A DNA stretch of 64,000 bases from the NCBI GenBank assembly GCA_964517125.1, contig CAZFBD010000006.1:27429-91428 (forward strand), given 5' to 3'. This document shows positions 1 through 64,000 of this stretch, one piece after another (the stretch's first letter is position 1; every line of letters begins with the position of its first letter). Under the pieces are notes generated by a model. That model was given only the letters and a program-made list of their open reading frames with translations, made no database searches and was not told the DNA's origin. Source of the stretch: an uncultured Acidimicrobiales bacterium. GTDB taxonomy: Bacteria; Actinomycetota; Acidimicrobiia; Acidimicrobiales; SHLQ01. A program made the translations under genes and the position numbers.

Positions 1-2
1 AG

Positions 3-1235
3 TGTTGCCCGGAATGTATCGATCAGGGCTATACCGGGAACACCGACGAAGACGGCCAGTGGTGGTATGAAGCGGGCCAGCCGGGAGCGGACGACGTCGT
101 TGGGTTCCTGGTTCACGAGATGGACTTGGAGAGTCCGACGAGCGCTCGACGACTCGGTGAGACTTCCAACGAGACGCCCGAATATTCGCCTCGCCAACTA
201 ACGATCCGAGGGACCCTTCTCGCCGACTCCCGCCAAGGTCTCTACTACCTCCAGAACGCAATCACTCAAGCGCTCTCAAATCCTTGCGGACCGTGCGACG
301 GATACGAAGCGGAGATCCTTCCGTTCTGCCCGAGCGCCGACGCGCTAGAGCCGTCGATCCCTCCGGAGATCTGGCTCCCCACCGACCTCGAAGCATCCTT
401 TGCTCCGTGCGAAGGGATCGATTGTCCCGAAGCCGAACCGCTCGAAGCCGCTGGAGAAGTCCCTACCCAAGTCGACAACGGCATACGGACGATCCTTCGA
501 GTCCGCTTCCAATACTTCGACGTCGACCCCGAAAGCGAAGCGTCTCCGACGTGCTGGGGTGCCGACGTTATTATCGGCTTCGAGGTCTTCGAAGATAAAG
601 AATGGGGCGAAGAGATCTCCGGCCTTTGCGCCGAGCGGCCTCTCGTCGGCGACGATTGCTGGCCACACGACTTCTCAAAGTGCCTATGGCTCCCGGAGCT
701 TTCGGCGTGCGACTTCGGCGAGGATGCCGTAGCCGAAGAAGAGGATTCCTTCGAAGGCATTCGCCCTCTCGTCGGTCGGACTATCCGCTATTGCCAACCG
801 CTCTACACGACTCGACGCTCTTGCCTAACTCCGGTCCTCCCCGTCGGCGCGGAGGTAGCTCCGATCCTTCGGCTTAGTACCGGGACCGAAGAGCTAACGA
901 ACCTGCGCATCCTCTTTCATCCCGCCTATACCGGCGTCCCCGCTCCGGAGACCTGCCAAGGTTGGGAGTTCTACTCAAATCATGCGACATGCGCAAAGAT
1001 CATGATCGCTGGCCCGGTCCCGGATAACGCCCGGATCGAGATCGACGGCCGACGCCAACGATCTTTCATCTGGTGCGGAAGCGAAGAACCCGTAGCGGCC
1101 GAAGAGCTTATCGAGGGCTGGGATTGGCCGACTCTCGATCCGACCTGCCGCTATTGGGTTACTTCGGTAGCCGACTGCTTCAACACCTCCGAGGACGCCC
1201 GTCTAGCGCTCTCCTACTCTCCGAGGTTCGGCTGA
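3..1235 (+). CDS. Cys-rich virion (tail/baseplate-type) protein, 5' end probably outside window
   Basis: Track ORF 120..1235. The same frame is open with no stop from nt 3 (CCPECIDQGYTGN...), so the gene starts either upstream of the window or at ATG 120. 17 Cys in the 371 aa by hand count. First of a block of large co-directional structural-looking genes. Confidence 0.6.
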   Translation, partial: CCPECIDQGYTGNTDEDGQWWYEAGQPGADDVVGFLVHEMDLESPTSARRLGETSNETPEYSPRQLTIRGTLLADSRQGLYYLQNAITQALSNPCGPCDGYEAEILPFCPSADALEPSIPPEIWLPTDLEASFAPCEGIDCPEAEPLEAAGEVPTQVDNGIRTILRVRFQYFDVDPESEASPTCWGADVIIGFEVFEDKEWGEEISGLCAERPLVGDDCWPHDFSKCLWLPELSACDFGEDAVAEEEDSFEGIRPLVGRTIRYCQPLYTTRRSCLTPVLPVGAEVAPILRLSTGTEELTNLRILFHPAYTGVPAPETCQGWEFYSNHATCAKIMIAGPVPDNARIEIDGRRQRSFIWCGSEEPVAAEELIEGWDWPTLDPTCRYWVTSVADCFNTSEDARLALSYSPRFG

Positions 1236-2392
1236 TGACTAGTCGTGGCTCGGGCTCCTTCTCGCCGCTTACGGAGGCTACCTATACGGTCGTCGTCCAG
1301 AAGCGATCGACCGGCGCGGAGGTAGGCGGTTGCCGATTCACCCAGGGCAACGGCGGCTTTACCCGAGTCCTCGACGGTATTAGCTCGGGAGAGGTAACGG
1401 TCCCGGCTTCGGGTTGCTCATGCGATTGCATTCCCGACGGCCGAAACCACGAGCTTGCTTTCTACCGAGACGACTGTCCGGATGAACCGGCTTGGGTCGG
1501 TCCGATCGTTCGAATCGTCGACGATGCGGCGGCCGGGACGATTCGAATCCAGGCATACGACCGGCTCTATTGGGTCGAGGGCGCTCCGGCTTCGAGAGAC
1601 ATCCTCTACGGCGCTCCCAACGAGATTGACATCGTCGAGCTATTCGCCGAGTTCCTCGAAGACGCCGCGCTCTACGAGGATCCGAATATCGACTACTGGT
1701 ATCGAGGCTCGCCCGGAAACCTTCCCCCGCTCGGTGACTTGCTACTGGAATCCAACGTCGAGCAGTACGGTTCTATCTACTCGGGGATGATCGGCCTCGC
1801 CAAGTCTTCTCTTGATTTCACGATGGTTGGCCCTCACCTCTACTGGGGCTCGCCCTCGGTCCCGATCGCCAAGGGTCCTCCCCTCAACTCCTCCCACTGG
1901 TCAACTCCGCCGATCATCGACCGAGACTTCGGTTCGGTAACCTCTCGCGTAATCGTGACGGCGGCCGGAGGAGTCCTCGGTATCTATCCGCCCTTGAGCG
2001 AGAGGGAAGAGCCAAGCCAGCGAGGCGACGGGAATCGTACGGTCTTCATCGCCGATACGAATCTGAACACGCAAGCCGAAGCGAACTCCAAGGCGAGAGA
2101 CGTCTACCTCCAGAACTCCGGCCCTACCGACTTCATCATTACCGGCGACGGCTCCCTCTCCGACAAGTTCCCTCACGACCTAAAGGGCCTCATCCCCGGA
2201 CGGCTCTACCCGGTAACGGCCGACGGCCAATGCCTCCAGGCCGACGCCGACGAGCTTCAACTCTTTAACGTCGTCGTCGAGATAGGCGACGGTTCTGCCG
2301 AGTCCAAGAACAACAACCTCTTTGAGCGCCGAGTAGCGGGCGACTTCGCCAAGCCCGGCTCCGAAGGCTCCGCCGAAAGGCAGTCCGCCTAA
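1235..2392 (+). CDS. minor tail protein-like structural protein
   Basis: Track ORF 1073..2392 trimmed to ATG 1235, which overlaps the upstream stop (TGATG). N-terminal segment (TYTVVVQ.., ELAFYRDD.., WVGPIVRIVDD) recalls siphovirus Gp37-like minor tail proteins; this is recollection only. Confidence 0.55.
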   Translation: MTSRGSGSFSPLTEATYTVVVQKRSTGAEVGGCRFTQGNGGFTRVLDGISSGEVTVPASGCSCDCIPDGRNHELAFYRDDCPDEPAWVGPIVRIVDDAAAGTIRIQAYDRLYWVEGAPASRDILYGAPNEIDIVELFAEFLEDAALYEDPNIDYWYRGSPGNLPPLGDLLLESNVEQYGSIYSGMIGLAKSSLDFTMVGPHLYWGSPSVPIAKGPPLNSSHWSTPPIIDRDFGSVTSRVIVTAAGGVLGIYPPLSEREEPSQRGDGNRTVFIADTNLNTQAEANSKARDVYLQNSGPTDFIITGDGSLSDKFPHDLKGLIPGRLYPVTADGQCLQADADELQLFNVVVEIGDGSAESKNNNLFERRVAGDFAKPGSEGSAERQSA

Positions 2393-2637
2393 TGACCGAT
2401 TTCAGCGTCTACGACCACCGATCTTCGGCTCCAACCTCAGACCCGGAACGAGACCTAGAGCGAGCCCTAGAGCGAATGGCCCTAGCTATTCGCGACCTCC
2501 AGGCGGCGGCTACCAGAAACCTCCCGCCTACCTTCCGATTCGTCATCGACTCCGAGACCGACACGGCCTACCTAGTCGACATCGTAAACAAGCGCCGAGC
2601 GGCGATAACCACAGCTAATTGGGAACCAACACCATGA
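2392..2637 (+). CDS. hypothetical protein
   Basis: Track ORF. ATG overlaps the upstream stop (TAATG). Confidence 0.6.
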   Translation: MTDFSVYDHRSSAPTSDPERDLERALERMALAIRDLQAAATRNLPPTFRFVIDSETDTAYLVDIVNKRRAAITTANWEPTP

Positions 2638-3638
2638 GCGACATTTCACTAGTAGATCCCGACTCGATCGGCTGTTGCGATCCGGAAGTAGATCCGGGCG
2701 ACGGCTATCCGGCCGAACCTCCCCCATGCACCTACGAGTCTTGCTCGATCGGCTTCTTGCCGATGACGGTTACGAGGGGAGCGCTCGGTGCCTACGTCCG
2801 GCTCTTCGGTCAATCCGGAGCGTCGAGCGAACGGCTACCCGAATCGTGCGACCCCGAAGACGAATGCGGTCTCCTCCGCTGCTACATCGACTCCGACGGC
2901 AAGAACCTCGGACTAGGTATCTCGCTCAAGGGAAGCCCGGCCGCTCTTGAAGTGGATTGCACCGACGAAGAGGGGAACGACCTCTACGTCAACGGGCTAA
3001 GGGCGATCAAGAACCCGGACGGATCATGCTCGCTCGGCACGCTCCCGATCCCGCTTCAAGGAAAGGTTTGCGTCGACGGCTCCGGCCAATGCACGACGAC
3101 CTTCCCTCCGGGCCAAGAGGGCGATGTCTTCGGATCGAGCGCGGACGGCGGTTGCGGTCCTAACCCTTGCGTCTCGCTGACCAACGAGGGTTGCTTCCCT
3201 ATGGTCGTGACTCCGAAGATTACGATCACGGGCGCTCGGCTCGGTCCCGGCGTTACCTACCAAATTCAGCCAAACGTTCAAGGTAACTTCGAAGACTCCT
3301 TCGACGCCTTCTCGAATAACGCCGGAGATTGCACCGTAAGCGACGCCGGAACCGGAGCTACCTCTTCGGCCGGAGACCCGGAGCACACCCACGAAGGGCC
3401 AAGCCATAGCCACACGGTGAATTGCAATGAGGGCGACCAGTCCTACTCGGGAACGATCGACCGACCGTTGATCCAGCTTGGGCCGGGCGAGACCTTGGAA
3501 TTCTGCGCTTCGGTATCTATTCGATACGACCGAGACAACGAGGGCGGCGGACTTCTCAACTTCGGAACCGTCAACGTTTGCCTCGACTACTCCAGCTTGG
3601 TAACGCCAGAAACTATCGCCGCGCTCGAAGGGAACTAA
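2634..3638 (+). CDS. Cys-rich structural protein (tail/fibre-type)
   Basis: Track ORF 2619..3638 trimmed to ATG 2634 (ATGA overlap with upstream stop). 18 Cys in 334 aa by hand count. His-rich patch GDPEHTHEGPSHSHT. Confidence 0.6.
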   Translation: MSDISLVDPDSIGCCDPEVDPGDGYPAEPPPCTYESCSIGFLPMTVTRGALGAYVRLFGQSGASSERLPESCDPEDECGLLRCYIDSDGKNLGLGISLKGSPAALEVDCTDEEGNDLYVNGLRAIKNPDGSCSLGTLPIPLQGKVCVDGSGQCTTTFPPGQEGDVFGSSADGGCGPNPCVSLTNEGCFPMVVTPKITITGARLGPGVTYQIQPNVQGNFEDSFDAFSNNAGDCTVSDAGTGATSSAGDPEHTHEGPSHSHTVNCNEGDQSYSGTIDRPLIQLGPGETLEFCASVSIRYDRDNEGGGLLNFGTVNVCLDYSSLVTPETIAALEGN

Positions 3639-3642
3639 GAAG

Positions 3643-6291
3643 ATGACTTGCGAATCATGCGCCGGAGGCGAAGTCCATAGGCACGCCTATAACCCGAACC
3701 GAGCGATCGACGATATTACCGTCGACGAAGATGGCACAGTCCTCTTCGTTAAGCCGCTCAAGCCTTCGGAAATGTGCATCCACGAATTGCGCAACGTCGT
3801 AATCGAACTCGAAGCCGGGTACGAGCAACCCGACAACGTGACTCCGATGGTTTGGAATCCGGATACGTGTCGGCTGGAGCCGGGATGTTGGCCCTCTTCC
3901 TCGATCATCGAATGGGACTCGACTCAAACCCTGGAGCCTCCAACCGAGGACGACGACGGAAATGTCTACTGCGAGATCTCGTGCGACCAAGGAACGACCT
4001 TCGCCTTCCGGGACGCCCAAACGGATTGCCTGACTCATATCTGTTTCGGCGGCGAGATGGTATGCCTTCCCGAAGGCAGCGAGGCGGAAGAGCCCGGTAC
4101 GCCGGTCGATCAGGTTTGCTACGACGTATCGAGTTGGAGCTTCCCGGCTTCCTACGGTGGCGGTCCGGGCGACTGGTTTATCTTCGGCAACGACTACAAC
4201 AACGCCGGTTGCACATCGGGCACGAATCAATTCCCGTTCCAATCGAAAGAGTTCTCTTGCTGGGACGACTTCGGCGGAGACGACGGACCGGATTCGGGAT
4301 GGAACTCCCTCACTTGGGAAAGCCCGGACCCTTACCAGTCGAGCCCGATGATCGCGGAAGCCGTCGAGAACATCTCTCACGGTTGCGCTCGACCGGCGTT
4401 CCGTATGGACCCCAACTTCCCGGTTGGGACGACCGGTCCGATTACGTGGAGCTTCAACTTCACGCTTACTTCCGGAGCGACGCGCTTCGCCGCCTACGAC
4501 AAGATCTCCGGCAACCAGATCCCGGTAACGATCGTCTCGGCTCCGACGCAACCGTCGGGCTCCTCGATGGTCGTCGAGAACGGCCCGAACGGTCCGCAGG
4601 TTTACACCTTCGCTGCGGCGACGGGCAACTACGTCCTCCAATTCTCTCCTCAATCCGGAGTCCAGCTAGAGAACATTTGCTTCCTGATTTGGAACCTCGC
4701 CGGAGTCGGCGAACCGGAGCGAGTGGACACGGTCTCGGTAACCGCTTCGCCAAGTACTACTACGTGTTGCCTCCAGTGGTCCTCGATCTCCGACCTAATC
4801 AATTGGATGAACGGTACGGACCCGATCGCTCAAGGTTGGAGCTTGGTCGACGGCAAGATTTGCCAGACCGTTGCCTCCGGAGTCGGCGTGAACTACGGGG
4901 AGCTTTCGTCGTGCGACGATTCGAGCAACCCGACCGTTACCCAAACCACGAGCACCGGAGGCGGCGGGGGGACTACGACCGTGCTCCCTTGCCAGACAAC
5001 CGCTCCCAACGGACGGACCGGCGACCGTTCGGGAATCTACATCGACGATTGCTCATGTATCGATGCTTCGCCGTGGGACCCCAACGGGACCGAGACGCTC
5101 GCTCAGTGGCTCACCGCTACCTATCCTCCCTCCGGCTTCCTTGAGTACTGGAGAGCGCCGGTTTGCGGTCCTGACGGCGTGACGAATTGGATCATGTCCG
5201 GTACCTCTTGGGGTCAGACCGATTGTTGCGAAGACGTCGTCGTGGAGCCCGACCTCTTCCGGGCTTGCGAGCTTCTTCCGGATTCGGCCTTCGAGTATTC
5301 GGTCCGGGCCGACAACCCGCTTTCGTGGAACGACAGTCGTCCGACTGGATCCCAGCTCCTCGCCGTCGATCGATTCAACGCAAACGTCGGTTGCGGAAAC
5401 CACGTAAACATCTTCGGCGATCCAAACCTTTGCTGGACCGGCAACCAGATCGACGGTCCGCTAGTCATGGACAACGGAGAGACCCGAGTCCTTTGGCCCG
5501 ACGTCTACAACGGCGTTCCCGTAATCGGCGGTCAATACCAATTCCGCAACGACGCCAACTACATGCCGCCACCGGCCGACTTCGGTCATGGCTCGATTGA
5601 CCCGACAAGGGCTCACCGACTCTTCTTCGACGGGAACCGTTGGGGCTACTCCTATATCGCGGATGAGATTCGGACCGGCCCCGGAGCGGATCAATGGGAG
5701 CACGTCTTTACCTTCGTCGTCGCCCCGTGGATGTTCGCTTCCGACCCGACGACCTTCGGTCTCGATATGCACGCGCCTCTTGGCGAAGCCGGGACGGGAG
5801 CCGTTGTCGGGTCGATCTCGAACGGCCAATTCGGCTTCTTCTCTCAGTACTCGCCGACGGCCATCACGCCGGGTATCAACGCCAATAGCCAAACGACGAA
5901 TATCCCTCTCGGCTCATTCAACCTTCCCCCGGTAGGAACTTGGGTCACGGTCGCCTCCGACGGGATTATCGATCCGACGGGTGGCGGCTACTTCAATGCG
6001 ACCTATTCGACCGACGGCGGCGAATGCGCTCAGTTCGTTAACCACGGGACGGACTACGGCTTCTACTACTCAGACTCGGCGCTCACGGGCCAGTTCTATA
6101 GCATCGTCCAGCAGTACGACTTCCACCAGTTCCCAACGGCGACCTCTCCAAACTGGGACGACACCTTCGGAAACGTCCGACGGACTTTCTGGGGAGGCTG
6201 GGGGCTAACGTTGAACAACGGAACGACGGACCTCGATCGAGTTTGCGAGCACGGTCGAGCCCTAATGCAATCCGAACTATGCGAGGTTTGA
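3643..6291 (+). CDS. large Cys-rich tail fibre / receptor-binding-type protein
   Basis: 882-aa track ORF, the longest in the window. G/S/T/N/W-rich with many scattered Cys. Position after the minor-tail-like genes. Function inferred from size and context only. Confidence 0.6.
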   Translation: MTCESCAGGEVHRHAYNPNRAIDDITVDEDGTVLFVKPLKPSEMCIHELRNVVIELEAGYEQPDNVTPMVWNPDTCRLEPGCWPSSSIIEWDSTQTLEPPTEDDDGNVYCEISCDQGTTFAFRDAQTDCLTHICFGGEMVCLPEGSEAEEPGTPVDQVCYDVSSWSFPASYGGGPGDWFIFGNDYNNAGCTSGTNQFPFQSKEFSCWDDFGGDDGPDSGWNSLTWESPDPYQSSPMIAEAVENISHGCARPAFRMDPNFPVGTTGPITWSFNFTLTSGATRFAAYDKISGNQIPVTIVSAPTQPSGSSMVVENGPNGPQVYTFAAATGNYVLQFSPQSGVQLENICFLIWNLAGVGEPERVDTVSVTASPSTTTCCLQWSSISDLINWMNGTDPIAQGWSLVDGKICQTVASGVGVNYGELSSCDDSSNPTVTQTTSTGGGGGTTTVLPCQTTAPNGRTGDRSGIYIDDCSCIDASPWDPNGTETLAQWLTATYPPSGFLEYWRAPVCGPDGVTNWIMSGTSWGQTDCCEDVVVEPDLFRACELLPDSAFEYSVRADNPLSWNDSRPTGSQLLAVDRFNANVGCGNHVNIFGDPNLCWTGNQIDGPLVMDNGETRVLWPDVYNGVPVIGGQYQFRNDANYMPPPADFGHGSIDPTRAHRLFFDGNRWGYSYIADEIRTGPGADQWEHVFTFVVAPWMFASDPTTFGLDMHAPLGEAGTGAVVGSISNGQFGFFSQYSPTAITPGINANSQTTNIPLGSFNLPPVGTWVTVASDGIIDPTGGGYFNATYSTDGGECAQFVNHGTDYGFYYSDSALTGQFYSIVQQYDFHQFPTATSPNWDDTFGNVRRTFWGGWGLTLNNGTTDLDRVCEHGRALMQSELCEV

Positions 6292-6292
6292 T

Positions 6293-6709
6293 ATGAACGC
6301 CGGAGAAGTTTGGTTCGTTCGGATGAACGAGGGGAAGCGCTACATCGTTGTCCTCGACGGCGAGCCCGAAGAGGTCACGGTTACCGAAGGCGAGGTAGCG
6401 ACTTCCTCCAAGGCCGTACGAGCAAAGGGGTACGCCCGTCCTCAAGTCAGGCTCATGGCCAAGAACCTCATCGATCCCAAAGAGGTAAAGGTCAAGGCGA
6501 AGCTCGAAGGCAAGGGTCAAGCCAAAGAGGTGACGGCCCGCGTCTTCGGGGTCGAGCCGGACTCCGAGGACTTCTTCGTTCCGGTCGATCTCTTCGAGAA
6601 GAAGATGGCCGACTCGATCGAAGAGGCGGAAGCCTTCATGTTCAGCGAAGAGGGAGCAGCGCCTATGTTGCTCCCCCCGAGAACCGACGGCTACAAACCG
6701 GAGTTGTAA
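6293..6709 (+). CDS. hypothetical protein
   Basis: Track ORF. GAGG 6 nt upstream of ATG, 1 nt after the upstream stop. Confidence 0.6.
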   Translation: MNAGEVWFVRMNEGKRYIVVLDGEPEEVTVTEGEVATSSKAVRAKGYARPQVRLMAKNLIDPKEVKVKAKLEGKGQAKEVTARVFGVEPDSEDFFVPVDLFEKKMADSIEEAEAFMFSEEGAAPMLLPPRTDGYKPEL

Positions 6710-6765
6710 ATCGAACCCGAGTTCGATTAAGGTCCGGGTATACGTAAACCCGAAAGGACCTATTC

Positions 6766-7077
6766 ATGTCGGATGCACCGACTCCGGTTCCGCAACCGAG
6801 AGGTCGAAGGAATGCGGTTAAGACCCGACCCCTTTGGTACTCCTACCCAGGCGGCATGGTCAACCTCGACGAAGCTAGAGCCGTCACACTTAGCCGTTGG
6901 TCAAACGCCGTCAAGATATTGGTCCTCTTCGCTCAGTGCGATTCAAGCGAAGTTGTTTGGGAGGCTAGGGCTAACTCGGAGTGCCCGTCCGAGGCGAAAG
7001 CCGAACTCGACTTGGCCTACGAAGAGGCGACGGTAGTTCTGCAAGACATCGCTAAGAGGCTAGGGATCCGGCGATGA
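6766..7077 (+). CDS. hypothetical protein
   Basis: Track ORF. AAAGGA ribosome site upstream. Confidence 0.6.
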   Translation: MSDAPTPVPQPRGRRNAVKTRPLWYSYPGGMVNLDEARAVTLSRWSNAVKILVLFAQCDSSEVVWEARANSECPSEAKAELDLAYEEATVVLQDIAKRLGIRR

Positions 7078-7217
7078 GCGACGAGAGGGAAGAGGAATTC
7101 GCCCGAGCGAAAGAGTCTCTCGCTCGCAAAGGCTCGTCTCGCCGGTCGATCTTCCTACCCGGTCGCCCGAAGTTCCTATCGACCGTCATCGAGTTCATCA
7201 AGGCGAATCAATGGTAG
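7074..7217 (+). CDS. hypothetical small protein (47 aa)
   Basis: Below the 60-aa track cutoff. ATG 7074 overlaps the upstream stop (ATGA), and its own stop overlaps the next start (ATGGTAG). Translates MSDEREEEFARAKESLARKG... and fills an otherwise empty 130-nt gap. Confidence 0.5.
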   Translation: MSDEREEEFARAKESLARKGSSRRSIFLPGRPKFLSTVIEFIKANQW

Positions 7218-7450
7218 GGCTTCCTTCGAGATCAGCTCTGGCCTACGCGCTTCGGCGCGAGATACGGGACACGCTCGACGGCGAGGTCGCTCTAGCTACC
7301 CAAGACATGCTCTACGCCCGGATCGCCGACACGCTCGCCGCTTCCGGGATAGATGTCGATCGAGTTCCTACCGACCTAAGTACGGCGGAGCCGAGCGAAC
7401 ACATAACGTGCCGATGCGAAAGGTGTATACGCAATGCGATCCTTGGATAG
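7211..7450 (+). CDS. hypothetical protein
   Basis: Track ORF, coupled to its neighbours. Confidence 0.55.
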   Translation: MVGLPSRSALAYALRREIRDTLDGEVALATQDMLYARIADTLAASGIDVDRVPTDLSTAEPSEHITCRCERCIRNAILG

Positions 7451-7658
7451 GGAAGACGAGAATCTACTTAAGGACATGGCGGACGAAGTCGAGCAACTTC
7501 GTAGAGAGTGGTCCGCCCTCATGGTCCGGCGAGACGATTTGATAGTCGACGTCCTGGAGCGGAACCCGAAAGCCGCTAAGGTCGATGTCGCTCTCCACCT
7601 CGGAGTCTCCGACACGATTATTCGCAGGTCGGAGCAAGCGGTTAAGGACCGACGTTGA
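7434..7658 (+). CDS. helix-turn-helix DNA-binding protein
   Basis: Track ORF. Segment AAKVDVALHLGVSDTIIRRSEQAV looks like an HTH. Confidence 0.5.
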   Translation: MRSLDREDENLLKDMADEVEQLRREWSALMVRRDDLIVDVLERNPKAAKVDVALHLGVSDTIIRRSEQAVKDRR

Positions 7659-7978
7659 CCGAGGGCTACTGGTGCTTCGAGAAAGCGGCCGACGGCGAGG
7701 GCTATGAGGTTCGGGTTTGGAGCCCGAAGCCGCCGACCTGGACGATAGCTATCGCCCACTGGCACGAAGTCGAGGGAGGCTTCGAAGCCGAAGAGGTCTA
7801 TTCGATCGACGAGACCAACCTTCGATTCGACTCGCTCGATGAAGCCTTCGCTCGGATACCGCCCGAGTTCCGAGACGAAGCGGCGAATAACCTCCGAGCC
7901 CAAATCGGCGAAGAGGCAAAGACCAATCAAGCAACGATCGATCGGTGGCTCGCCTCCGATCCCAAACGAAAGGCATGA
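7655..7978 (+). CDS. hypothetical protein
   Basis: Track ORF. TTG start in a TTGA overlap with the upstream stop. Confidence 0.5.
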   Translation: MTEGYWCFEKAADGEGYEVRVWSPKPPTWTIAIAHWHEVEGGFEAEEVYSIDETNLRFDSLDEAFARIPPEFRDEAANNLRAQIGEEAKTNQATIDRWLASDPKRKA

Positions 7979-7981
7979 ACC

Positions 7982-8395
7982 ATGACCACCAATGAATCAA
8001 CCAAGAGCGAGAGCCTCGCTAGCGTCGTCGGATTTACGGCGGCCCTCGCGGAAGCTCGATCAACCGGCGACTTCTGGGAAGGGATGGCCCGAAGCTCGAT
8101 GGCGGTCTTCGTCTTCGCCGCCGACCTTATGCAGACGGGTCAAGAGGGAGCGGAGCCGCACGGCGTGAGCGCCGATTACTTCGACAACGGCCAAGAGTCT
8201 GGATGGCGTATCACCGTTGCCGAGAATCCCTTCGGTAGCGATCAGGGCGCTCTCCACGGCGTGGTCCTCGCCAATACCGTAGAGCACGCTTTGATCGAGC
8301 ACCTTTGTGCCTCCTTCGACCCTCAGCGCTCGCCTTCCCTTGTCCGATCCCTCGAAGAGCGAGACGCCCACGACTCACCGCCGAGCGCCGACTGA
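7982..8395 (+). CDS. hypothetical protein
   Basis: Track ORF. AAAGG upstream. Confidence 0.6.
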   Translation: MTTNESTKSESLASVVGFTAALAEARSTGDFWEGMARSSMAVFVFAADLMQTGQEGAEPHGVSADYFDNGQESGWRITVAENPFGSDQGALHGVVLANTVEHALIEHLCASFDPQRSPSLVRSLEERDAHDSPPSAD

Positions 8396-8685
8396 TGCCT
8401 TGCTTTGACGGAGGCCCTCGCGAAGGAGTCGACCCGATGGCGAAGGAGCGGCTCGACCGGGTAACCCGGATCGCCTGTTCGGCCTTGACCGCCATCGAGT
8501 CCTACGGCCTAGAGATTCCGGAAGACGCTCGGGCCTGGTGGGAGGTTCACAAGGAGCAAGACGCCAAGCGAGAGCGGGAAGCGGAAGAGGTCAACGAGCG
8601 GATTCGAACCCGACTCGCTCTCTTGGAAGATATCCGTAGTCGGGTATCGGATGACGAGTGGGAGATCTTGGGGTTCAGGCCATGA
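8395..8685 (+). CDS. hypothetical protein
   Basis: Track ORF 8305..8685 trimmed to ATG 8395 (TGATG overlap). Confidence 0.55.
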   Translation: MPCFDGGPREGVDPMAKERLDRVTRIACSALTAIESYGLEIPEDARAWWEVHKEQDAKREREAEEVNERIRTRLALLEDIRSRVSDDEWEILGFRP

Positions 8686-9032
8686 GCGAGTGGGTAGGCG
8701 AGAGGATCCTCACCGCTCGGGAAGTCGGCGAGAAGGTTCTCGAAATTCAGGACGACGACATAGGCCGTCTTGAGTTCCTTCTCGATCACACATCGAAGAA
8801 TCCTGGCTTCGGCGTAGAGATCTGGGTCGACGCTCTGCCGACGATTCAAGACGTAGCCGAAGCGATGGGAATCGAGATCGACGACTACGTACCGGGCGGC
8901 GGCTGGTGGGCGAGCACGTCGATCAAGGTCGCCGGACTAGAAGAGAAGGCCAACGCCGAGAGGACTCAGCGCACGAGCCTAGGTCGTTGCCCGATTTGTT
9001 CGGCCAAAGGAGGTTGCGGTGCCAAGCGATAG
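8682..9032 (+). CDS. hypothetical protein
   Basis: Track ORF 8658..9032 trimmed to ATG 8682 (ATGA overlap). Confidence 0.55.
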   Translation: MSEWVGERILTAREVGEKVLEIQDDDIGRLEFLLDHTSKNPGFGVEIWVDALPTIQDVAEAMGIEIDDYVPGGGWWASTSIKVAGLEEKANAERTQRTSLGRCPICSAKGGCGAKR

Positions 9033-9207
9033 ATACCTAGCCGTCCGCAAGCGAGATCTTCAAGAGCACATAGCTCGGATGAGGGAGGAGAAGCGGACCC
9101 TTCGAGGCATGGGAGCCAACGTACCGGATCACCTTAAGGGGATAGACGGAGCGATCGAAGCGGCCGAAGCCGAGCTTCGCGGAGTGATGATGATGGGAAG
9201 GAGCTAG
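9019..9207 (+). CDS. hypothetical protein
   Basis: Track ORF, GTG start, overlaps the upstream end. Confidence 0.45.
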   Translation: MPSDRYLAVRKRDLQEHIARMREEKRTLRGMGANVPDHLKGIDGAIEAAEAELRGVMMMGRS

Positions 9208-9209
9208 CT

Positions 9210-9602
9210 ATGTGTCAGGTAGGAGACGGGGAGTACCCGACCTTCTTTAACCAGACCTCGATCAAGGCTTCGCGGAGCGCTCACCGCTGCACGGAATGCG
9301 GAAGAGGTATCGAGGTCGGCTCGCCGTACGTACGGACCGAAGGTCTCTGGGATGGCGAATTCCAAACGTTCAAGACGTGCGAGCACTGCTCCGCCTTGAC
9401 TCGCTGGTTCACGGTCGTTTGCAACGGGACGCTATTCGGCGGACTCTACGAGGACCTCCACCACCACTGGGACGACTATCGCCAACCGGAGCTAGGGATC
9501 CTCAAGACCATGATGCTTCGTAGCTGGAGGGGCGTAACGCCCTCGACGATCTCGGGCCTAGTCGAGAGGAACGAGCTTTACCGGGAATCGTTGGCGGCAT
9601 GA
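9210..9602 (+). CDS. zinc-ribbon protein
   Basis: Track ORF. GGAAGGAG ribosome site. CTECG...CEHC cysteine pairs. Confidence 0.6.
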   Translation: MCQVGDGEYPTFFNQTSIKASRSAHRCTECGRGIEVGSPYVRTEGLWDGEFQTFKTCEHCSALTRWFTVVCNGTLFGGLYEDLHHHWDDYRQPELGILKTMMLRSWRGVTPSTISGLVERNELYRESLAA

Positions 9603-10078
9603 GCGAACCGGATCGCAACGACCCGACCGTCTACCTCTCGATAGCGGCCCGAGCAGCTCACGCCAGGGCGAGAGGATTCCCGGCCGAAGTTCCCTACACC
9701 TTCGCTCACGGCGTAGGAGTAGACGACGTAGTAGGCGAAGATCTTCCCCCTGTGGAGCAAATCGACGATGAGGGAAGGCTCATAGCTCTGCCTCCCCCTC
9801 CCGCTTCCCAGTTCCGCTGGGACCGCTTAGGGAAGCTGCTAGCCGTTCTCACGGGACTGGTCATCTGGGGATTCTTGCTCGGCGAGGCCATGATCTGGGT
9901 TGCCGAGACGGACCGGATTACGAAGGTCCCGAGGTCGACCGGTTGGCTTGCGGCCTTCTACACCGCAAGCTTTGGCATCGGCGTCGTCCTTCTCAAATTC
10001 TTCGAGAGCTGCTGGACGCTAGCGAAGCTCGCCGCTCGCCGAGCAGTGCGTTGGCTTACCGAGGCGAAGGTAAGCTAG
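9599..10078 (+). CDS. membrane protein
   Basis: Track ORF, ATGA overlap. Two hydrophobic segments (LLAVLTGLVIWGFLLGEAMIWV, WLAAFYTASFGIGVVLL). Confidence 0.6.
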   Translation: MSEPDRNDPTVYLSIAARAAHARARGFPAEVPYTFAHGVGVDDVVGEDLPPVEQIDDEGRLIALPPPPASQFRWDRLGKLLAVLTGLVIWGFLLGEAMIWVAETDRITKVPRSTGWLAAFYTASFGIGVVLLKFFESCWTLAKLAARRAVRWLTEAKVS

Positions 10079-10091
10079 CCCTCGGAAATTT

Positions 10092-10163
10092 GCACCTATG
10101 GCGAAGTGGAAACGCTGGGGCCTGCAAAGCCTCGATGCGAAGGTTCGATTCCTTCTAGGTGCT
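10092..10163 (+). tRNA. tRNA-Cys: tRNA-Cys (anticodon GCA)
   Basis: Hand-folded cloverleaf. Acceptor GCACCTA/TAGGTGC (7 bp). D arm GCG/CGC with an A.A mismatch and a GG in the loop. Anticodon stem GGGGC/GCCTC, loop CTGCAAA. 5-nt variable loop. T arm GAAGG-TTCGATT-CCTTC. Discriminator T (U73), the known CysRS identity base. No encoded CCA. Confidence 0.9.
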
Positions 10164-10410
10164 CTGGAAAGGTTTGGAGATGAGATTCTTAATAGCTTGG
10201 AGCTACTACCGGGAGCAGATGAAGGACTACCCGAATACGCCGAAGGCGCAAGCCCGTCTCTGGGCATGGCGTCGAGCGGGCTTGTAGGGGCGAAGCTAGA
10301 GTAGGTACCGACTAGCGGCCCGAGTCTCCCCCCCCAATCCTTCGATCGAGGAGATACAAGAACCCATGAGCCTGGCGAAACCTCCATTCAGATGAGGCGG
10401 CAAGAAGAAG

Positions 10411-10458
10411 AAACCGCGACCTCAACGGCCTAGTCGACCGGCCGCCAAACCGCGACCT
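10411..10458. repeat. 12-nt direct repeat AAACCGCGACCT x2 flanked by inverted GAAGAAG/CTTCTTC
   Basis: Copies at 10411-10422 and 10447-10458. GAAGAAG lies just before the first copy and CTTCTTC just after the second. Confidence 0.6.
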
Positions 10459-10494
10459 TCTTCTCGTTTCGCTCCGTGAGAGCGATCTAACTAA

Positions 10495-10524
10495 GGGACC
10501 AGCTTCCTTCGGGAGGTTGGTCCT
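10495..10524. terminator. bidirectional hairpin terminator (13-bp stem, TTCG loop)
   Basis: GGGACCAGCTTCC-TTCG-GGAGGTTGGTCCT followed by TTGCCTTTC. Lies between the plus-strand tRNA block and the convergent minus-strand genes. Confidence 0.6.
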
Positions 10525-10532
10525 TTGCCTTT

Positions 10533-10718
10533 CTAGAACCCGGCCGAGAATCTCGCCCAGTGGATCTGGCCGCCGTAGGTGATGCTCGCTCGATGCGAGG
10601 AGAGATGCCGAGCCAGCGCTCTAGCGTTCTCCGCCCACGTTGAGCACGTCGAGCAAGCGTCGATCGGGCAAGGCGTTTCGAGGAGTCCGCCTTCGGTATC
10701 GGTGAGATGAGTTTCCAT
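10533..10718 (-). CDS. hypothetical protein (61 aa), leaderless
   Basis: Track ORF 10533..10754 trimmed to ATG 10718. This ATG lies 7 nt downstream of the -10 of a conserved minus-strand promoter, and the track start sits inside that promoter's -35. Confidence 0.55.
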   Translation of the reverse strand: METHLTDTEGGLLETPCPIDACSTCSTWAENARALARHLSSHRASITYGGQIHWARFSAGF

Positions 10719-10725
10719 GCCACCA

Positions 10726-10764
10726 ACCATGCCGGTCTGCCGTAGATAAATCAACCCCTATTTA
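10726..10764 (-). promoter_or_regulatory. conserved extended promoter (minus strand)
   Basis: Reverse complement reads gtaaATAGGGG-TTGATT-17 nt-CATGGT-7 nt-ATG. Confidence 0.65.
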
Positions 10765-11517
10765 CTACGAGGGACGGGAAGCCTCTTCGCAGATCCAGCA
10801 ACGGCCCGGCCGACCCCAATGCAAATCAGGTTCCGCTACGTACATCAATCGATGACCGGTAACGATCCAACCGACTACGCCGACCTCATCGCTAACGATC
10901 CTCGCCGTAGCGTCTCCGTCTCCGGCCGACGGGTAGTTTCCAGCGGAGACCGGCCGGTAGAGCCCGTAGTGAGCCGGTTCGGCTCGGATGGATTCAGCCC
11001 TCAGAGATCCGTCGGCGAGGCCAGCGAGAAGAGAAGCGGAGCGCTGCAGATATCGAGAGTAGGCTTCGTACTCCTTCGCCTCCCGGCCGAGATGCTTCGA
11101 TACCTCTTCCCACTTCTGGATAGCTCCTACGTCGAAACGCTCGTCGTTGGTAGTCGCCAAACGAGAGGCGGCGGACTGGAGCCATTCCCGAGCGACGCGA
11201 GAAGCGTTAGGAGTAGCGTCCTCGATAGAGGTAAGGCTTCGCCGGAGAAGCGACCCTCTCACCGTCCAGCGGTCTTCGCCTTCCGGGCTTAGCGTCGCCG
11301 AGAGGATGTAGGGAGTCCCGTTGATCTTGACCCAATCGGGATCGACTCCGAAGCCGTTGCCGAAGTGAATACAAGGAGTCCCGTCAGCGAGCCGAGAGAA
11401 TCGGTAGTGAACATCCCCCGAGCACCGGAGCGCCGTTAGGGGGAGGACGCCCGAAGGCTCCGTAGTATCGAGAGTTTGCATACGGGTAACCATAGTCGGG
11501 CGTTTAGCTAAAGTCAT
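10765..11517 (-). CDS. hypothetical protein
   Basis: Track ORF 10765..11559. First ATG (MTLAKRP..) is at 11517. Start is uncertain because no clear ribosome site is present. Transcribed divergently from gene 11674. Confidence 0.5.
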   Translation of the reverse strand: MTLAKRPTMVTRMQTLDTTEPSGVLPLTALRCSGDVHYRFSRLADGTPCIHFGNGFGVDPDWVKINGTPYILSATLSPEGEDRWTVRGSLLRRSLTSIEDATPNASRVAREWLQSAASRLATTNDERFDVGAIQKWEEVSKHLGREAKEYEAYSRYLQRSASLLAGLADGSLRAESIRAEPAHYGLYRPVSAGNYPSAGDGDATARIVSDEVGVVGWIVTGHRLMYVAEPDLHWGRPGRCWICEEASRPS

Positions 11518-11606
11518 AGTTAGAAGTCGAGAGATCCACGAGCCGGGCAAGCCGATCAACTAAGATCCGGTAGTAGTCGCCGTGACTACTTTGGTCGACT
11601 AGGTTG

Positions 11607-11635
11607 GTAATTACTTACGGTAATTACGTAATTAG
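11607..11635. promoter_or_regulatory. three GTAATTA(C/G) boxes, candidate operators in a divergent control region
   Basis: GTAATTAC at 11607 and 11620 (8-bp palindromes) and GTAATTAG at 11628. The last abuts the AGGGG-TTGACT promoter. Confidence 0.4.
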
Positions 11636-11668
11636 GGGTTGACTAGGTACCCTCGCGTCGCACAACAT
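11631..11668 (+). promoter_or_regulatory. conserved extended promoter
   Basis: attAGGGG-TTGACT(11639-11644)-18 nt-CAACAT-5 nt-ATG 11674. Confidence 0.6.
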
Positions 11669-11673
11669 TGAGT

Positions 11674-11991
11674 ATGGACGAAACCCTATGCAAGCACGAT
11701 CTCCCTACGTTCTGCTGTACGTACTGCATGACTAAGCCCAAAGCCGCCCCGATGTCTCTCGAAGAGAAGTTCGCCGACGGCAAGGGCGATACGCTGGTCG
11801 AGTACGTAAGCGAAACGACCGGGCTAACCATCTTCAAGTGGAAGGCTCCGCTCGAAGCGAAGATTCGCTACGTTCTGGTCGAGCCGAGCATGGCTCCTTT
11901 CCCGGTCGGGATATTCAACCTCTTGCGAGAGGCGAAGGAGCAAGCCGTGGCGATAGCTTTCGGTTCCGAAGCGGGAGAGACGGCCGCTTGA
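11674..11991 (+). CDS. hypothetical protein, leaderless
   Basis: Track ORF 11668..11991 (TTG) trimmed to ATG 11674, directly after the promoter -10. N-terminal Cys cluster CKHDLPTFCCTYC. Confidence 0.6.
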   Translation: MDETLCKHDLPTFCCTYCMTKPKAAPMSLEEKFADGKGDTLVEYVSETTGLTIFKWKAPLEAKIRYVLVEPSMAPFPVGIFNLLREAKEQAVAIAFGSEAGETAA

Positions 11992-12314
11992 GTTTCCGAT
12001 TGGTCGAGCGCGGATTCTGGATAGCCCAATTCGAGGATCTCGTCTCCGGCTCCCACGTTCTCTTCCTTCGCCAGGTCGGCGACGGCTGGATAGCGGAGCA
12101 CTGGGGATGCCACGACCGAGGGGATACGAAGGACCGGATCGATCGAGGAGAGCCGATACTTGAATCCGCTCGCCTCGCCCGGCTCAAGCTAGAGCTACAA
12201 GCCGAGCATCGCTCATCATGGGGCATGTCGGATCGCCCGGCTACCTTCCTAGAGAAACGTCTAGCGAGGACGCTCGGGACGAAGGCGAAACGAGAGATCG
12301 GGACGGTTAGGTAA
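11988..12314 (+). CDS. hypothetical protein
   Basis: Track ORF 11838..12314 trimmed to TTG 11988 (TTGA overlap with upstream stop). Start is uncertain. Confidence 0.45.
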   Translation: MSFRLVERGFWIAQFEDLVSGSHVLFLRQVGDGWIAEHWGCHDRGDTKDRIDRGEPILESARLARLKLELQAEHRSSWGMSDRPATFLEKRLARTLGTKAKREIGTVR

Positions 12315-12350
12315 TTAGGGGTTGACGTAATACCTATCTACCCTTAAGCT
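12313..12350 (+). promoter_or_regulatory. conserved extended promoter
   Basis: aattAGGGG-TTGACG(12322-12327)-17 nt-TAAGCT-6 nt-ATG 12357. Confidence 0.7.
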
Positions 12351-12356
12351 TGAACC

Positions 12357-12719
12357 ATGACCAACCGAGCAACCCCGAAGATCACCTACTCGCCAAACGA
12401 ACTCGTCGGCTTCGATATCCTCGCCGACGGCGTCAAAGTCGGTAACTGCTACAAAGCTCAGCGAGGCCCGAAGTGGTTTGTCCGGACGGGCGGCGGACCG
12501 GTAACCCGAGTCGGCTCACGAAGCCGGGCCGGGAACCTTCTCCTCGAACGTCTTACCGACGCCATCACCGAGGTTGCCCCTTACCACGAGCAGGCTCGAC
12601 TTATCGTCGAGGATCCGGTTCGAAAGCTCATGTTCTCCCGTCTCGCCGAGATGGGTCACGTCAAGGCCGATCTCGTCGGCGGCGAAGTTCTCCACGTTTG
12701 GACGGAGGTCCAGAAATGA
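12357..12719 (+). CDS. hypothetical protein, leaderless
   Basis: Track ORF. ATG 6 nt after the -10. Confidence 0.65.
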   Translation: MTNRATPKITYSPNELVGFDILADGVKVGNCYKAQRGPKWFVRTGGGPVTRVGSRSRAGNLLLERLTDAITEVAPYHEQARLIVEDPVRKLMFSRLAEMGHVKADLVGGEVLHVWTEVQK

Positions 12720-12955
12720 CCCTTGTGAATTGCTACCACACGACCGTTACCGGAGCCGATGAGAACGGCGAGAAGTTCCAGTACGTCATGGGCGGCTGGA
12801 GCGTTAGCAAGAGCGATGCTCTTATCCGTATCGGTGAACACGCCAAGTCCGAGGGTCTCGTCTCTTGGAAGTTCTCCGACACGACCGTTGCCGCTTCCAA
12901 CGAGCCCGCGGAGTTGCTCGGGAATACGATCACCTACTCGGGCGGCCCGGCTTAG
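12716..12955 (+). CDS. hypothetical protein
   Basis: Track ORF 12473..12955 trimmed to ATG 12716 (ATGA overlap). Confidence 0.6.
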   Translation: MTLVNCYHTTVTGADENGEKFQYVMGGWSVSKSDALIRIGEHAKSEGLVSWKFSDTTVAASNEPAELLGNTITYSGGPA

Positions 12956-12997
12956 TCATCACCCCGATAGGTCGGATCTGTAGTAGAATTGGGTATC

Positions 12998-13021
12998 GAG
13001 GTCCTCCCCTTCGGGGACCTC
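12998..13021 (+). terminator. hairpin terminator
   Basis: GAGGTCC(T)CC...GGGGACCTC, about 9 bp with one bulge, 40 nt after the stop at 12955. Confidence 0.45.
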
Positions 13022-13050
13022 CCTAACCTCCCTAACCTCCCTAACCTCCC
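13017..13050. repeat. 9-bp tandem repeat CCCTAACCT x3 (3.8 copies counting partial ends)
   Basis: acct-ccctaacct-ccctaacct-ccctaacct-ccc read directly. Intergenic, between the hairpin and the start of gene 13068. Confidence 0.85.
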
Positions 13051-13067
13051 GACCCGAAGGAATCAAT

Positions 13068-13505
13068 TTGAAGACCTCAACTATTGTCGAGCTTCTCCTT
13101 GCGTTTACCCTGGCGATGTTGGCCCTCCTCTACTTCGTGGGTCGCTCCGAAGAACTAGGCGCAGAGGAAGAGTCCCTTACCGTCTCGACGCTCCCGGCGA
13201 CGACAACTACCGAGCCGAAGGAGTTCCCCTTCGAGGTCTCCGGTGAGTGTGTCTTTAACGAGCTTCTCTCGATGTGGCAATTCGAGGGAGACGTTACGAA
13301 CTCCTCCGACGAAGCCCTAGACATAATCGTCTTGCTCGATATGGGTATCGATGAACCCTCCGACCTTCCGTCCTTGACGGTCGTGCGGGAGGTACCGGCC
13401 GGAGCCACGGTCGACTTTACGCTTAGCGACTTCGCTCGCGACGCCGGAGAGTCCGCCGACGCTGGCGTATGCGAGAACCCGAGAGCGAAGAAGATCGGTA
13501 ACTAG
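13068..13505 (+). CDS. secreted or membrane-anchored protein
   Basis: Track ORF, TTG start with GAAGGA upstream. N-terminal hydrophobic segment IVELLLAFTLAMLALLYFV. Confidence 0.55.
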   Translation: MKTSTIVELLLAFTLAMLALLYFVGRSEELGAEEESLTVSTLPATTTTEPKEFPFEVSGECVFNELLSMWQFEGDVTNSSDEALDIIVLLDMGIDEPSDLPSLTVVREVPAGATVDFTLSDFARDAGESADAGVCENPRAKKIGN

Positions 13506-13537
13506 GGGTTGACTTATCTAAGGGCTGGGATCATGCT
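13503..13537 (+). promoter_or_regulatory. conserved extended promoter
   Basis: ctAGGGG-TTGACT(13509-13514)-17 nt-CATGCT-6 nt-ATG 13544. Confidence 0.65.
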
Positions 13538-13543
13538 TGAGGT

Positions 13544-13723
13544 ATGACTATTGCTCAAGGATGGGCCAAGGCCCGGACCGGTAAGGAACTATCCGAAGCA
13601 GAAGCTATCCAAGTCTGCATCGAAGCCCTGGAGACCGAGATCGAGGCGACCGCTTTCCCGGTCGATGAATCATGGGCTCCAGTAGGAATCGAGAACCTCC
13701 GGGCTCGGCTCAACGATTCATAG
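13544..13723 (+). CDS. hypothetical small protein (59 aa), leaderless
   Basis: Missing from the track (one residue under the cutoff). ATG sits 6 nt after the promoter -10. Translates MTIAQGWAKARTGKELSEAEAIQVCIEALETEIEATAFPVDESWAPVGIENLRARLNDS. Confidence 0.6.
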   Translation: MTIAQGWAKARTGKELSEAEAIQVCIEALETEIEATAFPVDESWAPVGIENLRARLNDS

Positions 13724-13832
13724 AACGGAGCTAGACGTAAACTCCCGTTACGCCTAGTCTCGTAGAAGGAGGAATCGCTACCGGCCGGAGCCTGGCCCCT
13801 TGGCTCGCTCCGGTCCGCTGCTCACCTCCGAA

Positions 13833-13877
13833 GAAGAGGACCGGTTTGGACATGGATCTCCTTGGCCGGTCCTCTTC
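13833..13877 (+). terminator. hairpin terminator (12-bp perfect stem, 21-nt loop)
   Basis: GAAGAGGACCGG ... CCGGTCCTCTTC. Confidence 0.55.
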
Positions 13878-13910
13878 TCGCGTCTCGGGATAAATCTTAG
13901 GGAATTACTA

Positions 13911-13947
13911 AATAGGGGTTGACGTATAGACCAAGCGGGCTTATCGT
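13911..13947 (+). promoter_or_regulatory. conserved extended promoter
   Basis: aatAGGGG-TTGACG(13919-13924)-17 nt-TATCGT-7 nt-ATG 13955. Confidence 0.7.
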
Positions 13948-13954
13948 TGTCTTC

Positions 13955-14161
13955 ATGAACAAAGAGCAGGCAATCAAGGCCAGCAAGATCAAACCAGGAA
14001 TGACCGTCCAGGTAGACCGGTTCGCTTCGAACCCACTAGCCGGAACCTTTCAAGAGATCGCCACCATCGAGCGGAACGGGCCAAGCGTTATGGCTTTCAC
14101 GGTCAAGTCCAACGGCTCAACGATCGTCTTCAACTGTTCCGACGACGTTCCGTTTCGGTAA
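13955..14161 (+). CDS. hypothetical protein, leaderless
   Basis: Track ORF 13919..14161 starts on the TTG of the -35 hexamer. Trimmed to ATG 13955. Confidence 0.65.
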   Translation: MNKEQAIKASKIKPGMTVQVDRFASNPLAGTFQEIATIERNGPSVMAFTVKSNGSTIVFNCSDDVPFR

Positions 14162-14189
14162 CCCGACCCAAGCCCTAGGAGGCTCCGCA

Positions 14190-14444
14190 ATGACCATCTC
14201 GATCGACATCTCCAATACCGTTGGCCAAGGCAGCGCTATCGGCGCTAACGGCTCTCCGGTCTTCGAGGTCGAGGTAGTTCATCCGACCCGAGCCTGCAAG
14301 GACGTCGAGCGGCACGGAGTCTTCCTCGGGTTCGGGAAGGTCGTCTCGGGCGGTCCCGTCAACGGCTACGAAGTTGGCTTCAAATTCGAGTCGATTCAAG
14401 GCGAGCCGTCCGAAGGCATCGAGCCGTGCGACCTTTGCTTCTGA
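14190..14444 (+). CDS. hypothetical protein
   Basis: Track ORF. AGGAGG ribosome site 7 nt upstream. Preferred over antisense ORF 14175..14510. Confidence 0.6.
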   Translation: MTISIDISNTVGQGSAIGANGSPVFEVEVVHPTRACKDVERHGVFLGFGKVVSGGPVNGYEVGFKFESIQGEPSEGIEPCDLCF

Positions 14445-14460
14445 GCTAGACTCGTGGCCG

Positions 14461-14889
14461 ATGCAATCCAGCAAGGCGAAGAAGAAGTCCGAGGATCGCG
14501 CTAGAGACATCGAGTGGATAACGGTCCGGCTAGTCCCGGCTTCTCGCTGGCCCGAGATCGCCGACTACGTACCGGAGGAGCATCGGTCCGATCGGCTAGT
14601 TGTCCCGGCCGAAGCGTGGTACCCGAGCTGCGACTCCCATCCAGGTGATAGGTCGGCTTGCCTCGCCGCCTTCTGGATTCCCTGCGAGCAACCCGGCCGA
14701 TCGATGGATCGCCATACGTGGCGACCTCACGAGGACGGATGCGACGTTTGCGCCGAATTCATAGCGGCTCAACCTCACGAGTTCGGCTCGTGGCCGGAAG
14801 AGGACTGGAACAACCTCCCGTCCTTGGAGTTCGGCTCGTGGTTCGGGCCGGTAGCTCCCAATCCTAAAGAATTGCTAAATAGGGGTTGA
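14461..14889 (+). CDS. hypothetical Cys/Trp-rich protein
   Basis: Track ORF 14374..14889 trimmed to ATG 14461 to avoid overlap with 14190..14444. Its TGA stop is the GA of the next promoter's TTGACG. Confidence 0.5.
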   Translation: MQSSKAKKKSEDRARDIEWITVRLVPASRWPEIADYVPEEHRSDRLVVPAEAWYPSCDSHPGDRSACLAAFWIPCEQPGRSMDRHTWRPHEDGCDVCAEFIAAQPHEFGSWPEEDWNNLPSLEFGSWFGPVAPNPKELLNRG

Positions 14890-14914
14890 CGTAATGCCCA
14901 ACCTTCTATAGGGT
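14876..14914 (+). promoter_or_regulatory. conserved extended promoter
   Basis: taaatAGGGG-TTGACG(14886-14891)-17 nt-TAGGGT-6 nt-ATG 14921. Confidence 0.7.
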
Positions 14915-14920
14915 TGAGGT

Positions 14921-15118
14921 ATGAAGACGTACGGAGAACTCGCTAAGTCGGACACCTTCCTGGTATTCGACATCGCAAGCGGAACCAACATTGCGACCAA
15001 GGTGACGGCCGCTCTCCACGCCGAAGGAATCGTGAACCTCGCGGTTCAGTTCCCAGGCAGGGAAGGGGCAACGTTCCTCGGAAGGTTCCCGGCCGATCGA
15101 GAGATCAAGACCTACTAG
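14921..15118 (+). CDS. hypothetical protein, leaderless
   Basis: Track ORF. ATG 6 nt after the -10. Confidence 0.65.
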   Translation: MKTYGELAKSDTFLVFDIASGTNIATKVTAALHAEGIVNLAVQFPGREGATFLGRFPADREIKTY

Positions 15119-15147
15119 GGGAGATACGAAAGCCAACTGAATAGGAA

Positions 15148-15330
15148 TCGAGCAGCTAGCCGAGAGCTGGTAGCGCGGGCTCCGAACCTTCGTCGAGAAG
15201 GGGACCGTTAGAAGCGGCTGGGATAAGAACCCCAGGGACACGGTAGGACTGGCCTCAATGCGAGGGCGCTAACCCCAAGCGAATCGACTGGACACGAGAG
15301 ACGGATTCGGGCTCTCGGCTAGCTTCTCGA
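15148..15330 (+). ncRNA. candidate structured RNA / complex 3' element closed by a long-range stem
   Basis: AGCTAGCCGAGAGC (15154-15167) pairs perfectly with GCTCTCGGCTAGCT (15311-15324). TCGAG/CTCGA extend the stem past 1-nt bulges. The 143-nt interior holds several small hairpins (CCTTC-GTCGA-GAAGG, CTGGG..CCCAG). No ORF and no family assignment. Confidence 0.3.
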
Positions 15331-15340
15331 ATAAATTCCT

Positions 15341-15378
15341 AAATAGGGGTTGACGTAATGCCGAGGGCTAGGCATACT
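15341..15378 (+). promoter_or_regulatory. conserved extended promoter
   Basis: aaatAGGGG-TTGACG(15350-15355)-17 nt-CATACT-7 nt-ATG 15386. Confidence 0.7.
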
Positions 15379-15385
15379 TGTATAC

Positions 15386-15613
15386 ATGAACGACATCAAA
15401 GAAATTGGAACCATCCTCTGGATCGACCTCTCGACTGTGAATGAAATCTCAGTCGGCCACGACTTCGAAGAAGGCGACTTCTGGGTAGTCGTCGACGGAA
15501 CTTTCATCGACGTAGACGACTCGGTCGCCGCCGAGATCTTCGCCGGTATGGAGCTGCTCGAAGCGTACCGAGCCGAAGAGGGCGACGTCGTAGAGCTTTC
15601 CTACTCCCTCTAA
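15386..15613 (+). CDS. hypothetical acidic protein, leaderless
   Basis: Track ORF. ATG 7 nt after the -10. Confidence 0.65.
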   Translation: MNDIKEIGTILWIDLSTVNEISVGHDFEEGDFWVVVDGTFIDVDDSVAAEIFAGMELLEAYRAEEGDVVELSYSL

Positions 15614-15628
15614 ATCTCCCCCCAACGC

Positions 15629-15668
15629 AAGAAGCCCGTCTAGTCGCTACAGACCGGACGGGCTTCTT
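15629..15668. terminator. hairpin terminator (12-bp perfect stem)
   Basis: AAGAAGCCCGTC ... GACGGGCTTCTT, 15 nt after the stop at 15613. Sits at the boundary with the convergent minus-strand block. Confidence 0.6.
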
Positions 15669-15686
15669 CGCGCTTAGGATTCGGTT

Positions 15687-15851
15687 ATGGGATGCGTCAA
15701 CGGAAGCGACTGCAAGGCCGTCGATCGAGACGGACCCCTTACCCCTGACGGCCTCTGTAGCGTTTGCGTAGCTCGGCTCCCGGTGGACCCTTCGGTGCTC
15801 GCCTCCGCCGAGATTGAGATAGGCCAGCTACTCGACGAGCTAGGGCTTTAG
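15687..15851 (+). CDS. possible small Cys-containing protein (54 aa)
   Basis: Not in the track. ATG 15687 translates MGCVNGSDCKAVDRDGPLTPDGLCSVCVARL... Weak ribosome site, located after a terminator, and overlaps the 3' end of the convergent gene by 4 nt. Confidence 0.3.
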   Translation: MGCVNGSDCKAVDRDGPLTPDGLCSVCVARLPVDPSVLASAEIEIGQLLDELGL

Positions 15852-16285
15852 GTCGAGAGGTTCGCCGCGTGACGATGAAGCGTTTGGAGCCCGTTAAGGA
15901 CGGCCTCTAGAGCGTTGACGGCGTCCCTCTTCGAGCGAAATAGCTGGAGACTGATTTGCCACGAGAGGTAGAGATCCGAAGCTTCCAGGTCGGCGACGGC
16001 CTTGCGGCTCGACTCGGTATGGCGGATCGCCGGAGGATCTCCTTCTCCCGGCTCGACGACGGCGAAGGTCGAGAGGAAGGCCGTAGCGTGGGCTTTCTTG
16101 TAGTCGTTGTCCGCCTCAGCGGTCGCCCTCGCTAGAGGTTCTAGCTCCTTGATCTCCTTACGAAGATCTCGGGCGACGCTAGCGATCCAGCCAGACAAGA
16201 CCGTCGGATTCGAAAGGTGCTGGCTTAGATCTTCGTCGACGTTGAGTTGGTCGAGTACGGCGGCCGTAGCTCCGCTACTGGTCAT
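15848..16285 (-). CDS. hypothetical helical protein
   Basis: Track ORF. AGGAGA ribosome site on the minus strand. Confidence 0.6.
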   Translation of the reverse strand: MTSSGATAAVLDQLNVDEDLSQHLSNPTVLSGWIASVARDLRKEIKELEPLARATAEADNDYKKAHATAFLSTFAVVEPGEGDPPAIRHTESSRKAVADLEASDLYLSWQISLQLFRSKRDAVNALEAVLNGLQTLHRHAANLST

Positions 16286-16440
16286 GGTTTCTCCTATCGG
16301 GAAGGTTCGATTCTTTGAACGGGCAATTGCCTCGCTTGCATCCTCCGAACCCGGCCGGACGGCAAGCCGAGCAGCGGGGATGCGAGCAGCTGATGCAAGT
16401 CCCTTGAGCGCCCGTTACTCGGGCGAGGGATATGGCGGCG

Positions 16441-17019
16441 CTAGTCGAGTTCATCAGGCCCCTTAGCTTTCTCGACGACGGCTCCTCTTAGCTGGAGGAT
16501 CGATAGCTCCGGAGCGCCAGTCGTACCCTCTTCCTCGGAACCGAAGAACTCGGTTTCAGCGCTCGGCGGCTCCTCGACCTCTTCGGGCTCGTCGTCGTCC
16601 GGGATGAACATCTTGAAGAGAGCTACCAAGACGCTAACGAGGAGACCCCAAACGTTAAGGGAGAGCGAGGTAAGAAGGTCGACGAATCGCCACTCCCACG
16701 GGAACGCTCCGATCGTCCAGCCGAAGACGAAGAAGCTAATCCACTGACCGACGCATAGCGGGCAAGTCCAAAGGCGGTGGAGCCAGTGGGCGAAGAGCTG
16801 GAGGCCATACGGGTAGTAGCGGAAGTCGCTCGCTTGCTCGACGTCCTCGCCGGGACGAAACCCTAGCTGTAGCGAGTCGATGATATTCGAAAGCCAGCGC
16901 TCGACGGGAGCGTGAATCGCGTCGAGTACCGACTCACAAACGAAGTACCGGGCTCCGGCGAAGATGCCGAGAGAGAGTACCAACCACTCGAAAGGTTCTA
17001 GGGCTAGGTCAAGATTCAA
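16441..17019 (-). CDS. membrane protein, DUF1360-like
   Basis: Track ORF. Multiple hydrophobic segments and the CPLCVGQW motif I associate with DUF1360. Acidic C-terminal tail. Confidence 0.55.
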   Translation of the reverse strand: MNLDLALEPFEWLVLSLGIFAGARYFVCESVLDAIHAPVERWLSNIIDSLQLGFRPGEDVEQASDFRYYPYGLQLFAHWLHRLWTCPLCVGQWISFFVFGWTIGAFPWEWRFVDLLTSLSLNVWGLLVSVLVALFKMFIPDDDEPEEVEEPPSAETEFFGSEEEGTTGAPELSILQLRGAVVEKAKGPDELD

Positions 17020-17728
17020 TGCAATCCAATTCTGCTAGTTGGGTTAGATGGTCGAGGTCGGAACGTCTCATCACGGCGAGCTTTACGTCGGACCCTTCTC
17101 CTTCGCCCCAAGATAGAGCGAGAGCGGCCGGGCCTCCCGAGCGGTCGGCTCGGGTCGAGACTTCGGCGAACTTGGCTTGAACCTTCTCGCCGCTCCACCA
17201 CTTACGGATTACGGATAAGTCGTCGCTCATAACCGAGTACGAGGCGACCTTCCCCGGCGAGTCCTCTTTGGCGTGGTTAATCATCACGATCAGATCGTCG
17301 ATCGGCACGAGAGCGATTACGTCGTCTCGCCAGACCCGAGGAGTTGCCCCTAGTACCGAAGGAAGATCGGCGAGCGGAGCCCACTTCGAAGGTACGCGAA
17401 TGTAGTCGAATTGCTCGGTCTCTTCGAAGTACATCCGGCAAGTCCGAAGCTCTACGGTTACGTCGGCTCCTCCGCCTCTCGCTCCGGAGAGGGCGACCCT
17501 TCGACCCTTGATCGACTTGGCGAAGCGAAGCTCTCGGCGGTTGGCTCGACCCTTGATCGAAGATCCCCTGCAAGCTCGACATTTGTTCTTGTCGCAATTG
17601 CGGGTATGGACCTTCCCGTCCTTCCACTTCTTCGGCTTGCCTCCCTTCATCCGAGGGAGCCCTTTCCTTCCGCAGCCACAGCCACAAGTGACGTGTTCCT
17701 TCGGCGGTTTGAGTAGTTCTCCAGCCAT
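17009..17728 (-). CDS. zinc-ribbon protein, function unknown
   Basis: Track ORF 17009..17812 trimmed to ATG 17728 (GGAAGGA ribosome site, 2 nt after the upstream stop). N-terminal CGCGCG...NCDKNKCRAC cluster. A PD-(D/E)xK-like nuclease core was considered but its lysine is not evident. Confidence 0.55.
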   Translation of the reverse strand: MAGELLKPPKEHVTCGCGCGRKGLPRMKGGKPKKWKDGKVHTRNCDKNKCRACRGSSIKGRANRRELRFAKSIKGRRVALSGARGGGADVTVELRTCRMYFEETEQFDYIRVPSKWAPLADLPSVLGATPRVWRDDVIALVPIDDLIVMINHAKEDSPGKVASYSVMSDDLSVIRKWWSGEKVQAKFAEVSTRADRSGGPAALALSWGEGEGSDVKLAVMRRSDLDHLTQLAELDCIES

Positions 17729-17730
17729 AG

Positions 17731-18030
17731 CTAAATCCTTCCGGGATTGAATTGTGCGACGGTCTTCCAAGCGTCTTCGGGCGGCATGACTTCGTTCCCC
17801 CACTGAATGCAAAGCGTCTTAGCTTCGAGTTCAGGAATCCAATACGGCGCTCGGGAGTGGGGCTCTACGAGCGGGAACTTTGGGCTCTCTCGAAAGGCGA
17901 CTTGGGAGAGGTACGTCTCGCTGCACCAACGCCTCCAGGTCTCGTCCGGTATCACGGCTCCGTTTGCTCGCAGATGCTTGAGTAGTTGAGCGGCCTTGAT
18001 AGCGACTATTCGTTGAGTCATCGGGGCCAC
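17731..18030 (-). CDS. hypothetical protein
   Basis: Track ORF, with GTG 18030 or ATG 18021 as start. First gene of the minus-strand block. Confidence 0.55.
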   Translation of the reverse strand: MAPMTQRIVAIKAAQLLKHLRANGAVIPDETWRRWCSETYLSQVAFRESPKFPLVEPHSRAPYWIPELEAKTLCIQWGNEVMPPEDAWKTVAQFNPGRI

Positions 18031-18124
18031 CTTACTACATAACCCCTGAAACCCCCACCCTATACAGATCGTCCGGAGCCGCTGATAACATCGAAGTCCT
18101 TCCCTTAGCTAGAAAGGTCCTACA

Positions 18125-18814
18125 TTGAGTGGTTGGGCGAATAGGATCGTCGGCTTTGAGCCGGAGGTAAAACCGTCGGAGTTGATCCCTCATCCGAGGA
18201 ACCCAAGACTCCACGGCGATAACCAGCGGGCGGCGATGGGCGAGACGCTGGCTTCGATCGGCTGGACTACGCCGGTAATCGCCAACCAGAAGACCAACCG
18301 GATAATCGACGGCCACATGCGAGTCGAAGAGGCCGCAGCAAACGGCGAGACCGTTCCGGTTATGTGGGTCCATCTGAATACCGAGGAAGAAGAGCACGCA
18401 GCCCTTGCGACCCTCGATCCGTTAGCGCTCATGGCTACCTTCGACGATCAGATCTTGACCGATCTAGTCGAGATAACTGACTCGGTGCCGAGCGGAGTTA
18501 GCGACCTCCTGGCCCAGATAGCGAACTACGATCCTGTCGAAGAACTCGAAGAGATAGCCGGGAGGGTTCCCGCTCCGGTCGCCGACCTGCCGATGCCGGA
18601 GGTCGACCTAACGTCGAGAGGCTCAGAGATCTCGGTCCCGAATCCGGCCGAACGGCGCGACGCCTGGGCTGAGGCCGGAGTGCGTTCGATTATCCTCCCC
18701 TTCGACGCCGATACCTACAAGCTAGTGGTCGAGTCCTTCGCCGAAGCTCGGGAGCGCTTGGGCGTCGACTCCAATGCCGAAGTGGTAGTGAGTCTTCTCG
18801 GCGTGGAGCAATGA
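18125..18814 (+). CDS. ParB-like N-terminal (ParB/Srx) domain protein
   Basis: Track ORF, TTG start with GAAAGG upstream. Motifs IPHPRNPRLH and IIDGHMRVEEAAANGETVPV. Confidence 0.7.
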   Translation: MSGWANRIVGFEPEVKPSELIPHPRNPRLHGDNQRAAMGETLASIGWTTPVIANQKTNRIIDGHMRVEEAAANGETVPVMWVHLNTEEEEHAALATLDPLALMATFDDQILTDLVEITDSVPSGVSDLLAQIANYDPVEELEEIAGRVPAPVADLPMPEVDLTSRGSEISVPNPAERRDAWAEAGVRSIILPFDADTYKLVVESFAEARERLGVDSNAEVVVSLLGVEQ

Positions 18815-19641
18815 AAGAGATCGAGGTCTCTCGATCCGACTTCAAGCCGGTACGAGGGGAAGCCGAATACGCGGAACCTCCAGGTAAAGACTCCGTCGTC
18901 TTGACGGATCATCTCGGCATCGACGCCGAGACGGGCTGTCCGGTGATAGCTCATTCGACGGTTGACTTCGGCGAGATCGGCGAAGCTCTCTTCGAGTGGG
19001 CTCCGCATATGCCTTGGAAGGGCGAGGGCTCCTCCAAGAACGAAGTCCGACTCTCCGGTATCAATAACGCTCACGTCATCTTCGGCTATGCGGCCCCGGT
19101 CCCTATGCGTCGGCGATGGGCGGCTTCCTCTACGGCTTTCAACCGGGAGTATCCGAAGGCGGCTTACGCCTTGGAAGTCCTCGCCGCCCAGTGCTCTGAT
19201 TGGTTCGAGGCCAACCTTCCCGAAGCGTATGAGAATCACCTACAAGCTATCGACGGTCTTCACGACGGTTGGAAGCTAGCCGGGCGAGCGCCTTGGACTT
19301 CCGGGATCATCAACAAGTCGGCAGCCCTCCGCTACCACCGGGACTCCGGGAACTCCGTAGGATCCTGGTCCGCGATGATCGTTATGAGGAAGGGCGTCGG
19401 CGGCGGGCTCCTCCACGTAAGAGACCTTGACGTCTACCTAGCGTGCGACCACATGAGCCTTTCGATCTTCGACGGACAGGCCCTAACCCACGGCGTTACT
19501 CCGCTGGTCCATAGCGAGGACCCCGAAGAGATTCGGATATCGATCGTCTTCTACACCAAGACCGGAATCGTTAGGGCCGAAGCTCCGGGAGACGAGATAA
19601 TTCGCGGGCAGATCCGAGCATCGAGGGGCATCGAAGAATGA
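18811..19641 (+). CDS. 2OG-Fe(II) dioxygenase, TET/JBP-like
   Basis: ATGA overlap. Motifs YHRDSGN (HxD), LTHGVTPL (second His) and RISIVFY (RxS 2OG arginine), in the order and spacing of double-stranded beta-helix dioxygenases. The wording resembles TET catalytic cores as I recall them. Confidence 0.7.
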   Translation: MKEIEVSRSDFKPVRGEAEYAEPPGKDSVVLTDHLGIDAETGCPVIAHSTVDFGEIGEALFEWAPHMPWKGEGSSKNEVRLSGINNAHVIFGYAAPVPMRRRWAASSTAFNREYPKAAYALEVLAAQCSDWFEANLPEAYENHLQAIDGLHDGWKLAGRAPWTSGIINKSAALRYHRDSGNSVGSWSAMIVMRKGVGGGLLHVRDLDVYLACDHMSLSIFDGQALTHGVTPLVHSEDPEEIRISIVFYTKTGIVRAEAPGDEIIRGQIRASRGIEE

Positions 19642-20558
19642 CGATCCTTGAGGAAGCGGGAGCGCTCGGAGAAGACTTCGTCGCCTTCGGAACCGTTCAC
19701 CGAGAGACGAGAGACATCGATCCGATCTACCCGGTGATGCGACATCTCTTCGTCTTCGCTCCTCACCTCTTCCCTACCGAGCGCTCAAGGGTCGAGTTCA
19801 CCTTCGCTTACGTGACTTGGTACAACCTCCCGACGGCCCTCTCGCTTTGGGTCCAAGGGTTCCGCTTCTCCGACACAAAGATCGGCGAGGTCGACTACTG
19901 GCCGACCGGCGTAGAGCGTCGAGGCCATCGCAACCCGGCCGCCACAAACGCTCACATCGACTCGCTCCGTAGTCTCGATGACGCCTTCTCCAACGGCCTT
20001 CTAGGTTGGCTCTCTTCGGGCCAGCAAGAGGACCCCTTCGAGGAGTGGAGGCGACTGCAAGAGGTCTTGGTCGAGCCGTGGGGCAACGGTCGATGGGCCG
20101 CTTTCAAGACGGGCGAGGTCTTGATCGAGGCGAACAACTGGAAAGCGGAGCCGACCGACGCGGGGCATAAGAACTCAACCGGCCCTCGAAGAGGTCTGGC
20201 CGACCTCGCTCCGCAAACCGTCGGCTACTCGATAGCGGAACTAGACCTAATCACCGAAGAGCTTCGCCTCGATATGGAGGAGCAAACCGGTGAGCGCTGG
20301 AGGGTCGCCGAGATCGAGACGGTCCTATGCGACTTCCATTCGATGAGGAAGGGCGGCTACTACGTCGGTCACGACATCGACTTACTCCTCGCTCAACTAG
20401 GCGGCGAGAGGGTCGATCAGGTAGCTCGGAATCTCATCCTCAACGCTCGGTCGCATTGCTTCCCGAGTTGGCTTCTCGGCGAGATGCAAGGTTGGGATGG
20501 GGTTCGGCGAGATCTCAAGAAGCTCTATCGAGACGACGGAGGTATCGGCTGGTGGTAG
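19638..20558 (+). CDS. hypothetical protein, possibly aGPT-Pplase-like DNA base-modification transferase
   Basis: ATGA overlap. Motifs WGNGRWAAFKTGE and ETVLCDFHSMRKGGYYVGHD. The family assignment rests on context and weak recollection only. Confidence 0.6.
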   Translation: MTILEEAGALGEDFVAFGTVHRETRDIDPIYPVMRHLFVFAPHLFPTERSRVEFTFAYVTWYNLPTALSLWVQGFRFSDTKIGEVDYWPTGVERRGHRNPAATNAHIDSLRSLDDAFSNGLLGWLSSGQQEDPFEEWRRLQEVLVEPWGNGRWAAFKTGEVLIEANNWKAEPTDAGHKNSTGPRRGLADLAPQTVGYSIAELDLITEELRLDMEEQTGERWRVAEIETVLCDFHSMRKGGYYVGHDIDLLLAQLGGERVDQVARNLILNARSHCFPSWLLGEMQGWDGVRRDLKKLYRDDGGIGWW

Positions 20559-21424
20559 TAGTCGAAGGAATGGGCTGGCTCGGCGTTGTCGCCGGGCGGA
20601 TACTCGACGAGCTGGGCGTCGACTGGTGTTGGTATGACACCGACTCGCCGGTCCAATCCTGGAGAGCGTCGACCGGGATCGTCTATCCCGGAGGCGATGA
20701 GATGGACCGTTCTAACTACGATCGGTGGATCGCCGAACTCGCCGAAGGGCGATGGATCGACGATGCGGTAGAGCCGGTCGAGTTCTGGTTTGCTCACCTC
20801 AACCCTCCACACGGCGGCAAGTACTCCCTCTCGGCTGACCTTGGGTCTATCCGGCGCGGATCCCTCCCGGCCGTGATGGTCAACGTTCCGGAGGTCGTCG
20901 CTCGGCACCGAGAGCTATGGGCTGATCGTCGAGTAGAACCGAGGCAGCCCGACGTAATCGCCCACGGCTTCCGAGGGCGGATCGTTAGATGGGTCTGGGG
21001 CTACTCGGTAAAGGTTCGGCTTGAGTTCTCCGATGAGCTTCGTAACGCTTCGGAGTCCGGAAGGCTTTCTCTCTACGGCCGAGACGGTCGTTTCAAGATC
21101 GTCTATGCCCACCTAGGAGCCGGTAGCGATTACTGGCGAGTCGGCTCGTCTTTGATAAGTCAGAAGGTCCCGAAGGAGCTAGACGCCGGGAAGCACTTCG
21201 ATTCTTGCCGAGCATCCTTCGAGAAACTCTTCGGAGATCACGCTCAAATTGTCGAGCAGCTTGAAGAGCCGGTTCACGGCTGGAGGCCGAAGCGTTCCGA
21301 CGAAGACGACGACCGCTGTATCGTCGATCCAACCGGCGTTATCCACTTCCCTTCGGTCGCCTACTCCGGCGTTCGCTGGACGCCTTCGATCGCCGATTCG
21401 TTCCGAGAGGTAATACCGAGATGA
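20552..21424 (+). CDS. FAD-dependent oxidoreductase (DAO/glycine-oxidase-like)
   Basis: Track ORF 20327..21424 trimmed to GTG 20552 (GGAGG 9 nt upstream, 7-nt overlap with upstream gene). N-terminus VVVEGMGWLGVVAGRILDELGVDWCWYD is a Rossmann GxGxxG..D fold. C-terminal motif is HGWRPKRSDED..P.G. Confidence 0.6.
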   Translation: MVVVEGMGWLGVVAGRILDELGVDWCWYDTDSPVQSWRASTGIVYPGGDEMDRSNYDRWIAELAEGRWIDDAVEPVEFWFAHLNPPHGGKYSLSADLGSIRRGSLPAVMVNVPEVVARHRELWADRRVEPRQPDVIAHGFRGRIVRWVWGYSVKVRLEFSDELRNASESGRLSLYGRDGRFKIVYAHLGAGSDYWRVGSSLISQKVPKELDAGKHFDSCRASFEKLFGDHAQIVEQLEEPVHGWRPKRSDEDDDRCIVDPTGVIHFPSVAYSGVRWTPSIADSFREVIPR

Positions 21425-21936
21425 TCTTCGTCCACCTAATGGGAGTCCCTGGAGCCGGGAAGTCGACGGCCGTCCGCAAAGCTCTAGCCAATACCGAGCG
21501 GATCGAGCTAGACGTAGGCGCTCCCTTCGCCGTAGAGACCTTCGCTTACGAGGGCAAGACCATCGCCCATCTAGGTTCAACCGAGGGCGAGTATCCGGGA
21601 ACCGACCGACTCTCGATGGCGGTCTCACCTCAAGTCGTAGCGTGGCTCGCCGGAGGTCCGCCCGTTGACGTAGTCCTCTCCGAGGGGGACCGGTTGACGT
21701 CGAGGAAGTTCTTCGACCAAGCCGACAAGATCGGCGTCGAGCTTCGAGTAGTACTCCTCGCCGTCTCCGAAGAGGTCGCCCAACAGCGCCGAGATAAGCG
21801 AGGCTCGAACCAGAGCGCGACTTGGCTCAAGGGTCGGACGTCTAAAGTAGGCAACCTCGCCGATCGAGTAACGAGAAGGATTGGCACCCTAGAGCGAGCG
21901 GACAAGGTTCTACTAGAGGAGCTAAGCCGTGAGTGA
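21421..21936 (+). CDS. P-loop kinase-like protein
   Basis: ATGA overlap. Walker A HLMGVPGAGKST within a 171-aa kinase-sized protein. Confidence 0.65.
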   Translation: MIFVHLMGVPGAGKSTAVRKALANTERIELDVGAPFAVETFAYEGKTIAHLGSTEGEYPGTDRLSMAVSPQVVAWLAGGPPVDVVLSEGDRLTSRKFFDQADKIGVELRVVLLAVSEEVAQQRRDKRGSNQSATWLKGRTSKVGNLADRVTRRIGTLERADKVLLEELSRE

Positions 21937-22312
21937 ACAACTCATCCGAGTTTGGCTCGCCGGGGCCGAAGCCGCCGATGCGGCCGAAGTCCTAGGCGTT
22001 GACATCGAAGAATACGACCGGGCCGTTAGTAGCTTCCTGGCCAACGAGAGCGAGACCACTTCGGGGGACCGAGTCGGCCTGCAGCTCGCCGAGATCACCG
22101 CTTCGCGCCAAGCTCTTCGCCGTCTAATCTCTTCGCCGTCCACGGCTCCGGCCGACGTCGTGAGAGCCGTGCTCGCCCTCTTCCGGGCTCACGACCAAGA
22201 GGCGAAGGTAATCGGCTCGCTCCACCACGACCCTCAAGCCCGAGTCGCCAAAGACTCCGTAGCCTCGCGCCCCTTCGGCTCGATCCTGGCGACGATTGGC
22301 TCGGACATCTAG
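21929..22312 (+). CDS. putative terminase small subunit (HTH protein)
   Basis: Track ORF, GTG start overlapping the upstream end. N-terminal HTH-like AADAAEVLGVDIEEYDRAV. Lies immediately upstream of terL. Confidence 0.45.
   Translation: MSEQLIRVWLAGAEAADAAEVLGVDIEEYDRAVSSFLANESETTSGDRVGLQLAEITASRQALRRLISSPSTAPADVVRAVLALFRAHDQEAKVIGSLHHDPQARVAKDSVASRPFGSILATIGSDI
22286..22298 (+). promoter_or_regulatory. CTGGCGAC(C)GATTG motif, copy 1 of 3 (upstream of terL)
   Basis: CTGGCGACGATTG 16 nt before ATG 22315. Related copies precede the portal gene and gene 55422. Confidence 0.3.
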
Positions 22313-22314
22313 CC

Positions 22315-23856
22315 ATGTCCGGCGCTCCGGATACCCGACCTCCCGAGCTACTAGAAGGACTACCGGTACCCGACGAGACCTCGGTCGAAGCCGTCAGCAC
22401 TGAAGGACTATCCCCTAGGGAGCACGAGCTAGCCGTACGGATCAACGCTCTTGAGGAATACTCCGACGTCGAGAAGTGGGTTCTATTCCGACTCGCCAAG
22501 TGGCGACATATCGACGCTCGACCCGAGCAACTTATGCCGGTCGACGCTCAATACTTCTTCGCTGTGGGAGGTCGCGGGTCCGGCAAGACGAGAGCCGGAT
22601 CCCAAACCCTCTTCGAATGGGCATGGGAGTTGCCCGGTACCCGCTGGGCTTGCGTCGGACCGACCAGGCTCGCCGTTCGAAATCTAATGTTCCTCGGTCC
22701 GTCGGGTCTTCGAAACGTCATCCCGGATCAAGCTCTCGAAACGGGCGACTGGGACGGCTCCTTCAATGAGACTCGCCTAGAGCTTCGCCTAGCGAACGGC
22801 TCGGTCATTACCGGCTACTCCTCCGAGCGTCCCGGTCGAATCCGAGGCGACAACCTTTCGGGATTCTGGGGAGACGAGCCAGCCGAGTGGAAGGACTCAA
22901 GCCAACTCCCGCTCGAACTCAACACGACGTTCTCAAACCTTATGCTCGCCGTCCGGGAGAATACCGAAGGCGGTACGCGAGGGATCATCACCGGGACTCC
23001 TACGCCCTGCCCGCTTCTCGCCGGTAACGCCCAACACGAGATCCCCGGCCTCCTCACGGGGATGCAAGAACCTCCAATGACGGTCGTCCGCATGTCGACT
23101 CGGGACAATCTAGAGAATCTCGACGCGAGCTTTACCCGGCTCATCATGTCGCTCGAAGGAACTCGCCTTGGTCGCCAAGAGATCGATGCCGAACTTCTTA
23201 CCGATATCGAAGGAGCGGCTTGGAAGAACCATTGGATAGTCGTCGACGACACGGGCCTAACGCTCCAATTCGACCGCATGGTAATCGCCGTCGACCCTTC
23301 TGGTAGCGACGGCCAAGGCGACGGAGACGAAGTAGGCATCGTCGTTTGTGGGCTTTCTGACGGCCAGTACTGGGTACTCGAAGACCTCTCGGGAGGATGG
23401 GGGCCAGGCGAGTGGAGCGAATTGGTATGGGACGCTTACAAGCGATGGGAGCCGCAGTCCTACCGGGCTCCGCATATCAAGGTCGAAGGCAACTACGGGA
23501 AAGAGCTAGCGGCTCAACCTCTCCGGGTAAGCCAAGACCGAGTTCCCGGAATCGACATCGACATCAAGCCGGTACGCGGGTCGAAGTATCAACGGGCGAA
23601 AGCAACCGCCCAGATCTACGAGCCGACGTTGCAGAAGGCCACAGGCGTACGAGTCCGTCACGCCGGGCGCTTCCACCTCCTGACTAGCGAGATGACTACC
23701 TTCTTGCCCGAGAGCGGTTGGTCGCCGAACCGAATGGACGCTCTTACGCTCGGGATGAATTGGCTCGCCGAATTCGACGAACTACCTCAAGTAGCCGGGA
23801 GCCACGGGACCACCCTCGGCACGCTCCTCGGTCGTCACTCAGGCGGGTATCGCTAG
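22315..23856 (+). CDS. terL: terminase large subunit
   Basis: 513-aa track ORF. Walker A GGRGSGKTR, Walker B-like FWGDEPAEW, and nuclease-domain acidic motifs (VIAVDPSGSD). Confidence 0.85.
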   Translation: MSGAPDTRPPELLEGLPVPDETSVEAVSTEGLSPREHELAVRINALEEYSDVEKWVLFRLAKWRHIDARPEQLMPVDAQYFFAVGGRGSGKTRAGSQTLFEWAWELPGTRWACVGPTRLAVRNLMFLGPSGLRNVIPDQALETGDWDGSFNETRLELRLANGSVITGYSSERPGRIRGDNLSGFWGDEPAEWKDSSQLPLELNTTFSNLMLAVRENTEGGTRGIITGTPTPCPLLAGNAQHEIPGLLTGMQEPPMTVVRMSTRDNLENLDASFTRLIMSLEGTRLGRQEIDAELLTDIEGAAWKNHWIVVDDTGLTLQFDRMVIAVDPSGSDGQGDGDEVGIVVCGLSDGQYWVLEDLSGGWGPGEWSELVWDAYKRWEPQSYRAPHIKVEGNYGKELAAQPLRVSQDRVPGIDIDIKPVRGSKYQRAKATAQIYEPTLQKATGVRVRHAGRFHLLTSEMTTFLPESGWSPNRMDALTLGMNWLAEFDELPQVAGSHGTTLGTLLGRHSGGYR

Positions 23857-24095
23857 CCGACCGTTACGCCAAGGTCCTTGGCCAAAGCGGCAAGGAGGGC
23901 GTATGCGTCGGCCTCTGGGATCTCAATAGCGGTAGCCTGTTGCCCGTCTCCGCCGATCTCGACCGTCACCCGACCCTTGTAGCCGTAGTCCTCGGTATTA
24001 CCTTCGGCCTGAACCGTTATCTCTAGGTAGGAGAATTCGCCGGTCTTCTGGCCGCCTGGGGTTTCTTCGGTCTGGTTGTACTCGTAGGTGCTCAT
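23853..24095 (-). CDS. hypothetical acidic protein, leaderless
   Basis: Track ORF. ATG 6 nt after the -10 of a minus-strand promoter. Its stop overlaps the terL stop within the GCTAGC palindrome. Confidence 0.6.
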   Translation of the reverse strand: MSTYEYNQTEETPGGQKTGEFSYLEITVQAEGNTEDYGYKGRVTVEIGGDGQQATAIEIPEADAYALLAALAKDLGVTVG

Positions 24096-24101
24096 GGGGC
24101 A

Positions 24102-24135
24102 ACCATAATCCGCCTTCGGTATTAAAGCAACCCCT
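24102..24135 (-). promoter_or_regulatory. conserved-type promoter (minus strand)
   Basis: Reverse complement reads cAGGGG-TTGCTT-17 nt-TATGGT-6 nt-ATG 24095. Confidence 0.6.
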
Positions 24136-24137
24136 GA

Positions 24138-24473
24138 TTACTTATTTAGTCCGGAGAGCAGGAGGGTCACGATCTTCTTTACGTCGGCATCTTCGTAGAT
24201 GAGGAACATCGCCCCTTCGGGTCCGTGTTGCCCGTCGAGTCCCGGATCGAGGTTCACCGGGTAAGAGGCTCCGGTCTCCGCCATCTCCTGAAACCGCTCG
24301 ATCATTTGGGCGGTACTATCCGCCTCAACTTCGTTGAAGACCTTCGTATCGAAGTCGGTCCCGGCCGTCATGCCTTTGACTCGCAACGGGCCGACGTTCC
24401 AAAGCCCGAGGATCTCGGCGAAGACGGTTCCTTTCTCAAGCTCCAGGAATTCAGGACGGCGGCATATTCTCAT
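24138..24473 (-). CDS. hypothetical protein
   Basis: Track ORF. TATGAT lies 6 nt upstream of the ATG on the minus strand, suggesting a leaderless start. Confidence 0.6.
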   Translation of the reverse strand: MRICRRPEFLELEKGTVFAEILGLWNVGPLRVKGMTAGTDFDTKVFNEVEADSTAQMIERFQEMAETGASYPVNLDPGLDGQHGPEGAMFLIYEDADVKKIVTLLLSGLNK

Positions 24474-24508
24474 GGCTCGATCATAGCCCTAGATACGTAA
24501 AGGCTAGG

Positions 24509-24796
24509 ATGGTCCTTATGGATCACGAGCTACCGCCCGGCCACGTCTACCGATACTCCGCTTCGCCCGAGATCGACTTGGAAGGCCGACCTACCGGTTA
24601 CGTGGCATGGGTTAAGAGGCCCGAGCGGATAGGCACTTGGAAGCACCGCGCTCTGGCTCTAGAGAAAGCTCGGGAGAAAGCGAAGCTAAGAGGCGAGATC
24701 TACGCTCCGATAAAGCTCCGCTCCTCTTACGTCCGTCAGGACATGAGTCCGCATAAAGTGAGTTCATGGCAAGACCTTCCGGCTCAAGCCGGGTAA
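24509..24796 (+). CDS. hypothetical protein
   Basis: Track ORF. An alternative start at ATG 24518 lies 7 nt after a TAGGAT -10-like hexamer. Confidence 0.55.
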   Translation: MVLMDHELPPGHVYRYSASPEIDLEGRPTGYVAWVKRPERIGTWKHRALALEKAREKAKLRGEIYAPIKLRSSYVRQDMSPHKVSSWQDLPAQAG

Positions 24797-24972
24797 CTCC
24801 GAAGAAGAATACGGGCGCTAGACCGTCGGGCTCGGTAGCCCTCCCTGGCTCCACCAAGAATGTTCGGTGGTGCGAGGGCCATAAAGCCTTCCACCCGGTC
24901 AACCCGAAGCCGAAGTCAAAGCGTAAGCCGGTCGTCCTCCAGTCCAAGCCGGAACCGGACGAGCCGTCCTAA
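24766..24972 (+). CDS. hypothetical basic protein
   Basis: Track ORF with high GC3. Overlaps the upstream gene by 31 nt. Contains RWCEGHKAFH. Confidence 0.4.
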   Translation: MARPSGSSRVTPKKNTGARPSGSVALPGSTKNVRWCEGHKAFHPVNPKPKSKRKPVVLQSKPEPDEPS

Positions 24973-25078
24973 CGTTCCGATGACGACCGAGTCAAGACGG
25001 TAGCCTGAATCTCCAAAGCGGAACTACTCTTCCTTACGGGCTAGCGGCCATTCGACCCTTCGTAGTAGAGGTTCTGTA

Positions 25079-25285
25079 ATGTGGTTGCTCGTCGCCGGAA
25101 GCGGGCTCGTACTCGGGATAGCTATCGGCCTAGCTACAACTGGAGTTGGGTTCCTGATGTCCCGTAACGACTTCGAGCCGGGTATCGGCCATCCTGGGAT
25201 GGAGTGTCGAGAAGCTCGCGTCAAGATCGAGCGGCTCCAACAGCAGATCCTCGCTATGAAGGAACAATCCGAAGTAGTGGAGTAG
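25079..25285 (+). CDS. small membrane protein (paralogue A)
   Basis: Track ORF. One TM segment (LLVAGSGLVLGIAIGLATTGVGFLM), then GHPGMECREARVKIERL. Confidence 0.6.
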   Translation: MWLLVAGSGLVLGIAIGLATTGVGFLMSRNDFEPGIGHPGMECREARVKIERLQQQILAMKEQSEVVE

Positions 25286-25290
25286 AGGTC

Positions 25291-25521
25291 ATGCTTTATG
25301 TAGGGATGTCGACGATGTTCGCTCTCTTCGTCCTACTGGGCTTCCCGGTAGGAGTCGGAATCGGCTGGACGATACGAAGGGTCCGGGTCCAACGATCCGA
25401 CCACCCCGGCTACTCGTGCGTCGAGGCCGTCGAGATTATCGAGGGCCTAACCCTCGATCGGAATCCGGTCCCGGTTGAACATCGAGACCTAGCTTGGACG
25501 CACCGAGTAGCTCTCGGTTAG
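25291..25521 (+). CDS. small membrane protein (paralogue B)
   Basis: Track ORF 25204..25521 trimmed to ATG 25291. One TM segment (MFALFVLLGFPVGVGIGWTI), then DHPGYSCVEAVEIIEGL. Same architecture as 25079..25285. Confidence 0.55.
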   Translation: MLYVGMSTMFALFVLLGFPVGVGIGWTIRRVRVQRSDHPGYSCVEAVEIIEGLTLDRNPVPVEHRDLAWTHRVALG

Positions 25522-26089
25522 AAATTTCTTTGAAGTATTTATCCCACTAGCCAAGAGGTCTGAGGGCGCTAGGGGATCGGAGGGAAGCGAGAGGGGACTA
25601 GCTTTCTCGCGCCCGTCGAGGCATAGTTGTCGACCAACGCTCCGCGACAACCGAGAGATCCCCTACCGTACGGGATCGGCCAGAACGGAATAACTGGCTC
25701 AACAAACCCCCTGCCGACACAAGTGGGAACTAAGCGGCCACCGAGTGAGTGAGCAAGTAAAGAGGGCAGAGGCCCTTGGACACTCCGACGATCGAGACCG
25801 GGTAACCTGCGGCCGTCGGCGATCGGTTCTTCGGAACCCATCGGGAGCGAGTGAGTCACACTTACGCCCTTCGATTTGAGGGGAGAGGTTGAATGGTCCT
25901 CTCCCTTGGCTGCGAAGGATTCGTAAGGTTCACAGAACGGATCGGTTCACCTCAGCGTTGCCCCTTGATTAGCGAAAGCGACGAGCGACGGGTAATACCG
26001 AAGGTCTAGCGTTCCAAGGTCTAGGTTTGTTCTACTGCAAGAGCACACCTAGCCCTGACGCTCTGCTCAGGGCTCTGGGTAATCCCTGA

Positions 26090-26182
26090 CGGTCGGCGTC
26101 TTCTAAGAGGGTGGGGCCGCCCCAGCGGCCTCAAGCGTCAGCTGATGGATGAAATCCATCCCCTCTTAGAAGACGCCGACCG
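26090..26182. repeat. 22-bp perfect inverted repeat enclosing two sub-hairpins
   Basis: CGGTCGGCGTCTTCTAAGAGGG (26090-26111) and CCCTCTTAGAAGACGCCGACCG (26161-26182). The 49-nt loop contains TGGGGC-CG-CCCCA and GATGGAT-GAA-ATCCATC. Confidence 0.85.
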
Positions 26183-26263
26183 ACGATGAATTGGGCATGA
26201 GTCTAATACCCGCTGTCAAGAGGGGAGGATAGGGAGAGTATAGACCAGCCCTAGGGTTAAATC

Positions 26264-26318
26264 AATAGGGGATATAAGTAATTACTAGTTGACTCATAGG
26301 GTAAAGACGGACTAAAGT
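26264..26318 (+). promoter_or_regulatory. promoter with split upstream element
   Basis: aATAGGGGatataaGTAATTACtag-TTGACT(26289-26294)-18 nt-TAAAGT. Leader of about 30 nt, then GAAGGG and ATG 26355. Confidence 0.5.
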
Positions 26319-26354
26319 ACTAGGTAAGAAGCAGTCATCGAGAAGGGTATTCAG

Positions 26355-26636
26355 ATGGAACCAGGCGACGAGATTGAAGAAGAGTTCGAAGTAATTGGGG
26401 CTCTGGAACTCGACGAAGTAACGGCGAGGGACCTCCGAAGGACTTTGAACTCGCTCCGGGTTCACGCCCTTGTGATAGCGGTTGCTTTCCTCGCCTACGT
26501 CTTCTCCCTCCGGGCTAACTTCTACCCGATCACCGTGGTAGCCGTCTTCGTTCTGGTCTTCGCCGTCCCCGGCTTCGTCGGCACCGTCCGGGCTTGGTAT
26601 CAAATCCAATCCTTCCGGAACTTCTGGCAGCTATGA
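26355..26636 (+). CDS. small membrane protein
   Basis: Track ORF. Two hydrophobic segments. Confidence 0.6.
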   Translation: MEPGDEIEEEFEVIGALELDEVTARDLRRTLNSLRVHALVIAVAFLAYVFSLRANFYPITVVAVFVLVFAVPGFVGTVRAWYQIQSFRNFWQL

Positions 26637-26896
26637 CCTCCGCGACTAAGGCGAAGAAGAAAGCCGAAGCTTGGTCTTGGAAGTTCCTGCTCCTTCCGTT
26701 TGGAGTTGGCTTCGCCGTCCCGATGATCTTGGTCGGGATCTTCTCCGAGATCGGCGGCCGGACCGTTACCGTTTCGACTTACACCGGCCTGACAACGCTC
26801 GCCCTGTTCCACGCCTTCAACCTCTACGTCCTGACTACGGTCAAGATCCCGAAGCGCTGGGAACGGATTAAGAATTGGAAGAAGTACGTCAAGTGA
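26633..26896 (+). CDS. small membrane protein
   Basis: Track ORF 26594..26896 trimmed to ATG 26633 (ATGA overlap). Two hydrophobic segments. Confidence 0.6.
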   Translation: MTSATKAKKKAEAWSWKFLLLPFGVGFAVPMILVGIFSEIGGRTVTVSTYTGLTTLALFHAFNLYVLTTVKIPKRWERIKNWKKYVK

Positions 26897-27159
26897 GCCA
26901 GACCAAAGAAGAAGAACTCATCTCCGATTGCCGCAAGGTTGAAGCGGGGATCTTGATCCTCACCTTCGTAGCGGCCTCAGTCGCAACCATGACTGGCGTA
27001 GCTTTCGATTGGGTCGAGCATCCAATCCTCGCTCTCCTAGCGCTCCTACTCGTCTCCGGGATTTGGTCGCTTCTCGTCTCGATGGCGGCAAGCTTCCCCG
27101 ATCGAGTTCGAGCCCGAGCTATTGCCGAGCTTCTTATCGATCCGGAGGTAGGACCGTGA
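26893..27159 (+). CDS. small membrane protein
   Basis: Track ORF 26875..27159 trimmed to GTG 26893 (GTGA overlap). Two hydrophobic segments. Confidence 0.55.
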   Translation: MSQTKEEELISDCRKVEAGILILTFVAASVATMTGVAFDWVEHPILALLALLLVSGIWSLLVSMAASFPDRVRARAIAELLIDPEVGP

Positions 27160-27398
27160 ATCTCCTAACGTGGATCTCGATCGTCTTCCTCGCCTCCGCG
27201 GTGCTTCTCGTGCTCTTGACTTCGGCCTACCGGATAGCGGTAAAGCAATGGGCCATCGTTGATGAACTCGGTCCCTTCGACCCGAGAGGCCAAGGACCTC
27301 GACCCGAATCCGACGGCTGGATAACCAACGCCGAAGCGGCCGGGGACGTCGATCACGAGCCGATCGGCTTCGCCGATATCGAGCCCTTCAAGAGCTAA
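27156..27398 (+). CDS. small membrane protein
   Basis: Track ORF 27009..27398 trimmed to GTG 27156 (GTGA overlap). N-terminal TM LLTWISIVFLASAVLLVLL. Confidence 0.55.
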   Translation: MNLLTWISIVFLASAVLLVLLTSAYRIAVKQWAIVDELGPFDPRGQGPRPESDGWITNAEAAGDVDHEPIGFADIEPFKS

Positions 27399-27402
27399 GC
27401 CG

Positions 27403-27960
27403 ATGACGTCTTTGCTTCTCCTGATTCGTCGCCTCTTCGTAGGCTTCGAAGTCGACTCAGTACTAACCGTCGAGCGCCAGACCTACGGCGTCGACGCGAT
27501 TTACTCCGACGGCGAGCGAGTCCACGTCGTCCCCCTATGCGCAGCCTCTTTCGAAACGGCTCACCCGGTTGACGTACGAAGGGCGAGAGGTCTAGAGAAT
27601 TGCGAGCATTGTCTCCCGGATCCTCCCGGCTTGCTGACCTTCGATAAGGAAGGGATCTCCCGAGCGGAGATGGTGAACCGAACGACCGAGTTCTACCGAG
27701 CCCGAGCTATCCGGGTCGAGCAAGAGAGGATGGTCCGAGAGCGGATCGTCGCACCAAACCTCGATCCCGGCCTCATCGCCCGGATCCGTCAGGCGGAGGC
27801 AACCCTAAACGAACTCCCGCTCGACCTTCGAGGGCTCACCGATCAACAAGCCCAAGCCCAAGCTCATCGACTAGAGACCGAGGTAGCGAAGATGCTGCGA
27901 GCGGCCGAAGAGGAGTGGGACCGAGAACTACGAGACGGACCCCGAAAGGACCACCGATGA
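27403..27960 (+). CDS. hypothetical protein
   Basis: Track ORF. C-terminal half looks helical / coiled-coil. Confidence 0.55.
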   Translation: MTSLLLLIRRLFVGFEVDSVLTVERQTYGVDAIYSDGERVHVVPLCAASFETAHPVDVRRARGLENCEHCLPDPPGLLTFDKEGISRAEMVNRTTEFYRARAIRVEQERMVRERIVAPNLDPGLIARIRQAEATLNELPLDLRGLTDQQAQAQAHRLETEVAKMLRAAEEEWDRELRDGPRKDHR

Positions 27961-28769
27961 TTCAAGAAACGGAACTAAGCGAAGGCGAGCAGATCGTCAC
28001 GCAAATCAAACCGCACTGGTACTTCTTCGCTAGCCGGATCCTTCTCTACATAGTCGGGATGATCCTCATGGTTGGAGCCCTCCTACTCCCCGGCAACGTC
28101 GGCGGCTGGATTGCTCTCGCTATCGCCCTATGGCTCGTAGTAACGATCGGCTGGCGAGCCCTCGAATGGCACGCGACGACCTTCGTAATCACGACCGACC
28201 GAATCATGTCTCGCTCCGGCGTACTCACTAGAACCGGAATCGAGATCGCTCTTGAGTCGATCGTCAACGTCCGATTCTCCCAGTCGATAACCGAACGGCT
28301 CGTAGGAGCCGGAGACATCTCGGTCGAGTCGGCCAACGATTCGGGCTCGACCAAGTTCGACGACATCAAGAACCCGAAGCACATTCAAGCCCTTATCCAC
28401 CGGACCAAAGAGCAGAACGTCGAGACGAAACGAGACTTCGCCTCCCTCGACGCGACGAAGGTCCAGGTCCCCGGCGACATCGCAATCGGCGCTCCTCTCC
28501 CGAAGAGTTCCTCGCCGAAAGTCAAAGGCGCTCCTCCCGTCCCTACCGAGGACTGGCGAGCGAAGGTACCGGTTCCGAGGGTCGTCTCTAAAGACGAGGA
28601 TCCGACCGACGAGGTAGAGATCCCGATCGAGACGATGCGACCAGCTACGAAACCTCGATCCCTTTCGGAGAAGATTCGAGAGATCGCCGCCCTTCGGGAT
28701 GAGGGAGTAATCAACCAACAAGACTTCGAACGGATGAGCCGAGAGCTGATCCAGAATGACGGGAGCTGA
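27957..28769 (+). CDS. membrane-flanked bacterial PH (bPH_2/YdbT-like) domain protein with C-terminal SHOCT-like motif
   Basis: Track ORF 27915..28769 trimmed to ATG 27957 (ATGA overlap). Two TM segments followed by FVITTDRIMSRSGVLTR..., with C-terminal IAALRDEGVINQQDFERMSRELI. Confidence 0.6.
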   Translation: MIQETELSEGEQIVTQIKPHWYFFASRILLYIVGMILMVGALLLPGNVGGWIALAIALWLVVTIGWRALEWHATTFVITTDRIMSRSGVLTRTGIEIALESIVNVRFSQSITERLVGAGDISVESANDSGSTKFDDIKNPKHIQALIHRTKEQNVETKRDFASLDATKVQVPGDIAIGAPLPKSSSPKVKGAPPVPTEDWRAKVPVPRVVSKDEDPTDEVEIPIETMRPATKPRSLSEKIREIAALRDEGVINQQDFERMSRELIQNDGS

Positions 28770-28773
28770 AACT

Positions 28774-29280
28774 ATGGAGACCTGGAATCTAGAGCTAACA
28801 ACCTTCGGCGGCATCTGCGTCGGAGCCAAGCACTTCTACGGAGTGCTCTATCCGGCGACCGGAGAACCGATCCGATTGGAGTACAGGCCCGACGCCGAGC
28901 AATCGGCGCTGCTCTCCGAAGCGGAGTGGGAGCATCCCGTAGGTATGGAGACCGAGCGCTTCTTTACCTCCGAAGACGTTCTCCGGAAAGGGATCGAGGT
29001 CTTCCAAGAGAAGGCGAGAGGTCCCCAGCTTCTCCTACTCGGTCAACACGCATCACGCTCGACGAAGGTCGTCATCTCTTCAATCGAGATCGATCCGGCT
29101 CGCGTCGCCACGCTCAACGAGATCCACGCCCGGCGATGCTCCGAGCAAACCCAAGCGAACCTTCACCAAAGCTTCGCTTCGGCCGAAGAACTTCACCGGG
29201 CCTTTGCTCCGGTCGAGGCTCTCAACGACGCCTTTGCCGAACTGGCTATGGCTGCGGTTAACGGTCGAGCGCATTGCTGA
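28774..29280 (+). CDS. hypothetical protein
   Basis: Track ORF 28756..29280. ATG 28774 is preferred because GGGAG lies 8 nt upstream. Confidence 0.55.
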   Translation: METWNLELTTFGGICVGAKHFYGVLYPATGEPIRLEYRPDAEQSALLSEAEWEHPVGMETERFFTSEDVLRKGIEVFQEKARGPQLLLLGQHASRSTKVVISSIEIDPARVATLNEIHARRCSEQTQANLHQSFASAEELHRAFAPVEALNDAFAELAMAAVNGRAHC

Positions 29281-29424
29281 CGATTGACCTCCGAGTCCTT
29301 TGTAGTTGTTGGGCTTGCGGAGCCGACCACTGGCCGAGCGCCGCTAGTTGGGTAATTCGAGTCGGGCTTCGAGCGCCGATAGTCGTAGCCTCGATATGCC
29401 CGGCGTGCTCGGAGGACAGCGGCC

Positions 29425-29745
29425 TTGACGAGAAGTGGTAGATCGTTGCTAGACGTACTAGAAGAGATCGAAGACGAAGCGGTTGGAGGCAACCTCCTGG
29501 TAGGCGGCTTCCTTTCGTCCCCCGAGCTTCGAGCTTCGGTAGCCCTCGCCGTAGAAGCCGAGCGCCGACTCTTCGAGAACGAGGCTATGTACGGTTCGGC
29601 CTACGGTCCCTATCTCCACGATTCGGCCTACGCTGAGATGTCATGGCCGACCCTTGTATCTATTGCCAGGCAAACGTTGAGGAACGAGAGCCGGACCACG
29701 CGAGCGATTGCCCGTTTGAAACTAACGTTTGGCCGAACTCGATAA
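29425..29745 (+). CDS. doubtful ORF (5' two thirds look protein-like)
   Basis: Track ORF, TTG start. Its last 100 nt overlap the better-looking ORF 29643..29855 in another frame and translate as R/T-rich sequence. Confidence 0.3.
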   Translation: MTRSGRSLLDVLEEIEDEAVGGNLLVGGFLSSPELRASVALAVEAERRLFENEAMYGSAYGPYLHDSAYAEMSWPTLVSIARQTLRNESRTTRAIARLKLTFGRTR

Positions 29746-29855
29746 ACGAACCGATCGTTTGCTACGACTGCAAGACCGATATCGGCGATACCTATTCGGT
29801 CGATTCGAACTTCATCAAATGCCACGACTGCGCCGGAGTCCCGGCCCCTACCTAG
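29643..29855 (+). CDS. Cys-rich zinc-ribbon protein
   Basis: Track ORF. Cysteine pairs CIYC...C, CYDC and CHDC. Confidence 0.55.
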   Translation: MADPCIYCQANVEEREPDHASDCPFETNVWPNSINEPIVCYDCKTDIGDTYSVDSNFIKCHDCAGVPAPT

Positions 29856-29864
29856 GAATTTCTA

Positions 29865-29901
29865 ATTAGGGGTTGACTTAAGATCCGGGAGGGATCAAGA
29901 T
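29865..29901 (+). promoter_or_regulatory. conserved extended promoter
   Basis: attAGGGG-TTGACT(29873-29878)-17 nt-CAAGAT-6 nt-ATG 29908. Confidence 0.65.
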
Positions 29902-29907
29902 ACTCCT

Positions 29908-30339
29908 ATGAATCTCATCGAATCAGTCAACAGCGCAATCGCTAACGGCCTCCCAGTAACCGTGACCCGCTCACTGGACGAAGGACGTTGGAGCTACTGG
30001 CTCCACGTAGACGCCATCTACTTGACAGACCTTCCCGAATTCGTCGGGATTGCCTTCGTCGAGCAGATGGAGCGGACCAGCCCGAACGCTTGGGTGGCGA
30101 GCAAGCAACTAATCCTCAACCCACAAGCCCGAGTTCTCTATGCTCAGCGGCTCGGCTATCTGGTCCGCATGGACTACGTTTGCTGCGGCTGGGAAATCCA
30201 GATCGGCGAAGCACCCAGCTTCGAGGTCAGCGACCTTACCGCCGAAGACCTCCTTGAGACTTGCATAGTCGAAGAAGTTGGCGGCCCCGATTCGACCGAA
30301 GTCCTTCTCACCGAAGATCGAGAAAGCGAGTTTTGCTAG
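29908..30339 (+). CDS. hypothetical protein, leaderless
   Basis: Track ORF. ATG 6 nt after the -10. Confidence 0.65.
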   Translation: MNLIESVNSAIANGLPVTVTRSLDEGRWSYWLHVDAIYLTDLPEFVGIAFVEQMERTSPNAWVASKQLILNPQARVLYAQRLGYLVRMDYVCCGWEIQIGEAPSFEVSDLTAEDLLETCIVEEVGGPDSTEVLLTEDRESEFC

Positions 30340-30360
30340 GAGTCTCCTAGCTACAAGATC

Positions 30361-30402
30361 GGAGGCCGGTCCGCTTTATCGCCCACCGCTGGACCGGCCT
30401 CC
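30361..30402 (+). terminator. hairpin terminator (12-bp perfect stem)
   Basis: GGAGGCCGGTCC ... GGACCGGCCTCC, 22 nt after the stop at 30339. Confidence 0.55.
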
Positions 30403-30431
30403 TCTCCCGCAACCAACGAAAGGATTCAGCC

Positions 30432-31079
30432 ATGAGCACGCTGACCAGAGTAAGCCAACTAGCGAAGCAGTCGAGGAAGTTTGGTTGGGACGTAACGGTC
30501 CGAGCCAACATCGCACCGGCCGAAGACGAAAGGGATTGGGACGGCGAGCCGTTCACCATCGAGAAGATCGAAGAACTCTTCGGCGAAGGTAGGAGCTGGT
30601 TTATCCGCTTCTCGCATCCCCTCTCCAGGCTCCCCCAAGAGCAGACCCGAGCAATCCGTAACGTCGAAGGCAAGCCCGTCGAAATCGACGGCGTCCCGTT
30701 TCTTCGATGGGGCGACCGGGAGCAACACGGCGACGCCCTGAGGAACTACCGAGATTTCGATATTGCCTACCGAGACGTTTCTATCGTTCACGTAACCGGC
30801 GAAGGAAACCTCAACGGCAAGTCGACCAAGGGTTCATACCGGACGGAGGTCTCCCTTAAGGAGATCGAGCGCCACCTTGACCGGAAGGTAGTTACCTCTC
30901 TCGCCGCCATCCCGGCGCTTCGAGAGTTTGAAAGTTCGTGCTCCCAGTTCGAAGCGTCGAGCGGCCGGGTTGGTCGCGCCGAAGAAGAGCTAGCTCAGAT
31001 CCGAGCAGAGCACGCCCAGAACATCAACCGAGTAAGCCGAGCCGCTATGGCTCTCAAGAAAGCGGAGGCACCCAAGTGA
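30432..31079 (+). CDS. hypothetical protein
   Basis: Track ORF. AAAGGA ribosome site. Confidence 0.6.
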   Translation: MSTLTRVSQLAKQSRKFGWDVTVRANIAPAEDERDWDGEPFTIEKIEELFGEGRSWFIRFSHPLSRLPQEQTRAIRNVEGKPVEIDGVPFLRWGDREQHGDALRNYRDFDIAYRDVSIVHVTGEGNLNGKSTKGSYRTEVSLKEIERHLDRKVVTSLAAIPALREFESSCSQFEASSGRVGRAEEELAQIRAEHAQNINRVSRAAMALKKAEAPK

Positions 31080-31873
31080 GCCACTTCTCAGTAATCGTTA
31101 TCGGGCCGGATCCGGAAGCCCAGCTTCGGCCGTTTCATCAGTACGAATGCACGGGCATCGTTGATGAGTACGTAAAGGAAGTCGATCGGACCGAGGAAGC
31201 CCGAGACGACTACGAGAAATACAGCAAGAACGGAGAGCCCTTCGAGGAGTTCATCAAGGGCTGGTTCGGCGACACGATCACCAGTGATGAGCCGATGACG
31301 GAAGGGTTCAAGACTCGGATCGATTCCGACGGGCGAGTCTTTAGCTTGACCAACCCTGATTACAAATGGGATTGGTACACGATCGGCGGACGTTGGTCCG
31401 GCTGGCTCCTCAAAGACCAGGCTCCTCGATCCGAATTCGACTTCGACCTACTCCGCAGCCGAGCAGCGAACGAGGCCGGAGCCGACTGGGACGCGGTGTG
31501 GAAGGGCGGCTACGAACCGCCGAACGACATCAAGACCTTCGAGGACTTCGAAGGCGACGGCGAGGCTTGGGCGGAGTACGACAGATGGCTCCGGGGTCTT
31601 CCGTTCGCTCAGCGAGCTTTCGATCGAGGCTTCGTTCTCGGAGTCCGGGAGTTCCTGGTCGACCGGGAGACCTACGTCGGCAAGGCTAGGGATGCCGCTA
31701 TCTCTCCGTTCGCTATGGTCGCCGAAGGTCGATGGGCCGCTAGGGGCGATATGGGTTGGTTCGGGATGTCGACCAGCGACGTGCCATCGGAGGATTGGAA
31801 TAAGCGAGTCTCCGGGTTCCTCGAATGCCTCGCTCCGGAGACGCTTCTTACCGTCGTTGATTGCCACATCTGA
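31076..31873 (+). CDS. hypothetical protein (conserved-looking, KWDWYTIGGRWSG motif)
   Basis: Track ORF 30938..31873 trimmed to GTG 31076 (GTGA overlap, GGAGG 8 nt upstream). Confidence 0.6.
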   Translation: MSHFSVIVIGPDPEAQLRPFHQYECTGIVDEYVKEVDRTEEARDDYEKYSKNGEPFEEFIKGWFGDTITSDEPMTEGFKTRIDSDGRVFSLTNPDYKWDWYTIGGRWSGWLLKDQAPRSEFDFDLLRSRAANEAGADWDAVWKGGYEPPNDIKTFEDFEGDGEAWAEYDRWLRGLPFAQRAFDRGFVLGVREFLVDRETYVGKARDAAISPFAMVAEGRWAARGDMGWFGMSTSDVPSEDWNKRVSGFLECLAPETLLTVVDCHI

Positions 31874-31901
31874 GACGGAGGAGTAAGAAGGTTCTAAGTC
31901 G

Positions 31902-31936
31902 CTCCCGGCCGGGTATCCAATCCGTCCGGCCGGGAG
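31902..31936 (+). terminator. hairpin terminator (11-bp GC-rich stem)
   Basis: CTCCCGGCCGG-13 nt-CCGGCCGGGAG, 29 nt after the stop at 31873. Confidence 0.55.
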
Positions 31937-32068
31937 AGTGGTAGCCGCTAGGTGTGCGTCCTTCGTAAGGGGATGACACCGGGTAGGGCTAGCTCTTTGC
32001 TCAGGGGCTAGACCGGAGTTCGATTCTCCAAGTGGCACTAATCGATAGCTAAGGAAGGAGGAAGGTCA

Positions 32069-32251
32069 ATGCTCCAGAAGCTAAGTATCTACGCACTAGC
32101 GCTCTTCGGTCTCTTCGCGATCGCGTCGGGCGGCGGAGACGTCTCCGCTATGTCGAGCGGCTTTGGCGACTTTGTGGTCCAGCTCTTCGGCGGCATCGCC
32201 GAGTTCCTAGCCGGATTCTTCGGCGGCTTCGGTAACGACTCTCCGCAGTAA
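32069..32251 (+). CDS. small hydrophobic Gly/Phe-rich protein
   Basis: Track ORF. Very strong ribosome site AAGGAAGGAGGAAGG. N-terminal signal/TM-like segment. Confidence 0.6.
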   Translation: MLQKLSIYALALFGLFAIASGGGDVSAMSSGFGDFVVQLFGGIAEFLAGFFGGFGNDSPQ

Positions 32252-32277
32252 CAACCCACCGAAAGGAATACGCACCT

Positions 32278-32856
32278 ATGGGAACCAGAGGAATGCTCGG
32301 ATTCGTCGTCGACGGCGAGAAAGAGATCATCACCTACAATCACTTCGATTCGTACCCGAGCGGCCTCGGAGCCGACGTAGCCGAGTGGATCGCTTCGGTC
32401 GACGATTGGGAGGCCATACGGCAGCAAGCCCGAGACCTCACCCCGGTCGACGAGGAGAGCAAGCCAACCGAGGACGAGCTAGCCAAGCTAAGCCGCTGGC
32501 ATAACTCGATGGTGAGCGAGGGCGACGATTGGTACTCGCTACTACGGGGGACCCAAGGTAAGCCGGGCGAGATCCTGGATTGCGGCTATTGGGTCCCCAA
32601 TAACGGCTTTGTATCGGACTCGCTATTCTGCGAGTGGGGATACTTCATCGACCTGGACACGGCGACTTTCGAGGTCTACCGAGGGTTTCAGAGGAGCCCT
32701 CACGAGTCCGGGCGGTTTGCCGGTCGAGTCCGTTCGAAAGAACCGCTTGAGTATTACCCGATCAAGCTCGTCGGCTCGTCGAGCCTAGGGTCGTCAGCTA
32801 AGCGACTGATCGACGAAGTCGAAGCGGCCGAGCGGGCCGAGTATGAAAACGACTAA
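32278..32856 (+). CDS. hypothetical protein
   Basis: Track ORF. AAAGGA upstream. Confidence 0.6.
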   Translation: MGTRGMLGFVVDGEKEIITYNHFDSYPSGLGADVAEWIASVDDWEAIRQQARDLTPVDEESKPTEDELAKLSRWHNSMVSEGDDWYSLLRGTQGKPGEILDCGYWVPNNGFVSDSLFCEWGYFIDLDTATFEVYRGFQRSPHESGRFAGRVRSKEPLEYYPIKLVGSSSLGSSAKRLIDEVEAAERAEYEND

Positions 32857-32876
32857 GAGCGTGCGGGAACCATGAG

Positions 32877-32906
32877 GGAGGGTCGGGCTTACGGGCTCGA
32901 CCCTCC
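32877..32906 (+). terminator. hairpin terminator
   Basis: GGAGGGTCG ... CGACCCTCC followed by TTCGCTT. Confidence 0.5.
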
Positions 32907-32942
32907 TTCGCTTAAGCACCTCAACGGAAGGAGAAGTTCGAT

Positions 32943-33470
32943 ATGGGAAAGAAGACGACGCTAACCCGATTCAACCCGCTGGCTACGATGCCGCTTCACA
33001 CGGTGGTTCGAGTGGAAGGCGATATCGAGACCGCTCTCGGTTACTACCTAGTCGACGAGCGAGGAGCCTTCGGGGCGCTGGCTTCCGCCTTCGTTCCGGG
33101 CCATGAGGAATGCCGCTCGTGCATCCGTGATGAAGACGTGGAGTGGTTGCTCGTCAAGGTCGCTCTCTACGGCGTCTCGGCTACTTCGGTCCACGAAGTC
33201 CACGGCCAAGAGCACTCTGTGACCCTGGACGGCTTTCGAGGCCACTTCTTCAACGACCGCAAGGACGCCGAAGAGTACATCGTCCTCAACGTCTCGGCGC
33301 GAGAGGATATCGAGGCGGAGGTAAAGGCGGAGGTCCTCGGTCCTAGGGAATGCCCCGGATGCTACGAAGAGGGCGACGATTGCGGTTGCTGGGATTGCAC
33401 CGACTGCGGCCTACTCAACCCTCAAGGCGACCCGTGTCAGAACGGTTGCCCGGATCCGACCTTCAACTAG
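32943..33470 (+). CDS. hypothetical protein with C-terminal Cys cluster
   Basis: Track ORF. GGAAGGAG ribosome site. C-terminal ECPGCYEEGDDCGCWDCTDCG...CQNGC. Confidence 0.6.
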   Translation: MGKKTTLTRFNPLATMPLHTVVRVEGDIETALGYYLVDERGAFGALASAFVPGHEECRSCIRDEDVEWLLVKVALYGVSATSVHEVHGQEHSVTLDGFRGHFFNDRKDAEEYIVLNVSAREDIEAEVKAEVLGPRECPGCYEEGDDCGCWDCTDCGLLNPQGDPCQNGCPDPTFN

Positions 33471-33479
33471 GAGATCGAG

Positions 33480-33632
33480 ATGGAGCAGCTAGAGAGCCTT
33501 CCGAAGTGCTGTTGCCGATGGGGTTCGGCTCGGTCGGGCGAGTGGCCCGAGTTTCAGTGCCGAGGATGTCAGGTCCACATCGAGGACCTAATGGTTTCGA
33601 GGTCTTGCGCTCGCCACAAAGCCGAGTCTTAG
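33480..33632 (+). CDS. small Cys-rich protein (50 aa)
   Basis: Not in the track. AGGAG 6 nt upstream of ATG 33480. Translates MEQLESLPKCCCRWGSARSGEWPEFQCRGCQVHIEDLMVSRSCARHKAES. Preferred over the off-frame track ORF 33350..33646. Confidence 0.5.
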   Translation: MEQLESLPKCCCRWGSARSGEWPEFQCRGCQVHIEDLMVSRSCARHKAES

Positions 33633-33641
33633 GAATTTGTA

Positions 33642-33679
33642 ATTAGGGGTTGACGTAATCACGACGACGGAGCTAGGGT
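33642..33679 (+). promoter_or_regulatory. conserved extended promoter
   Basis: attAGGGG-TTGACG(33650-33655)-18 nt-TAGGGT-7 nt-ATG 33687. Confidence 0.65.
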
Positions 33680-33686
33680 TGTGGCT

Positions 33687-34250
33687 ATGGAAACTCATCT
33701 AGAAGACGGCAAGATCAACTACGTACTCGAAGAGGCGGCCGACGGTACCTATACCGTTTCGAGCTTCGACCTAGCGAGCGACTCAACCAGCAACCACGGC
33801 AAGACCGAGGCGGCGAGCATCCCCTCCCTCATCACGGCGACCGTTATTGGCCAAGCCCTAGCAGAGTCGTGCATTGTCCCGGAGGGCGTCTTTATCCCTC
33901 CGGCAGCCGAAGAGGTAGAACTCGTCTACGGCGGCGACCGCTCGAAGCCAGCCTTCGGTTACGAGGTCCGACGAATCCAGGTCAACGAGAAGATGGGCAA
34001 GGCAACGATCGCCTTGGTCGCTCCCGACGGGACTTTCATCGCGGAGTCCAAGGGCAAGCGAGGCTACTCCGCTACTCACGTCGTCTTGGTCTACTATCCC
34101 GGCGACCGGTTCCCGGTCCTCTTCTCGATATCGAAGAGCGCCGAGTCAGCGGGCAAGACGCTGGATACTGAACGTAGCCGTTACTGCGCCTTCCGACCGA
34201 AGTCGGAACAAGAGCAATTCAAGGGATGGGTAGTTCCGGTCCAGTACTGA
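33687..34250 (+). CDS. hypothetical protein, leaderless
   Basis: Track ORF 33681..34250 (GTG) trimmed to ATG 33687, 7 nt after the -10. Confidence 0.6.
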   Translation: METHLEDGKINYVLEEAADGTYTVSSFDLASDSTSNHGKTEAASIPSLITATVIGQALAESCIVPEGVFIPPAAEEVELVYGGDRSKPAFGYEVRRIQVNEKMGKATIALVAPDGTFIAESKGKRGYSATHVVLVYYPGDRFPVLFSISKSAESAGKTLDTERSRYCAFRPKSEQEQFKGWVVPVQY

Positions 34251-34316
34251 GATCTTCGGCTAGAGCAGCCGAGAGCAAGAAGAAGAATCATCAAGCGAAC
34301 CAAGGAGATTGGAATC

Positions 34317-34967
34317 ATGAAGATGTTGCAGGTAATTCTAGGAAGCCCGAGCGGGCGAGGAGAATCGGAAGCGGTTAAGGAGATCCGCGAAGATACGAGC
34401 GGACTCGTGAGGACGCTTCGACTCTTTCAAGCGTTGTTCCTCCTGGCCGGTCTCGGGTCGGTCGCCGGTAACTTCATGGCAGCGGAGCCGAGCCTCGCAA
34501 GTCGAGTCGTCTTCGTCGCCCTCCCCCTCACGGCGATCATCATGGTCGAGGCGGCCCAGTTCCGTCATCGGTCTCGATTCGCCGAAGAGACGAGCCGGAT
34601 CGATTGGCCGCAGATCGGCGCTTGGGCGATAACGCTTGTAATCGCCGGGAAGTCCGTAAGCCATATCTACGCCTGGGGCGACGCGGTGGGTCTCGGAACC
34701 TACGGAGCGGCCGTGCTGGTCTTTATGATCGACGGCATCGCCGCCCTTGCGCTTATCCGGATGAAGACGATCCGAACTCAGATGGGCTTCAACGATCGAC
34801 TCATCGTTTGGGTCAAGGCGATCGAGTCCGCCGAGCGCAAGGCGAAGAGCGAGGCTACGAGGGCCAAGCGGCGAGCCGCCCGGAAGCCGAAGGCCGCCAA
34901 GGGCAAGACCGAGCCGTCGGTCGATAAGCCTGAACCGCTCAAGCTCGTAGAAGCGGAGACGTCGTGA
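34317..34967 (+). CDS. multi-pass membrane protein with Lys/Ala-rich basic tail
   Basis: Track ORF. AAGGAG ribosome site. Four hydrophobic segments, then KAKSEATRAKRRAARKPKAAKGK. The architecture recalls DUF2637-type proteins (recollection only). Confidence 0.6.
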   Translation: MKMLQVILGSPSGRGESEAVKEIREDTSGLVRTLRLFQALFLLAGLGSVAGNFMAAEPSLASRVVFVALPLTAIIMVEAAQFRHRSRFAEETSRIDWPQIGAWAITLVIAGKSVSHIYAWGDAVGLGTYGAAVLVFMIDGIAALALIRMKTIRTQMGFNDRLIVWVKAIESAERKAKSEATRAKRRAARKPKAAKGKTEPSVDKPEPLKLVEAETS

Positions 34968-35182
34968 GTAGCTTCGCCATAGTCGCAATCAATCACGACG
35001 GCGATTGCGAGGGATGTCTAGAGTCCGCCGTCAACGCTCGGGCGATGGCCCGAACCTCCGGAGCGGTCCGCAGCTCCCACTCCGACGGCCGGGGCCACGG
35101 GGCCACCGTCGAGCGAGGGGAGGACGTCCTCCCGGAACGGTCTAACGAGGGATTCACGCTCTTGAAGGGAGCCACGCAATGA
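34964..35182 (+). CDS. hypothetical protein
   Basis: Track ORF, GTGA overlap. Confidence 0.5.
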   Translation: MSSFAIVAINHDGDCEGCLESAVNARAMARTSGAVRSSHSDGRGHGATVERGEDVLPERSNEGFTLLKGATQ

Positions 35183-35526
35183 TCGAACCTATTCGAGTCC
35201 TCATCCAGCCAGAGATGCTTACCGGCCTCGCCAAGGCCCGAATGCGAGTCGAGCGAGGGGAGGCCAAAGAGGTCTCGGTAAACAACCTCGCCTACCAAGC
35301 GTCGGTTCAGTCAGCGCTCCCGTTCCTCGCTTGCCTAGTTCCGGATGCGGTCGCCGTCGAGGAAGACGGTAATCATCCTTGGCTCGTCGCTCTTGGGAAC
35401 TTCGCTATCCAGTCGAAAGATTCGCAATGGGACGACGTAGCCGAGCAGCACGTAAGCGAGAAGCTCGCCGTCTACCTCAACGGAGTCCAGTCGGCGAAGG
35501 ACGCTGAGCGGAGGATGGCAAGGTGA
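35179..35526 (+). CDS. hypothetical protein
   Basis: Track ORF, ATGA overlap. Confidence 0.6.
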   Translation: MIEPIRVLIQPEMLTGLAKARMRVERGEAKEVSVNNLAYQASVQSALPFLACLVPDAVAVEEDGNHPWLVALGNFAIQSKDSQWDDVAEQHVSEKLAVYLNGVQSAKDAERRMAR

Positions 35527-36113
35527 GTCGAGTGGTCGATAGCGATCCGATCTTGGCTTGGCTCTTCGAGGTCATGGCCAAAGAGGGCGAGGAGATGAGC
35601 GACGACGAGATAGCCGTCTTCCAGGAGATAGCGAACTACCGTTGCGGCCAGCTATCGGAGGTACCGCCCGAAGGGGAAACGAACGGCGAGCTTCTCGCCA
35701 CGGCGGCCCCGAAGCCGGTAGACCCGTTGTGTGTCGAATGCAACGGCGATCTCCGGTGGCATATCACGCTCGCCTCCGGGGGGATTCCGGGAGACGTCGA
35801 GCCGATGCTTTGTCAGCGTTGCGTTCACTGCAAGAAGACGGGAGCAACGGTCCGGCCCGGTCCCGTAATGAACCACCTAATCAACGGCGGCTCCTTCCGA
35901 GCGAAGACCGTCGTTGTTCTTAGGACCGAGGTCTCCAACGTCTTCGCCTACGCCATCGAGCTAGAAGACGGGACGCCGGTCCACTCCTTCGGAGAGGTCG
36001 AGTCTGGGACCAAGGCTGAGCCGATCGTTCCCACGAAGAGCGACGCGCTGGAGGCCGTCGTAGCGGAAGGCTTCGGTATAGCCGCCGAGTACGTAGTCCT
36101 AGGGGCGAGATGA
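35523..36113 (+). CDS. zinc-ribbon protein
   Basis: Track ORF, GTGA overlap. Cysteine pairs CVECNG...CQRCVHC. Confidence 0.55.
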   Translation: MSRVVDSDPILAWLFEVMAKEGEEMSDDEIAVFQEIANYRCGQLSEVPPEGETNGELLATAAPKPVDPLCVECNGDLRWHITLASGGIPGDVEPMLCQRCVHCKKTGATVRPGPVMNHLINGGSFRAKTVVVLRTEVSNVFAYAIELEDGTPVHSFGEVESGTKAEPIVPTKSDALEAVVAEGFGIAAEYVVLGAR

Positions 36114-36442
36114 CGAATCCGTGCCACGTAGCCGATTCGCAATGCCTCATGCCAGCGAACCACCCGAACCCGAAGCGGTTGCGGACCCGTTGCGTCTCTT
36201 GCGGTAATGGGGTTTGCGTTGCTTGCTCGATCCTGACGAAAGCTAAAGACCTGCCCGTCAAAGGTCGATGGTGCGGCGCTTGCCTCGATTCAAGAACGAG
36301 GGTCGTCTTCGATCCGATCTTGGTCCGCTACTGGTATCACCAGGTCTCGCTAGCCGGTTACTCGCCGGGCGATCAATCGAGTGAGGACCAAGTAAACGAT
36401 TGGATCGAAGGCCGCAGGCGGGAGCTATCTAGAAGAATCTAG
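36110..36442 (+). CDS. Cys-rich protein
   Basis: Track ORF, ATGA overlap. Cysteine motifs CVSCGNGVCVAC and WCGAC. Confidence 0.6.
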   Translation: MTNPCHVADSQCLMPANHPNPKRLRTRCVSCGNGVCVACSILTKAKDLPVKGRWCGACLDSRTRVVFDPILVRYWYHQVSLAGYSPGDQSSEDQVNDWIEGRRRELSRRI

Positions 36443-36452
36443 ATAAATCTGT

Positions 36453-36490
36453 AAATAGGGGTTGACGTATTCGGTACGGCAAGGCATGAT
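36453..36490 (+). promoter_or_regulatory. conserved extended promoter
   Basis: aaatAGGGG-TTGACG(36462-36467)-17 nt-CATGAT-6 nt-ATG 36497. Confidence 0.7.
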
Positions 36491-36496
36491 AAGTAC

Positions 36497-36727
36497 ATGA
36501 ACAGCAACGGAATCAAGAACCTCTTCTACTCGGCACCGGACGGCAGGATCTTCCGGGCAATCACTCAAGGCGAGGACCTCATGGGCCTCTCCGTCAAAGC
36601 CTCAACCAGGGCTCGCAAGTACAACTTCGTACTCGCCGGAGGAACCACCTCGACCCTCCTCGACTTGGTCGCTCAGAACGGCTGGACCGGCATTGAGCCG
36701 ATCGAGTCCGACGTCCTCGCCGACTAG
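36497..36727 (+). CDS. hypothetical protein, leaderless
   Basis: Track ORF. ATG 6 nt after the -10. Confidence 0.65.
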   Translation: MNSNGIKNLFYSAPDGRIFRAITQGEDLMGLSVKASTRARKYNFVLAGGTTSTLLDLVAQNGWTGIEPIESDVLAD

Positions 36728-36734
36728 AAATTCT

Positions 36735-36773
36735 TAATTAGGGGTTGACGTATTGACCCCTAGGAAGTAGCTT
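36735..36773 (+). promoter_or_regulatory. palindromic promoter variant (TTGACGTATTGAC)
   Basis: TAGGGGT-TGACGTATTG-ACCCCTA inverted arms. TTGACG(36745-36750)-17 nt-TAGCTT. About 55-nt leader, AAGGAA site, ATG 36833. Confidence 0.6.
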
Positions 36774-36832
36774 GTAATCAAGAGATCGAGACCGGCTTAA
36801 GAAATCGGCTCGCCAACAAACCAAGGAACCCC

Positions 36833-37060
36833 ATGTATCAGATTTCAGAATTCGTAAGTCTCACCAGCGCAACCGGTCACTACTCCCGGTTCGCCAACCA
36901 GGGCGGAAGTCTTTCGACTCTCCGACTGAACGAGGTAACCACGCAGCCCGAATTTGAATGCGGCTGCGGCGCTCGCAATTGCGGTTGCGACTCTTGGCTC
37001 GACGATCTCCGGACGTCAGCCGAGCAGATGCGATCCTCCACACGAGGGCGGATCGCCTAG
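36833..37060 (+). CDS. hypothetical protein
   Basis: Track ORF. AAGGAA ribosome site. Confidence 0.6.
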   Translation: MYQISEFVSLTSATGHYSRFANQGGSLSTLRLNEVTTQPEFECGCGARNCGCDSWLDDLRTSAEQMRSSTRGRIA

Positions 37061-37072
37061 GAGCGAGAGCTA

Positions 37073-37101
37073 CGGGAGCGTCGGCTAGGTCGGCGCTCCC
37101 G
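37073..37101 (+). terminator. hairpin terminator
   Basis: CGGGAGCG-13 nt-CGCTCCCG followed by GCTTTCATC. Confidence 0.45.
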
Positions 37102-37127
37102 GCTTTCATCTAGCGAAGGACTCAACC

Positions 37128-37472
37128 ATGATGACTACGGAACAACCGAATCTCATAGGCTTCGAAGAAGTCCCGGTCGGCTCGACGGTCCTTACCGACG
37201 TCACCTACCCAAACCAATCGATCAAGGTCGGCTTTACTCGGGTAGACGAAGACGCGTGGTGGATCCTCTCCGACGCTCGTACCGAGACCGGCCATCCCCT
37301 CCCCCTCGACAAAGTTCTACTAGAGATCGTCGGACCTCTCGGCGAGAGCTTCTTCTACGAGCGTGGTTGGATTCCAACCCTCGGAAAGCTCTTCGTCGCT
37401 CAAGTCCAGGTAGGCGATTCCTACGTCTACAAGATCTGGCCCTCCGACGGGCCGCTTGAAGTCCAGCCCTAA
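37128..37472 (+). CDS. hypothetical protein
   Basis: Track ORF. GAAGGA ribosome site. Confidence 0.6.
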   Translation: MMTTEQPNLIGFEEVPVGSTVLTDVTYPNQSIKVGFTRVDEDAWWILSDARTETGHPLPLDKVLLEIVGPLGESFFYERGWIPTLGKLFVAQVQVGDSYVYKIWPSDGPLEVQP

Positions 37473-37519
37473 CGTAGCTAGGGTTTACCTAAACCGTACG
37501 TCTCTCGAAAGGATCGACC

Positions 37520-38068
37520 GTGCAGATTACAGATTTAGTCGGCGAAGTCCGGGGCCAAGAATTCCGGACAACTCTCCTCCGGGAGGATGAAGAGGCAGCA
37601 ACGGTTACCTACCGAGTCGATTGGGTCGGCACTTCGGCAACGACCGAAGTCGAGGGAGCGTTCCCCCACACGACCGATCAGCTCATCACGGCCGGAGAGT
37701 TCGGAGCCAAGACGCTCATGGGCTCGATATCCGGACCGGCGATCGTCGATCACCTCACGACTGTACGGAAAGAGACCGAAGGATTCCGAAGCTCGGTAGC
37801 TGGCCTAGCCGCTCTCTTCGGCTCGACGGCTCTCCGGCTTCGAGAGATCTACGACGTCAAAGACCTAACCGGCCAGGGCGTCATTCTCGCTCTTGAGTCG
37901 GTGCAAGAATACCTTGATCCCGGCTCCGCCGAGAAAGCAAGGGAAGCGGCTCGCTCGGAAGAGGAGTCGTCCGCCGACGATCGCGACTCGGAGGTAGACG
38001 TTACCGCCGACGACTCCTCCGAGTCGATGATCGATCTGGACTTCGATACGGGAGAACTCAGCCAATAG
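37520..38068 (+). CDS. hypothetical protein with acidic C-terminus
   Basis: Track ORF, GTG start with AAAGGA upstream. Confidence 0.6.
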   Translation: MQITDLVGEVRGQEFRTTLLREDEEAATVTYRVDWVGTSATTEVEGAFPHTTDQLITAGEFGAKTLMGSISGPAIVDHLTTVRKETEGFRSSVAGLAALFGSTALRLREIYDVKDLTGQGVILALESVQEYLDPGSAEKAREAARSEEESSADDRDSEVDVTADDSSESMIDLDFDTGELSQ

Positions 38069-38227
38069 AGATCACGTCTGGGGCTAGAAGCCGCATATCC
38101 GAGGCCCGACGGGCCAGTCTTGCCAAGCGGGGATGAGCCGCTAGCAAGGCTTAAGCCGAGCTAGCTCTCGGTGAAAGGGCGGCCACGGGGCACAGGTTCC
38201 GCCTCGCTTTGAATACCAGACATCTAC

Positions 38228-38304
38228 GCTCCGGCCGGACCGTCCGCCGTCGAATGAGTTGCTAACTGGGAGGTTGCAGCGAACTTCGAGGTTCCGGCCG
38301 GAGC
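38228..38304 (+). terminator. long-loop hairpin (11-bp stem) within a structured gene-free region
   Basis: GCTCCGGCCGG (38228-38238) pairs with CCGGCCGGAGC (38294-38304). Confidence 0.35.
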
Positions 38305-38340
38305 TATCCAAGCGAACCACCAACGAAAGGAACCAGAGCT

Positions 38341-38700
38341 ATGGAAGACGAGTTCGAGGTAAGCGACATCTATACGGTTTCAGCGCTCAACCGTCACCTA
38401 CCAGACTTCCCCGATCACCTCCTTTGGGCGACCTTCGATCCGAGCGGCCTCGACCTTAAGGTCTGGCTCTCCACCTACGGTCAAGGCCGTCCCTCCCTCG
38501 AAGCCGCGTGCGTAGCCCATTGGAGATCTCACGAGCACGGCGTTAGGAGCGACTCGATTATCGCCGCCTACGAGTCCGACTTTGGTTGGCGCTGGTGGTT
38601 CTTGAGCGACCTCGGTACGGCGCTCGACCCGATCGATCAACCGGACCTCTCGTTTCTCCCTCCGCTGCAGGTCTACCGCTGGAAGATGAAGCCCAAGTAA
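38341..38700 (+). CDS. hypothetical protein
   Basis: Track ORF. AAAGGA ribosome site. Confidence 0.6.
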   Translation: MEDEFEVSDIYTVSALNRHLPDFPDHLLWATFDPSGLDLKVWLSTYGQGRPSLEAACVAHWRSHEHGVRSDSIIAAYESDFGWRWWFLSDLGTALDPIDQPDLSFLPPLQVYRWKMKPK

Positions 38701-38704
38701 TCTG

Positions 38705-39268
38705 ATGAGCGATGATTCGGGATACGACGAAGTGAGGTCCGACGGCCAGCCAGGAAAGCGAGGCGTCGACTTCCCGGCTCCGCACTGGGGCTACTACTAC
38801 TTCGAGCGGAGACCGAGACCTTGGGTCCGACCGTTGGACTTCTTTAAGGCGTTTCTTCACCGGTCTTTGGCGGGGGAAGCGTTCCGATGGTTTGTCGGCT
38901 ACCGATGGTTTGTCGGCTACTGCGGCGTAACGGTCGACCGTGCGATGCGGTTCTCGTCTCACGCCGAGCGCTCGAAGTGGTTCCCGAATATGGACGAAGC
39001 CGGAGTCTATATGTGGGAGATAATCGACGACGGCAGGCCGATGCTCACGGCGGAGGCAACGGACCTTTGGGAGCGAGCGGCGATACGGAAGATCGTCCCT
39101 CTCCACAACATCAAGATGAACGACCGGCGAGATCGGAAGACTCCTCGACCGGTTCGGTTTCGACACGTAACGCCGTCGGCGCAACGGAGCGTCGATCGAT
39201 TCGCTATGACCTTCATCGTCTTTCAATCCCTAACGATCGCCGCCTTGATAGCGATCCTTGCCATCTAG
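38705..39268 (+). CDS. C-terminally membrane-anchored protein
   Basis: Track ORF. C-terminal TM FIVFQSLTIAALIAILAI. Contains an in-frame 18-bp tandem duplication (RWFVGY x2). Confidence 0.55.
   Translation: MSDDSGYDEVRSDGQPGKRGVDFPAPHWGYYYFERRPRPWVRPLDFFKAFLHRSLAGEAFRWFVGYRWFVGYCGVTVDRAMRFSSHAERSKWFPNMDEAGVYMWEIIDDGRPMLTAEATDLWERAAIRKIVPLHNIKMNDRRDRKTPRPVRFRHVTPSAQRSVDRFAMTFIVFQSLTIAALIAILAI
38885..38920 (+). repeat. 18-bp perfect tandem duplication inside a CDS
   Basis: CGATGGTTTGTCGGCTAC x2 (38885-38902 and 38903-38920). Confidence 0.9.
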
Positions 39269-39283
39269 AGAGAGGAACCGAGT

Positions 39284-39799
39284 ATGAACCTCACCGAAGA
39301 AATCAGGAATCTGGTCTCCCCACCGAAGGGGACGGCCCAAGAATTGGCTAACGTCCGCGCTGCTATCGAGATCCGAGACCGTCGAATCAACGGCTTAAAC
39401 CGTACGGTCGAGCGCCTGGAGAAGAAGAAGACGGAGCTAGAGGAAGAGGTTGCTCGGCTAGCCGACGCGCTCCACGAGACCGAAGGTCGCCTCCTACGGG
39501 AACAGGACAAGCACATGCCGAGCGCCGATGAAGAAGTAGTCCGGCGAGTCGATCAACACAAGGTCCTCATCGCGGAGCGGAGCCGGAGCAAGATCCTGAG
39601 TATTCATCCGGCGTGGAACCTCCTTGCCGAAGAAGGGCCGATGACGATGGCCGAGATCCGGACGGCGCTACCCGACGCCAAGAACACGAAGGCGTTTGTC
39701 GATCGAGGGGTGGAGATCGGTATCCTCGCAACCGAAGGTCGGCCAAAGAAATTCGACGTCTCGGATTCCTTCAAGCCGTCCGACGCCGAAGAGGAGTAA
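39284..39799 (+). CDS. coiled-coil protein with C-terminal winged-helix-like segment
   Basis: Track ORF. AGAGGAA ribosome site. Heptad-like RRINGLNRTVERLEKKKTELEEEVARLADAL. Confidence 0.55.
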   Translation: MNLTEEIRNLVSPPKGTAQELANVRAAIEIRDRRINGLNRTVERLEKKKTELEEEVARLADALHETEGRLLREQDKHMPSADEEVVRRVDQHKVLIAERSRSKILSIHPAWNLLAEEGPMTMAEIRTALPDAKNTKAFVDRGVEIGILATEGRPKKFDVSDSFKPSDAEEE

Positions 39800-39804
39800 G
39801 CGGG

Positions 39805-40083
39805 ATGTTGATAACGCTCGGGATCATAGCGATAGCCGCTCTAGCGGTAGCGATAGGAACGGCTACGGCTTTCTTCCTTAGCCGCGAGAAGCCGGGTCCG
39901 GTCAATTGGGTAGCGACGGTATTCATCACGTCGGGAGAAGACGGCGAGTTCCGTTCGCTGGAGGGCTCGACTACGAGCGAGGCTTACGCTCGTGCCGAGG
40001 TCCTCGCCAACCTCCAGGAGCTACGCTCGGAGTATCAAGACGTGGCGCTGATCTCGTGGCTCGTGGCAGACCGTAGGCTCTAG
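39805..40083 (+). CDS. small membrane-anchored protein
   Basis: Track ORF 39613..40083 trimmed to ATG 39805. N-terminal TM LITLGIIAIAALAVAIGTATAFFL. Confidence 0.55.
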   Translation: MLITLGIIAIAALAVAIGTATAFFLSREKPGPVNWVATVFITSGEDGEFRSLEGSTTSEAYARAEVLANLQELRSEYQDVALISWLVADRRL

Positions 40084-40112
40084 CCGGTTAGGCTACGCTA
40101 TTCCCTTAACGG

Positions 40113-40129
40113 CTGGCGACCTATGATTG
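40113..40129 (+). promoter_or_regulatory. CTGGCGACC..ATTG motif, copy 2 of 3 (at portal start)
   Basis: taaCGGCTGGCGACCtatgATTG. Shares the 12-mer CGGCTGGCGACC with 55391-55402. Confidence 0.3.
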
Positions 40130-41611
40130 GCAAGGGCAAGAATCTTGAAAGTCTCGGATCTTAGGCGAGCCAGCGTAGTAACTACGAAGCCTTCTCTCAC
40201 AGCCCAGACCTCCGCCAACCGGGTAACGGCCGCTGTGTCGAGGCCGATCGCCAACCGTCGACGCTCGGTAGTTCGACGGAGGTTCGACGGCAAGTCCTCC
40301 CAAGAGCTAGTCCGGATCTACGACGAAGACGGACCGAGTTGGGTAGGCCAGTTTCTCGACGACCACGCGGATCTAGTGGCCCTTATGCGCTTCCGGGTTC
40401 AGGTCTGGTCGAGCGAGACCGGCGCTTACCAGTGGGTCGACATGCCTTCTATCGCCTCGATCCTCGAAGCGAACCTAATCGGCTACCAGGCCGAGCGGGT
40501 GGCGGACTTCGTTCGGATGCTTGCTCGGGAAGTCCTCGCCGTAGGAGAAGCGGCTCTCGTCGAGTTCTCGACTCCCTTCGGTCCTCGCTGGCGAGTTCTT
40601 CCCTTGGACCCAGGGAGCTACGTCGTCGTCGATGAAGACCCTAAGTCGAAGGAACCGCTCCGGCTTGGCTGGCCTACCGAGCCCGGAGCCACGAGCAAGG
40701 ACGGCGCTCCGGCTTGGGTTGAGGCGAACCACGACAAGATTTGGCGTATCTATCGCCCGAATCCGCGCTTCGTTCGAGCGGCGATGTCTCCGCTTTGGAG
40801 AGCGCTCCCGGACGTCCGTCGATTCGATATCGCTACCCGCTCGCTTCACCGGCTAGCAGCGAGCACGCTCCGACTAAACAAGATCCTGGTCCTCAAGGGG
40901 AACCTAAAGGACCTCGGCGTGACCCATCCCAACGGTCAAGAGGAGCTAGGTCCGCTCGGTCGTCAGCTCGACGACTTCCTTTCGGCCTCAGACCGGCGAG
41001 CGCAAGACTACGCCGAAGACGACCTAACCTCGACGATCCCCGGAATCTGGATCTCGGAGGAAGACAACCCGATCGAAGTCGTCGACGCCGGGCCGGTAGT
41101 GGATCCGGAGCTAGTGGGTCTCAAGCTCGACGCTTTGACCGATGCGGCGAGAGGCTTGCCCGGTCCGCTCTCGGCGCTGATCGAAGGCGAAGGAGCGGCG
41201 ACTCGTCTCCTCAACGACGACAACCTTCGGACGGCGATCCACCAAGCGCTTCGACCGATCGCCTCGGTGGTAGCCCACGGACTCACGGTTGCGGTCTTGC
41301 ATCCGAACCTTCCGGAGAGTATCGAGATCAACGGAGCGGCGGTCCCTCGACAACTCTTCCGAGTCTGGCCGGATGAACTCTTCCTCACCTCGGAGGCTCC
41401 GGTCTTCGGCGACATCAAAGCAGCGGCCGACGCTGGCTACATAACCGCCGTCCCGGTACGAGAGGCGCTCGACCTAAGCGAGCACGCTCCTCAACTCCCT
41501 CCCGGAGTTTCCGAAGAGGAGTACCGACTCCAACTAGCTACGGCGAAGGGAAGGCGAAGCGCTGCGGTAGACGTGGAGGAGTGGTTAAGCGATAAAGACT
41601 CCGAGCTATGA
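40127..41611 (+). CDS. portal protein
   Basis: 494-aa track ORF, directly followed (ATGA overlap) by a MuF-like gene. Size and context are typical of a portal. The TTG start is uncertain because there is no in-frame ATG near the 5' end. Confidence 0.6.
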   Translation: MARARILKVSDLRRASVVTTKPSLTAQTSANRVTAAVSRPIANRRRSVVRRRFDGKSSQELVRIYDEDGPSWVGQFLDDHADLVALMRFRVQVWSSETGAYQWVDMPSIASILEANLIGYQAERVADFVRMLAREVLAVGEAALVEFSTPFGPRWRVLPLDPGSYVVVDEDPKSKEPLRLGWPTEPGATSKDGAPAWVEANHDKIWRIYRPNPRFVRAAMSPLWRALPDVRRFDIATRSLHRLAASTLRLNKILVLKGNLKDLGVTHPNGQEELGPLGRQLDDFLSASDRRAQDYAEDDLTSTIPGIWISEEDNPIEVVDAGPVVDPELVGLKLDALTDAARGLPGPLSALIEGEGAATRLLNDDNLRTAIHQALRPIASVVAHGLTVAVLHPNLPESIEINGAAVPRQLFRVWPDELFLTSEAPVFGDIKAAADAGYITAVPVREALDLSEHAPQLPPGVSEEEYRLQLATAKGRRSAAVDVEEWLSDKDSEL

Positions 41612-42741
41612 GCCAAGTAGGCGAACACCGCAAAGCCGCTCTACTTTCTTTCAACGCTCGATGTCCGGCTGGAGAGCAAAGCGATAGCGCCGGGCTCGCC
41701 GTCATCATCGGACTAGAGGTCCCGGACCGATCCGGCTACGTCGACGATTGGCTTACGAGAAGACTCGCTTCGGCACCGGCTCCGGTCTACGCGAAGTGCA
41801 GGAAGGGCGTAGCTCGACCGACGGTCCTACGCTCGATCGATAAGGAAGCGGCGAGGCTGGAGCTATCGCTCAACTCCAAGCTCACCGAGCTAGTCGAAGC
41901 CGAGCTATCTCGACTCCTCCGAACGGCTGGACTCAAGGTTCTGGGCTCGATCCGAGATCCGAAGGTTGCGAGTCAATTCGCTGGAGTCGACCTCACCGAG
42001 GTAGCCCGGACGGCTCACTTCGTACGAGTCGTCGGCGGCCGTACGGCGATGCAGATATCCACGGTGAAACTCAACGAGCTAATCGAGGAAGCGGTAGAGC
42101 GGGTGAGTCGTCGAGCGACCGAGCTTCTAGAGCAAGCCGACCGGGACGCCCGAGACATAATCGAAGAGGCCACCTTGGTTGCCGCCCTCGCCGCTTCGGC
42201 CCTTTCGGTTCCTGCCGTTATCGGTCGCCTGGCGTCGGACTTCCGAGCGCTCGCCAATACCCGGCTAGGCGTTACCCCTGCTCCGGAACCAACCGAGAGC
42301 GATATTGGAGAGCGAGCTTCGGGCAACGTCTCTCCCGGCCTCGCCGCTTCGGCGGTAACGCAAGGTCTGGACCTCGCCGGAGTGGGAGCGGGCGTTGGCT
42401 TCGCCTCGGTAGTCCAGCGTCTTCTACTCGGCGCTCCTTCGAGGACGAGCCCAAACATCCCGGCCGTGGCCGAAGGTCGAGCAACCCTAGAGACCCAATT
42501 GATCTGGCGACACGCGTGGCTAGGTAAGCCTCGGAAGGACTTCCCTCCGCATAAGGCGCTCGACGGCGAACTAGTCGGCTCGCCTAAGTTCCAGACCCTT
42601 TCGGTGGCGGCCTACGAGCGAGCGCTATCGGACGGCTCGACGGCGATCGATCCCCCCTTCTCCGTCGGCGGCTGGCATCCTCAAGACCACATCGGATGCG
42701 TCTGCGGCTACGAACTCCGGACGGTCCTTAGCTTCTCTTGA
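41608..42741 (+). CDS. MuF-like minor head protein
   Basis: Track ORF. The C-terminal GWHPQDHIGCVCGYEL matches the His/Cys-Cys motif I associate with SPP1 gp7 / Mu F family proteins. Lies downstream of the portal gene. Confidence 0.6.
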   Translation: MSQVGEHRKAALLSFNARCPAGEQSDSAGLAVIIGLEVPDRSGYVDDWLTRRLASAPAPVYAKCRKGVARPTVLRSIDKEAARLELSLNSKLTELVEAELSRLLRTAGLKVLGSIRDPKVASQFAGVDLTEVARTAHFVRVVGGRTAMQISTVKLNELIEEAVERVSRRATELLEQADRDARDIIEEATLVAALAASALSVPAVIGRLASDFRALANTRLGVTPAPEPTESDIGERASGNVSPGLAASAVTQGLDLAGVGAGVGFASVVQRLLLGAPSRTSPNIPAVAEGRATLETQLIWRHAWLGKPRKDFPPHKALDGELVGSPKFQTLSVAAYERALSDGSTAIDPPFSVGGWHPQDHIGCVCGYELRTVLSFS

Positions 42742-42855
42742 AGACGGCTATAGACCTACCGATTTGAGGCCCGTTCTGTTAAAGTAATTACGCACTGCAA
42801 GGGTTGTACAGACCGAAGGTTACGGCTCGGAAAGTCTTCCGCTAGGTGTTCAGCA

Positions 42856-42909
42856 CGAGAGAGGCATTCGGTAGTCGCGGAGCGTCGCAACGACCGGGTG
42901 CCTCTCTTG
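42856..42909 (+). terminator. long-loop hairpin terminator
   Basis: CGAGAGAGGCA ... TGCCTCTCTTG (11 bp including one G.U), with an internal GTCGC/GCGAC hairpin. Confidence 0.4.
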
Positions 42910-42936
42910 CGTCTACGGCTCCGTGCAATCCCTCTT

Positions 42937-42972
42937 TAGGGGTTGACGTAATCCGGGGCTAAGGGCTAGGAT
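42937..42972 (+). promoter_or_regulatory. conserved extended promoter
   Basis: tttAGGGG-TTGACG(42943-42948)-18 nt-TAGGAT-6 nt-ATG 42979. Confidence 0.65.
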
Positions 42973-42978
42973 CGAGGG

Positions 42979-43320
42979 ATGAACTCTACGAACCTAACCA
43001 GAGGCGAGGTCTTGCTCGCCAACCGCCGTCAACGGCGAGAGCTACGGAAGGCTAGTCGCCAGATCCGGATCGAAGCCGTCAAGAGCTTCTACCGTTCCCT
43101 CGCTGACGATGCGGAGTGGGAAGCTTGGATGAGGAATCATCACGGCGAACCCGAGCCCACTCGGCTCGCCAACGTCGATTTCAAGCTCGACCTCCGGGGC
43201 CTTACCGAAGCGGTCGAGGATCTTAGGGACGCCTTCCTCGGCTTCGCTGTCACCGTCGACACCACCGAACTCGACGACGCCCTAGAGAAGCTAGGGGATC
43301 TCCGGGGTCGAGAGATATGA
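42979..43320 (+). CDS. hypothetical protein, leaderless
   Basis: Track ORF. ATG 6 nt after the -10. Confidence 0.65.
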   Translation: MNSTNLTRGEVLLANRRQRRELRKASRQIRIEAVKSFYRSLADDAEWEAWMRNHHGEPEPTRLANVDFKLDLRGLTEAVEDLRDAFLGFAVTVDTTELDDALEKLGDLRGREI

Positions 43321-43598
43321 ACCTCATCGAAGCCACGAGCAAGGCGATGAGAAGCGGAGCCCTCCCCCTCCCCGGACCGGGCGAGCTATTCGTCATCCGA
43401 GACCTGGAGCGTTCCGACCGAGCGGGGACTCCCGTTCGCTACGGCCGGACAGGCAACCTTGCCGAGACCGGACCGCTCGACGCTGGATATATCTGGTATC
43501 GAGAAGTCGACGAGACCGGAGCCCCGAAAGGGACCGGCCTCTACGGACTCTCGGTCGACGGCTACCTTCGAGACAAAGAAGCGTTGCTCGATGACTAA
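43317..43598 (+). CDS. hypothetical protein
   Basis: Track ORF, ATGA overlap. Confidence 0.6.
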   Translation: MNLIEATSKAMRSGALPLPGPGELFVIRDLERSDRAGTPVRYGRTGNLAETGPLDAGYIWYREVDETGAPKGTGLYGLSVDGYLRDKEALLDD

Positions 43599-43950
43599 GG
43601 CCGAGAGGAGTCTTTGCGGTTGCTACCCCTTTAGCTACGGAGACCTCCGAGCGGCTATCGCCGAAGCGGCTAAAGGCGAGGTCGCCTACGTCAACCGGGC
43701 TTCAAACCGATTCGCAAATCGGCTTCTCGTCGCCCTCGAAGATCTCTGGCCATGCATCAAGGATCAGTTCGAGGTAGCGGAGATCCTGGAGATGGACGAA
43801 GAGTCCTTGATCCTCGGTCCGGCCGGGGCTGGCCACAACTTCGTAATGGCGGATTTGATCGTCTCTCAACTTCCCGAAGTTTGGGAAGCGACGATTCCTA
43901 TCAACGCTCGAAACTGGAGCCCGAACCAAGGAGAAGCGAATGCCATCTGA
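43591..43950 (+). CDS. hypothetical protein
   Basis: Track ORF 43459..43950 trimmed to ATG 43591 (8-nt overlap). Confidence 0.55.
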   Translation: MTKAERSLCGCYPFSYGDLRAAIAEAAKGEVAYVNRASNRFANRLLVALEDLWPCIKDQFEVAEILEMDEESLILGPAGAGHNFVMADLIVSQLPEVWEATIPINARNWSPNQGEANAI

Positions 43951-44284
43951 CACAGGGAACGTATTAGTCGAAGGGACCTACCGAGTATCACAGTGGCTTG
44001 GTTCGTCGTCGGGCGGTCGTCACGGGATCCCCTGCTTTCTCCGGCTCGGAGGTAGAGACCTGAACCCGTCGATGTACGGATTCAATCCGGAAGAACTCTT
44101 CGGCCATCGACTCGCCGAAGGAACCAAGATCCTAGTTACTATCGAGGTCGTCGAGGAAGGTCCCGAGCTTCTTCAAACTAGTTTCCCGCCGTCGAGCTTC
44201 CGCGGTGGAATCAAGGCGTGGAACGAGCTACCGGCCGCCGAGCAAACCTCCCTCTGGGACGGGCACGAAGCGGGTAGGTCGTGA
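43940..44284 (+). CDS. hypothetical protein
   Basis: Track ORF, 11-nt overlap. Confidence 0.55.
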   Translation: MPSDTGNVLVEGTYRVSQWLGSSSGGRHGIPCFLRLGGRDLNPSMYGFNPEELFGHRLAEGTKILVTIEVVEEGPELLQTSFPPSSFRGGIKAWNELPAAEQTSLWDGHEAGRS

Positions 44285-44583
44285 CCGTCTACGTAGACCA
44301 ACTAGTCGAGTGGGGCTGGATGCTTCGAGGCGTCAAGACGTCGAGTTGCCATATGGTCGCCGATACCGACGAAGAGCTTCACGCTATGGCGCAAGCGATC
44401 GGACTCAAGAAGTCTTGGGCTCAGAAGATGAATAGCGCCAACCAGTACCGTCGGCACTACGACCTCACTCCCAGGAAGCGAGCGCTAGCCGTCGACGCCG
44501 GAGCCGTACAGATGACGCTCCGGGACTTCGGTCGCCTAATCAAGAAGGGGCAAATCGATGCGGCAAATCGACGTAGTGTTTGA
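44281..44583 (+). CDS. DUF4031-like protein
   Basis: Track ORF, GTGA overlap. VYVDQL..W....CHMVADTDEELHAMAQAIGLKKSW......HYDL matches my memory of the DUF4031 consensus. Confidence 0.6.
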   Translation: MTVYVDQLVEWGWMLRGVKTSSCHMVADTDEELHAMAQAIGLKKSWAQKMNSANQYRRHYDLTPRKRALAVDAGAVQMTLRDFGRLIKKGQIDAANRRSV

Positions 44584-44728
44584 CGGCCCTCCGGGACCCG
44601 ATAGCGGTCGGCTCGTAGAGGTCGAGGATATGGAAGGCCGATCGGTGAAAGTCGGCAAGTGGATCGACCGAGGCGACGGCCTCTACGCCCTTCGCCTCAC
44701 GCTCGCCGACGAAGCCGAGAAACCGTAG
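44558..44728 (+). CDS. small protein (56 aa)
   Basis: Not in the track. AAGAAGGGG lies upstream of ATG 44558. Translates MRQIDVVFDGPPGPDSGRLVEVEDMEGRSVKVGKWIDRGDGLYALRLTLADEAEKP. Overlaps the upstream gene end by 26 nt. Confidence 0.5.
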   Translation: MRQIDVVFDGPPGPDSGRLVEVEDMEGRSVKVGKWIDRGDGLYALRLTLADEAEKP

Positions 44729-44816
44729 AGGGATATCGGTCCCCCTATTTACAAATGTCTAAGGCGTGAGTACCCTATCCTTAATACTCCGCCCAAATCC
44801 CGAAGGATGAGTCCCC

Positions 44817-45935
44817 TTGAAGATCCTCTCCAATCCGTTCGCCGCGCTTAGCTCCGAGGAGTCCGTATTCCGCTGGGCTATCGGCAGAGTGAACAAGGCC
44901 CGAGCCGACGGCTTCCCGTTCACCGGTAAATTCGTCGAGCCGGACTACAACCCTCGGCATTCCGATTCGCAATACGACCGACCTCGACTCTTCGCCGGGA
45001 AGCTCGCTAATTGCTACCGAATGATCTTCTACCTCTTGACCGACCCGACAGAGTTCGAGATGGACGAAGGGGCCTACGAGAACTTTGAGCGAGGCGTTAT
45101 CTACGAGAGGGCTATGGCGCTCTTCCTGGAAATCCTGGAATCGGAGATAGACGAAGAGTCTCCGATCATGGCGCTCGGGACTCAGACGACCTTCGGCGGC
45201 GAGCAGCTAACGCCCGACGGGATCTCGATCAGCGGTCGAGGAGACGCTTGGATCCTTTGGAGACGACACCCTTCAACCGGTAGTCCGGCTCTAGAAATTC
45301 TCGACTTCAAGTCGAAGGGAGACTTCGGGTACAAGAAGGTCATAGGCGGCGAAGCCGTCCGTACGGATCACGTCTTGCAGACGGCGGCCGGAGCGCTCTT
45401 CCTCGGTCGTTTCGACGACGAGTCCGAACCTCGCCAAGCGGCCCGAGCCAACGGCCTAGATCCCGACGCAATCGACGTGACGTGGCGGGTCGTGACCGTT
45501 GCCCACTCGATCGCCGGTTGGGGCTCGAAGCATCACGACGAATCCTCCCGCTCGACGATGGAATACGGATCGGTCTTGATCGAGGGCGGTACCGATTGGG
45601 ACGACGAAGAAAGCCAGACTCACGTAATGAAGATGTTGGTCTCCGACGCCGGAGCGCAATCGAAAGTCTGGGCTCGGGCGAAGGCGTACCGAGAAGGCGA
45701 GACGGTCAACATCCCTCGCCGCTACCACCCGTTCACAAGGATGACTACGGGCGACGAGATCACCAAGTGGACCTCCGACGGCAAAGGCGTTTGGGAGAGG
45801 AAGCTCGGGGACCAAGACGTCTTTAGTAGCGAGGCAGCAGAGGAGTGGTCTTGCAAGTACTGCAACTACAGGGGCCGTTGCCCCGAAGAGTCCGGAGCCG
45901 TATCGATATCAACGAAAGGAACTACCGATGAGTGA
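44817..45935 (+). CDS. RecB-family (Cas4-like, PD-(D/E)xK) exonuclease
   Basis: Track ORF, TTG start. Nuclease core GRGDAWILW...LEILDFKSKG. One N-terminal Cys (LANCY) plus C-terminal CKYCNYRGRC give a 4-Cys cluster typical of Cas4/AddB-type nucleases. Confidence 0.7.
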   Translation: MKILSNPFAALSSEESVFRWAIGRVNKARADGFPFTGKFVEPDYNPRHSDSQYDRPRLFAGKLANCYRMIFYLLTDPTEFEMDEGAYENFERGVIYERAMALFLEILESEIDEESPIMALGTQTTFGGEQLTPDGISISGRGDAWILWRRHPSTGSPALEILDFKSKGDFGYKKVIGGEAVRTDHVLQTAAGALFLGRFDDESEPRQAARANGLDPDAIDVTWRVVTVAHSIAGWGSKHHDESSRSTMEYGSVLIEGGTDWDDEESQTHVMKMLVSDAGAQSKVWARAKAYREGETVNIPRRYHPFTRMTTGDEITKWTSDGKGVWERKLGDQDVFSSEAAEEWSCKYCNYRGRCPEESGAVSISTKGTTDE

Positions 45936-46281
45936 TTCAACCGAAGAGGAAGCCGACCTCATTATCGAGTGCTTGACCGAGGAAGAGATCACCGCTTGTC
46001 TCGGCGAGGAGATCGACGTATCCGACGGCGAAGGCATTTACCCGCTAGACGCTATCGAAGGCCCGCTCGGAGAGAAGGGCTTTAGCCTTCGCGAGTCCGT
46101 CCACTTGGAGACGAAGCGATGGGGTCCGCTCACCGCCGAGATTTACCAGGCCGAAGACGGCCGGACGGTCGCTTGGCAGGAGTACCGGACCGAGATGGAG
46201 ACGTACTTCTACGGCTGGATCTCGAAGCTGAAGATCGAGACCACTCAGAAATGGACAATCGTGGAGGAGCAGGCGTCGTGA
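45928..46281 (+). CDS. hypothetical acidic protein
   Basis: Track ORF, 8-nt overlap. Confidence 0.55.
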   Translation: MSDSTEEEADLIIECLTEEEITACLGEEIDVSDGEGIYPLDAIEGPLGEKGFSLRESVHLETKRWGPLTAEIYQAEDGRTVAWQEYRTEMETYFYGWISKLKIETTQKWTIVEEQAS

Positions 46282-47207
46282 CCCGAGCCAGAGGCGGCCT
46301 ACCGGTCAACATCAGCAAACGGAACGTCGGAGCGCCTTCGACCCTTGGCCATATTCGCGGAGGTTTGCGAACCAACAAAGCGGGCGAGATTCTCCCCGGC
46401 GACCATCCGGGCGGTAAGGGCACTTGGCCGATCTCGGTCGATAACTGGGTGCTCACCTCCGGTTCGGCTCCGGCGCTTAAGGCGGCTCGGGAGGTTCTCG
46501 GCGGAACGCCCGACTACGAGTACAACAACGGAGCGGAGAAGTACCGGCTCATCACTGACACGGACACGCTCAACCTTCGAGTCGTTATCGAAGAGGACGA
46601 CATCTCCCGCTACCAGCTCTACAACTCCCGATCAAGAGACGCCGAAGGTGGCGGCGCTCTTTGGATGGAGCGTCTTTGCGACGGCGAGTCCTGCAAGTAC
46701 CAACCGACTCCTGAGCAACAGCCGACTACGGTCCCGTGCGTTTGCTCTAGAGAGATCATCGAGCAAGGGGCGCTGCTTAGCTGCACGCTTCGGTTCCGCC
46801 TTAAGGTCATGTTTGATTGGGGGCCTCCGGGAACCTGGATCCTCGACTCGGGAGCGGAGACCTCCGAAGAGGGAATCTTCACCGGGTACGAACTCCTCAA
46901 GGCGTACACGGTCGCTGGTATGCCAGAAGCAACGCTCACCCGGAGCCGCAAGCAGAAGCTCAACGGCGAGACCTACCACGAGCTTAAGCTCCTCCCGGTC
47001 CGCTCGATCGAGGACCTCAAGGCGGCCTTCGCCGCTCAACAGCTAGCGCTCGACTCTGGGGACTCCGGAGCCGCTACGAGGCTCGCTCTTGAGAACGGTT
47101 CACCCGTGGTTCCTGAGACCAACGAGGCGCTCGACGGCCCTCCCCCGGCGATTGAGTCCGGCTCCGACGACGATCCGGTAGACGCCGAGATCGTAGAGGA
47201 AGACTAG
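46278..47207 (+). CDS. hypothetical protein with Cys cluster and acidic C-terminal tail (candidate ssDNA-binding/annealing partner)
   Basis: Track ORF 46119..47207 trimmed to GTG 46278 (GTGA overlap). Cysteine cluster CDGESC...PCVC...C. C-terminal tail SGSDDDPVDAEIVEED. The function is a context-based guess. Confidence 0.55.
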   Translation: MTRARGGLPVNISKRNVGAPSTLGHIRGGLRTNKAGEILPGDHPGGKGTWPISVDNWVLTSGSAPALKAAREVLGGTPDYEYNNGAEKYRLITDTDTLNLRVVIEEDDISRYQLYNSRSRDAEGGGALWMERLCDGESCKYQPTPEQQPTTVPCVCSREIIEQGALLSCTLRFRLKVMFDWGPPGTWILDSGAETSEEGIFTGYELLKAYTVAGMPEATLTRSRKQKLNGETYHELKLLPVRSIEDLKAAFAAQQLALDSGDSGAATRLALENGSPVVPETNEALDGPPPAIESGSDDDPVDAEIVEED

Positions 47208-47213
47208 AGAGCT

Positions 47214-48848
47214 ATGACCGTGAGCATCGAAGCAGACGAAGGCCACCTAGACGAGATCGTTTACAAGATCGAGTCCGGAGTCGGTCGCGCCTACTTTGGT
47301 GACTCGCGGTCTATCAACGCTTCGCCGCTCGGCAATAAGTTCACCGGCTTCTTCCGCTCGATCCGTCTCTCTTGGAGGATCTTCCGTCCCGGCTTGCTCG
47401 GATCCGTGGCTCTCTTCGCCGCTCTCGTCGCTCTAGCCGGATCCGGCCTAGTCCTCGCCCTACTCCTGGTCGGCCTCTCTGTGGCGCTACTGGCCCGTCA
47501 GGCGGCCGACTTGAGAGACATAGGTGACCGTCGAAATAAGACGTGGAATTTCCGGGTATGGCATTCCTGGTTTCACCTCTGCTACGACTCGAATCGAACC
47601 AACCGAGAATGGATTACCTTCGACGACGCTTCGGGAAAGATCTTCTTTCCCAAGCTCCTCTCGGTTAGATGGGTAGAGGGCCAAGGGCTCCGACTCGACT
47701 TCCGCAAGCTCCCTTCCCCGGATAACACGGCGACCCGAAACTTTGAGGCGATGAAGGAGACGATCCGAGGCGCTCTCGGATTTACCCAAGGTCGAGTCAT
47801 CACCTACGACGAGCCCGGAAAGCGGGAGGTCGTTACGTTCATCTTGACGAACTACCGGCTCCCGAACTCGATAGCCGCCACGATTGAAATGCTCCGGTCC
47901 CCCGAAGGCGTAGTCCCGGTCGGGATCTCACTCGGGAACATCTTCCTCTGGTGGAACCAGCTCCTAAAGAATCACGGGCTCGTAAGCGGCGAGACCAACT
48001 TCGGAAAGTCGACGTGGCTTCGGTTCCGAATCGTCAAGGCCCTTTGGGACGGCTGGGATTGCTGGGCCTTCGACGGGAAGAGGATCGACCTCGGTTGGCT
48101 TCGAGCACTTGGCCAAAGGGTGTGGGCCAACGACGGAACTGTTACGACGGTCAATAGCTTCTGGAAGACGATTAAGGAAGAGATCGAGCTACGCCAACAG
48201 GTCATGGATGCGGCGGCCGTTACTTCGAATTGGGGTAACTGGATCCGACGACTGGAGTGGCTCTACTCGCTTCATCCGGAAGATGCAGCGGCTTGGCTGG
48301 CCAATCACGGAATTGATACTCCGCTAGAAGAGCTTCCCTCTCGACGGATCCTCATCGTCGTTGACGAAGCCGGATCGGTAACGCGAGGCAGCTCGAAGCT
48401 CCACAAGTCAATGCACGAGGACATAGCGAAGATCGTCGAAGTAGCTCGGGCTCTCGGGATGTACGTGGTCTTCGGCGTCCAGCGGCCGGACGTTAAGAAC
48501 CTCGCCGGAGATATGGGCGGCTCGGTCCGGGCTCAATTGAACTTCGTTCTTGCCGTCGGCGAAACCGAGGAGTTTGGTCGGAAGATGATGTTCGGCACCG
48601 AGCATATGAACGACCCGGACGTACAAGCGGCTTCGGGAGCAAGGACCACCGAAGGCGAGCCCATCCCCGGCCGGGCCGCCGTGCTCGGAGCCGACACCGC
48701 CACAAACGACGTCCTCCTAGCCCAACTCCCTTGGATCTCCGAGGAAGACGCTATGAGGATCATCATGGCCCGGAGGCCCGAGACCGATACGGCTCGGGCT
48801 CACAAATGGATCGACGAAGCGTATAGGGAGTTAATCAACTATGGATGA
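47214..48848 (+). CDS. FtsK/SpoIIIE-family DNA translocase-like ATPase
   Basis: Track ORF. N-terminal TM segment(s). Walker A GETNFGKST, Walker B ILIVVDEAG, and the family-typical VVFGVQRPD (QRP) motif. Confidence 0.75.
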   Translation: MTVSIEADEGHLDEIVYKIESGVGRAYFGDSRSINASPLGNKFTGFFRSIRLSWRIFRPGLLGSVALFAALVALAGSGLVLALLLVGLSVALLARQAADLRDIGDRRNKTWNFRVWHSWFHLCYDSNRTNREWITFDDASGKIFFPKLLSVRWVEGQGLRLDFRKLPSPDNTATRNFEAMKETIRGALGFTQGRVITYDEPGKREVVTFILTNYRLPNSIAATIEMLRSPEGVVPVGISLGNIFLWWNQLLKNHGLVSGETNFGKSTWLRFRIVKALWDGWDCWAFDGKRIDLGWLRALGQRVWANDGTVTTVNSFWKTIKEEIELRQQVMDAAAVTSNWGNWIRRLEWLYSLHPEDAAAWLANHGIDTPLEELPSRRILIVVDEAGSVTRGSSKLHKSMHEDIAKIVEVARALGMYVVFGVQRPDVKNLAGDMGGSVRAQLNFVLAVGETEEFGRKMMFGTEHMNDPDVQAASGARTTEGEPIPGRAAVLGADTATNDVLLAQLPWISEEDAMRIIMARRPETDTARAHKWIDEAYRELINYG

Positions 48849-49248
48849 AGCAAGCCTCAAGCGGGCGATCTTGAAGAAAGCGGAAGGGAGGGAAGAGCGA
48901 GAGCAATGCATGGCGGCCCTCTTTGATTGGAAGGCTTCGCACCGACTAGCTCCGAGCGTCGTAAACAAGAACGGAGTCCAATCAATCCCGAGCGGCTTTA
49001 TCCTCGGTCTTCGAATGGCCGACCTTTCGACGACCGACTCGGATGAACTTACCCGGCTCGTGCTTGTAGCTCACCGACACTCCGTCCGGATCTCGATCGC
49101 TCCTCGCTCCGCCTATTCGATCGAGATCGCATTCACGGCTCGATCACCGAAGCGAGAGGAAGGGTCGAGCTTTATGTACCACCCGGACCTTCTCTCCCTC
49201 TCCGACCGGGCTCGGGAATGGATGCCTCTCCAGGAGACGAAGTCGTGA
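48841..49248 (+). CDS. hypothetical protein
   Basis: Track ORF, 8-nt overlap. Confidence 0.55.
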   Translation: MDEASLKRAILKKAEGREEREQCMAALFDWKASHRLAPSVVNKNGVQSIPSGFILGLRMADLSTTDSDELTRLVLVAHRHSVRISIAPRSAYSIEIAFTARSPKREEGSSFMYHPDLLSLSDRAREWMPLQETKS

Positions 49249-49631
49249 GCGCCAACCACTACGTAACGATCGTCGGCGTACCGACGGCAGGCAACTCGGG
49301 CGGCTGGGCTCCAGCGGTCGAGGCCGTCCTCGCCGTATGGAAGAAAGACGAAGTCCTAACGCCGGAGTCTCCGGAGGTTCAGTGGTTTGTCGACGCGGGA
49401 GAGAGCCTTCCGGATCCGTGGGACTTCGACAAGTTCGTAGAGTCCCTCGATCTAGTCGGCCCGATCCTCGCCCGAGTAAACCTCGGCAACGCCAACCACG
49501 GCCTCAAGATCCCGGACGGACATCCGGGCTTGAAGGTTTGGTCTGGCCAGGGCGGAATGGAGATAGGTCTAGAGGTTGATCCGGTCTTCTACGGACCGAC
49601 CTCAGTGGTTCGGTTTACCACGAGCTACTAA
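49245..49631 (+). CDS. hypothetical protein
   Basis: Track ORF 49218..49631 trimmed to GTG 49245 (GTGA overlap). ATG 49218 is also possible. Confidence 0.5.
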   Translation: MSANHYVTIVGVPTAGNSGGWAPAVEAVLAVWKKDEVLTPESPEVQWFVDAGESLPDPWDFDKFVESLDLVGPILARVNLGNANHGLKIPDGHPGLKVWSGQGGMEIGLEVDPVFYGPTSVVRFTTSY

Positions 49632-49686
49632 ACGAGTTCGGGCATAGCCGATGTCCGGCTAGTCCTATGAAAGGGAAGAGTAAGTA

Positions 49687-50073
49687 ATGAGAGAACTGAA
49701 ACCTTGGAACGCTCACCGACTAGAGGTAACCGAGGGCCACCTCGCTCTCCTCCATCGGAGCAACTGGCGATATGAGGAGGGGGAATTCGGAGCGGCCAGC
49801 ATGGACACCAAGCGGCCGTACGGCAACAGCGATGTGCTCGGCGACATAGCCGAGATCGTAGAGCCGGATAAGAATTGGAGCCGGGATAAGGACGACGTCG
49901 AAGACGGCGAAGTCTGGGGCGACCTCGAAGACGACGAGAATCGAGAGCGGTTCTACCGCATTCATCACGAGATGGTGTTGGTGATGGACATCCTCTCGGA
50001 GACCCTCCAGCTAGGAGCGGGTACCTACGAGAAAGAGGACGGCTTTAGTTCTCCTTGGAGGAAGGTCTCTTGA
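49687..50073 (+). CDS. hypothetical acidic protein
   Basis: Track ORF. AAAGGGAAGAG upstream. Confidence 0.6.
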   Translation: MRELKPWNAHRLEVTEGHLALLHRSNWRYEEGEFGAASMDTKRPYGNSDVLGDIAEIVEPDKNWSRDKDDVEDGEVWGDLEDDENRERFYRIHHEMVLVMDILSETLQLGAGTYEKEDGFSSPWRKVS

Positions 50074-50510
50074 GCCGCTCCGCGATTCTCGCCATCATCC
50101 TTTCCGTATTCCTAATCGGCGTCGGCCTGATCTTGGCGGCCGGGCCGGACGACGAGTCGGCGAGCGTAACCGACGTAACTCCGGACGGAGCCGACGTCGG
50201 CTCCGAGCCTCTCGAAGCCACCGGTACCGAAGAGTCGGTAGAGATCACCGATTGCGAGTGGTCCCCCGCGCCGATAGGTCGATGGAGGATCGCCGGAACC
50301 GGTACCTCTTTCGAGTCCGAAGTTTCGAGCGTCGTCGTAAACGTCCAGATCTCGACCGGCTCCGATCTTCTGGAGAATCGAGTCGCTACTACCCCCGACG
50401 TACCTCCGGGCTTCAACTTCATTTGGGAGACCTTCTCTTCGTCCGACGTAGGCGAAGAGATCGAGGTCGATTGTTCGGTCTCCCGAGTATCAATCGTCGT
50501 GCTCGACTAG
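50070..50510 (+). CDS. secreted or membrane-anchored protein
   Basis: Track ORF 50055..50510 trimmed to TTG 50070 (TTGA overlap). N-terminal SAILAIILSVFLIGVGLILAA. Confidence 0.5.
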   Translation: MSRSAILAIILSVFLIGVGLILAAGPDDESASVTDVTPDGADVGSEPLEATGTEESVEITDCEWSPAPIGRWRIAGTGTSFESEVSSVVVNVQISTGSDLLENRVATTPDVPPGFNFIWETFSSSDVGEEIEVDCSVSRVSIVVLD

Positions 50511-50533
50511 AGCGCCCCCGAAAGGAAACCAAC

Positions 50534-51028
50534 GTGGCACAAGACAACAACGTAACGATCACCGGGAATGTGACCCGAGAACCCGAACTCCGATTCACCC
50601 CGTCCGGCCAAGCGGTCGCCAACTTCGGCATAGCCGTTAACCGGCGCTGGCAGAATCGTCAAACGCAGGAGTGGGAGGAGTCCGTCTCCTTCTTCGATAT
50701 CACCGCCTGGTCACAGCTCGCCGAGAATGCAGCCGAGACCGTAGCAAAGGGGACCCGAGTAACGATCACCGGTCGCCTCGACCAACGAGCATGGGAGACC
50801 GAGAACGGAGAAAAGCGATCGAAGGTCGAGGTCGTGGCCGACGACATTGCGGTATCTCTCCGATGGGCAACGGCGACCGTGCTCCAGAACGACAAGCCGA
50901 GCGGCATGGGCCAAGAGACCGGGGCTACTAGCCCTCGCCCTCGGAGCGACGGGCAACAGCAATCCGCTCCCGCTCGTCAGCACGTCCAGCCCGAGCCAAG
51001 GTACAACCCGGATGAGGTTCCGTTCTGA
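50534..51028 (+). CDS. ssb: single-stranded DNA-binding protein
   Basis: Track ORF 50252..51028 trimmed to GTG 50534 (AAAGGAAA upstream). OB-fold SSB signature NVTITGNVTREPELRFTPSGQAVANFGIAVNRRW...FFDITAW. Gly/Pro/Gln-rich linker. C-terminal acidic tip DEVPF. Confidence 0.85.
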   Translation: MAQDNNVTITGNVTREPELRFTPSGQAVANFGIAVNRRWQNRQTQEWEESVSFFDITAWSQLAENAAETVAKGTRVTITGRLDQRAWETENGEKRSKVEVVADDIAVSLRWATATVLQNDKPSGMGQETGATSPRPRSDGQQQSAPARQHVQPEPRYNPDEVPF

Positions 51029-51267
51029 TGGAAGGCGAAGGATCTCTAGAGGAGTTCCTCGCTTCCGTTATCGAGACGGGAGAAGGTCGCCTCGATCAAC
51101 TCACCTACGCGGGCAAAGAGGGGAGCGCTGCCTACTCAATGGTTCACGGTCGAGTCGTCTTCGCTCAGAACCTCCTAGACATCTTGGCGTCGGGAGTCGA
51201 TTGGGCGGTCGCCGAACGGTTGATGCGAAGGGCGGCCGAGACTAACGCCGTCGTCAAACCTCGATAG
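51028..51267 (+). CDS. hypothetical protein
   Basis: Track ORF, TGATG overlap. Confidence 0.55.
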   Translation: MEGEGSLEEFLASVIETGEGRLDQLTYAGKEGSAAYSMVHGRVVFAQNLLDILASGVDWAVAERLMRRAAETNAVVKPR

Positions 51268-51293
51268 TCAGCTCACCGAAAGGAGCACCGCTT

Positions 51294-51650
51294 ATGAATG
51301 CGGCAAACAAGCTAAAGACGAAGTGTCCGCGAGGCCACTTCTACACCCCGAGCAACACGAGACTAAACAAGGTCGGCTCCCGGCTTTGCATCGCTTGCGA
51401 AAGAGAGGTCAATGATTCGAAGTTCACCGAGCGGCAACGGCAGCTCCTATACGCTCTCGCCGGAGGGAAGTACTATTCCCGTCACGAGCGAGTAGAGCAG
51501 AAGCTCCGTCGGCTCGGATATATCGTCGGCGAGTACTCCGATCCTGAACTCAAGATCACGAAGAAGGGTCGAGACCTAGTAGCGAAGTGGCGAGCCGAAG
51601 TGGCCGGAAGAACCGAAGAGATCCAAGCGGCTGAGGAGCAAGCGGCCTAG
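51294..51650 (+). CDS. zinc-ribbon plus winged-helix-like DNA-binding protein
   Basis: Track ORF. AAAGGAG ribosome site. Zinc-ribbon KCPRGHFYTPSNTRLNKVGSRLCIAC. Confidence 0.55.
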   Translation: MNAANKLKTKCPRGHFYTPSNTRLNKVGSRLCIACEREVNDSKFTERQRQLLYALAGGKYYSRHERVEQKLRRLGYIVGEYSDPELKITKKGRDLVAKWRAEVAGRTEEIQAAEEQAA

Positions 51651-51660
51651 AGGTATAACT

Positions 51661-51699
51661 CTCTAGGGGTTGACGTATTGACCCCTAGAGAGCTAGGCT
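51661..51699 (+). promoter_or_regulatory. palindromic promoter variant (TTGACGTATTGAC)
   Basis: CTCTAGGGGT-TGACGTATTG-ACCCCTAGAG has 10-bp perfect inverted arms. TTGACG(51670-51675)-18 nt-TAGGCT. About 25-nt leader, GAAAGG site, ATG 51730. Confidence 0.6.
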
Positions 51700-51729
51700 T
51701 ACGCCAACTCCCACCGAAAGGTCTCATCC

Positions 51730-52248
51730 ATGAATCACGTCACTATCCGATCCTCTGTCTTGGTAGAAGGAGTAGCGAGGAAGGCCCCGGTAACCGTCAA
51801 GATCGGAGATCGTCGCCCGAGCTTCACCCTTGGCGGAAACCCGACCCGAGAGTCCAGAGACCGGATCCGGGCTGCGATGCTCGCCTCCGGTTTCAACTGG
51901 CCCGGTAGGAATATCGAGGTCTCCGTCGACATCTCTCGACCGAGCTTCGATACCTTCGATTGCCTCGATCTCCCGATAGCGCTCGGGGTCCTCATGGCTT
52001 CGGGAGCCATCGACGTGTCCAGTGAGGTCGAGTTCGCCGCCTTCGGTTCTCTCGGTCTTGACGGCTCGCTCCGCTCTCCTCGCTTTGAGGTCTCGCTGGC
52101 GGCGGCCTTAACGACCTTCGACAACCTCGAAGTCGTCGTAGCTCCTAACGCCCGGCTCCACGTCATCGAGACGGTTCTCGACGACCGAGCCGCCGTGCTT
52201 GGGGTTCCTTCTCTCCTCGCCGCCGTGAGCGAGCTTGAGGCTCGATGA
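51730..52248 (+). CDS. ComM/YifB N-terminal (Lon-protease-like, ChlI-type) domain protein
   Basis: Track ORF. Segments SFTLGGNP.RESRDRIRAAMLASGFNWPGRNIEVSVD, then FDCLDLPIALGVLMASG, then FGSLGLDGSLR follow the pattern I recall for the N-terminal domain of ComM/YifB Mg-chelatase-like ATPases. No AAA+ module follows. Confidence 0.55.
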   Translation: MNHVTIRSSVLVEGVARKAPVTVKIGDRRPSFTLGGNPTRESRDRIRAAMLASGFNWPGRNIEVSVDISRPSFDTFDCLDLPIALGVLMASGAIDVSSEVEFAAFGSLGLDGSLRSPRFEVSLAAALTTFDNLEVVVAPNARLHVIETVLDDRAAVLGVPSLLAAVSELEAR

Positions 52249-52505
52249 GCGACCTCTGGGAAGCGCTTAAGACGCCGAGCTTCATGCTGGCGATTTACGT
52301 ACTCGGTCGAGTCTCCGTAGCGGAGTGGACCTACGTCTTCGGCTTCTTCGTCGTGGTTGTCCTCTTGGGCTTCGTCGAGAATCGCTCTCGACGGATCCGA
52401 GCGGAGAAGTACCGAGCGGAGATGCGGAAGGAGATGGAGACGAAGGAGCGGGAATACCAAAGACAGATAGCAAAGATCTACGCCGAAGAGGAGAACGACC
52501 TGTGA
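52245..52505 (+). CDS. small membrane protein
   Basis: Track ORF, ATGA overlap. Two hydrophobic segments. Confidence 0.6.
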   Translation: MSDLWEALKTPSFMLAIYVLGRVSVAEWTYVFGFFVVVVLLGFVENRSRRIRAEKYRAEMRKEMETKEREYQRQIAKIYAEEENDL

Positions 52506-53134
52506 CTAGCACCCAACACCTACATCGAGCAACCGACGGAGAGGGTCCGAAGCTCGCCGCCGAGCGAGCTATGGCTCATCTCACCCCGGCGAGAGAACTC
52601 GCCTTAGCCGTCCTCGCTACTTGGCCCGGATTCACCGAGCGAGAGATCGTCGAGAAGTACCGCTTCTCCCTGGCGTCGCGCTGGATGGAGGACTTCTTCC
52701 AACGGAAGGGCTACCGAGCTACGGCCGGGGACTTCAACGCAGCGATCCGAGACCGGGAGGCATACGATCCGGCGAGCCTTGAAGGTCTCCGTCGTCGCTT
52801 CTCGGATCTCGTCGGTATGAACTGGGCTACCGCCCAGAAAGGCGAAGACGGTAGTCGGATCCTCAAGGTCTCCTTCGAAGCCTGGAGGGTTCGCGAGGTT
52901 GGCCAAGGTCCGTGGATAACTCTCGTAGCTCCGTCGGGAGTCTGCGACGGCGAGTGGTTCCGGATCAACAAAGGCCAGCTAAGCGAGGAAGTAGCGCGGA
53001 CCATCTTGCCCGGAACTCCGCTCTTCGGTCCGTCGATGGAGCCTCTACGAATCAAGACCAGCAATCGAACGAACCTCGCGGACTGGAGCCAGCTCTCCCG
53101 ACTTCCGCACCCCTACCCGAAACGAGTTGTATGA
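52502..53134 (+). CDS. hypothetical protein
   Basis: Track ORF 52325..53134 trimmed to GTG 52502 (GTGA overlap). An ATG at MAHLTP is an alternative start. Confidence 0.5.
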   Translation: MTSTQHLHRATDGEGPKLAAERAMAHLTPARELALAVLATWPGFTEREIVEKYRFSLASRWMEDFFQRKGYRATAGDFNAAIRDREAYDPASLEGLRRRFSDLVGMNWATAQKGEDGSRILKVSFEAWRVREVGQGPWITLVAPSGVCDGEWFRINKGQLSEEVARTILPGTPLFGPSMEPLRIKTSNRTNLADWSQLSRLPHPYPKRVV

Positions 53135-53433
53135 CCCTCACGAAGCGCCAGAAGCAGATGACGGAGAAGGTCGGCGAAGCGATAGCGTTCCTAACCTTCA
53201 CGGGCGGTCGGTGGCCTATGACACTCGTAATACTCCGGGCTCTTTGGAAGAGGAATTGGCTCGCTCTCGTGACGGCGATCCTCTACAAGTCCTACTCGGC
53301 GGCGAGCTTGGCTCTCCTTCGGGACCAGATGAAGAAGCTCGATACGGAGAGGGCCGCAGCGGTCGCTAAGAGCATGAGCGCCGAGTCCTTCTTCCATCCC
53401 GCCTGGAATCCCGACCCGAGAGGTCAGGAATAG
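53131..53433 (+). CDS. hypothetical (possibly membrane) protein
   Basis: Track ORF 52912..53433 trimmed to ATG 53131 (ATGA overlap). Confidence 0.55.
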   Translation: MTLTKRQKQMTEKVGEAIAFLTFTGGRWPMTLVILRALWKRNWLALVTAILYKSYSAASLALLRDQMKKLDTERAAAVAKSMSAESFFHPAWNPDPRGQE

Positions 53434-53436
53434 CCG

Positions 53437-53736
53437 ATGGCAGGCAGAGCCGCCCGAGCCAGCGGGACGACGATGGCCAAGCTCCAAGCCGGTATTGACG
53501 CTTGGCTCGACGAAGACGATCAACTCCTCGCTGATGCCAGGGCCGCCACTAATAACGAGACGCCCTCGATTACCGGGTACGTAACCAGGGCCGGACTCGC
53601 CGATGAGGCGACGGAGATGGGAGCGCTAATCAAGGAAGCCGAACGGGCTCTCGATAAAGCAACCCGAGCCCTCAAGACGATTCGAGCCAAGGCGTGGATC
53701 CATAGCGAAGAGGGGGAGGCGCGTAGTGAGGATTAA
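53437..53736 (+). CDS. hypothetical protein
   Basis: Track ORF. Confidence 0.55.
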   Translation: MAGRAARASGTTMAKLQAGIDAWLDEDDQLLADARAATNNETPSITGYVTRAGLADEATEMGALIKEAERALDKATRALKTIRAKAWIHSEEGEARSED

Positions 53737-54421
53737 GGGTCACACCGACTACAAGACAAACGGGCCTCTGATTCACGACGTCTTCAAGCTCTACCGAGAG
53801 CTAGCTCCGATAGATAAGAAGAAGAGCAAGGCCGATCCGAGGAAGTACGCCGAAGGAGATCTAGTCATCGACTGGACCTACGGGCTCGGCGATTTCTGGA
53901 CCGTCTACCGGCCGAAGAATCTGGTCACCAACGACCTCTACGAAGAGAAGACTTCGCCGGATTTCCGGATCAGCTACACCGAGCCGATTACGGATCACAC
54001 GCTAGAGCGACTCGGAGGGCGGCCTCGATGGTCCGTCTACGACCCTCCTTACCAGCTCACCGGTACCGCCACCTACGACCGGTACGGAGTGCGACGAAAG
54101 CTCTCGGTCAACGACCGCATCGACATGATCCGCATGGGAGCTTTCAATATCGCTTCGGTTACCGACTCGATCCTGTGTATCAAGCTCCAAGATCAGACGG
54201 CGAGCAACCAGCCCTACCGGCTCCACAACCTCGCCGAAGAGGTCCTTCCGGAGGGTTGGGTATTCGACTCCGAATGGTCGATGCCTTCGAACCGAGTCCA
54301 GCCCGAGCTAGGCAAATCGCAACGACGACCGAACAACAACCGCTCGGTCCTCCGTGTTTACCATCGTCGAGGTCGCGCTTGGAAGCGTGACTTCTGGAAA
54401 CCGGATGAACCGAAATCTTGA
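53726..54421 (+). CDS. DNA amino-methyltransferase (N6-adenine or N4-cytosine, DPPY type)
   Basis: Track ORF, GTG start with GGGGGAGG upstream. SAM-binding-like VIDWTYGLGDFW, followed by the catalytic motif VYDPPYQL. Confidence 0.65.
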   Translation: MRIKGHTDYKTNGPLIHDVFKLYRELAPIDKKKSKADPRKYAEGDLVIDWTYGLGDFWTVYRPKNLVTNDLYEEKTSPDFRISYTEPITDHTLERLGGRPRWSVYDPPYQLTGTATYDRYGVRRKLSVNDRIDMIRMGAFNIASVTDSILCIKLQDQTASNQPYRLHNLAEEVLPEGWVFDSEWSMPSNRVQPELGKSQRRPNNNRSVLRVYHRRGRAWKRDFWKPDEPKS

Positions 54422-54447
54422 CCGTTACCCCTATTTAACTATAGGCT
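54418..54447 (+). promoter_or_regulatory. promoter with inverted ATAGGGG element in the spacer
   Basis: TTGACC(54418-54423)-gttaCCCCTATTTAact-TAGGCT. About 55-nt leader to ATG 54503. Confidence 0.45.
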
Positions 54448-54502
54448 ACGGTTACTAACCCCTGGGACGCTCCCCCGGCCAATCAGGATGAAAGGACTAA
54501 CC

Positions 54503-54790
54503 ATGAGTAAGCGACCAGAGGATCGACTTCCCCCCGGCCGACCGGTGAAGCTTCCGACCGAAGACCAGAAGAAGCTACTTGGGAAGCTCAGCAAGGCTCA
54601 CGAGAAGATGCTCAAGAGGAACGAAGAGTACGAGAAGGCAATCGCCGAGCGAGCCGCCATCGTCCTCGAATGCGATGCCGCCGACGTCGGCCCGTCCGCT
54701 ATGGGCCGAGCGCTCGGGCTCACGACCGCTCGAATGGGTGCGCTCCTTAGCTCAGCCAAGAACAAGGCCAAAGAGGATGCGGCCTCCTAG
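54503..54790 (+). CDS. HTH DNA-binding protein
   Basis: Track ORF 54488..54790. ATG 54503 is preferred (AAAGGA 6 nt upstream). HTH-like PSAMGRALGLTTARMGALL. Confidence 0.55.
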   Translation: MSKRPEDRLPPGRPVKLPTEDQKKLLGKLSKAHEKMLKRNEEYEKAIAERAAIVLECDAADVGPSAMGRALGLTTARMGALLSSAKNKAKEDAAS

Positions 54791-55031
54791 CGAGCCTTTC
54801 TACGTCGAGTTCGTAGACCCCGATGATGACCAGATCGTCGTTATCGGGGTCTTACGTTCTCTAGGTCAGGAGGAAGGGAAGGGTAAAGCTCTTGTCTCCT
54901 CCCTGGACCCGGACGGCGAGACGATCATCGTCCCGGCTCGGCTCCTATCTTCGGCCGCCGTCGGCGTGCTGGTCGACCCTTCCCCCGAGTCACTTATGCG
55001 GATCCCCCGCCAACGAAAGAAGAAGAATTGA
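54777..55031 (+). CDS. hypothetical protein
   Basis: Track ORF 54579..55031 trimmed to ATG 54777 (AAAGAGG upstream). Confidence 0.5.
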   Translation: MRPPSEPFYVEFVDPDDDQIVVIGVLRSLGQEEGKGKALVSSLDPDGETIIVPARLLSSAAVGVLVDPSPESLMRIPRQRKKKN

Positions 55032-55372
55032 GTACGTGTAGTTTCTGGAGCGACGCATTGACTAGCGAGGTCTTCTTTGGAATCCTCGACCTCCCTCCGT
55101 TCCGGCTCTCTCCGGTCGAGGCGAGCTTGGTTCTTTGGCGTGTGCTCGACCGAGAGTCCTTCTCCCTCACGGCGGAGTTCGACTCCGAAGACGAGTCGCT
55201 TGTTTCGAGGGTCGGCTTCTACTACTCCGCAAAGCGAGAAGAGGTAAGCGTCGTCGCCACTACCAAGCCGACGGAGATTCAGCCTCTCCGGATCATCTAC
55301 CGCGAGAGGGTCTCCTTCCTAGGCGAAGAGGTTGCCTCCCTTCAAGAGGCGCTCAGCTACGTAACTGAGTAG
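55028..55372 (+). CDS. hypothetical protein
   Basis: Track ORF. TTG start in a TTGA overlap. Confidence 0.5.
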   Translation: MSTCSFWSDALTSEVFFGILDLPPFRLSPVEASLVLWRVLDRESFSLTAEFDSEDESLVSRVGFYYSAKREEVSVVATTKPTEIQPLRIIYRERVSFLGEEVASLQEALSYVTE

Positions 55373-55393
55373 ATCTGGTAGGCTCCTAATCGG

Positions 55394-55407
55394 CTGGCGA
55401 CCGATTG
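55394..55407 (+). promoter_or_regulatory. CTGGCGACCGATTG motif, copy 3 of 3
   Basis: taatCGGCTGGCGACCGATTG, also able to fold as AATCGG-CTGGCGA-CCGATT, 14 nt before ATG 55422. Confidence 0.3.
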
Positions 55408-55421
55408 AAACTGGAGAGGCT

Positions 55422-56648
55422 ATGCCAGCGACGGCGGACCTTACGGCGGCTCTATCCGAAGCCGCCAACCTTTCGGATCTACTCGGGATAATCAAGGACG
55501 ACGAGTCCGCCCTAGCTAGGGCGGTAGCCGCACTACGGGACGAGTTCGAGACCGAGCCCGACCTGGACTCTCCGTTCCCGGTCCCGGTCAATCATCCTTC
55601 ATGGTGGTATGACCCGGCTCCTGGGATGATCCCTCCGGGCAAGAAGGCGACCTTTACCGCCGAAGGTCGCGTATACGGCCGCTTCTTCGAATGGGGCGAG
55701 TGCATCGCCTCCGACCCAGATGAGTGCTGGATCGTTCCTCCCGACCCAACCGAGTACCTCAACTTCCATCAGACCGACGTAGGCGTGGTCGATGAGAACG
55801 GAGACCTTTCCACGGTCAAGGCCGGAGGGTTAGTACCGGGCCATAGCGACCCTTGGGCTTCGCTCGAATCCTCGATCGAGCACTACAACGACCCGACGAA
55901 GATGGTCGTTACGGCGAGGGCCTACGAGGACGAGAACGGCGGCTATATCGTCGGCGGCCTCATCCCCGGAATTACTTGGCGACAAGCGCTCTTGGTCCGG
56001 GCGGCTCCGCTCTCGGGTCACTGGGAAGAGGTTCTGAACGCCGAGACTCCCGACGGCAAGCGGCTTAGTAAAGCTTGGGTATGTCTCGGGCCTAGCATGG
56101 TCGTTCGGCCAGGGCTTCCGCTCCACGATCCCGATAGGGCGCTAGCGAGGCTTGCGATGGTTCGCAGGGTCGACGGTATGAAACGAGTAGCAACGATGAC
56201 CGAAGCAGCGCCGACCGAGACCGAGACCCCTATCGCCGAGACCGAGGCTCCGGCCACCGAGCCCAAGGTCGAAGCGCCAACCACCGAAGCGGAACTAAAC
56301 ATCGAGCCCGAGACCGAGACCGAGCAGGCTCCCGAGACCGAGCAGGCTCCCGAGCCCGAAGTCAAGGCCGAACCGGAGGAGACTCCGCCCGAAGAGGAGA
56401 AGGAAGAGGAGCCCGAAGAGGAAGCTCCTCACACGGCCGCCGAGATCACGGCGGAGGTTATGGCTCGGATGACCTTCTTGGAGTCGGAGGTTAAGCGACT
56501 CACGACCGAGCTATCGCAATTCTCCGCCTTGGCCGAGCAAGTCGAAGACCTCAAGATCCGGTATTGGGCCGATCGAGAGGTAGAAGCGCCAAGCCTCTAC
56601 GTACTCGAAGAGGATAGGTCGGAGGAGTCCGGGCCGGATGAGGGTTGA
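55422..56648 (+). CDS. putative head maturation / scaffolding-type protein
   Basis: Track ORF. GGAGAGG ribosome site. Globular N-terminal 250 aa, then an acidic Glu/Pro/Thr repeat region (ETETP..EPETETEQAPETEQAPEPE..) and a C-terminal coiled coil. The function is guessed from this architecture. Confidence 0.6.
   Translation: MPATADLTAALSEAANLSDLLGIIKDDESALARAVAALRDEFETEPDLDSPFPVPVNHPSWWYDPAPGMIPPGKKATFTAEGRVYGRFFEWGECIASDPDECWIVPPDPTEYLNFHQTDVGVVDENGDLSTVKAGGLVPGHSDPWASLESSIEHYNDPTKMVVTARAYEDENGGYIVGGLIPGITWRQALLVRAAPLSGHWEEVLNAETPDGKRLSKAWVCLGPSMVVRPGLPLHDPDRALARLAMVRRVDGMKRVATMTEAAPTETETPIAETEAPATEPKVEAPTTEAELNIEPETETEQAPETEQAPEPEVKAEPEETPPEEEKEEEPEEEAPHTAAEITAEVMARMTFLESEVKRLTTELSQFSALAEQVEDLKIRYWADREVEAPSLYVLEEDRSEESGPDEG
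56316..56351 (+). repeat. 18-bp perfect tandem duplication inside a CDS
   Basis: GAGACCGAGCAGGCTCCC x2 (ETEQAP x2). Confidence 0.9.
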
Positions 56649-57021
56649 TCTAGCCACGATCGACGACCTTCGCGAGCTTAAGGATCTGATCGACAGACTC
56701 ACCGGAGGAGACGACGACTTGCGCCAACTACTAGAGACGATCGCCGATCGCCAAGAGATCCCGCGTTGCGTCGTGTGCTTTAGGCACGGATCCTTTGTCT
56801 TGCCCGGAATGCTCAACTACGAGCCGACGTGCGATTGCGGAGCGGAGCTAGCTACTTGGCGGGAATGGAACGCCAAGAGCGATGCGGCGAGAACGGCGAC
56901 TCAGGCCGAGCGTCTAGGGTCGACGACTCAGCTCCTACCGGAACTCATCCAGCCGATTCCGAGAAGGCCGGACGCTCCGGAGTTCCGGGCTAACCCCGTA
57001 GAGCGAGGCGAAGATGGTTAA
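56638..57021 (+). CDS. hypothetical protein with Cys pairs
   Basis: Track ORF, 11-nt overlap. Cysteine pairs CVVC...CDC. Confidence 0.55.
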   Translation: MRVDLATIDDLRELKDLIDRLTGGDDDLRQLLETIADRQEIPRCVVCFRHGSFVLPGMLNYEPTCDCGAELATWREWNAKSDAARTATQAERLGSTTQLLPELIQPIPRRPDAPEFRANPVERGEDG

Positions 57022-57748
57022 CCCGAGACGCCCGCAATGGAGCGCCAGGCGTAAGCCGAGCCAGCCGACCGGATCGGTAGTACTCCATAGCTCAGAGTCG
57101 GCTCCTCGCTGGCTTATCGACGACTTGTGGAACTTCATCCTCAACCGTCCCGATCCGGGCTCCTATCACCACGTCGTGGACCGAACCGGCGAGCACCGCC
57201 AACTCATCCCCTACGGCGAAGAGGCGTACCACGTAGGGGCGAGAAAGGGCGACATACGAGGCAACGGCCTAAGCGTCGGCCTCGCCTTCGTTATGAGCGC
57301 TTCGGAGTGGAAGAGGATGGACGCCCGGAGTAAGGACCTCTTCCTCGACGGAGCGGCCGGAGCGGTTGCCGACATCCGGTCATGGTTTGATGAGACTTAT
57401 GGGATCGAGATCCCCTCGCGTCGCCTTACGGTCGAGGAGTTCTGGAACGGCGAGCCGGGCTTCATCCCCCACGGCGACCTCCAGTCCGACCGGGAAGATC
57501 CCGGCGAGTTCTTCCCGTGGGATGAGTTCATAACCCGAATAGAAGGAGGCTCCCCCGTGAGCCCGGACTTAGACTCCATGACCCTCGAAGAGCTAACGAT
57601 CTTGATCCAGAAGACGGCGAACCGTCTTGGAGCGGACATAGCGGTAGACGGCGACTACGGGCCAGCGACGGCGAGAGCTACCGCTACTCTCCTCGAAGGG
57701 AGCGAGTCGGTCGTCTCCGGTCTTGCAAGGCTCGGTCTCGCTCGGTAG
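57014..57748 (+). CDS. endolysin: N-acetylmuramoyl-L-alanine amidase (PGRP/amidase_2-like) with C-terminal peptidoglycan-binding repeat
   Basis: Track ORF. N-terminal VVLHSSES....SYHHVVDRTGE..AYHVG pattern. C-terminal LGADIAVDGDYGPATARATATLL resembles PG_binding_1. Confidence 0.7.
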   Translation: MVNPRRPQWSARRKPSQPTGSVVLHSSESAPRWLIDDLWNFILNRPDPGSYHHVVDRTGEHRQLIPYGEEAYHVGARKGDIRGNGLSVGLAFVMSASEWKRMDARSKDLFLDGAAGAVADIRSWFDETYGIEIPSRRLTVEEFWNGEPGFIPHGDLQSDREDPGEFFPWDEFITRIEGGSPVSPDLDSMTLEELTILIQKTANRLGADIAVDGDYGPATARATATLLEGSESVVSGLARLGLAR

Positions 57749-57764
57749 TCTCTACATCGGTGCG

Positions 57765-57793
57765 GCGCTCCAAGAGGAGCGTTTCATCCTTTC
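57765..57793 (+). terminator. intrinsic terminator
   Basis: GCGCTCC-AAGA-GGAGCGT followed by TTTCATCCTTTC, 17 nt after the endolysin stop. Confidence 0.55.
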
Positions 57794-57891
57794 GGGCGGT
57801 TCCCGCTCGGGCTAAGTTGCTCCTAGCGGATCCTACCTAACCCGAGTGGGGCCGTTTGCGCGCTAGCAGTCCTTCCCTTTAGGGTCAACCC

Positions 57892-58275
57892 GTGTTACCG
57901 TGTTTCCACATGAACTGGCTAACGGTTTGGGAATACGACTCCTCGGAGAATACGACTTCAGCCCACTTGGTCCCGGTCGACGACTCCGACCCGGACGACA
58001 TCGGCTACCTGATCTCTCTCATTGAGAGCGACTCAAGCGGTCGATGGGGCTACTCGATGTTCGAAGACGTTCCGGAAGGAGCGGCCGAGTTCGCCCTCTC
58101 GGTATTCCCGGCCGACCTCCCCGGTAGCTCTTCGGCTCGAATCGTCCCGGCGCTGAATCTCGGAGAGAACCGATCGGACACGGTAAGTGGAGTCCTCAAC
58201 GGCTCTTCTGCCGAGCCCGAGCCCGAGCCCGAAGAGGCTCTTCTCGCTGAGGATGTGGAGAGCGTCCCGGTCTAA
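57892..58275 (+). CDS. hypothetical acidic protein
   Basis: Track ORF, GTG start. ATG 57910 (MNWLTVWEYD) is an alternative. Confidence 0.5.
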   Translation: MLPCFHMNWLTVWEYDSSENTTSAHLVPVDDSDPDDIGYLISLIESDSSGRWGYSMFEDVPEGAAEFALSVFPADLPGSSSARIVPALNLGENRSDTVSGVLNGSSAEPEPEPEEALLAEDVESVPV

Positions 58276-58297
58276 ATCGATTCAGGGTTACTGGATC

Positions 58298-58343
58298 AGA
58301 GCGCCTAGTTGCTTCTTTCGGCGGAAGAGGCTCTAGGCGCTCT
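58298..58343 (+). terminator. hairpin terminator (11-bp stem with inner hairpin)
   Basis: AGAGCGCCTAG ... CTAGGCGCTCT followed by TTCGCG. Confidence 0.5.
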
Positions 58344-58392
58344 TTCGCGTCCGGATCCGACCCCGAAACGTCTCCCGTTAAATAATTGGGTA

Positions 58393-58421
58393 TTGACATA
58401 TCTAGGGGTTGCGATTATACT
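58393..58421 (+). promoter_or_regulatory. near-consensus sigma70/SigA-type promoter
   Basis: TTGACA-17 nt (contains tAGGGGTTGCG)-TATACT. About 45-nt leader with a TTAGG..ACGTCG/CGACGT..CCTAA hairpin, GAGAGGA site, TTG 58474. Confidence 0.6.
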
Positions 58422-58473
58422 TGTTAGGCGGTACGTCGTATAAGAAGCGACGTCCTAACGAGAGGAACCCAAC

Positions 58474-59076
58474 TTGAGAGACTCACAACGGGCGAAGGTC
58501 TACAGGGCCGAGCGAGTAGCGGCCGAAGAGCTAGGGCTCTACTTCTACTTCGCCGACGAAGACATAGCGGAGATGCCCGAGCTAACGGCCTTCGTCAACA
58601 AGACGCTCGACTCGAAGCGAACCCGCAAGGCTTTCGCCGGGGCGAGAAGCTTCGCTATGCCGGTCATCAAGGACGGCCGACGGAACCGATCGGCTTCGGC
58701 GAACGCCTACGAGATGGTCTTCCCGAGATGGAGTCGGAGTCGGCTCGTCGTGATGCACGAGCTAGCTCATACCCTCAATAGCCGGATACGGAGCAACGAC
58801 GTCCTACCAGACGGGACCTCGAATCCCGGACTAGTGAAGTGGGGACGGGAAGCGCCGGGCGTCTACGAGTGGAAGCACGCTCCGCACGGCTGGCGATTCT
58901 GCATGATCTACCTAAGGCTCGTAGAGATCCACATCGGCAAGACCGAAGCCGGGGTCCTTCGCGAGGCGATGAAAGGGGAGGGCGTCAAGTTCAGGAAGCC
59001 TCGCCAGATCTCGCCGGACTCGCGCCGAGAGCTAGCCGAACGAGGGTCTAAAGCGTTGGCGGTCGCCAATGGGTAA
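58474..59076 (+). CDS. HExxH zinc metallohydrolase-like protein
   Basis: Track ORF, TTG start. Motif VVMHELAHTL. The N-terminal SQRAKVYRAE recalls the actinobacterial putative-metallohydrolase family (recollection only). Confidence 0.55.
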   Translation: MRDSQRAKVYRAERVAAEELGLYFYFADEDIAEMPELTAFVNKTLDSKRTRKAFAGARSFAMPVIKDGRRNRSASANAYEMVFPRWSRSRLVVMHELAHTLNSRIRSNDVLPDGTSNPGLVKWGREAPGVYEWKHAPHGWRFCMIYLRLVEIHIGKTEAGVLREAMKGEGVKFRKPRQISPDSRRELAERGSKALAVANG

Positions 59077-60208
59077 GACGGTAGGCATAGTCGGCTTCTC
59101 CGGTTCTCCGAGGCTCGCTTACCGCGTACCTAAGAACGGAGACTATTCGCTCCTCGGTAAGCGACCGGTAAGCCCGGCCGGAACGATCGCCCTTTGGAGA
59201 GGGATCCAGTTGATGCTGGGCTCCAACTTCCATACGACGGACGGGAGGAATTGGCCGACCCAGATCCATAGCAACTACGCAAGGGAGTCGGCCCTCCGGG
59301 ATCGGCTCCATATCGGAGAGAACATCATCATTGATGTTCAGTCGGTAGCGAACTCGGTAGCCGGGGAGATCCTCGGGCCGAAAGAGCTAAAGGTTAGCGA
59401 GGTTCTCGAAACCGGCCAGCAGGTCGTCCGGCCGGAACTCGGAGACCTTCCCCTCTTCTGGAATCCTCCCGCCGAGACCTTCACCCTCGCGTGGACCATC
59501 CCTCCGGAGATCGTCGGCCTCTTCAACGCTTGGCCCTCTTTCACCGGGAAGCCCGGCCACACCGCCGTCTACGCTCATTGCACCTTCGACGGTACTCCCG
59601 CCGAAGGACAGGACTCGTCGATGGCTTTCTTTACGGCGAAGATCTGGATCTACGGAAACTGGACTCCGGGAGGTCTCCCGTTCGGGCCGATCGCTATCAT
59701 CTCAGCTCACCTCAAAGACGGGCAGGTCTGGTTTGAGGGAACCGACGAGCCCACCTACCCGGTCTTGACTCCGTGGGGAGACCCGAACGGATCGACTGAC
59801 GAGCGAACCCTCGCCCTCTACAAGAAGAACCCGACTCCGACGGTTATCCCCTTGGCGGAACCTATGGCGGTCGTTAACGAGACGATGACTCTCCTCGGTT
59901 GTCGGAACGTCGTAACCCAAGCCGCTACCGGTAAGCAATCGAAGATCGCCGAGCGAGCGAGGAAGAAGGCCGGACGTAGTACCGGGCTCCACGTAATCAA
60001 GGTTCAAGGCGGGAGGTCGAGGACCGAGGCCAGCGGTCGAGTCGCTTCGGGCGAACGGGTACGAGCCTGGAACGGACGGCGAGGCGGCTATGCCCATTAC
60101 GGAGTCAACGGGGCCGGGAAGCTCTTCGGCAAGTACACGTGTTCGGTATACCGGCCTATGATTCCGCCCGATGAAGACGCAACCGTGATGTGGGAGGTAA
60201 CCCGATGA
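59069..60208 (+). CDS. hypothetical protein
   Basis: 379-aa track ORF, 8-nt overlap. No motif recognised. Confidence 0.6.
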   Translation: MGKTVGIVGFSGSPRLAYRVPKNGDYSLLGKRPVSPAGTIALWRGIQLMLGSNFHTTDGRNWPTQIHSNYARESALRDRLHIGENIIIDVQSVANSVAGEILGPKELKVSEVLETGQQVVRPELGDLPLFWNPPAETFTLAWTIPPEIVGLFNAWPSFTGKPGHTAVYAHCTFDGTPAEGQDSSMAFFTAKIWIYGNWTPGGLPFGPIAIISAHLKDGQVWFEGTDEPTYPVLTPWGDPNGSTDERTLALYKKNPTPTVIPLAEPMAVVNETMTLLGCRNVVTQAATGKQSKIAERARKKAGRSTGLHVIKVQGGRSRTEASGRVASGERVRAWNGRRGGYAHYGVNGAGKLFGKYTCSVYRPMIPPDEDATVMWEVTR

Positions 60209-60471
60209 TGAGCGAACCGATAGACCCGACTCTTATTGAAGCGACGCTACGAGCCGTCGACTCGATAGAGCACCTAGTCCAAGGCAGGGAGGGGAAGCCG
60301 GACTACGTAGCGACTGCGACCCGAGAGGAACTCATAGCGGTGAACGGCGTGCTCGCCGGGATGCTCCTAGCGGCGATCTTCGAGAAGGCGGCGAGCACGG
60401 GTATAGGGCTCGACCAATTCGTGGCGACCCTTCGCCAGAACGTAGAGAGTCGGGCGGCCGGGAACAATTAA
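60205..60471 (+). CDS. hypothetical protein
   Basis: Track ORF 60190..60471 trimmed to ATG 60205 (ATGA overlap). Confidence 0.55.
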   Translation: MMSEPIDPTLIEATLRAVDSIEHLVQGREGKPDYVATATREELIAVNGVLAGMLLAAIFEKAASTGIGLDQFVATLRQNVESRAAGNN

Positions 60472-60476
60472 TACCT

Positions 60477-60513
60477 CTAGGGGTTGACGTAATCCCCCGG
60501 AAGGGTCTATGGT
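60477..60513 (+). promoter_or_regulatory. conserved extended promoter (leadered)
   Basis: ctctAGGGG-TTGACG(60484-60489)-18 nt-TATGGT. About 50-nt leader with a GCTACC/GGTAGC hairpin, AAGGAG site, ATG 60572. Confidence 0.65.
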
Positions 60514-60571
60514 TCTTGAAGAGCCCAAGCGGCTACCAAGTCGGTAGCGACTAGCAGGCCAAGGAGTAAAC

Positions 60572-61795
60572 ATGACAGACACGATTAACGAGATCGAGAT
60601 TCCGGAATTCCTCAAGCGGTCGGAGCGTCGGAACTACGGACTGGTCCACATGCTGGATCACCTCAAGCAGATGGCTACTTTCCGAGACGACGCAATCGTT
60701 TGCGGCGGAGATCTCGAAGCCGTTGGCGGCAAGGTCAACATCTTCCAGGCTCCTACCGAACTCATCGGTTCCGGAGTGGCGGTAGACGGTCTCGCTATCC
60801 ACGATCAGGCTCTCGCCGATCTCGCTGGCACGGTCGGTCTTCCGGCTCGCTACAGCCGAATGATGATGAACTCTTCGGACGCCGGTATTCGAGAACTCTT
60901 CAACACCAACTTCAACGAGCTGATGCACTCCGAGCGATTCCGTAACCAGCGATTCCTCGCCCGGACCTACAACATCGGCGGCAAGGAACTCCCGGAATGG
61001 ATGAGCGACGCGAGCGAAGCTCCTTCGGTTCTCCGTTGTATCAAGAGCCCGAGCTTCGAGTTCTTCGACAACCTCGAAGTCGCCGCAGCGATCATCGTCG
61101 CCGCATCGAAGCGAGGTCTCAACCCGGACGACATTCACGTCGACCTTTCCGATCGCCGGATGATCGTCCGCCTTTGGGACCGGAGCGTCGAGGCTCGCGC
61201 CAAGGACTTCCTCCAGGGCTACCGCAACCCAGTTGTCGGCGAGCACGAGCGGGACGACACGGTGATGTTCGCCGGTCTCGTTATCTCTAACTCCGACGTC
61301 GGCGCTTCGGCCCTCTCGGTCCAGCGTCAGGTAGTTGCCCGAGTTTGCACCAACGGTTACCGAGTGACCTGGGGAGCGAAGAAGGACAACCGTTGGAGCC
61401 GGTACCACCGAGGAGCGGTCAAGACCGAAGGTCGTATCGACTGGAGCCCGGATACTCTCCGGAGCCAGCAGGAGACCTTGACGAAGGAGATCGGCGATGT
61501 CGTCGAGAAGTTCCTCGATCCGGAGATGCTCAAGGCCGACGTTGCTCACCTCAACGAGTTCGGCACCGAGCCAATCCCGACCGACGGCATTCTTGAGCGG
61601 CTCGGCAAGGCTACGTCTACTCTCGGCGTAACCGATACCGATCTCGCCTTGATCGTCTCCGACTTCCTCGGCGGCGGTCGCCACGATCGGGCCGGTATCG
61701 CCCACGCTTTCACCTCGGCTTCTCAGCGGGTTGACAGCGTCGAGCGAGCCGACCTCCTGGACGCTTCGGCAATGAAGGTTGCCGAGAACGTCTAG
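60572..61795 (+). CDS. DUF932-like protein
   Basis: 407-aa track ORF. HDQALADLAGTVGLPARYSRMM, then FEFFDNLEV, then GLVISNSDVGASALSVQRQVVARVCTNG fit my memory of the DUF932 (phage/plasmid-like protein) consensus. Has its own promoter, AAGGAG site and terminator. Confidence 0.65.
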   Translation: MTDTINEIEIPEFLKRSERRNYGLVHMLDHLKQMATFRDDAIVCGGDLEAVGGKVNIFQAPTELIGSGVAVDGLAIHDQALADLAGTVGLPARYSRMMMNSSDAGIRELFNTNFNELMHSERFRNQRFLARTYNIGGKELPEWMSDASEAPSVLRCIKSPSFEFFDNLEVAAAIIVAASKRGLNPDDIHVDLSDRRMIVRLWDRSVEARAKDFLQGYRNPVVGEHERDDTVMFAGLVISNSDVGASALSVQRQVVARVCTNGYRVTWGAKKDNRWSRYHRGAVKTEGRIDWSPDTLRSQQETLTKEIGDVVEKFLDPEMLKADVAHLNEFGTEPIPTDGILERLGKATSTLGVTDTDLALIVSDFLGGGRHDRAGIAHAFTSASQRVDSVERADLLDASAMKVAENV

Positions 61796-61804
61796 GGCCT
61801 AGGT

Positions 61805-61845
61805 AGCCGGGCGAGAGGGTTGTAGCGGCCAACTCTCGCCCGGCT
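61805..61845 (+). terminator. hairpin terminator (13-bp perfect stem)
   Basis: AGCCGGGCGAGAG-15 nt-CTCTCGCCCGGCT, 10 nt after the stop. Confidence 0.6.
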
Positions 61846-61948
61846 TCTAGTCCGGTTGCTAGTAAAGCCAGTCGGTCGGGTCCGTTCTCCCCCGTATGGG
61901 ACTCGACCGGCTGGTTTCACCAGGAACCGAACGAAAGGATTCCCCACC

Positions 61949-62584
61949 ATGCACATCACCGATGGACGCCTTCAACGCTTCCTCGATCTCTACAGGGCGG
62001 CCGACGAAGACTACGAGGCCGTCCAGCACACGGACGATAGGGCAAGCGAGAAAGCCCGAGCGGAAGCCTTCGACGAGATCGCTAAGACGCTCGGCTTGCC
62101 TCACCACGAAGACGGCTTCGTCCCTGAGCTGCGACTCCTCCGAGACTTCCGGTTGACCGAGCTTTACGGCGAGATCCTGCTTAGCGAGAAGGTTCGAGTC
62201 CCGGCCGTAGTCTCTTCGATCTCGGACCGACGGGATCCGGAGAACAGCGAGTATGTCCCGATCTTCGAGCTAGAGGAAGAGGAGACCGAGGTAGACGTAG
62301 TCGGCGAGCCGATGCTAATCAACGTCCCCTACTGGACGGCGATCCTCGCTCCCGAAGGCGAAGGTAAGTACGACGACTTCACGAAGGATCTACAGGCGGC
62401 CGTCGACTACATTCTCTCGGTCTCTCCGGATACGACCTTCGAGAGCTATATCGAGGGCAGGGGTAGCGAGCCGGAGCACGTAGCTCGATTCTACGTCTCG
62501 GCGGACGGGCGAGTTATCCAGATCCAGCCCGACAAGCTTTGTTGGCCCGAGCCCGATCTCTCGCCGATCAAGTTCGGCCTCTGA
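61949..62584 (+). CDS. hypothetical protein
   Basis: Track ORF 61856..62584 trimmed to ATG 61949 (AAAGGA upstream). The track start lies inside the terminator region. Confidence 0.55.
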   Translation: MHITDGRLQRFLDLYRAADEDYEAVQHTDDRASEKARAEAFDEIAKTLGLPHHEDGFVPELRLLRDFRLTELYGEILLSEKVRVPAVVSSISDRRDPENSEYVPIFELEEEETEVDVVGEPMLINVPYWTAILAPEGEGKYDDFTKDLQAAVDYILSVSPDTTFESYIEGRGSEPEHVARFYVSADGRVIQIQPDKLCWPEPDLSPIKFGL

Positions 62585-62829
62585 TGTTCCGCACGATCCG
62601 AGACTTACTCCGGCTGTCGCCTCTTCCTCCAGAGCCGGACTTCCACTACGAGTGGAGAGTCGTCCAGATCACTTCCGGAGGAATCGAGCCGGGCCAAGAA
62701 CTCGATCTCTATATCGAGAACGGCGAAGGCGGACGTATCAACATCCCGATAACGCGCCGTCACGTCGAGGTTATGACCGCCTACGTAGCGGACCCTCAGC
62801 ACGGAGACTTCTGGCAACCCGAGCTATGA
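62584..62829 (+). CDS. hypothetical protein
   Basis: Track ORF 62539..62829 trimmed to ATG 62584 (TGATG overlap). Confidence 0.55.
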   Translation: MFRTIRDLLRLSPLPPEPDFHYEWRVVQITSGGIEPGQELDLYIENGEGGRINIPITRRHVEVMTAYVADPQHGDFWQPEL

Positions 62830-62873
62830 CTCCGACGACTGGAAACCCGAGCCGTTCGAGCTAGGAGGAACCG

Positions 62874-63104
62874 ATGCCGACGATTACTAAGCGATCAACG
62901 ATCGGCTACCGATGGGAGAAGAAGGGCGGAGGCTACGGCTTCGGTCGACTTCCGGAAGGTAGGGGTCGGACCGAGCAGTGGCTTTGCGATCCGGTCGGCG
63001 TCCCCTTGAAACTCATCGCCACAAGAGGCGAGAAGAGCCGTCCTTGGGTTGCGGTCGAGGGATTGACTGAAGATGAGCTATCGAAAGTGAGCTACGTCAA
63101 ATGA
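62874..63104 (+). CDS. hypothetical protein
   Basis: Track ORF. AGGAGG ribosome site. Confidence 0.6.
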   Translation: MPTITKRSTIGYRWEKKGGGYGFGRLPEGRGRTEQWLCDPVGVPLKLIATRGEKSRPWVAVEGLTEDELSKVSYVK

Positions 63105-63658
63105 CGAAACGAACCGTGATATCGGTAGATATCGAAACCGACGGCCCGGTACCCGGAGAGTTCTCGATGCTTAGCGTCGGGATGGTAGTCGTAAGTACCG
63201 GCCTCCATCGCAGGCTCTACCAGGAGTTTCGCCCGGTGACCGATCGGTTCCAGCCTGAGGCGATGGCGGTTAACGGCCTCGATCGAGAGGGACTTCGAGG
63301 TCTTCCTTGGAACGCCGAAGAGGCGATGATGTATGTCCACGGCTGGCTAACCGCTCAAATGGAGATCGACGGAACCGACCGGTGTGTATTCATCGGCGAC
63401 AATCCGGGCTTTGACTTCGCCTTCATCAACTACTACTTCCATAAGTATCTCGGCGACACCTTCGAGAACCCGAATCCCTTCGGCTGGTCGGCTCGCCGGA
63501 TCGGCGATATCTGGTCCGGCCTCAAGGGCAACTTCCATCGGGTCGGCGATTGGAAAGACCTTCGGGTTACCGAGCACGATCACAACGCCTTGGCGGACGC
63601 TATGGGTAACGCTGAAGCGCTCCTCCGTATGCGAGATGAACACGGGCTCAGTTGGTAG
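63101..63658 (+). CDS. DEDD-family 3'-5' exonuclease (DnaQ-like)
   Basis: Track ORF, ATGA overlap. Exo I VSVDIETDG, Exo II FIGDNPGFDFAFI, Exo III HNALADAMG. Confidence 0.7.
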   Translation: MTKRTVISVDIETDGPVPGEFSMLSVGMVVVSTGLHRRLYQEFRPVTDRFQPEAMAVNGLDREGLRGLPWNAEEAMMYVHGWLTAQMEIDGTDRCVFIGDNPGFDFAFINYYFHKYLGDTFENPNPFGWSARRIGDIWSGLKGNFHRVGDWKDLRVTEHDHNALADAMGNAEALLRMRDEHGLSW

Positions 63659-63930
63659 TTACCGGCGACCCCGATCCGTTGGCGTCGGAGGTCCCGACGC
63701 GCTCGGGTAAGAAGCGAACATTCTCGGCTCAAGAGAAGCGAGACAATCGGACCTTTGTCTCCGGTCGAGACGACCTGTGCGGTAAGTGCGGCGACCCGTT
63801 CTTCGTTTGCCCCCGCTCGATCAAGAGCGGAAAGCAGTACGTCTATCGAGCGCTAACGTGTTGCGGTCGAGACGTACCGTGCACCCATCACAACCCGGAA
63901 TCGGAACCCGAAGGGCGGAGGATCAGATGA
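63652..63930 (+). CDS. hypothetical Cys-rich protein
   Basis: Track ORF with an uncertain TTG start. Cysteine motifs CGKCG...C...CC...C. Confidence 0.45.
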   Translation: MVVTGDPDPLASEVPTRSGKKRTFSAQEKRDNRTFVSGRDDLCGKCGDPFFVCPRSIKSGKQYVYRALTCCGRDVPCTHHNPESEPEGRRIR

Positions 63931-64000
63931 GGCCAGAGCTTACCGAAGGCGAGCGAAGGGAGCGGGAAGCCGTCCTTCTAGGACTACCCGCCGAGCACGA
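63927..64000 (+). CDS. hypothetical protein, 3' end outside window
   Basis: ATG 63927 in an ATGA overlap with the upstream stop. The frame stays open to the window edge (MRPELTEGERREREAVLLGLPAEH..). Confidence 0.4.
   Translation, partial: MRPELTEGERREREAVLLGLPAEH

Follow-up and report, generated by a model that had tools for sequence, protein, structure and literature searches.

What does the dioxygenase encoded at positions 18811 to 19641 of this stretch of DNA act on, and what might the neighbouring genes do with its product? The whole stretch that was analysed, called the window below, is 64 kb long. An earlier note, made from the letters of the window, had read the gene as a relative of the TET/JBP enzymes rather than a generic 2OG oxygenase, and had preferred thymine to 5-methylcytosine (5mC) as its substrate. 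The evidence on each point is given below, beginning with the protein itself and moving outward to the operon in which its gene is found.

A TET/JBP-family dioxygenase

The listing of open reading frames confirmed a + strand ORF at exactly 18811..19641, running from ATG to stop and encoding 276 aa, with both motifs quoted in the earlier note: LRYHRDSGNSVGSW (residues 173-186, nt 19327-19368) and QALTHGVTPLVHSEDPEEIRISIVFYTK (residues 223-250, nt 19477-19560). The metal triad consists of H176 (19336-19338), D178 (19342-19344), and H227 (19489-19491), and the 2OG-binding arginine is R242 (19534-19536). These four residues and N181 are invariant across 28 dioxygenase sequences of 33-50% identity. 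GC content by codon position (0.62/0.46/0.70) shows the same coding pattern as the adjoining genes. The protein is divergent: its nearest database relative is 50% identical at most, and a megablast search of positions 15000-25000 against phage genomes returned zero matches.

Tet_JBP (PF12851) was the sole Pfam family matched (E=4.1e-10; 39.6 bits, with a gathering score of 34.9; residues 112-250), and it was present in all 27 of the listed homologues having a Pfam entry. None of the 2OG-FeII_Oxy families in Pfam matched at E<=1. A single-sequence phmmer search of the PDB gave chance-level matches only, and a profile was needed; when a profile of 29 homologues was compared with the PDB, the best solved structure was human TET2 (E=0.011). 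Since the Pfam match lies above threshold, TET2 is the best profile match, and the key residues are invariant, the likeness to TET/JBP enzymes is not due to chance. The profile alignment pairs HGVTP...R-S-VFY of the dioxygenase with HATTPL...RISLVFY of TET2, so that the line-up of the H..TP and R-S-VFY strings with TET, proposed in the earlier note, is now borne out by alignment. For the third string of that proposal, HRD..N, support comes from the Pfam envelope, from its invariant residues, and from the fold match. PHROG and RefSeq label the family 'queuine tRNA-ribosyltransferase' (phrog_6059); we set this label aside as a misannotation that has been propagated.

The double-stranded beta-helix fold and the HxD...H motif are common to 2OG oxygenases, and both would also be expected of a generic member of that group, such as an AlkB-like repair enzyme or a protein hydroxylase that takes no part in the synthesis of modified bases. 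AlkB and ALKBH3 do appear when the AlphaFold (AF2) model of the dioxygenase (pLDDT 92.1) is compared with solved structures by Foldseek, but they enter the list from 2e-6, about 1e5-fold weaker than the matches above them; ranks 1-26 are all TET-family (CcTet, TET2, NgTET1, CMD1), at E of about 1e-11 to 7e-10. Neither prolyl/lysyl hydroxylases nor AlkB provided the best matches in the profile or fold searches. With Tet_JBP as the only Pfam family and a gene context of DNA hypermodification, we give the generic alternative hardly any weight. The ORF at 18811-19641 encodes, as the earlier note had proposed, a genuine member of the TET/JBP family of DNA dioxygenases, and it is predicted to be a Fe(II)/2OG 5-methylpyrimidine dioxygenase (5mYOX).

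The operon and its enzymes

The dioxygenase gene is the second of seven + strand genes extending from 18125 to 23856 and joined by start/stop overlaps of 4-8 nt or by a 2-nt gap. Scans for promoters and terminators around the operon performed no better than on shuffled sequence, and NCBIfam provided nothing useful for any protein of the cassette.

The first gene (18125..18814, +) encodes a ParB-like protein of 229 aa, and its stop overlaps the start of the dioxygenase gene (ATGA), indicating translational coupling. Pfam gave no ParB_N match at E<=1; the assignment comes from PHROG ParB-like families (7e-21 to 8e-18) and from the comparison of a profile with the PDB. A profile of five ParB-like proteins matched the N-domains of Noc, ParB, and Spo0J over residues 1-93 (3e-6 to 1e-3); past residue 93, the same search of the PDB returned no match, and no DNA-binding HTH was recognisable. 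The predicted layout is an N-terminal ParB/Noc-type nucleotide-binding domain, a linker, and a conserved C-terminal region, a block of which is conserved among the partner proteins of dioxygenases in a sequence alignment. Likeness over the full length was found to Mycobacterium phage Prince gp1 and to the protein upstream of the dioxygenase in a related locus, L002 (E=6e-20). Immediate upstream placement of a ParB_N or ParB-like gene is a conserved feature of homologous dioxygenases (loci L001, L002, L003/L004, L009, L011, L012, L013, and L017), the call being made by Pfam or annotation for six of these loci, by the alignment just described for L002, and by position only for L017. The genes downstream of the dioxygenase vary among the same loci. 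The ParB-like protein is a predicted activator of the dioxygenase. The dioxygenase model also contains a confident C-terminal helix after the last core strand (residues 259-275), in which E262, A266, and T271 are conserved in the homologue alignment; ParB-dependent T-dioxygenases have a C-terminal extension that is missing from ParB-independent enzymes (PMC13229309).

Downstream of the dioxygenase, the third gene (19638..20558, +) encodes an amino-acid:DNA transferase (AADT, formerly aGPT-Pplase) of 306 aa, which matched the Pfam family ADDT (PF18724) above threshold at 1.1e-11. It aligns over its full length with gp46 of Pseudomonas phage PaMx11 (24% identity, E=4e-7), and its Cys231 (20328-20330), within an ETxLC motif, coincides with the catalytic Cys247 of that protein (cf. 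PMC11472151). Its matches in the PDB were the glycinyltransferase 8z2m and an 'amino acid:DNA transferase', and it is 36-39% identical to the 'aGPT-Pplase2 domain protein' of Gordonia and Rhodococcus phages.

The fourth gene (20552..21424, +; GTG start at 20552, alternative ATG at 20570) encodes a protein of 290 aa that had no match in Pfam, PHROGs, or NCBIfam. A GxGxxG motif is present at 20567-20584, and the AF2 model (pLDDT 92.6) has the glycine-oxidase-like (GR2) two-domain fold, with Foldseek matches to D-amino-acid oxidase and to iminodiacetate, sarcosine, and glycine oxidases (1.6e-10 to 1e-5); we describe it as an FAD-dependent amine-oxidase-like protein. In the alignment of its family, EGMGWxG and the Asp of beta2 are invariant or nearly so. 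The family is small and sharply bounded (about 200 clusters), has no Pfam model, is annotated as 'hypothetical' in cultured phages, and was located within a few kb of ADDT and Ploopntkinase3 genes in 5 of the 5 other places examined. In BFVD, the protein matched the gp4 oxidoreductase of Mycobacterium phage Phelemich, which occupies the same gene slot, yet hhalign found no significant full-length homology between gp4 and the FAD family. The comparison with PaMx11 gp47 was similar: hhalign paired 36 N-terminal columns only, with a probability of 19%, and tblastn with the FAD protein returned no Pseudomonas phage among its matches. [quoted passage not shown] Homology to the PALP-like protein in the equivalent slot of L002 was also considered and rejected, the two being unrelated; because L002 has a non-homologous protein there, the fourth slot of the cassette is a variable one. 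By analogy, the FAD protein is predicted to be a tailoring enzyme that acts on an amino-acid adduct.

The fifth gene (21421..21936, +) encodes a P-loop kinase of 171 aa, of the 5-hydroxymethyluracil (5hmU) DNA kinase type. It matched Pfam Ploopntkinase3 (PF18751) above threshold at 1.5e-17 and has an intact P-loop, with the Walker A motif GVPGAGKST at 21442-21468; the equivalent slot in Gordonia phage Wooper is annotated '5-hmU DNA kinase'. The label 'terminase small subunit' (phrog_800) was rejected for this gene as another propagated misannotation. The kinase and terminase genes flank a gene for a 127-aa protein (21929..22312, +), which is coupled in translation to each of them and had no match in Pfam, PHROGs, or NCBIfam. 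From its position it is possibly a small terminase subunit, and its membership in the module is uncertain. The end of the cassette is marked by the terminase large subunit (22315..23856, +; Pfam Terminase_6N, 3.9e-10; PHROG terminase large subunit, 1.4e-20), and a terminase also follows the cassette in phages Prince, Wooper, and Phelemich and in the loci L002, L003, and L012.

Thymine as the likely substrate and a predicted pathway

The position of the dioxygenase gene, between a ParB-like gene and a set comprising an AADT, an FAD enzyme, and a 5-hmU-type DNA kinase, bears directly on the choice between thymine and 5mC. Dioxygenases of the ParB-associated clade C1 of 5mYOXs act on T in vitro as well as in vivo, and their genes occur together with those for kinases and AADTs, whereas the 5mC dioxygenases of phages have an adjacent C5-methyltransferase and no ParB (PMC13229309). 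The kinase and AADT families are known to act only on 5hmU in DNA, and Lee et al. had already noted Tet/JBP genes that supply the hydroxyl acceptor in clusters of this kind (PMC8989533). Pfam scans for a C5-methyltransferase (PF00145) found none among the 105 ORFs of the window, nor in roughly 16 kb of flanking sequence (L006, L007), and six-frame translation of the window contained no PCQ-type motif, in agreement with the earlier note, which had seen no such enzyme in the window. That note had also described the only methyltransferase as one of DPPY type: the DPPY motif is indeed present at nt 54041, but the ORF that contains it (53726-54421) matched nothing in the Pfam, NCBIfam, or PHROG models or among solved structures. 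Because of the ParB-like, AADT, FAD, and kinase neighbours, and because no C5-methyltransferase is present in the window or the fetched flanks, thymine is most likely the substrate. The preference for thymine over 5mC is thereby supported, mainly by the neighbouring genes.

These neighbours, the main basis of the case for thymine, had gone unmentioned in the earlier note.

Could the enzyme instead act on 5mC, like the phage TETs that Burke et al. described in 2021? A C5-methyltransferase would then be encoded elsewhere in the genome or come from the host, and 5hmC would be what the downstream enzymes decorate. The dioxygenase has its superfamily and fold in common with 5mC enzymes, and, according to PMC13229309, phage T-dioxygenases that have been characterised accept 5mC as well in vitro. 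Moreover, a protein with a C5 DNA_methylase domain is encoded 3 kb upstream of the cassette in L002, and our search for such a gene covered the window and its flanks out of a contig of 103.5 kb. Against these points stand the zero count of C5-methyltransferases over the window and its flanks, the adjoining C5-methyltransferase and missing ParB of known phage 5mC dioxygenases, and downstream enzymes from families known only on 5hmU. On balance, we judge a 5mC substrate to be improbable.

With thymine as the substrate, the predicted sequence of events is as follows: the dioxygenase would add a hydroxyl to the 5-methyl group of thymines already polymerised into phage DNA, producing 5hmU and probably requiring the upstream-encoded ParB-like protein when acting on double-stranded DNA. 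The 5hmU would then be a handle for the remaining enzymes of the operon. The P-loop kinase would convert it to 5-phosphomethyl-dU, and the AADT, with Cys231 as its catalytic nucleophile, would swap the phosphate for a free amino acid. Finally, the FAD amine-oxidase-like enzyme would oxidise the amino-acid adduct, perhaps yielding 5-aminomethyl-dU or a related base, by analogy with PaMx11 gp46/gp47. The modified base would be expected to shield the phage genome from host nucleases. For PaMx11, the 5-HMUDK, AADT, and flavin lyase have been reconstituted (PMC8989533, PMC11472151). We consider it likely that the dioxygenase makes 5hmU in polymerised DNA and that the ParB-like partner, kinase, AADT, and FAD enzyme build a bulky modified base from it. 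Good support is limited to the opening steps of this chemistry; because the FAD protein shares only a Rossmann N-terminus with PaMx11 gp47, the final step is proposed purely by analogy.

A shorter route has some precedent among relatives that have only ParB, dioxygenase, and kinase (L011): 5hmU or a simple phosphorylated form of it would be the end product, and the AADT and FAD genes would be inactive or otherwise employed. A further point in its favour is that the FAD protein has no sequence homology to the characterised lyase. However, the catalytic Cys of the AADT and its full-length alignment with gp46, the invariant motifs of the FAD protein, the presence of ADDT and kinase genes near the FAD family at each locus inspected, and the translational coupling of the cassette genes all argue that the two enzymes take part, and we find it unlikely that the pathway stops at 5hmU or its phosphate.

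Comparison with known systems

Systems of this kind have been described between 2021 and 2026, and the dioxygenase is a new and divergent member rather than the first of its kind. It would extend the recently defined ParB-assisted phage thymine dioxygenases to a large uncultivated, probably actinobacterial, virus, and its operon, the genes of which are closely coupled, is predicted to encode every step by which plain thymine is turned after replication into an amino-acid-derived base. Such bases matter for the resistance of phages to restriction and for the enzymes with which DNA modifications are mapped.

The trypanosomatid thymidine hydroxylases JBP1 and JBP2 are large eukaryotic proteins of several domains; they act without a partner, and what they produce becomes glucosylated (base J). 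The window dioxygenase belongs to the same superfamily and is likewise predicted to convert T to 5hmU in DNA before the hydroxyl is decorated, but it is a stand-alone domain of 276 aa that is paired with a ParB-like protein, and its product is predicted to be decorated with phosphate, followed by an amino acid. TET2 and NgTET1 are among its best structural matches, and the HxD...H...R motifs line up, including HGVTP and R-x-S-x-V-F-Y. These two enzymes and the phage 5mC dioxygenases act on 5mC, and the phage genes adjoin a C5-methyltransferase and glycosyltransferases (Burke et al. 2021, PMC8256090), both of which are absent from the window.

A close parallel is with the ParB-dependent T-dioxygenases of 5mYOX clade C1, such as 5mYOX176/ParB176 (O'Toole et al., PNAS 2026, PMC13229309). 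A TET/JBP domain, a ParB-like gene immediately upstream, the lack of an adjacent C5-methyltransferase, and linkage to a P-loop kinase (PF18751 in the window operon) as well as an AADT (PF18724) are common to both. In clade C1, the partner ParB combines a nucleotide-binding domain with a C-terminal one and lacks a DNA-binding domain; for the ParB-like protein of the window, in which residues 1-93 match the nucleotide-binding domain and nothing matches an HTH, a similar layout is predicted. A difference is the flavin enzyme beside the window dioxygenase, which has no equivalent among the clade C1 neighbours in the text of PMC13229309. By domain and gene context, on which the comparison was based, the window dioxygenase matches the ParB-dependent kind, and dependence on ParB is predicted for it.

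Pseudomonas phage PaMx11 makes 5-acetylaminomethyl-dU by way of gp46-gp49 (Lee et al. 2021, PMC8989533; Wen et al. 2024, PMC11472151). [quoted passage not shown] In PaMx11, 5hmU is made before replication by a thymidylate-synthase-like enzyme; in the window, which contains no thymidylate-synthase-like dUMP hydroxymethylase, the dioxygenase would take its place. The PaMx11 acetyltransferase has no counterpart in the window cassette, for which neither an acetyltransferase nor another finishing enzyme was identified. Perhaps the FAD protein was recruited independently of the PaMx11 flavin lyase and, with the AADT, processes a non-glycine adduct; the virus and its Gordonia and Rhodococcus relatives would then use a thymidine hypermodification so far undescribed chemically, begun after replication by a ParB-assisted dioxygenase. 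We offer this as a tentative suggestion.

The same five gene families are located next to a terminase in Mycobacterium phages Phelemich and Reprobate (genes 1-5), Gordonia phage Wooper (genes 1-5), and Rhodococcus phage Tonitrus, in the last of which a five-gene system has been noted (PMC11955845). The cassette proteins of the window are 31-39% identical to these counterparts. Genes 1-6 of Phelemich follow the window order (ParB-like, dioxygenase, AADT, oxidoreductase, kinase, terminase), but its oxidoreductase belongs to a different sequence family of the same fold; Wooper has its kinase gene ahead of the FAD gene, the reverse of the order in the window. The cassette is at the left end of these 57-71 kb genomes and internal to the roughly 103 kb contig of the uncultivated virus. 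To our knowledge, the modified base has been chemically identified in none of Phelemich/Reprobate, Wooper, or Tonitrus. For the fifth cassette gene of the actinophages, which had been labelled 'hypothetical', these results allow an annotation as FAD amine-oxidase-like tailoring enzyme, and the cultured phages that have the same cassette as the window (Phelemich, Wooper, and Tonitrus) provide a direct route to the identification of the base.

Family and fold of the dioxygenase

The ATG-to-stop open reading frame at 18811-19641 (+) encodes a protein of 276 residues, and we regard its membership of the TET/JBP family as practically certain. Both peptides cited in an earlier note on this DNA were present in exactly this frame, LRYHRDSGNSVGSW at residues 173-186 and QALTHGVTPLVHSEDPEEIRISIVFYTK at residues 223-250, and its codon-position GC (0.62/0.46/0.70) was like that of the adjoining genes. 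Tet_JBP (PF12851) was the sole Pfam family detected (E = 4.1e-10, residues 112-250), its 39.6 bits exceeding the curated cut-off of 34.9 bits. A large protein database contained 28 relatives besides the protein itself, 27 of them with PF12851; the nearest was only 50% identical. H176, D178, N181, H227, and R242 were invariant in an alignment of 28 sequences, as was the WTSG block at residues 162-165. Among them are the superfamily's HxD...H iron ligands and 2-oxoglutarate arginine; the active site is intact.

A PDB search with the single sequence gave no meaningful match. The family profile ranked human TET2 first (E = 0.011) and placed HGVTP...R-S-VFY over HATTPL...RISLVFY of TET2, reproducing that part (H..TP and R-S-VFY) of the correspondence given in the note. 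An AlphaFold2 model built on the 28-sequence alignment (pLDDT 92.1, pTM 0.90) was compared with the PDB by Foldseek: ranks 1-26 were all TET-type (E 1e-11 to 7e-10), namely Coprinopsis CcTet, human TET2, Naegleria NgTET1, and Chlamydomonas CMD1, and AlkB and ALKBH3 first appeared at E = 2e-6. Because Tet_JBP was the only Pfam family and the top structural matches were TET-type, the best matches were not to AlkB or to prolyl/lysyl hydroxylases, the outcome named beforehand as telling against the assignment. On the profile and fold evidence we exclude a generic oxygenase of AlkB type.

The gene cassette and its relatives

The dioxygenase is encoded by the second of seven genes in a plus-strand run with start/stop overlaps of 4-8 nt or gaps of 2 nt, and is co-transcribed and translationally coupled with the ParB-like, AADT, FAD-fold, and 5-hmU-type kinase genes. 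The run opens with a ParB-like protein of 229 aa (18125-18814, +; PHROG ParB families, 7e-21 to 8e-18). A profile built from five such proteins had matches only in residues 1-93, to the N-terminal CTPase domains of Noc, ParB, and Spo0J; the window protein aligned end to end, conserved C-terminal block included, with the protein upstream of a metagenomic-virus dioxygenase homologue (E = 6e-20) and with its counterpart in Mycobacterium phage Prince. The amino-acid:DNA transferase, AADT (19638-20558, +; Pfam ADDT PF18724, 1.1e-11), was 24% identical to gp46 of Pseudomonas phage PaMx11 over its full length (E = 4e-7); its Cys231 aligned to catalytic Cys247 of gp46 (PMC11472151), and, judged by sequence, the catalytic cysteine is kept. 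The protein at 20552-21424 (+) had no match in Pfam, PHROG, or NCBIfam. Its homologues start with IHIEGMGWLG, a GxGxxG dinucleotide-binding motif, and the GTG start at 20552 is therefore favoured; its model (pLDDT 92.6) resembled D-amino-acid, iminodiacetate, sarcosine, and glycine oxidases (1.6e-10 to 1e-5), and by fold match and motif we list it as an FAD amine-oxidase-fold protein. A P-loop kinase of the Ploopntkinase3 family follows (21421-21936, +; 1.5e-17; Walker A GVPGAGKST), then a 127-aa protein without assigned function, listed for its position in the run (21929-22312, +), and, seventh, the large terminase (22315-23856, +). The kinase also matched phrog_800, whose label, 'terminase small subunit', looks like a propagated misannotation.

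By tblastn against phage genomes, dioxygenase homologues at 31-37% identity were found in 100 records from phages of Mycobacterium, Microbacterium, Gordonia, Arthrobacter, and Rhodococcus, labelled 'oxidoreductase', 'Tet-like J-binding protein', or 'thymidine hydroxylase'. The label 'queuine tRNA-ribosyltransferase', given to some of these homologues and to this actinophage family more widely (phrog_6059; many RefSeq records, e.g. NC_022061.1, NC_047987.1) again looks like propagated misannotation. Among the loci fetched for comparison, a ParB-like gene lies immediately upstream of the dioxygenase homologue in L001, L002, L003/L004, L009, L011, L012, L013, and L017, as called from Pfam ParB_N or record annotation in six loci, from the alignment to the window protein (E = 6e-20) in L002, and from position only in L017. 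The ParB gene is instead downstream in L014, and no gene with a Pfam ParB label was found near the homologue in L015. Downstream genes differ: ADDT, PALP-like, and kinase; kinase alone; cytidylyltransferase-like; or TET-associated glycosyltransferase.

The FAD-like protein belongs to a small family with sharp limits: a search of 1.84 billion representatives gave 215 clusters at E<=1e-3, and 189 were still there at E<=1e-30. Everywhere examined, the family lay within a few kb of ADDT and Ploopntkinase3 genes in the same locus. In BFVD, the window model matched the oxidoreductase of Mycobacterium phage Phelemich and other small phage FAD oxidoreductases. An ADDT, kinase, and FAD-like set occurs with Tet_JBP and ParB_N in Streptomyces sp. 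DSM 42041 (L014, JAVREQ010000001.1), adjoining PTPS and GTP cyclohydrolase I genes; the ADDT, kinase, and FAD-like genes are also found on a 68-kb viral contig (L016), adjoining DpdA and a Vut_1 transporter; because of these neighbours, some such elements may combine thymidine and 7-deazaguanine DNA modification.

Search for methyltransferases, and other genes of the virus

We translated 105 window ORFs picked by codon-position bias and scanned all against Pfam; none encoded a DNA_methylase (PF00145), a thymidylate-synthase-like enzyme, or a glycosyltransferase, and a six-frame search of the window found no PCQ-type motif. The earlier observation that the window holds no C5-methyltransferase was upheld by both searches. 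A JGI contig of 103,542 bp encodes the window's proteins, and PF00145 was also absent from precomputed Pfam lists for the flanks (10 kb right, 6.4 kb left). That the enzyme acts on 5mC supplied by a distant or host methyltransferase is nevertheless an improbable alternative with points in its favour: about 23 kb of the contig lies outside the scanned region, characterised T-dioxygenases are active on 5mC in vitro, and a relative has a C5-methyltransferase 3 kb from its cassette. In this relative, freshwater viral contig L002 (dioxygenase 40% identical; cassette of ParB, Tet_JBP, ADDT, PALP-like, and kinase genes), the gene at 2545-5001, upstream of the cassette, encodes 818 aa that include a C5 DNA_methylase domain; not all members of this clade, therefore, lack such an enzyme. 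Thymine is probably the natural substrate, its oxidation opening a hypermodification pathway; the earlier preference for thymine is supported largely by neighbouring genes that the note did not mention.

The DPPY-type methyltransferase previously reported corresponds to ORF 53726-54421 (+). The motif itself is present (SVYDPPYQ, nt 54041), and some 50 residues before it VIDWTYGLGDF may be AdoMet motif I. Comparisons of the ORF with Pfam, NCBIfam, PHROG, and solved structures gave no match, so its product is a highly divergent N6A/N4C methyltransferase or is not a methyltransferase.

Elsewhere, the first 25 kb of the window is almost devoid of Pfam matches; within 1-17000, large cysteine-rich products of 3643-6291 (882 aa) and 2619-3638 (339 aa) are probably tail or receptor-binding proteins, and one tRNA-Cys(GCA) gene is present at 10092-10164. 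About 0.85 kb at 25520-26354 has no convincing ORF and no Rfam match, contains a perfect 22-nt inverted repeat (26090-26111 / 26161-26182, 49 nt apart), and could be a regulatory region, origin, or terminator. Also encoded are a membrane protein with a bacterial PH domain (27915-28769), DUF4031 (44281-44583), a ChlI/ComM-like domain protein (51730-52248), an Amidase_2 endolysin candidate (57014-57748), and an RNase T-like 3'-5' exonuclease (63101-63658). On the same contig, ~2.5 kb past the window's right end (flank locus L006, 12495-14135), domains TROVE and vWA_Ro60 mark a protein of 546 aa as a virus-encoded Ro60-like RNA-binding protein; a DHHA1-domain protein is next.

Proposed pathway and known systems

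Beyond the family, active site, and gene coupling, we infer a route from T through 5hmU to the final base. After replication, the dioxygenase, aided by the ParB-like protein, would turn some thymines into 5hmU, which the P-loop kinase would convert to 5-phosphomethyl-dU; an amino acid would then replace the phosphate via AADT, and the FAD enzyme would oxidise the C-N bond of the adduct, hydrolysis yielding 5-aminomethyl-dU or a related base. This last step, drawn by analogy with gp47 of PaMx11, is the weak point of the scheme. An aminomethyl-type final base is put forward tentatively; an end product of 5hmU or its phosphate appears distinctly unlikely. No acetyltransferase was found with the cassette.

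Phage TET/JBP enzymes without a neighbouring C5-methyltransferase are thymine dioxygenases (O'Toole et al. PNAS 2026; PMC13229309). In clade C1, which makes up a large subset of these enzymes, the dioxygenase gene lies beside one for a ParB homologue that has nucleotide-binding and C-terminal domains and lacks a DNA-binding domain, and the enzyme needs ParB for activity on double-stranded DNA (PMC13229309); we consider it rather likely that the window dioxygenase is also ParB-dependent. Lee et al. (NAR 2021; PMC8989533) reconstituted 5-hmU DNA kinase, AADT, PLP, radical-SAM, and flavin-lyase steps and already noted clusters where a Tet/JBP enzyme provides the hydroxyl acceptor. Structures of PaMx11 gp46, a glycine transferase, and gp47 were reported by Wen et al. 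(NAR 2024; PMC11472151); gp47 is a 286-aa FAD N-alpha-glycinylthymidine oxidase producing 5-aminomethyl-dU and glyoxylate, and its sequence likeness to the window FAD family is confined to the Rossmann N-terminus. Genes 1-6 of Phelemich follow the window order exactly (ParB-like, dioxygenase, AADT, oxidoreductase, kinase, terminase). In Gordonia phage Wooper all five cassette genes recur, the kinase preceding the FAD gene. In Rhodococcus phage Tonitrus, the first five genes were already called a thymidine hypermodification system in the genome announcement, the fifth annotated 'hypothetical' (PMC11955845). Given these precedents, the window cassette is a divergent addition to systems already described. 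Our one small contribution is to read the fifth actinophage cassette gene, so far 'hypothetical', as encoding a tailoring enzyme of the FAD amine-oxidase-like type; this reading makes the DNA chemistry of cassette phages directly testable in cultured relatives.
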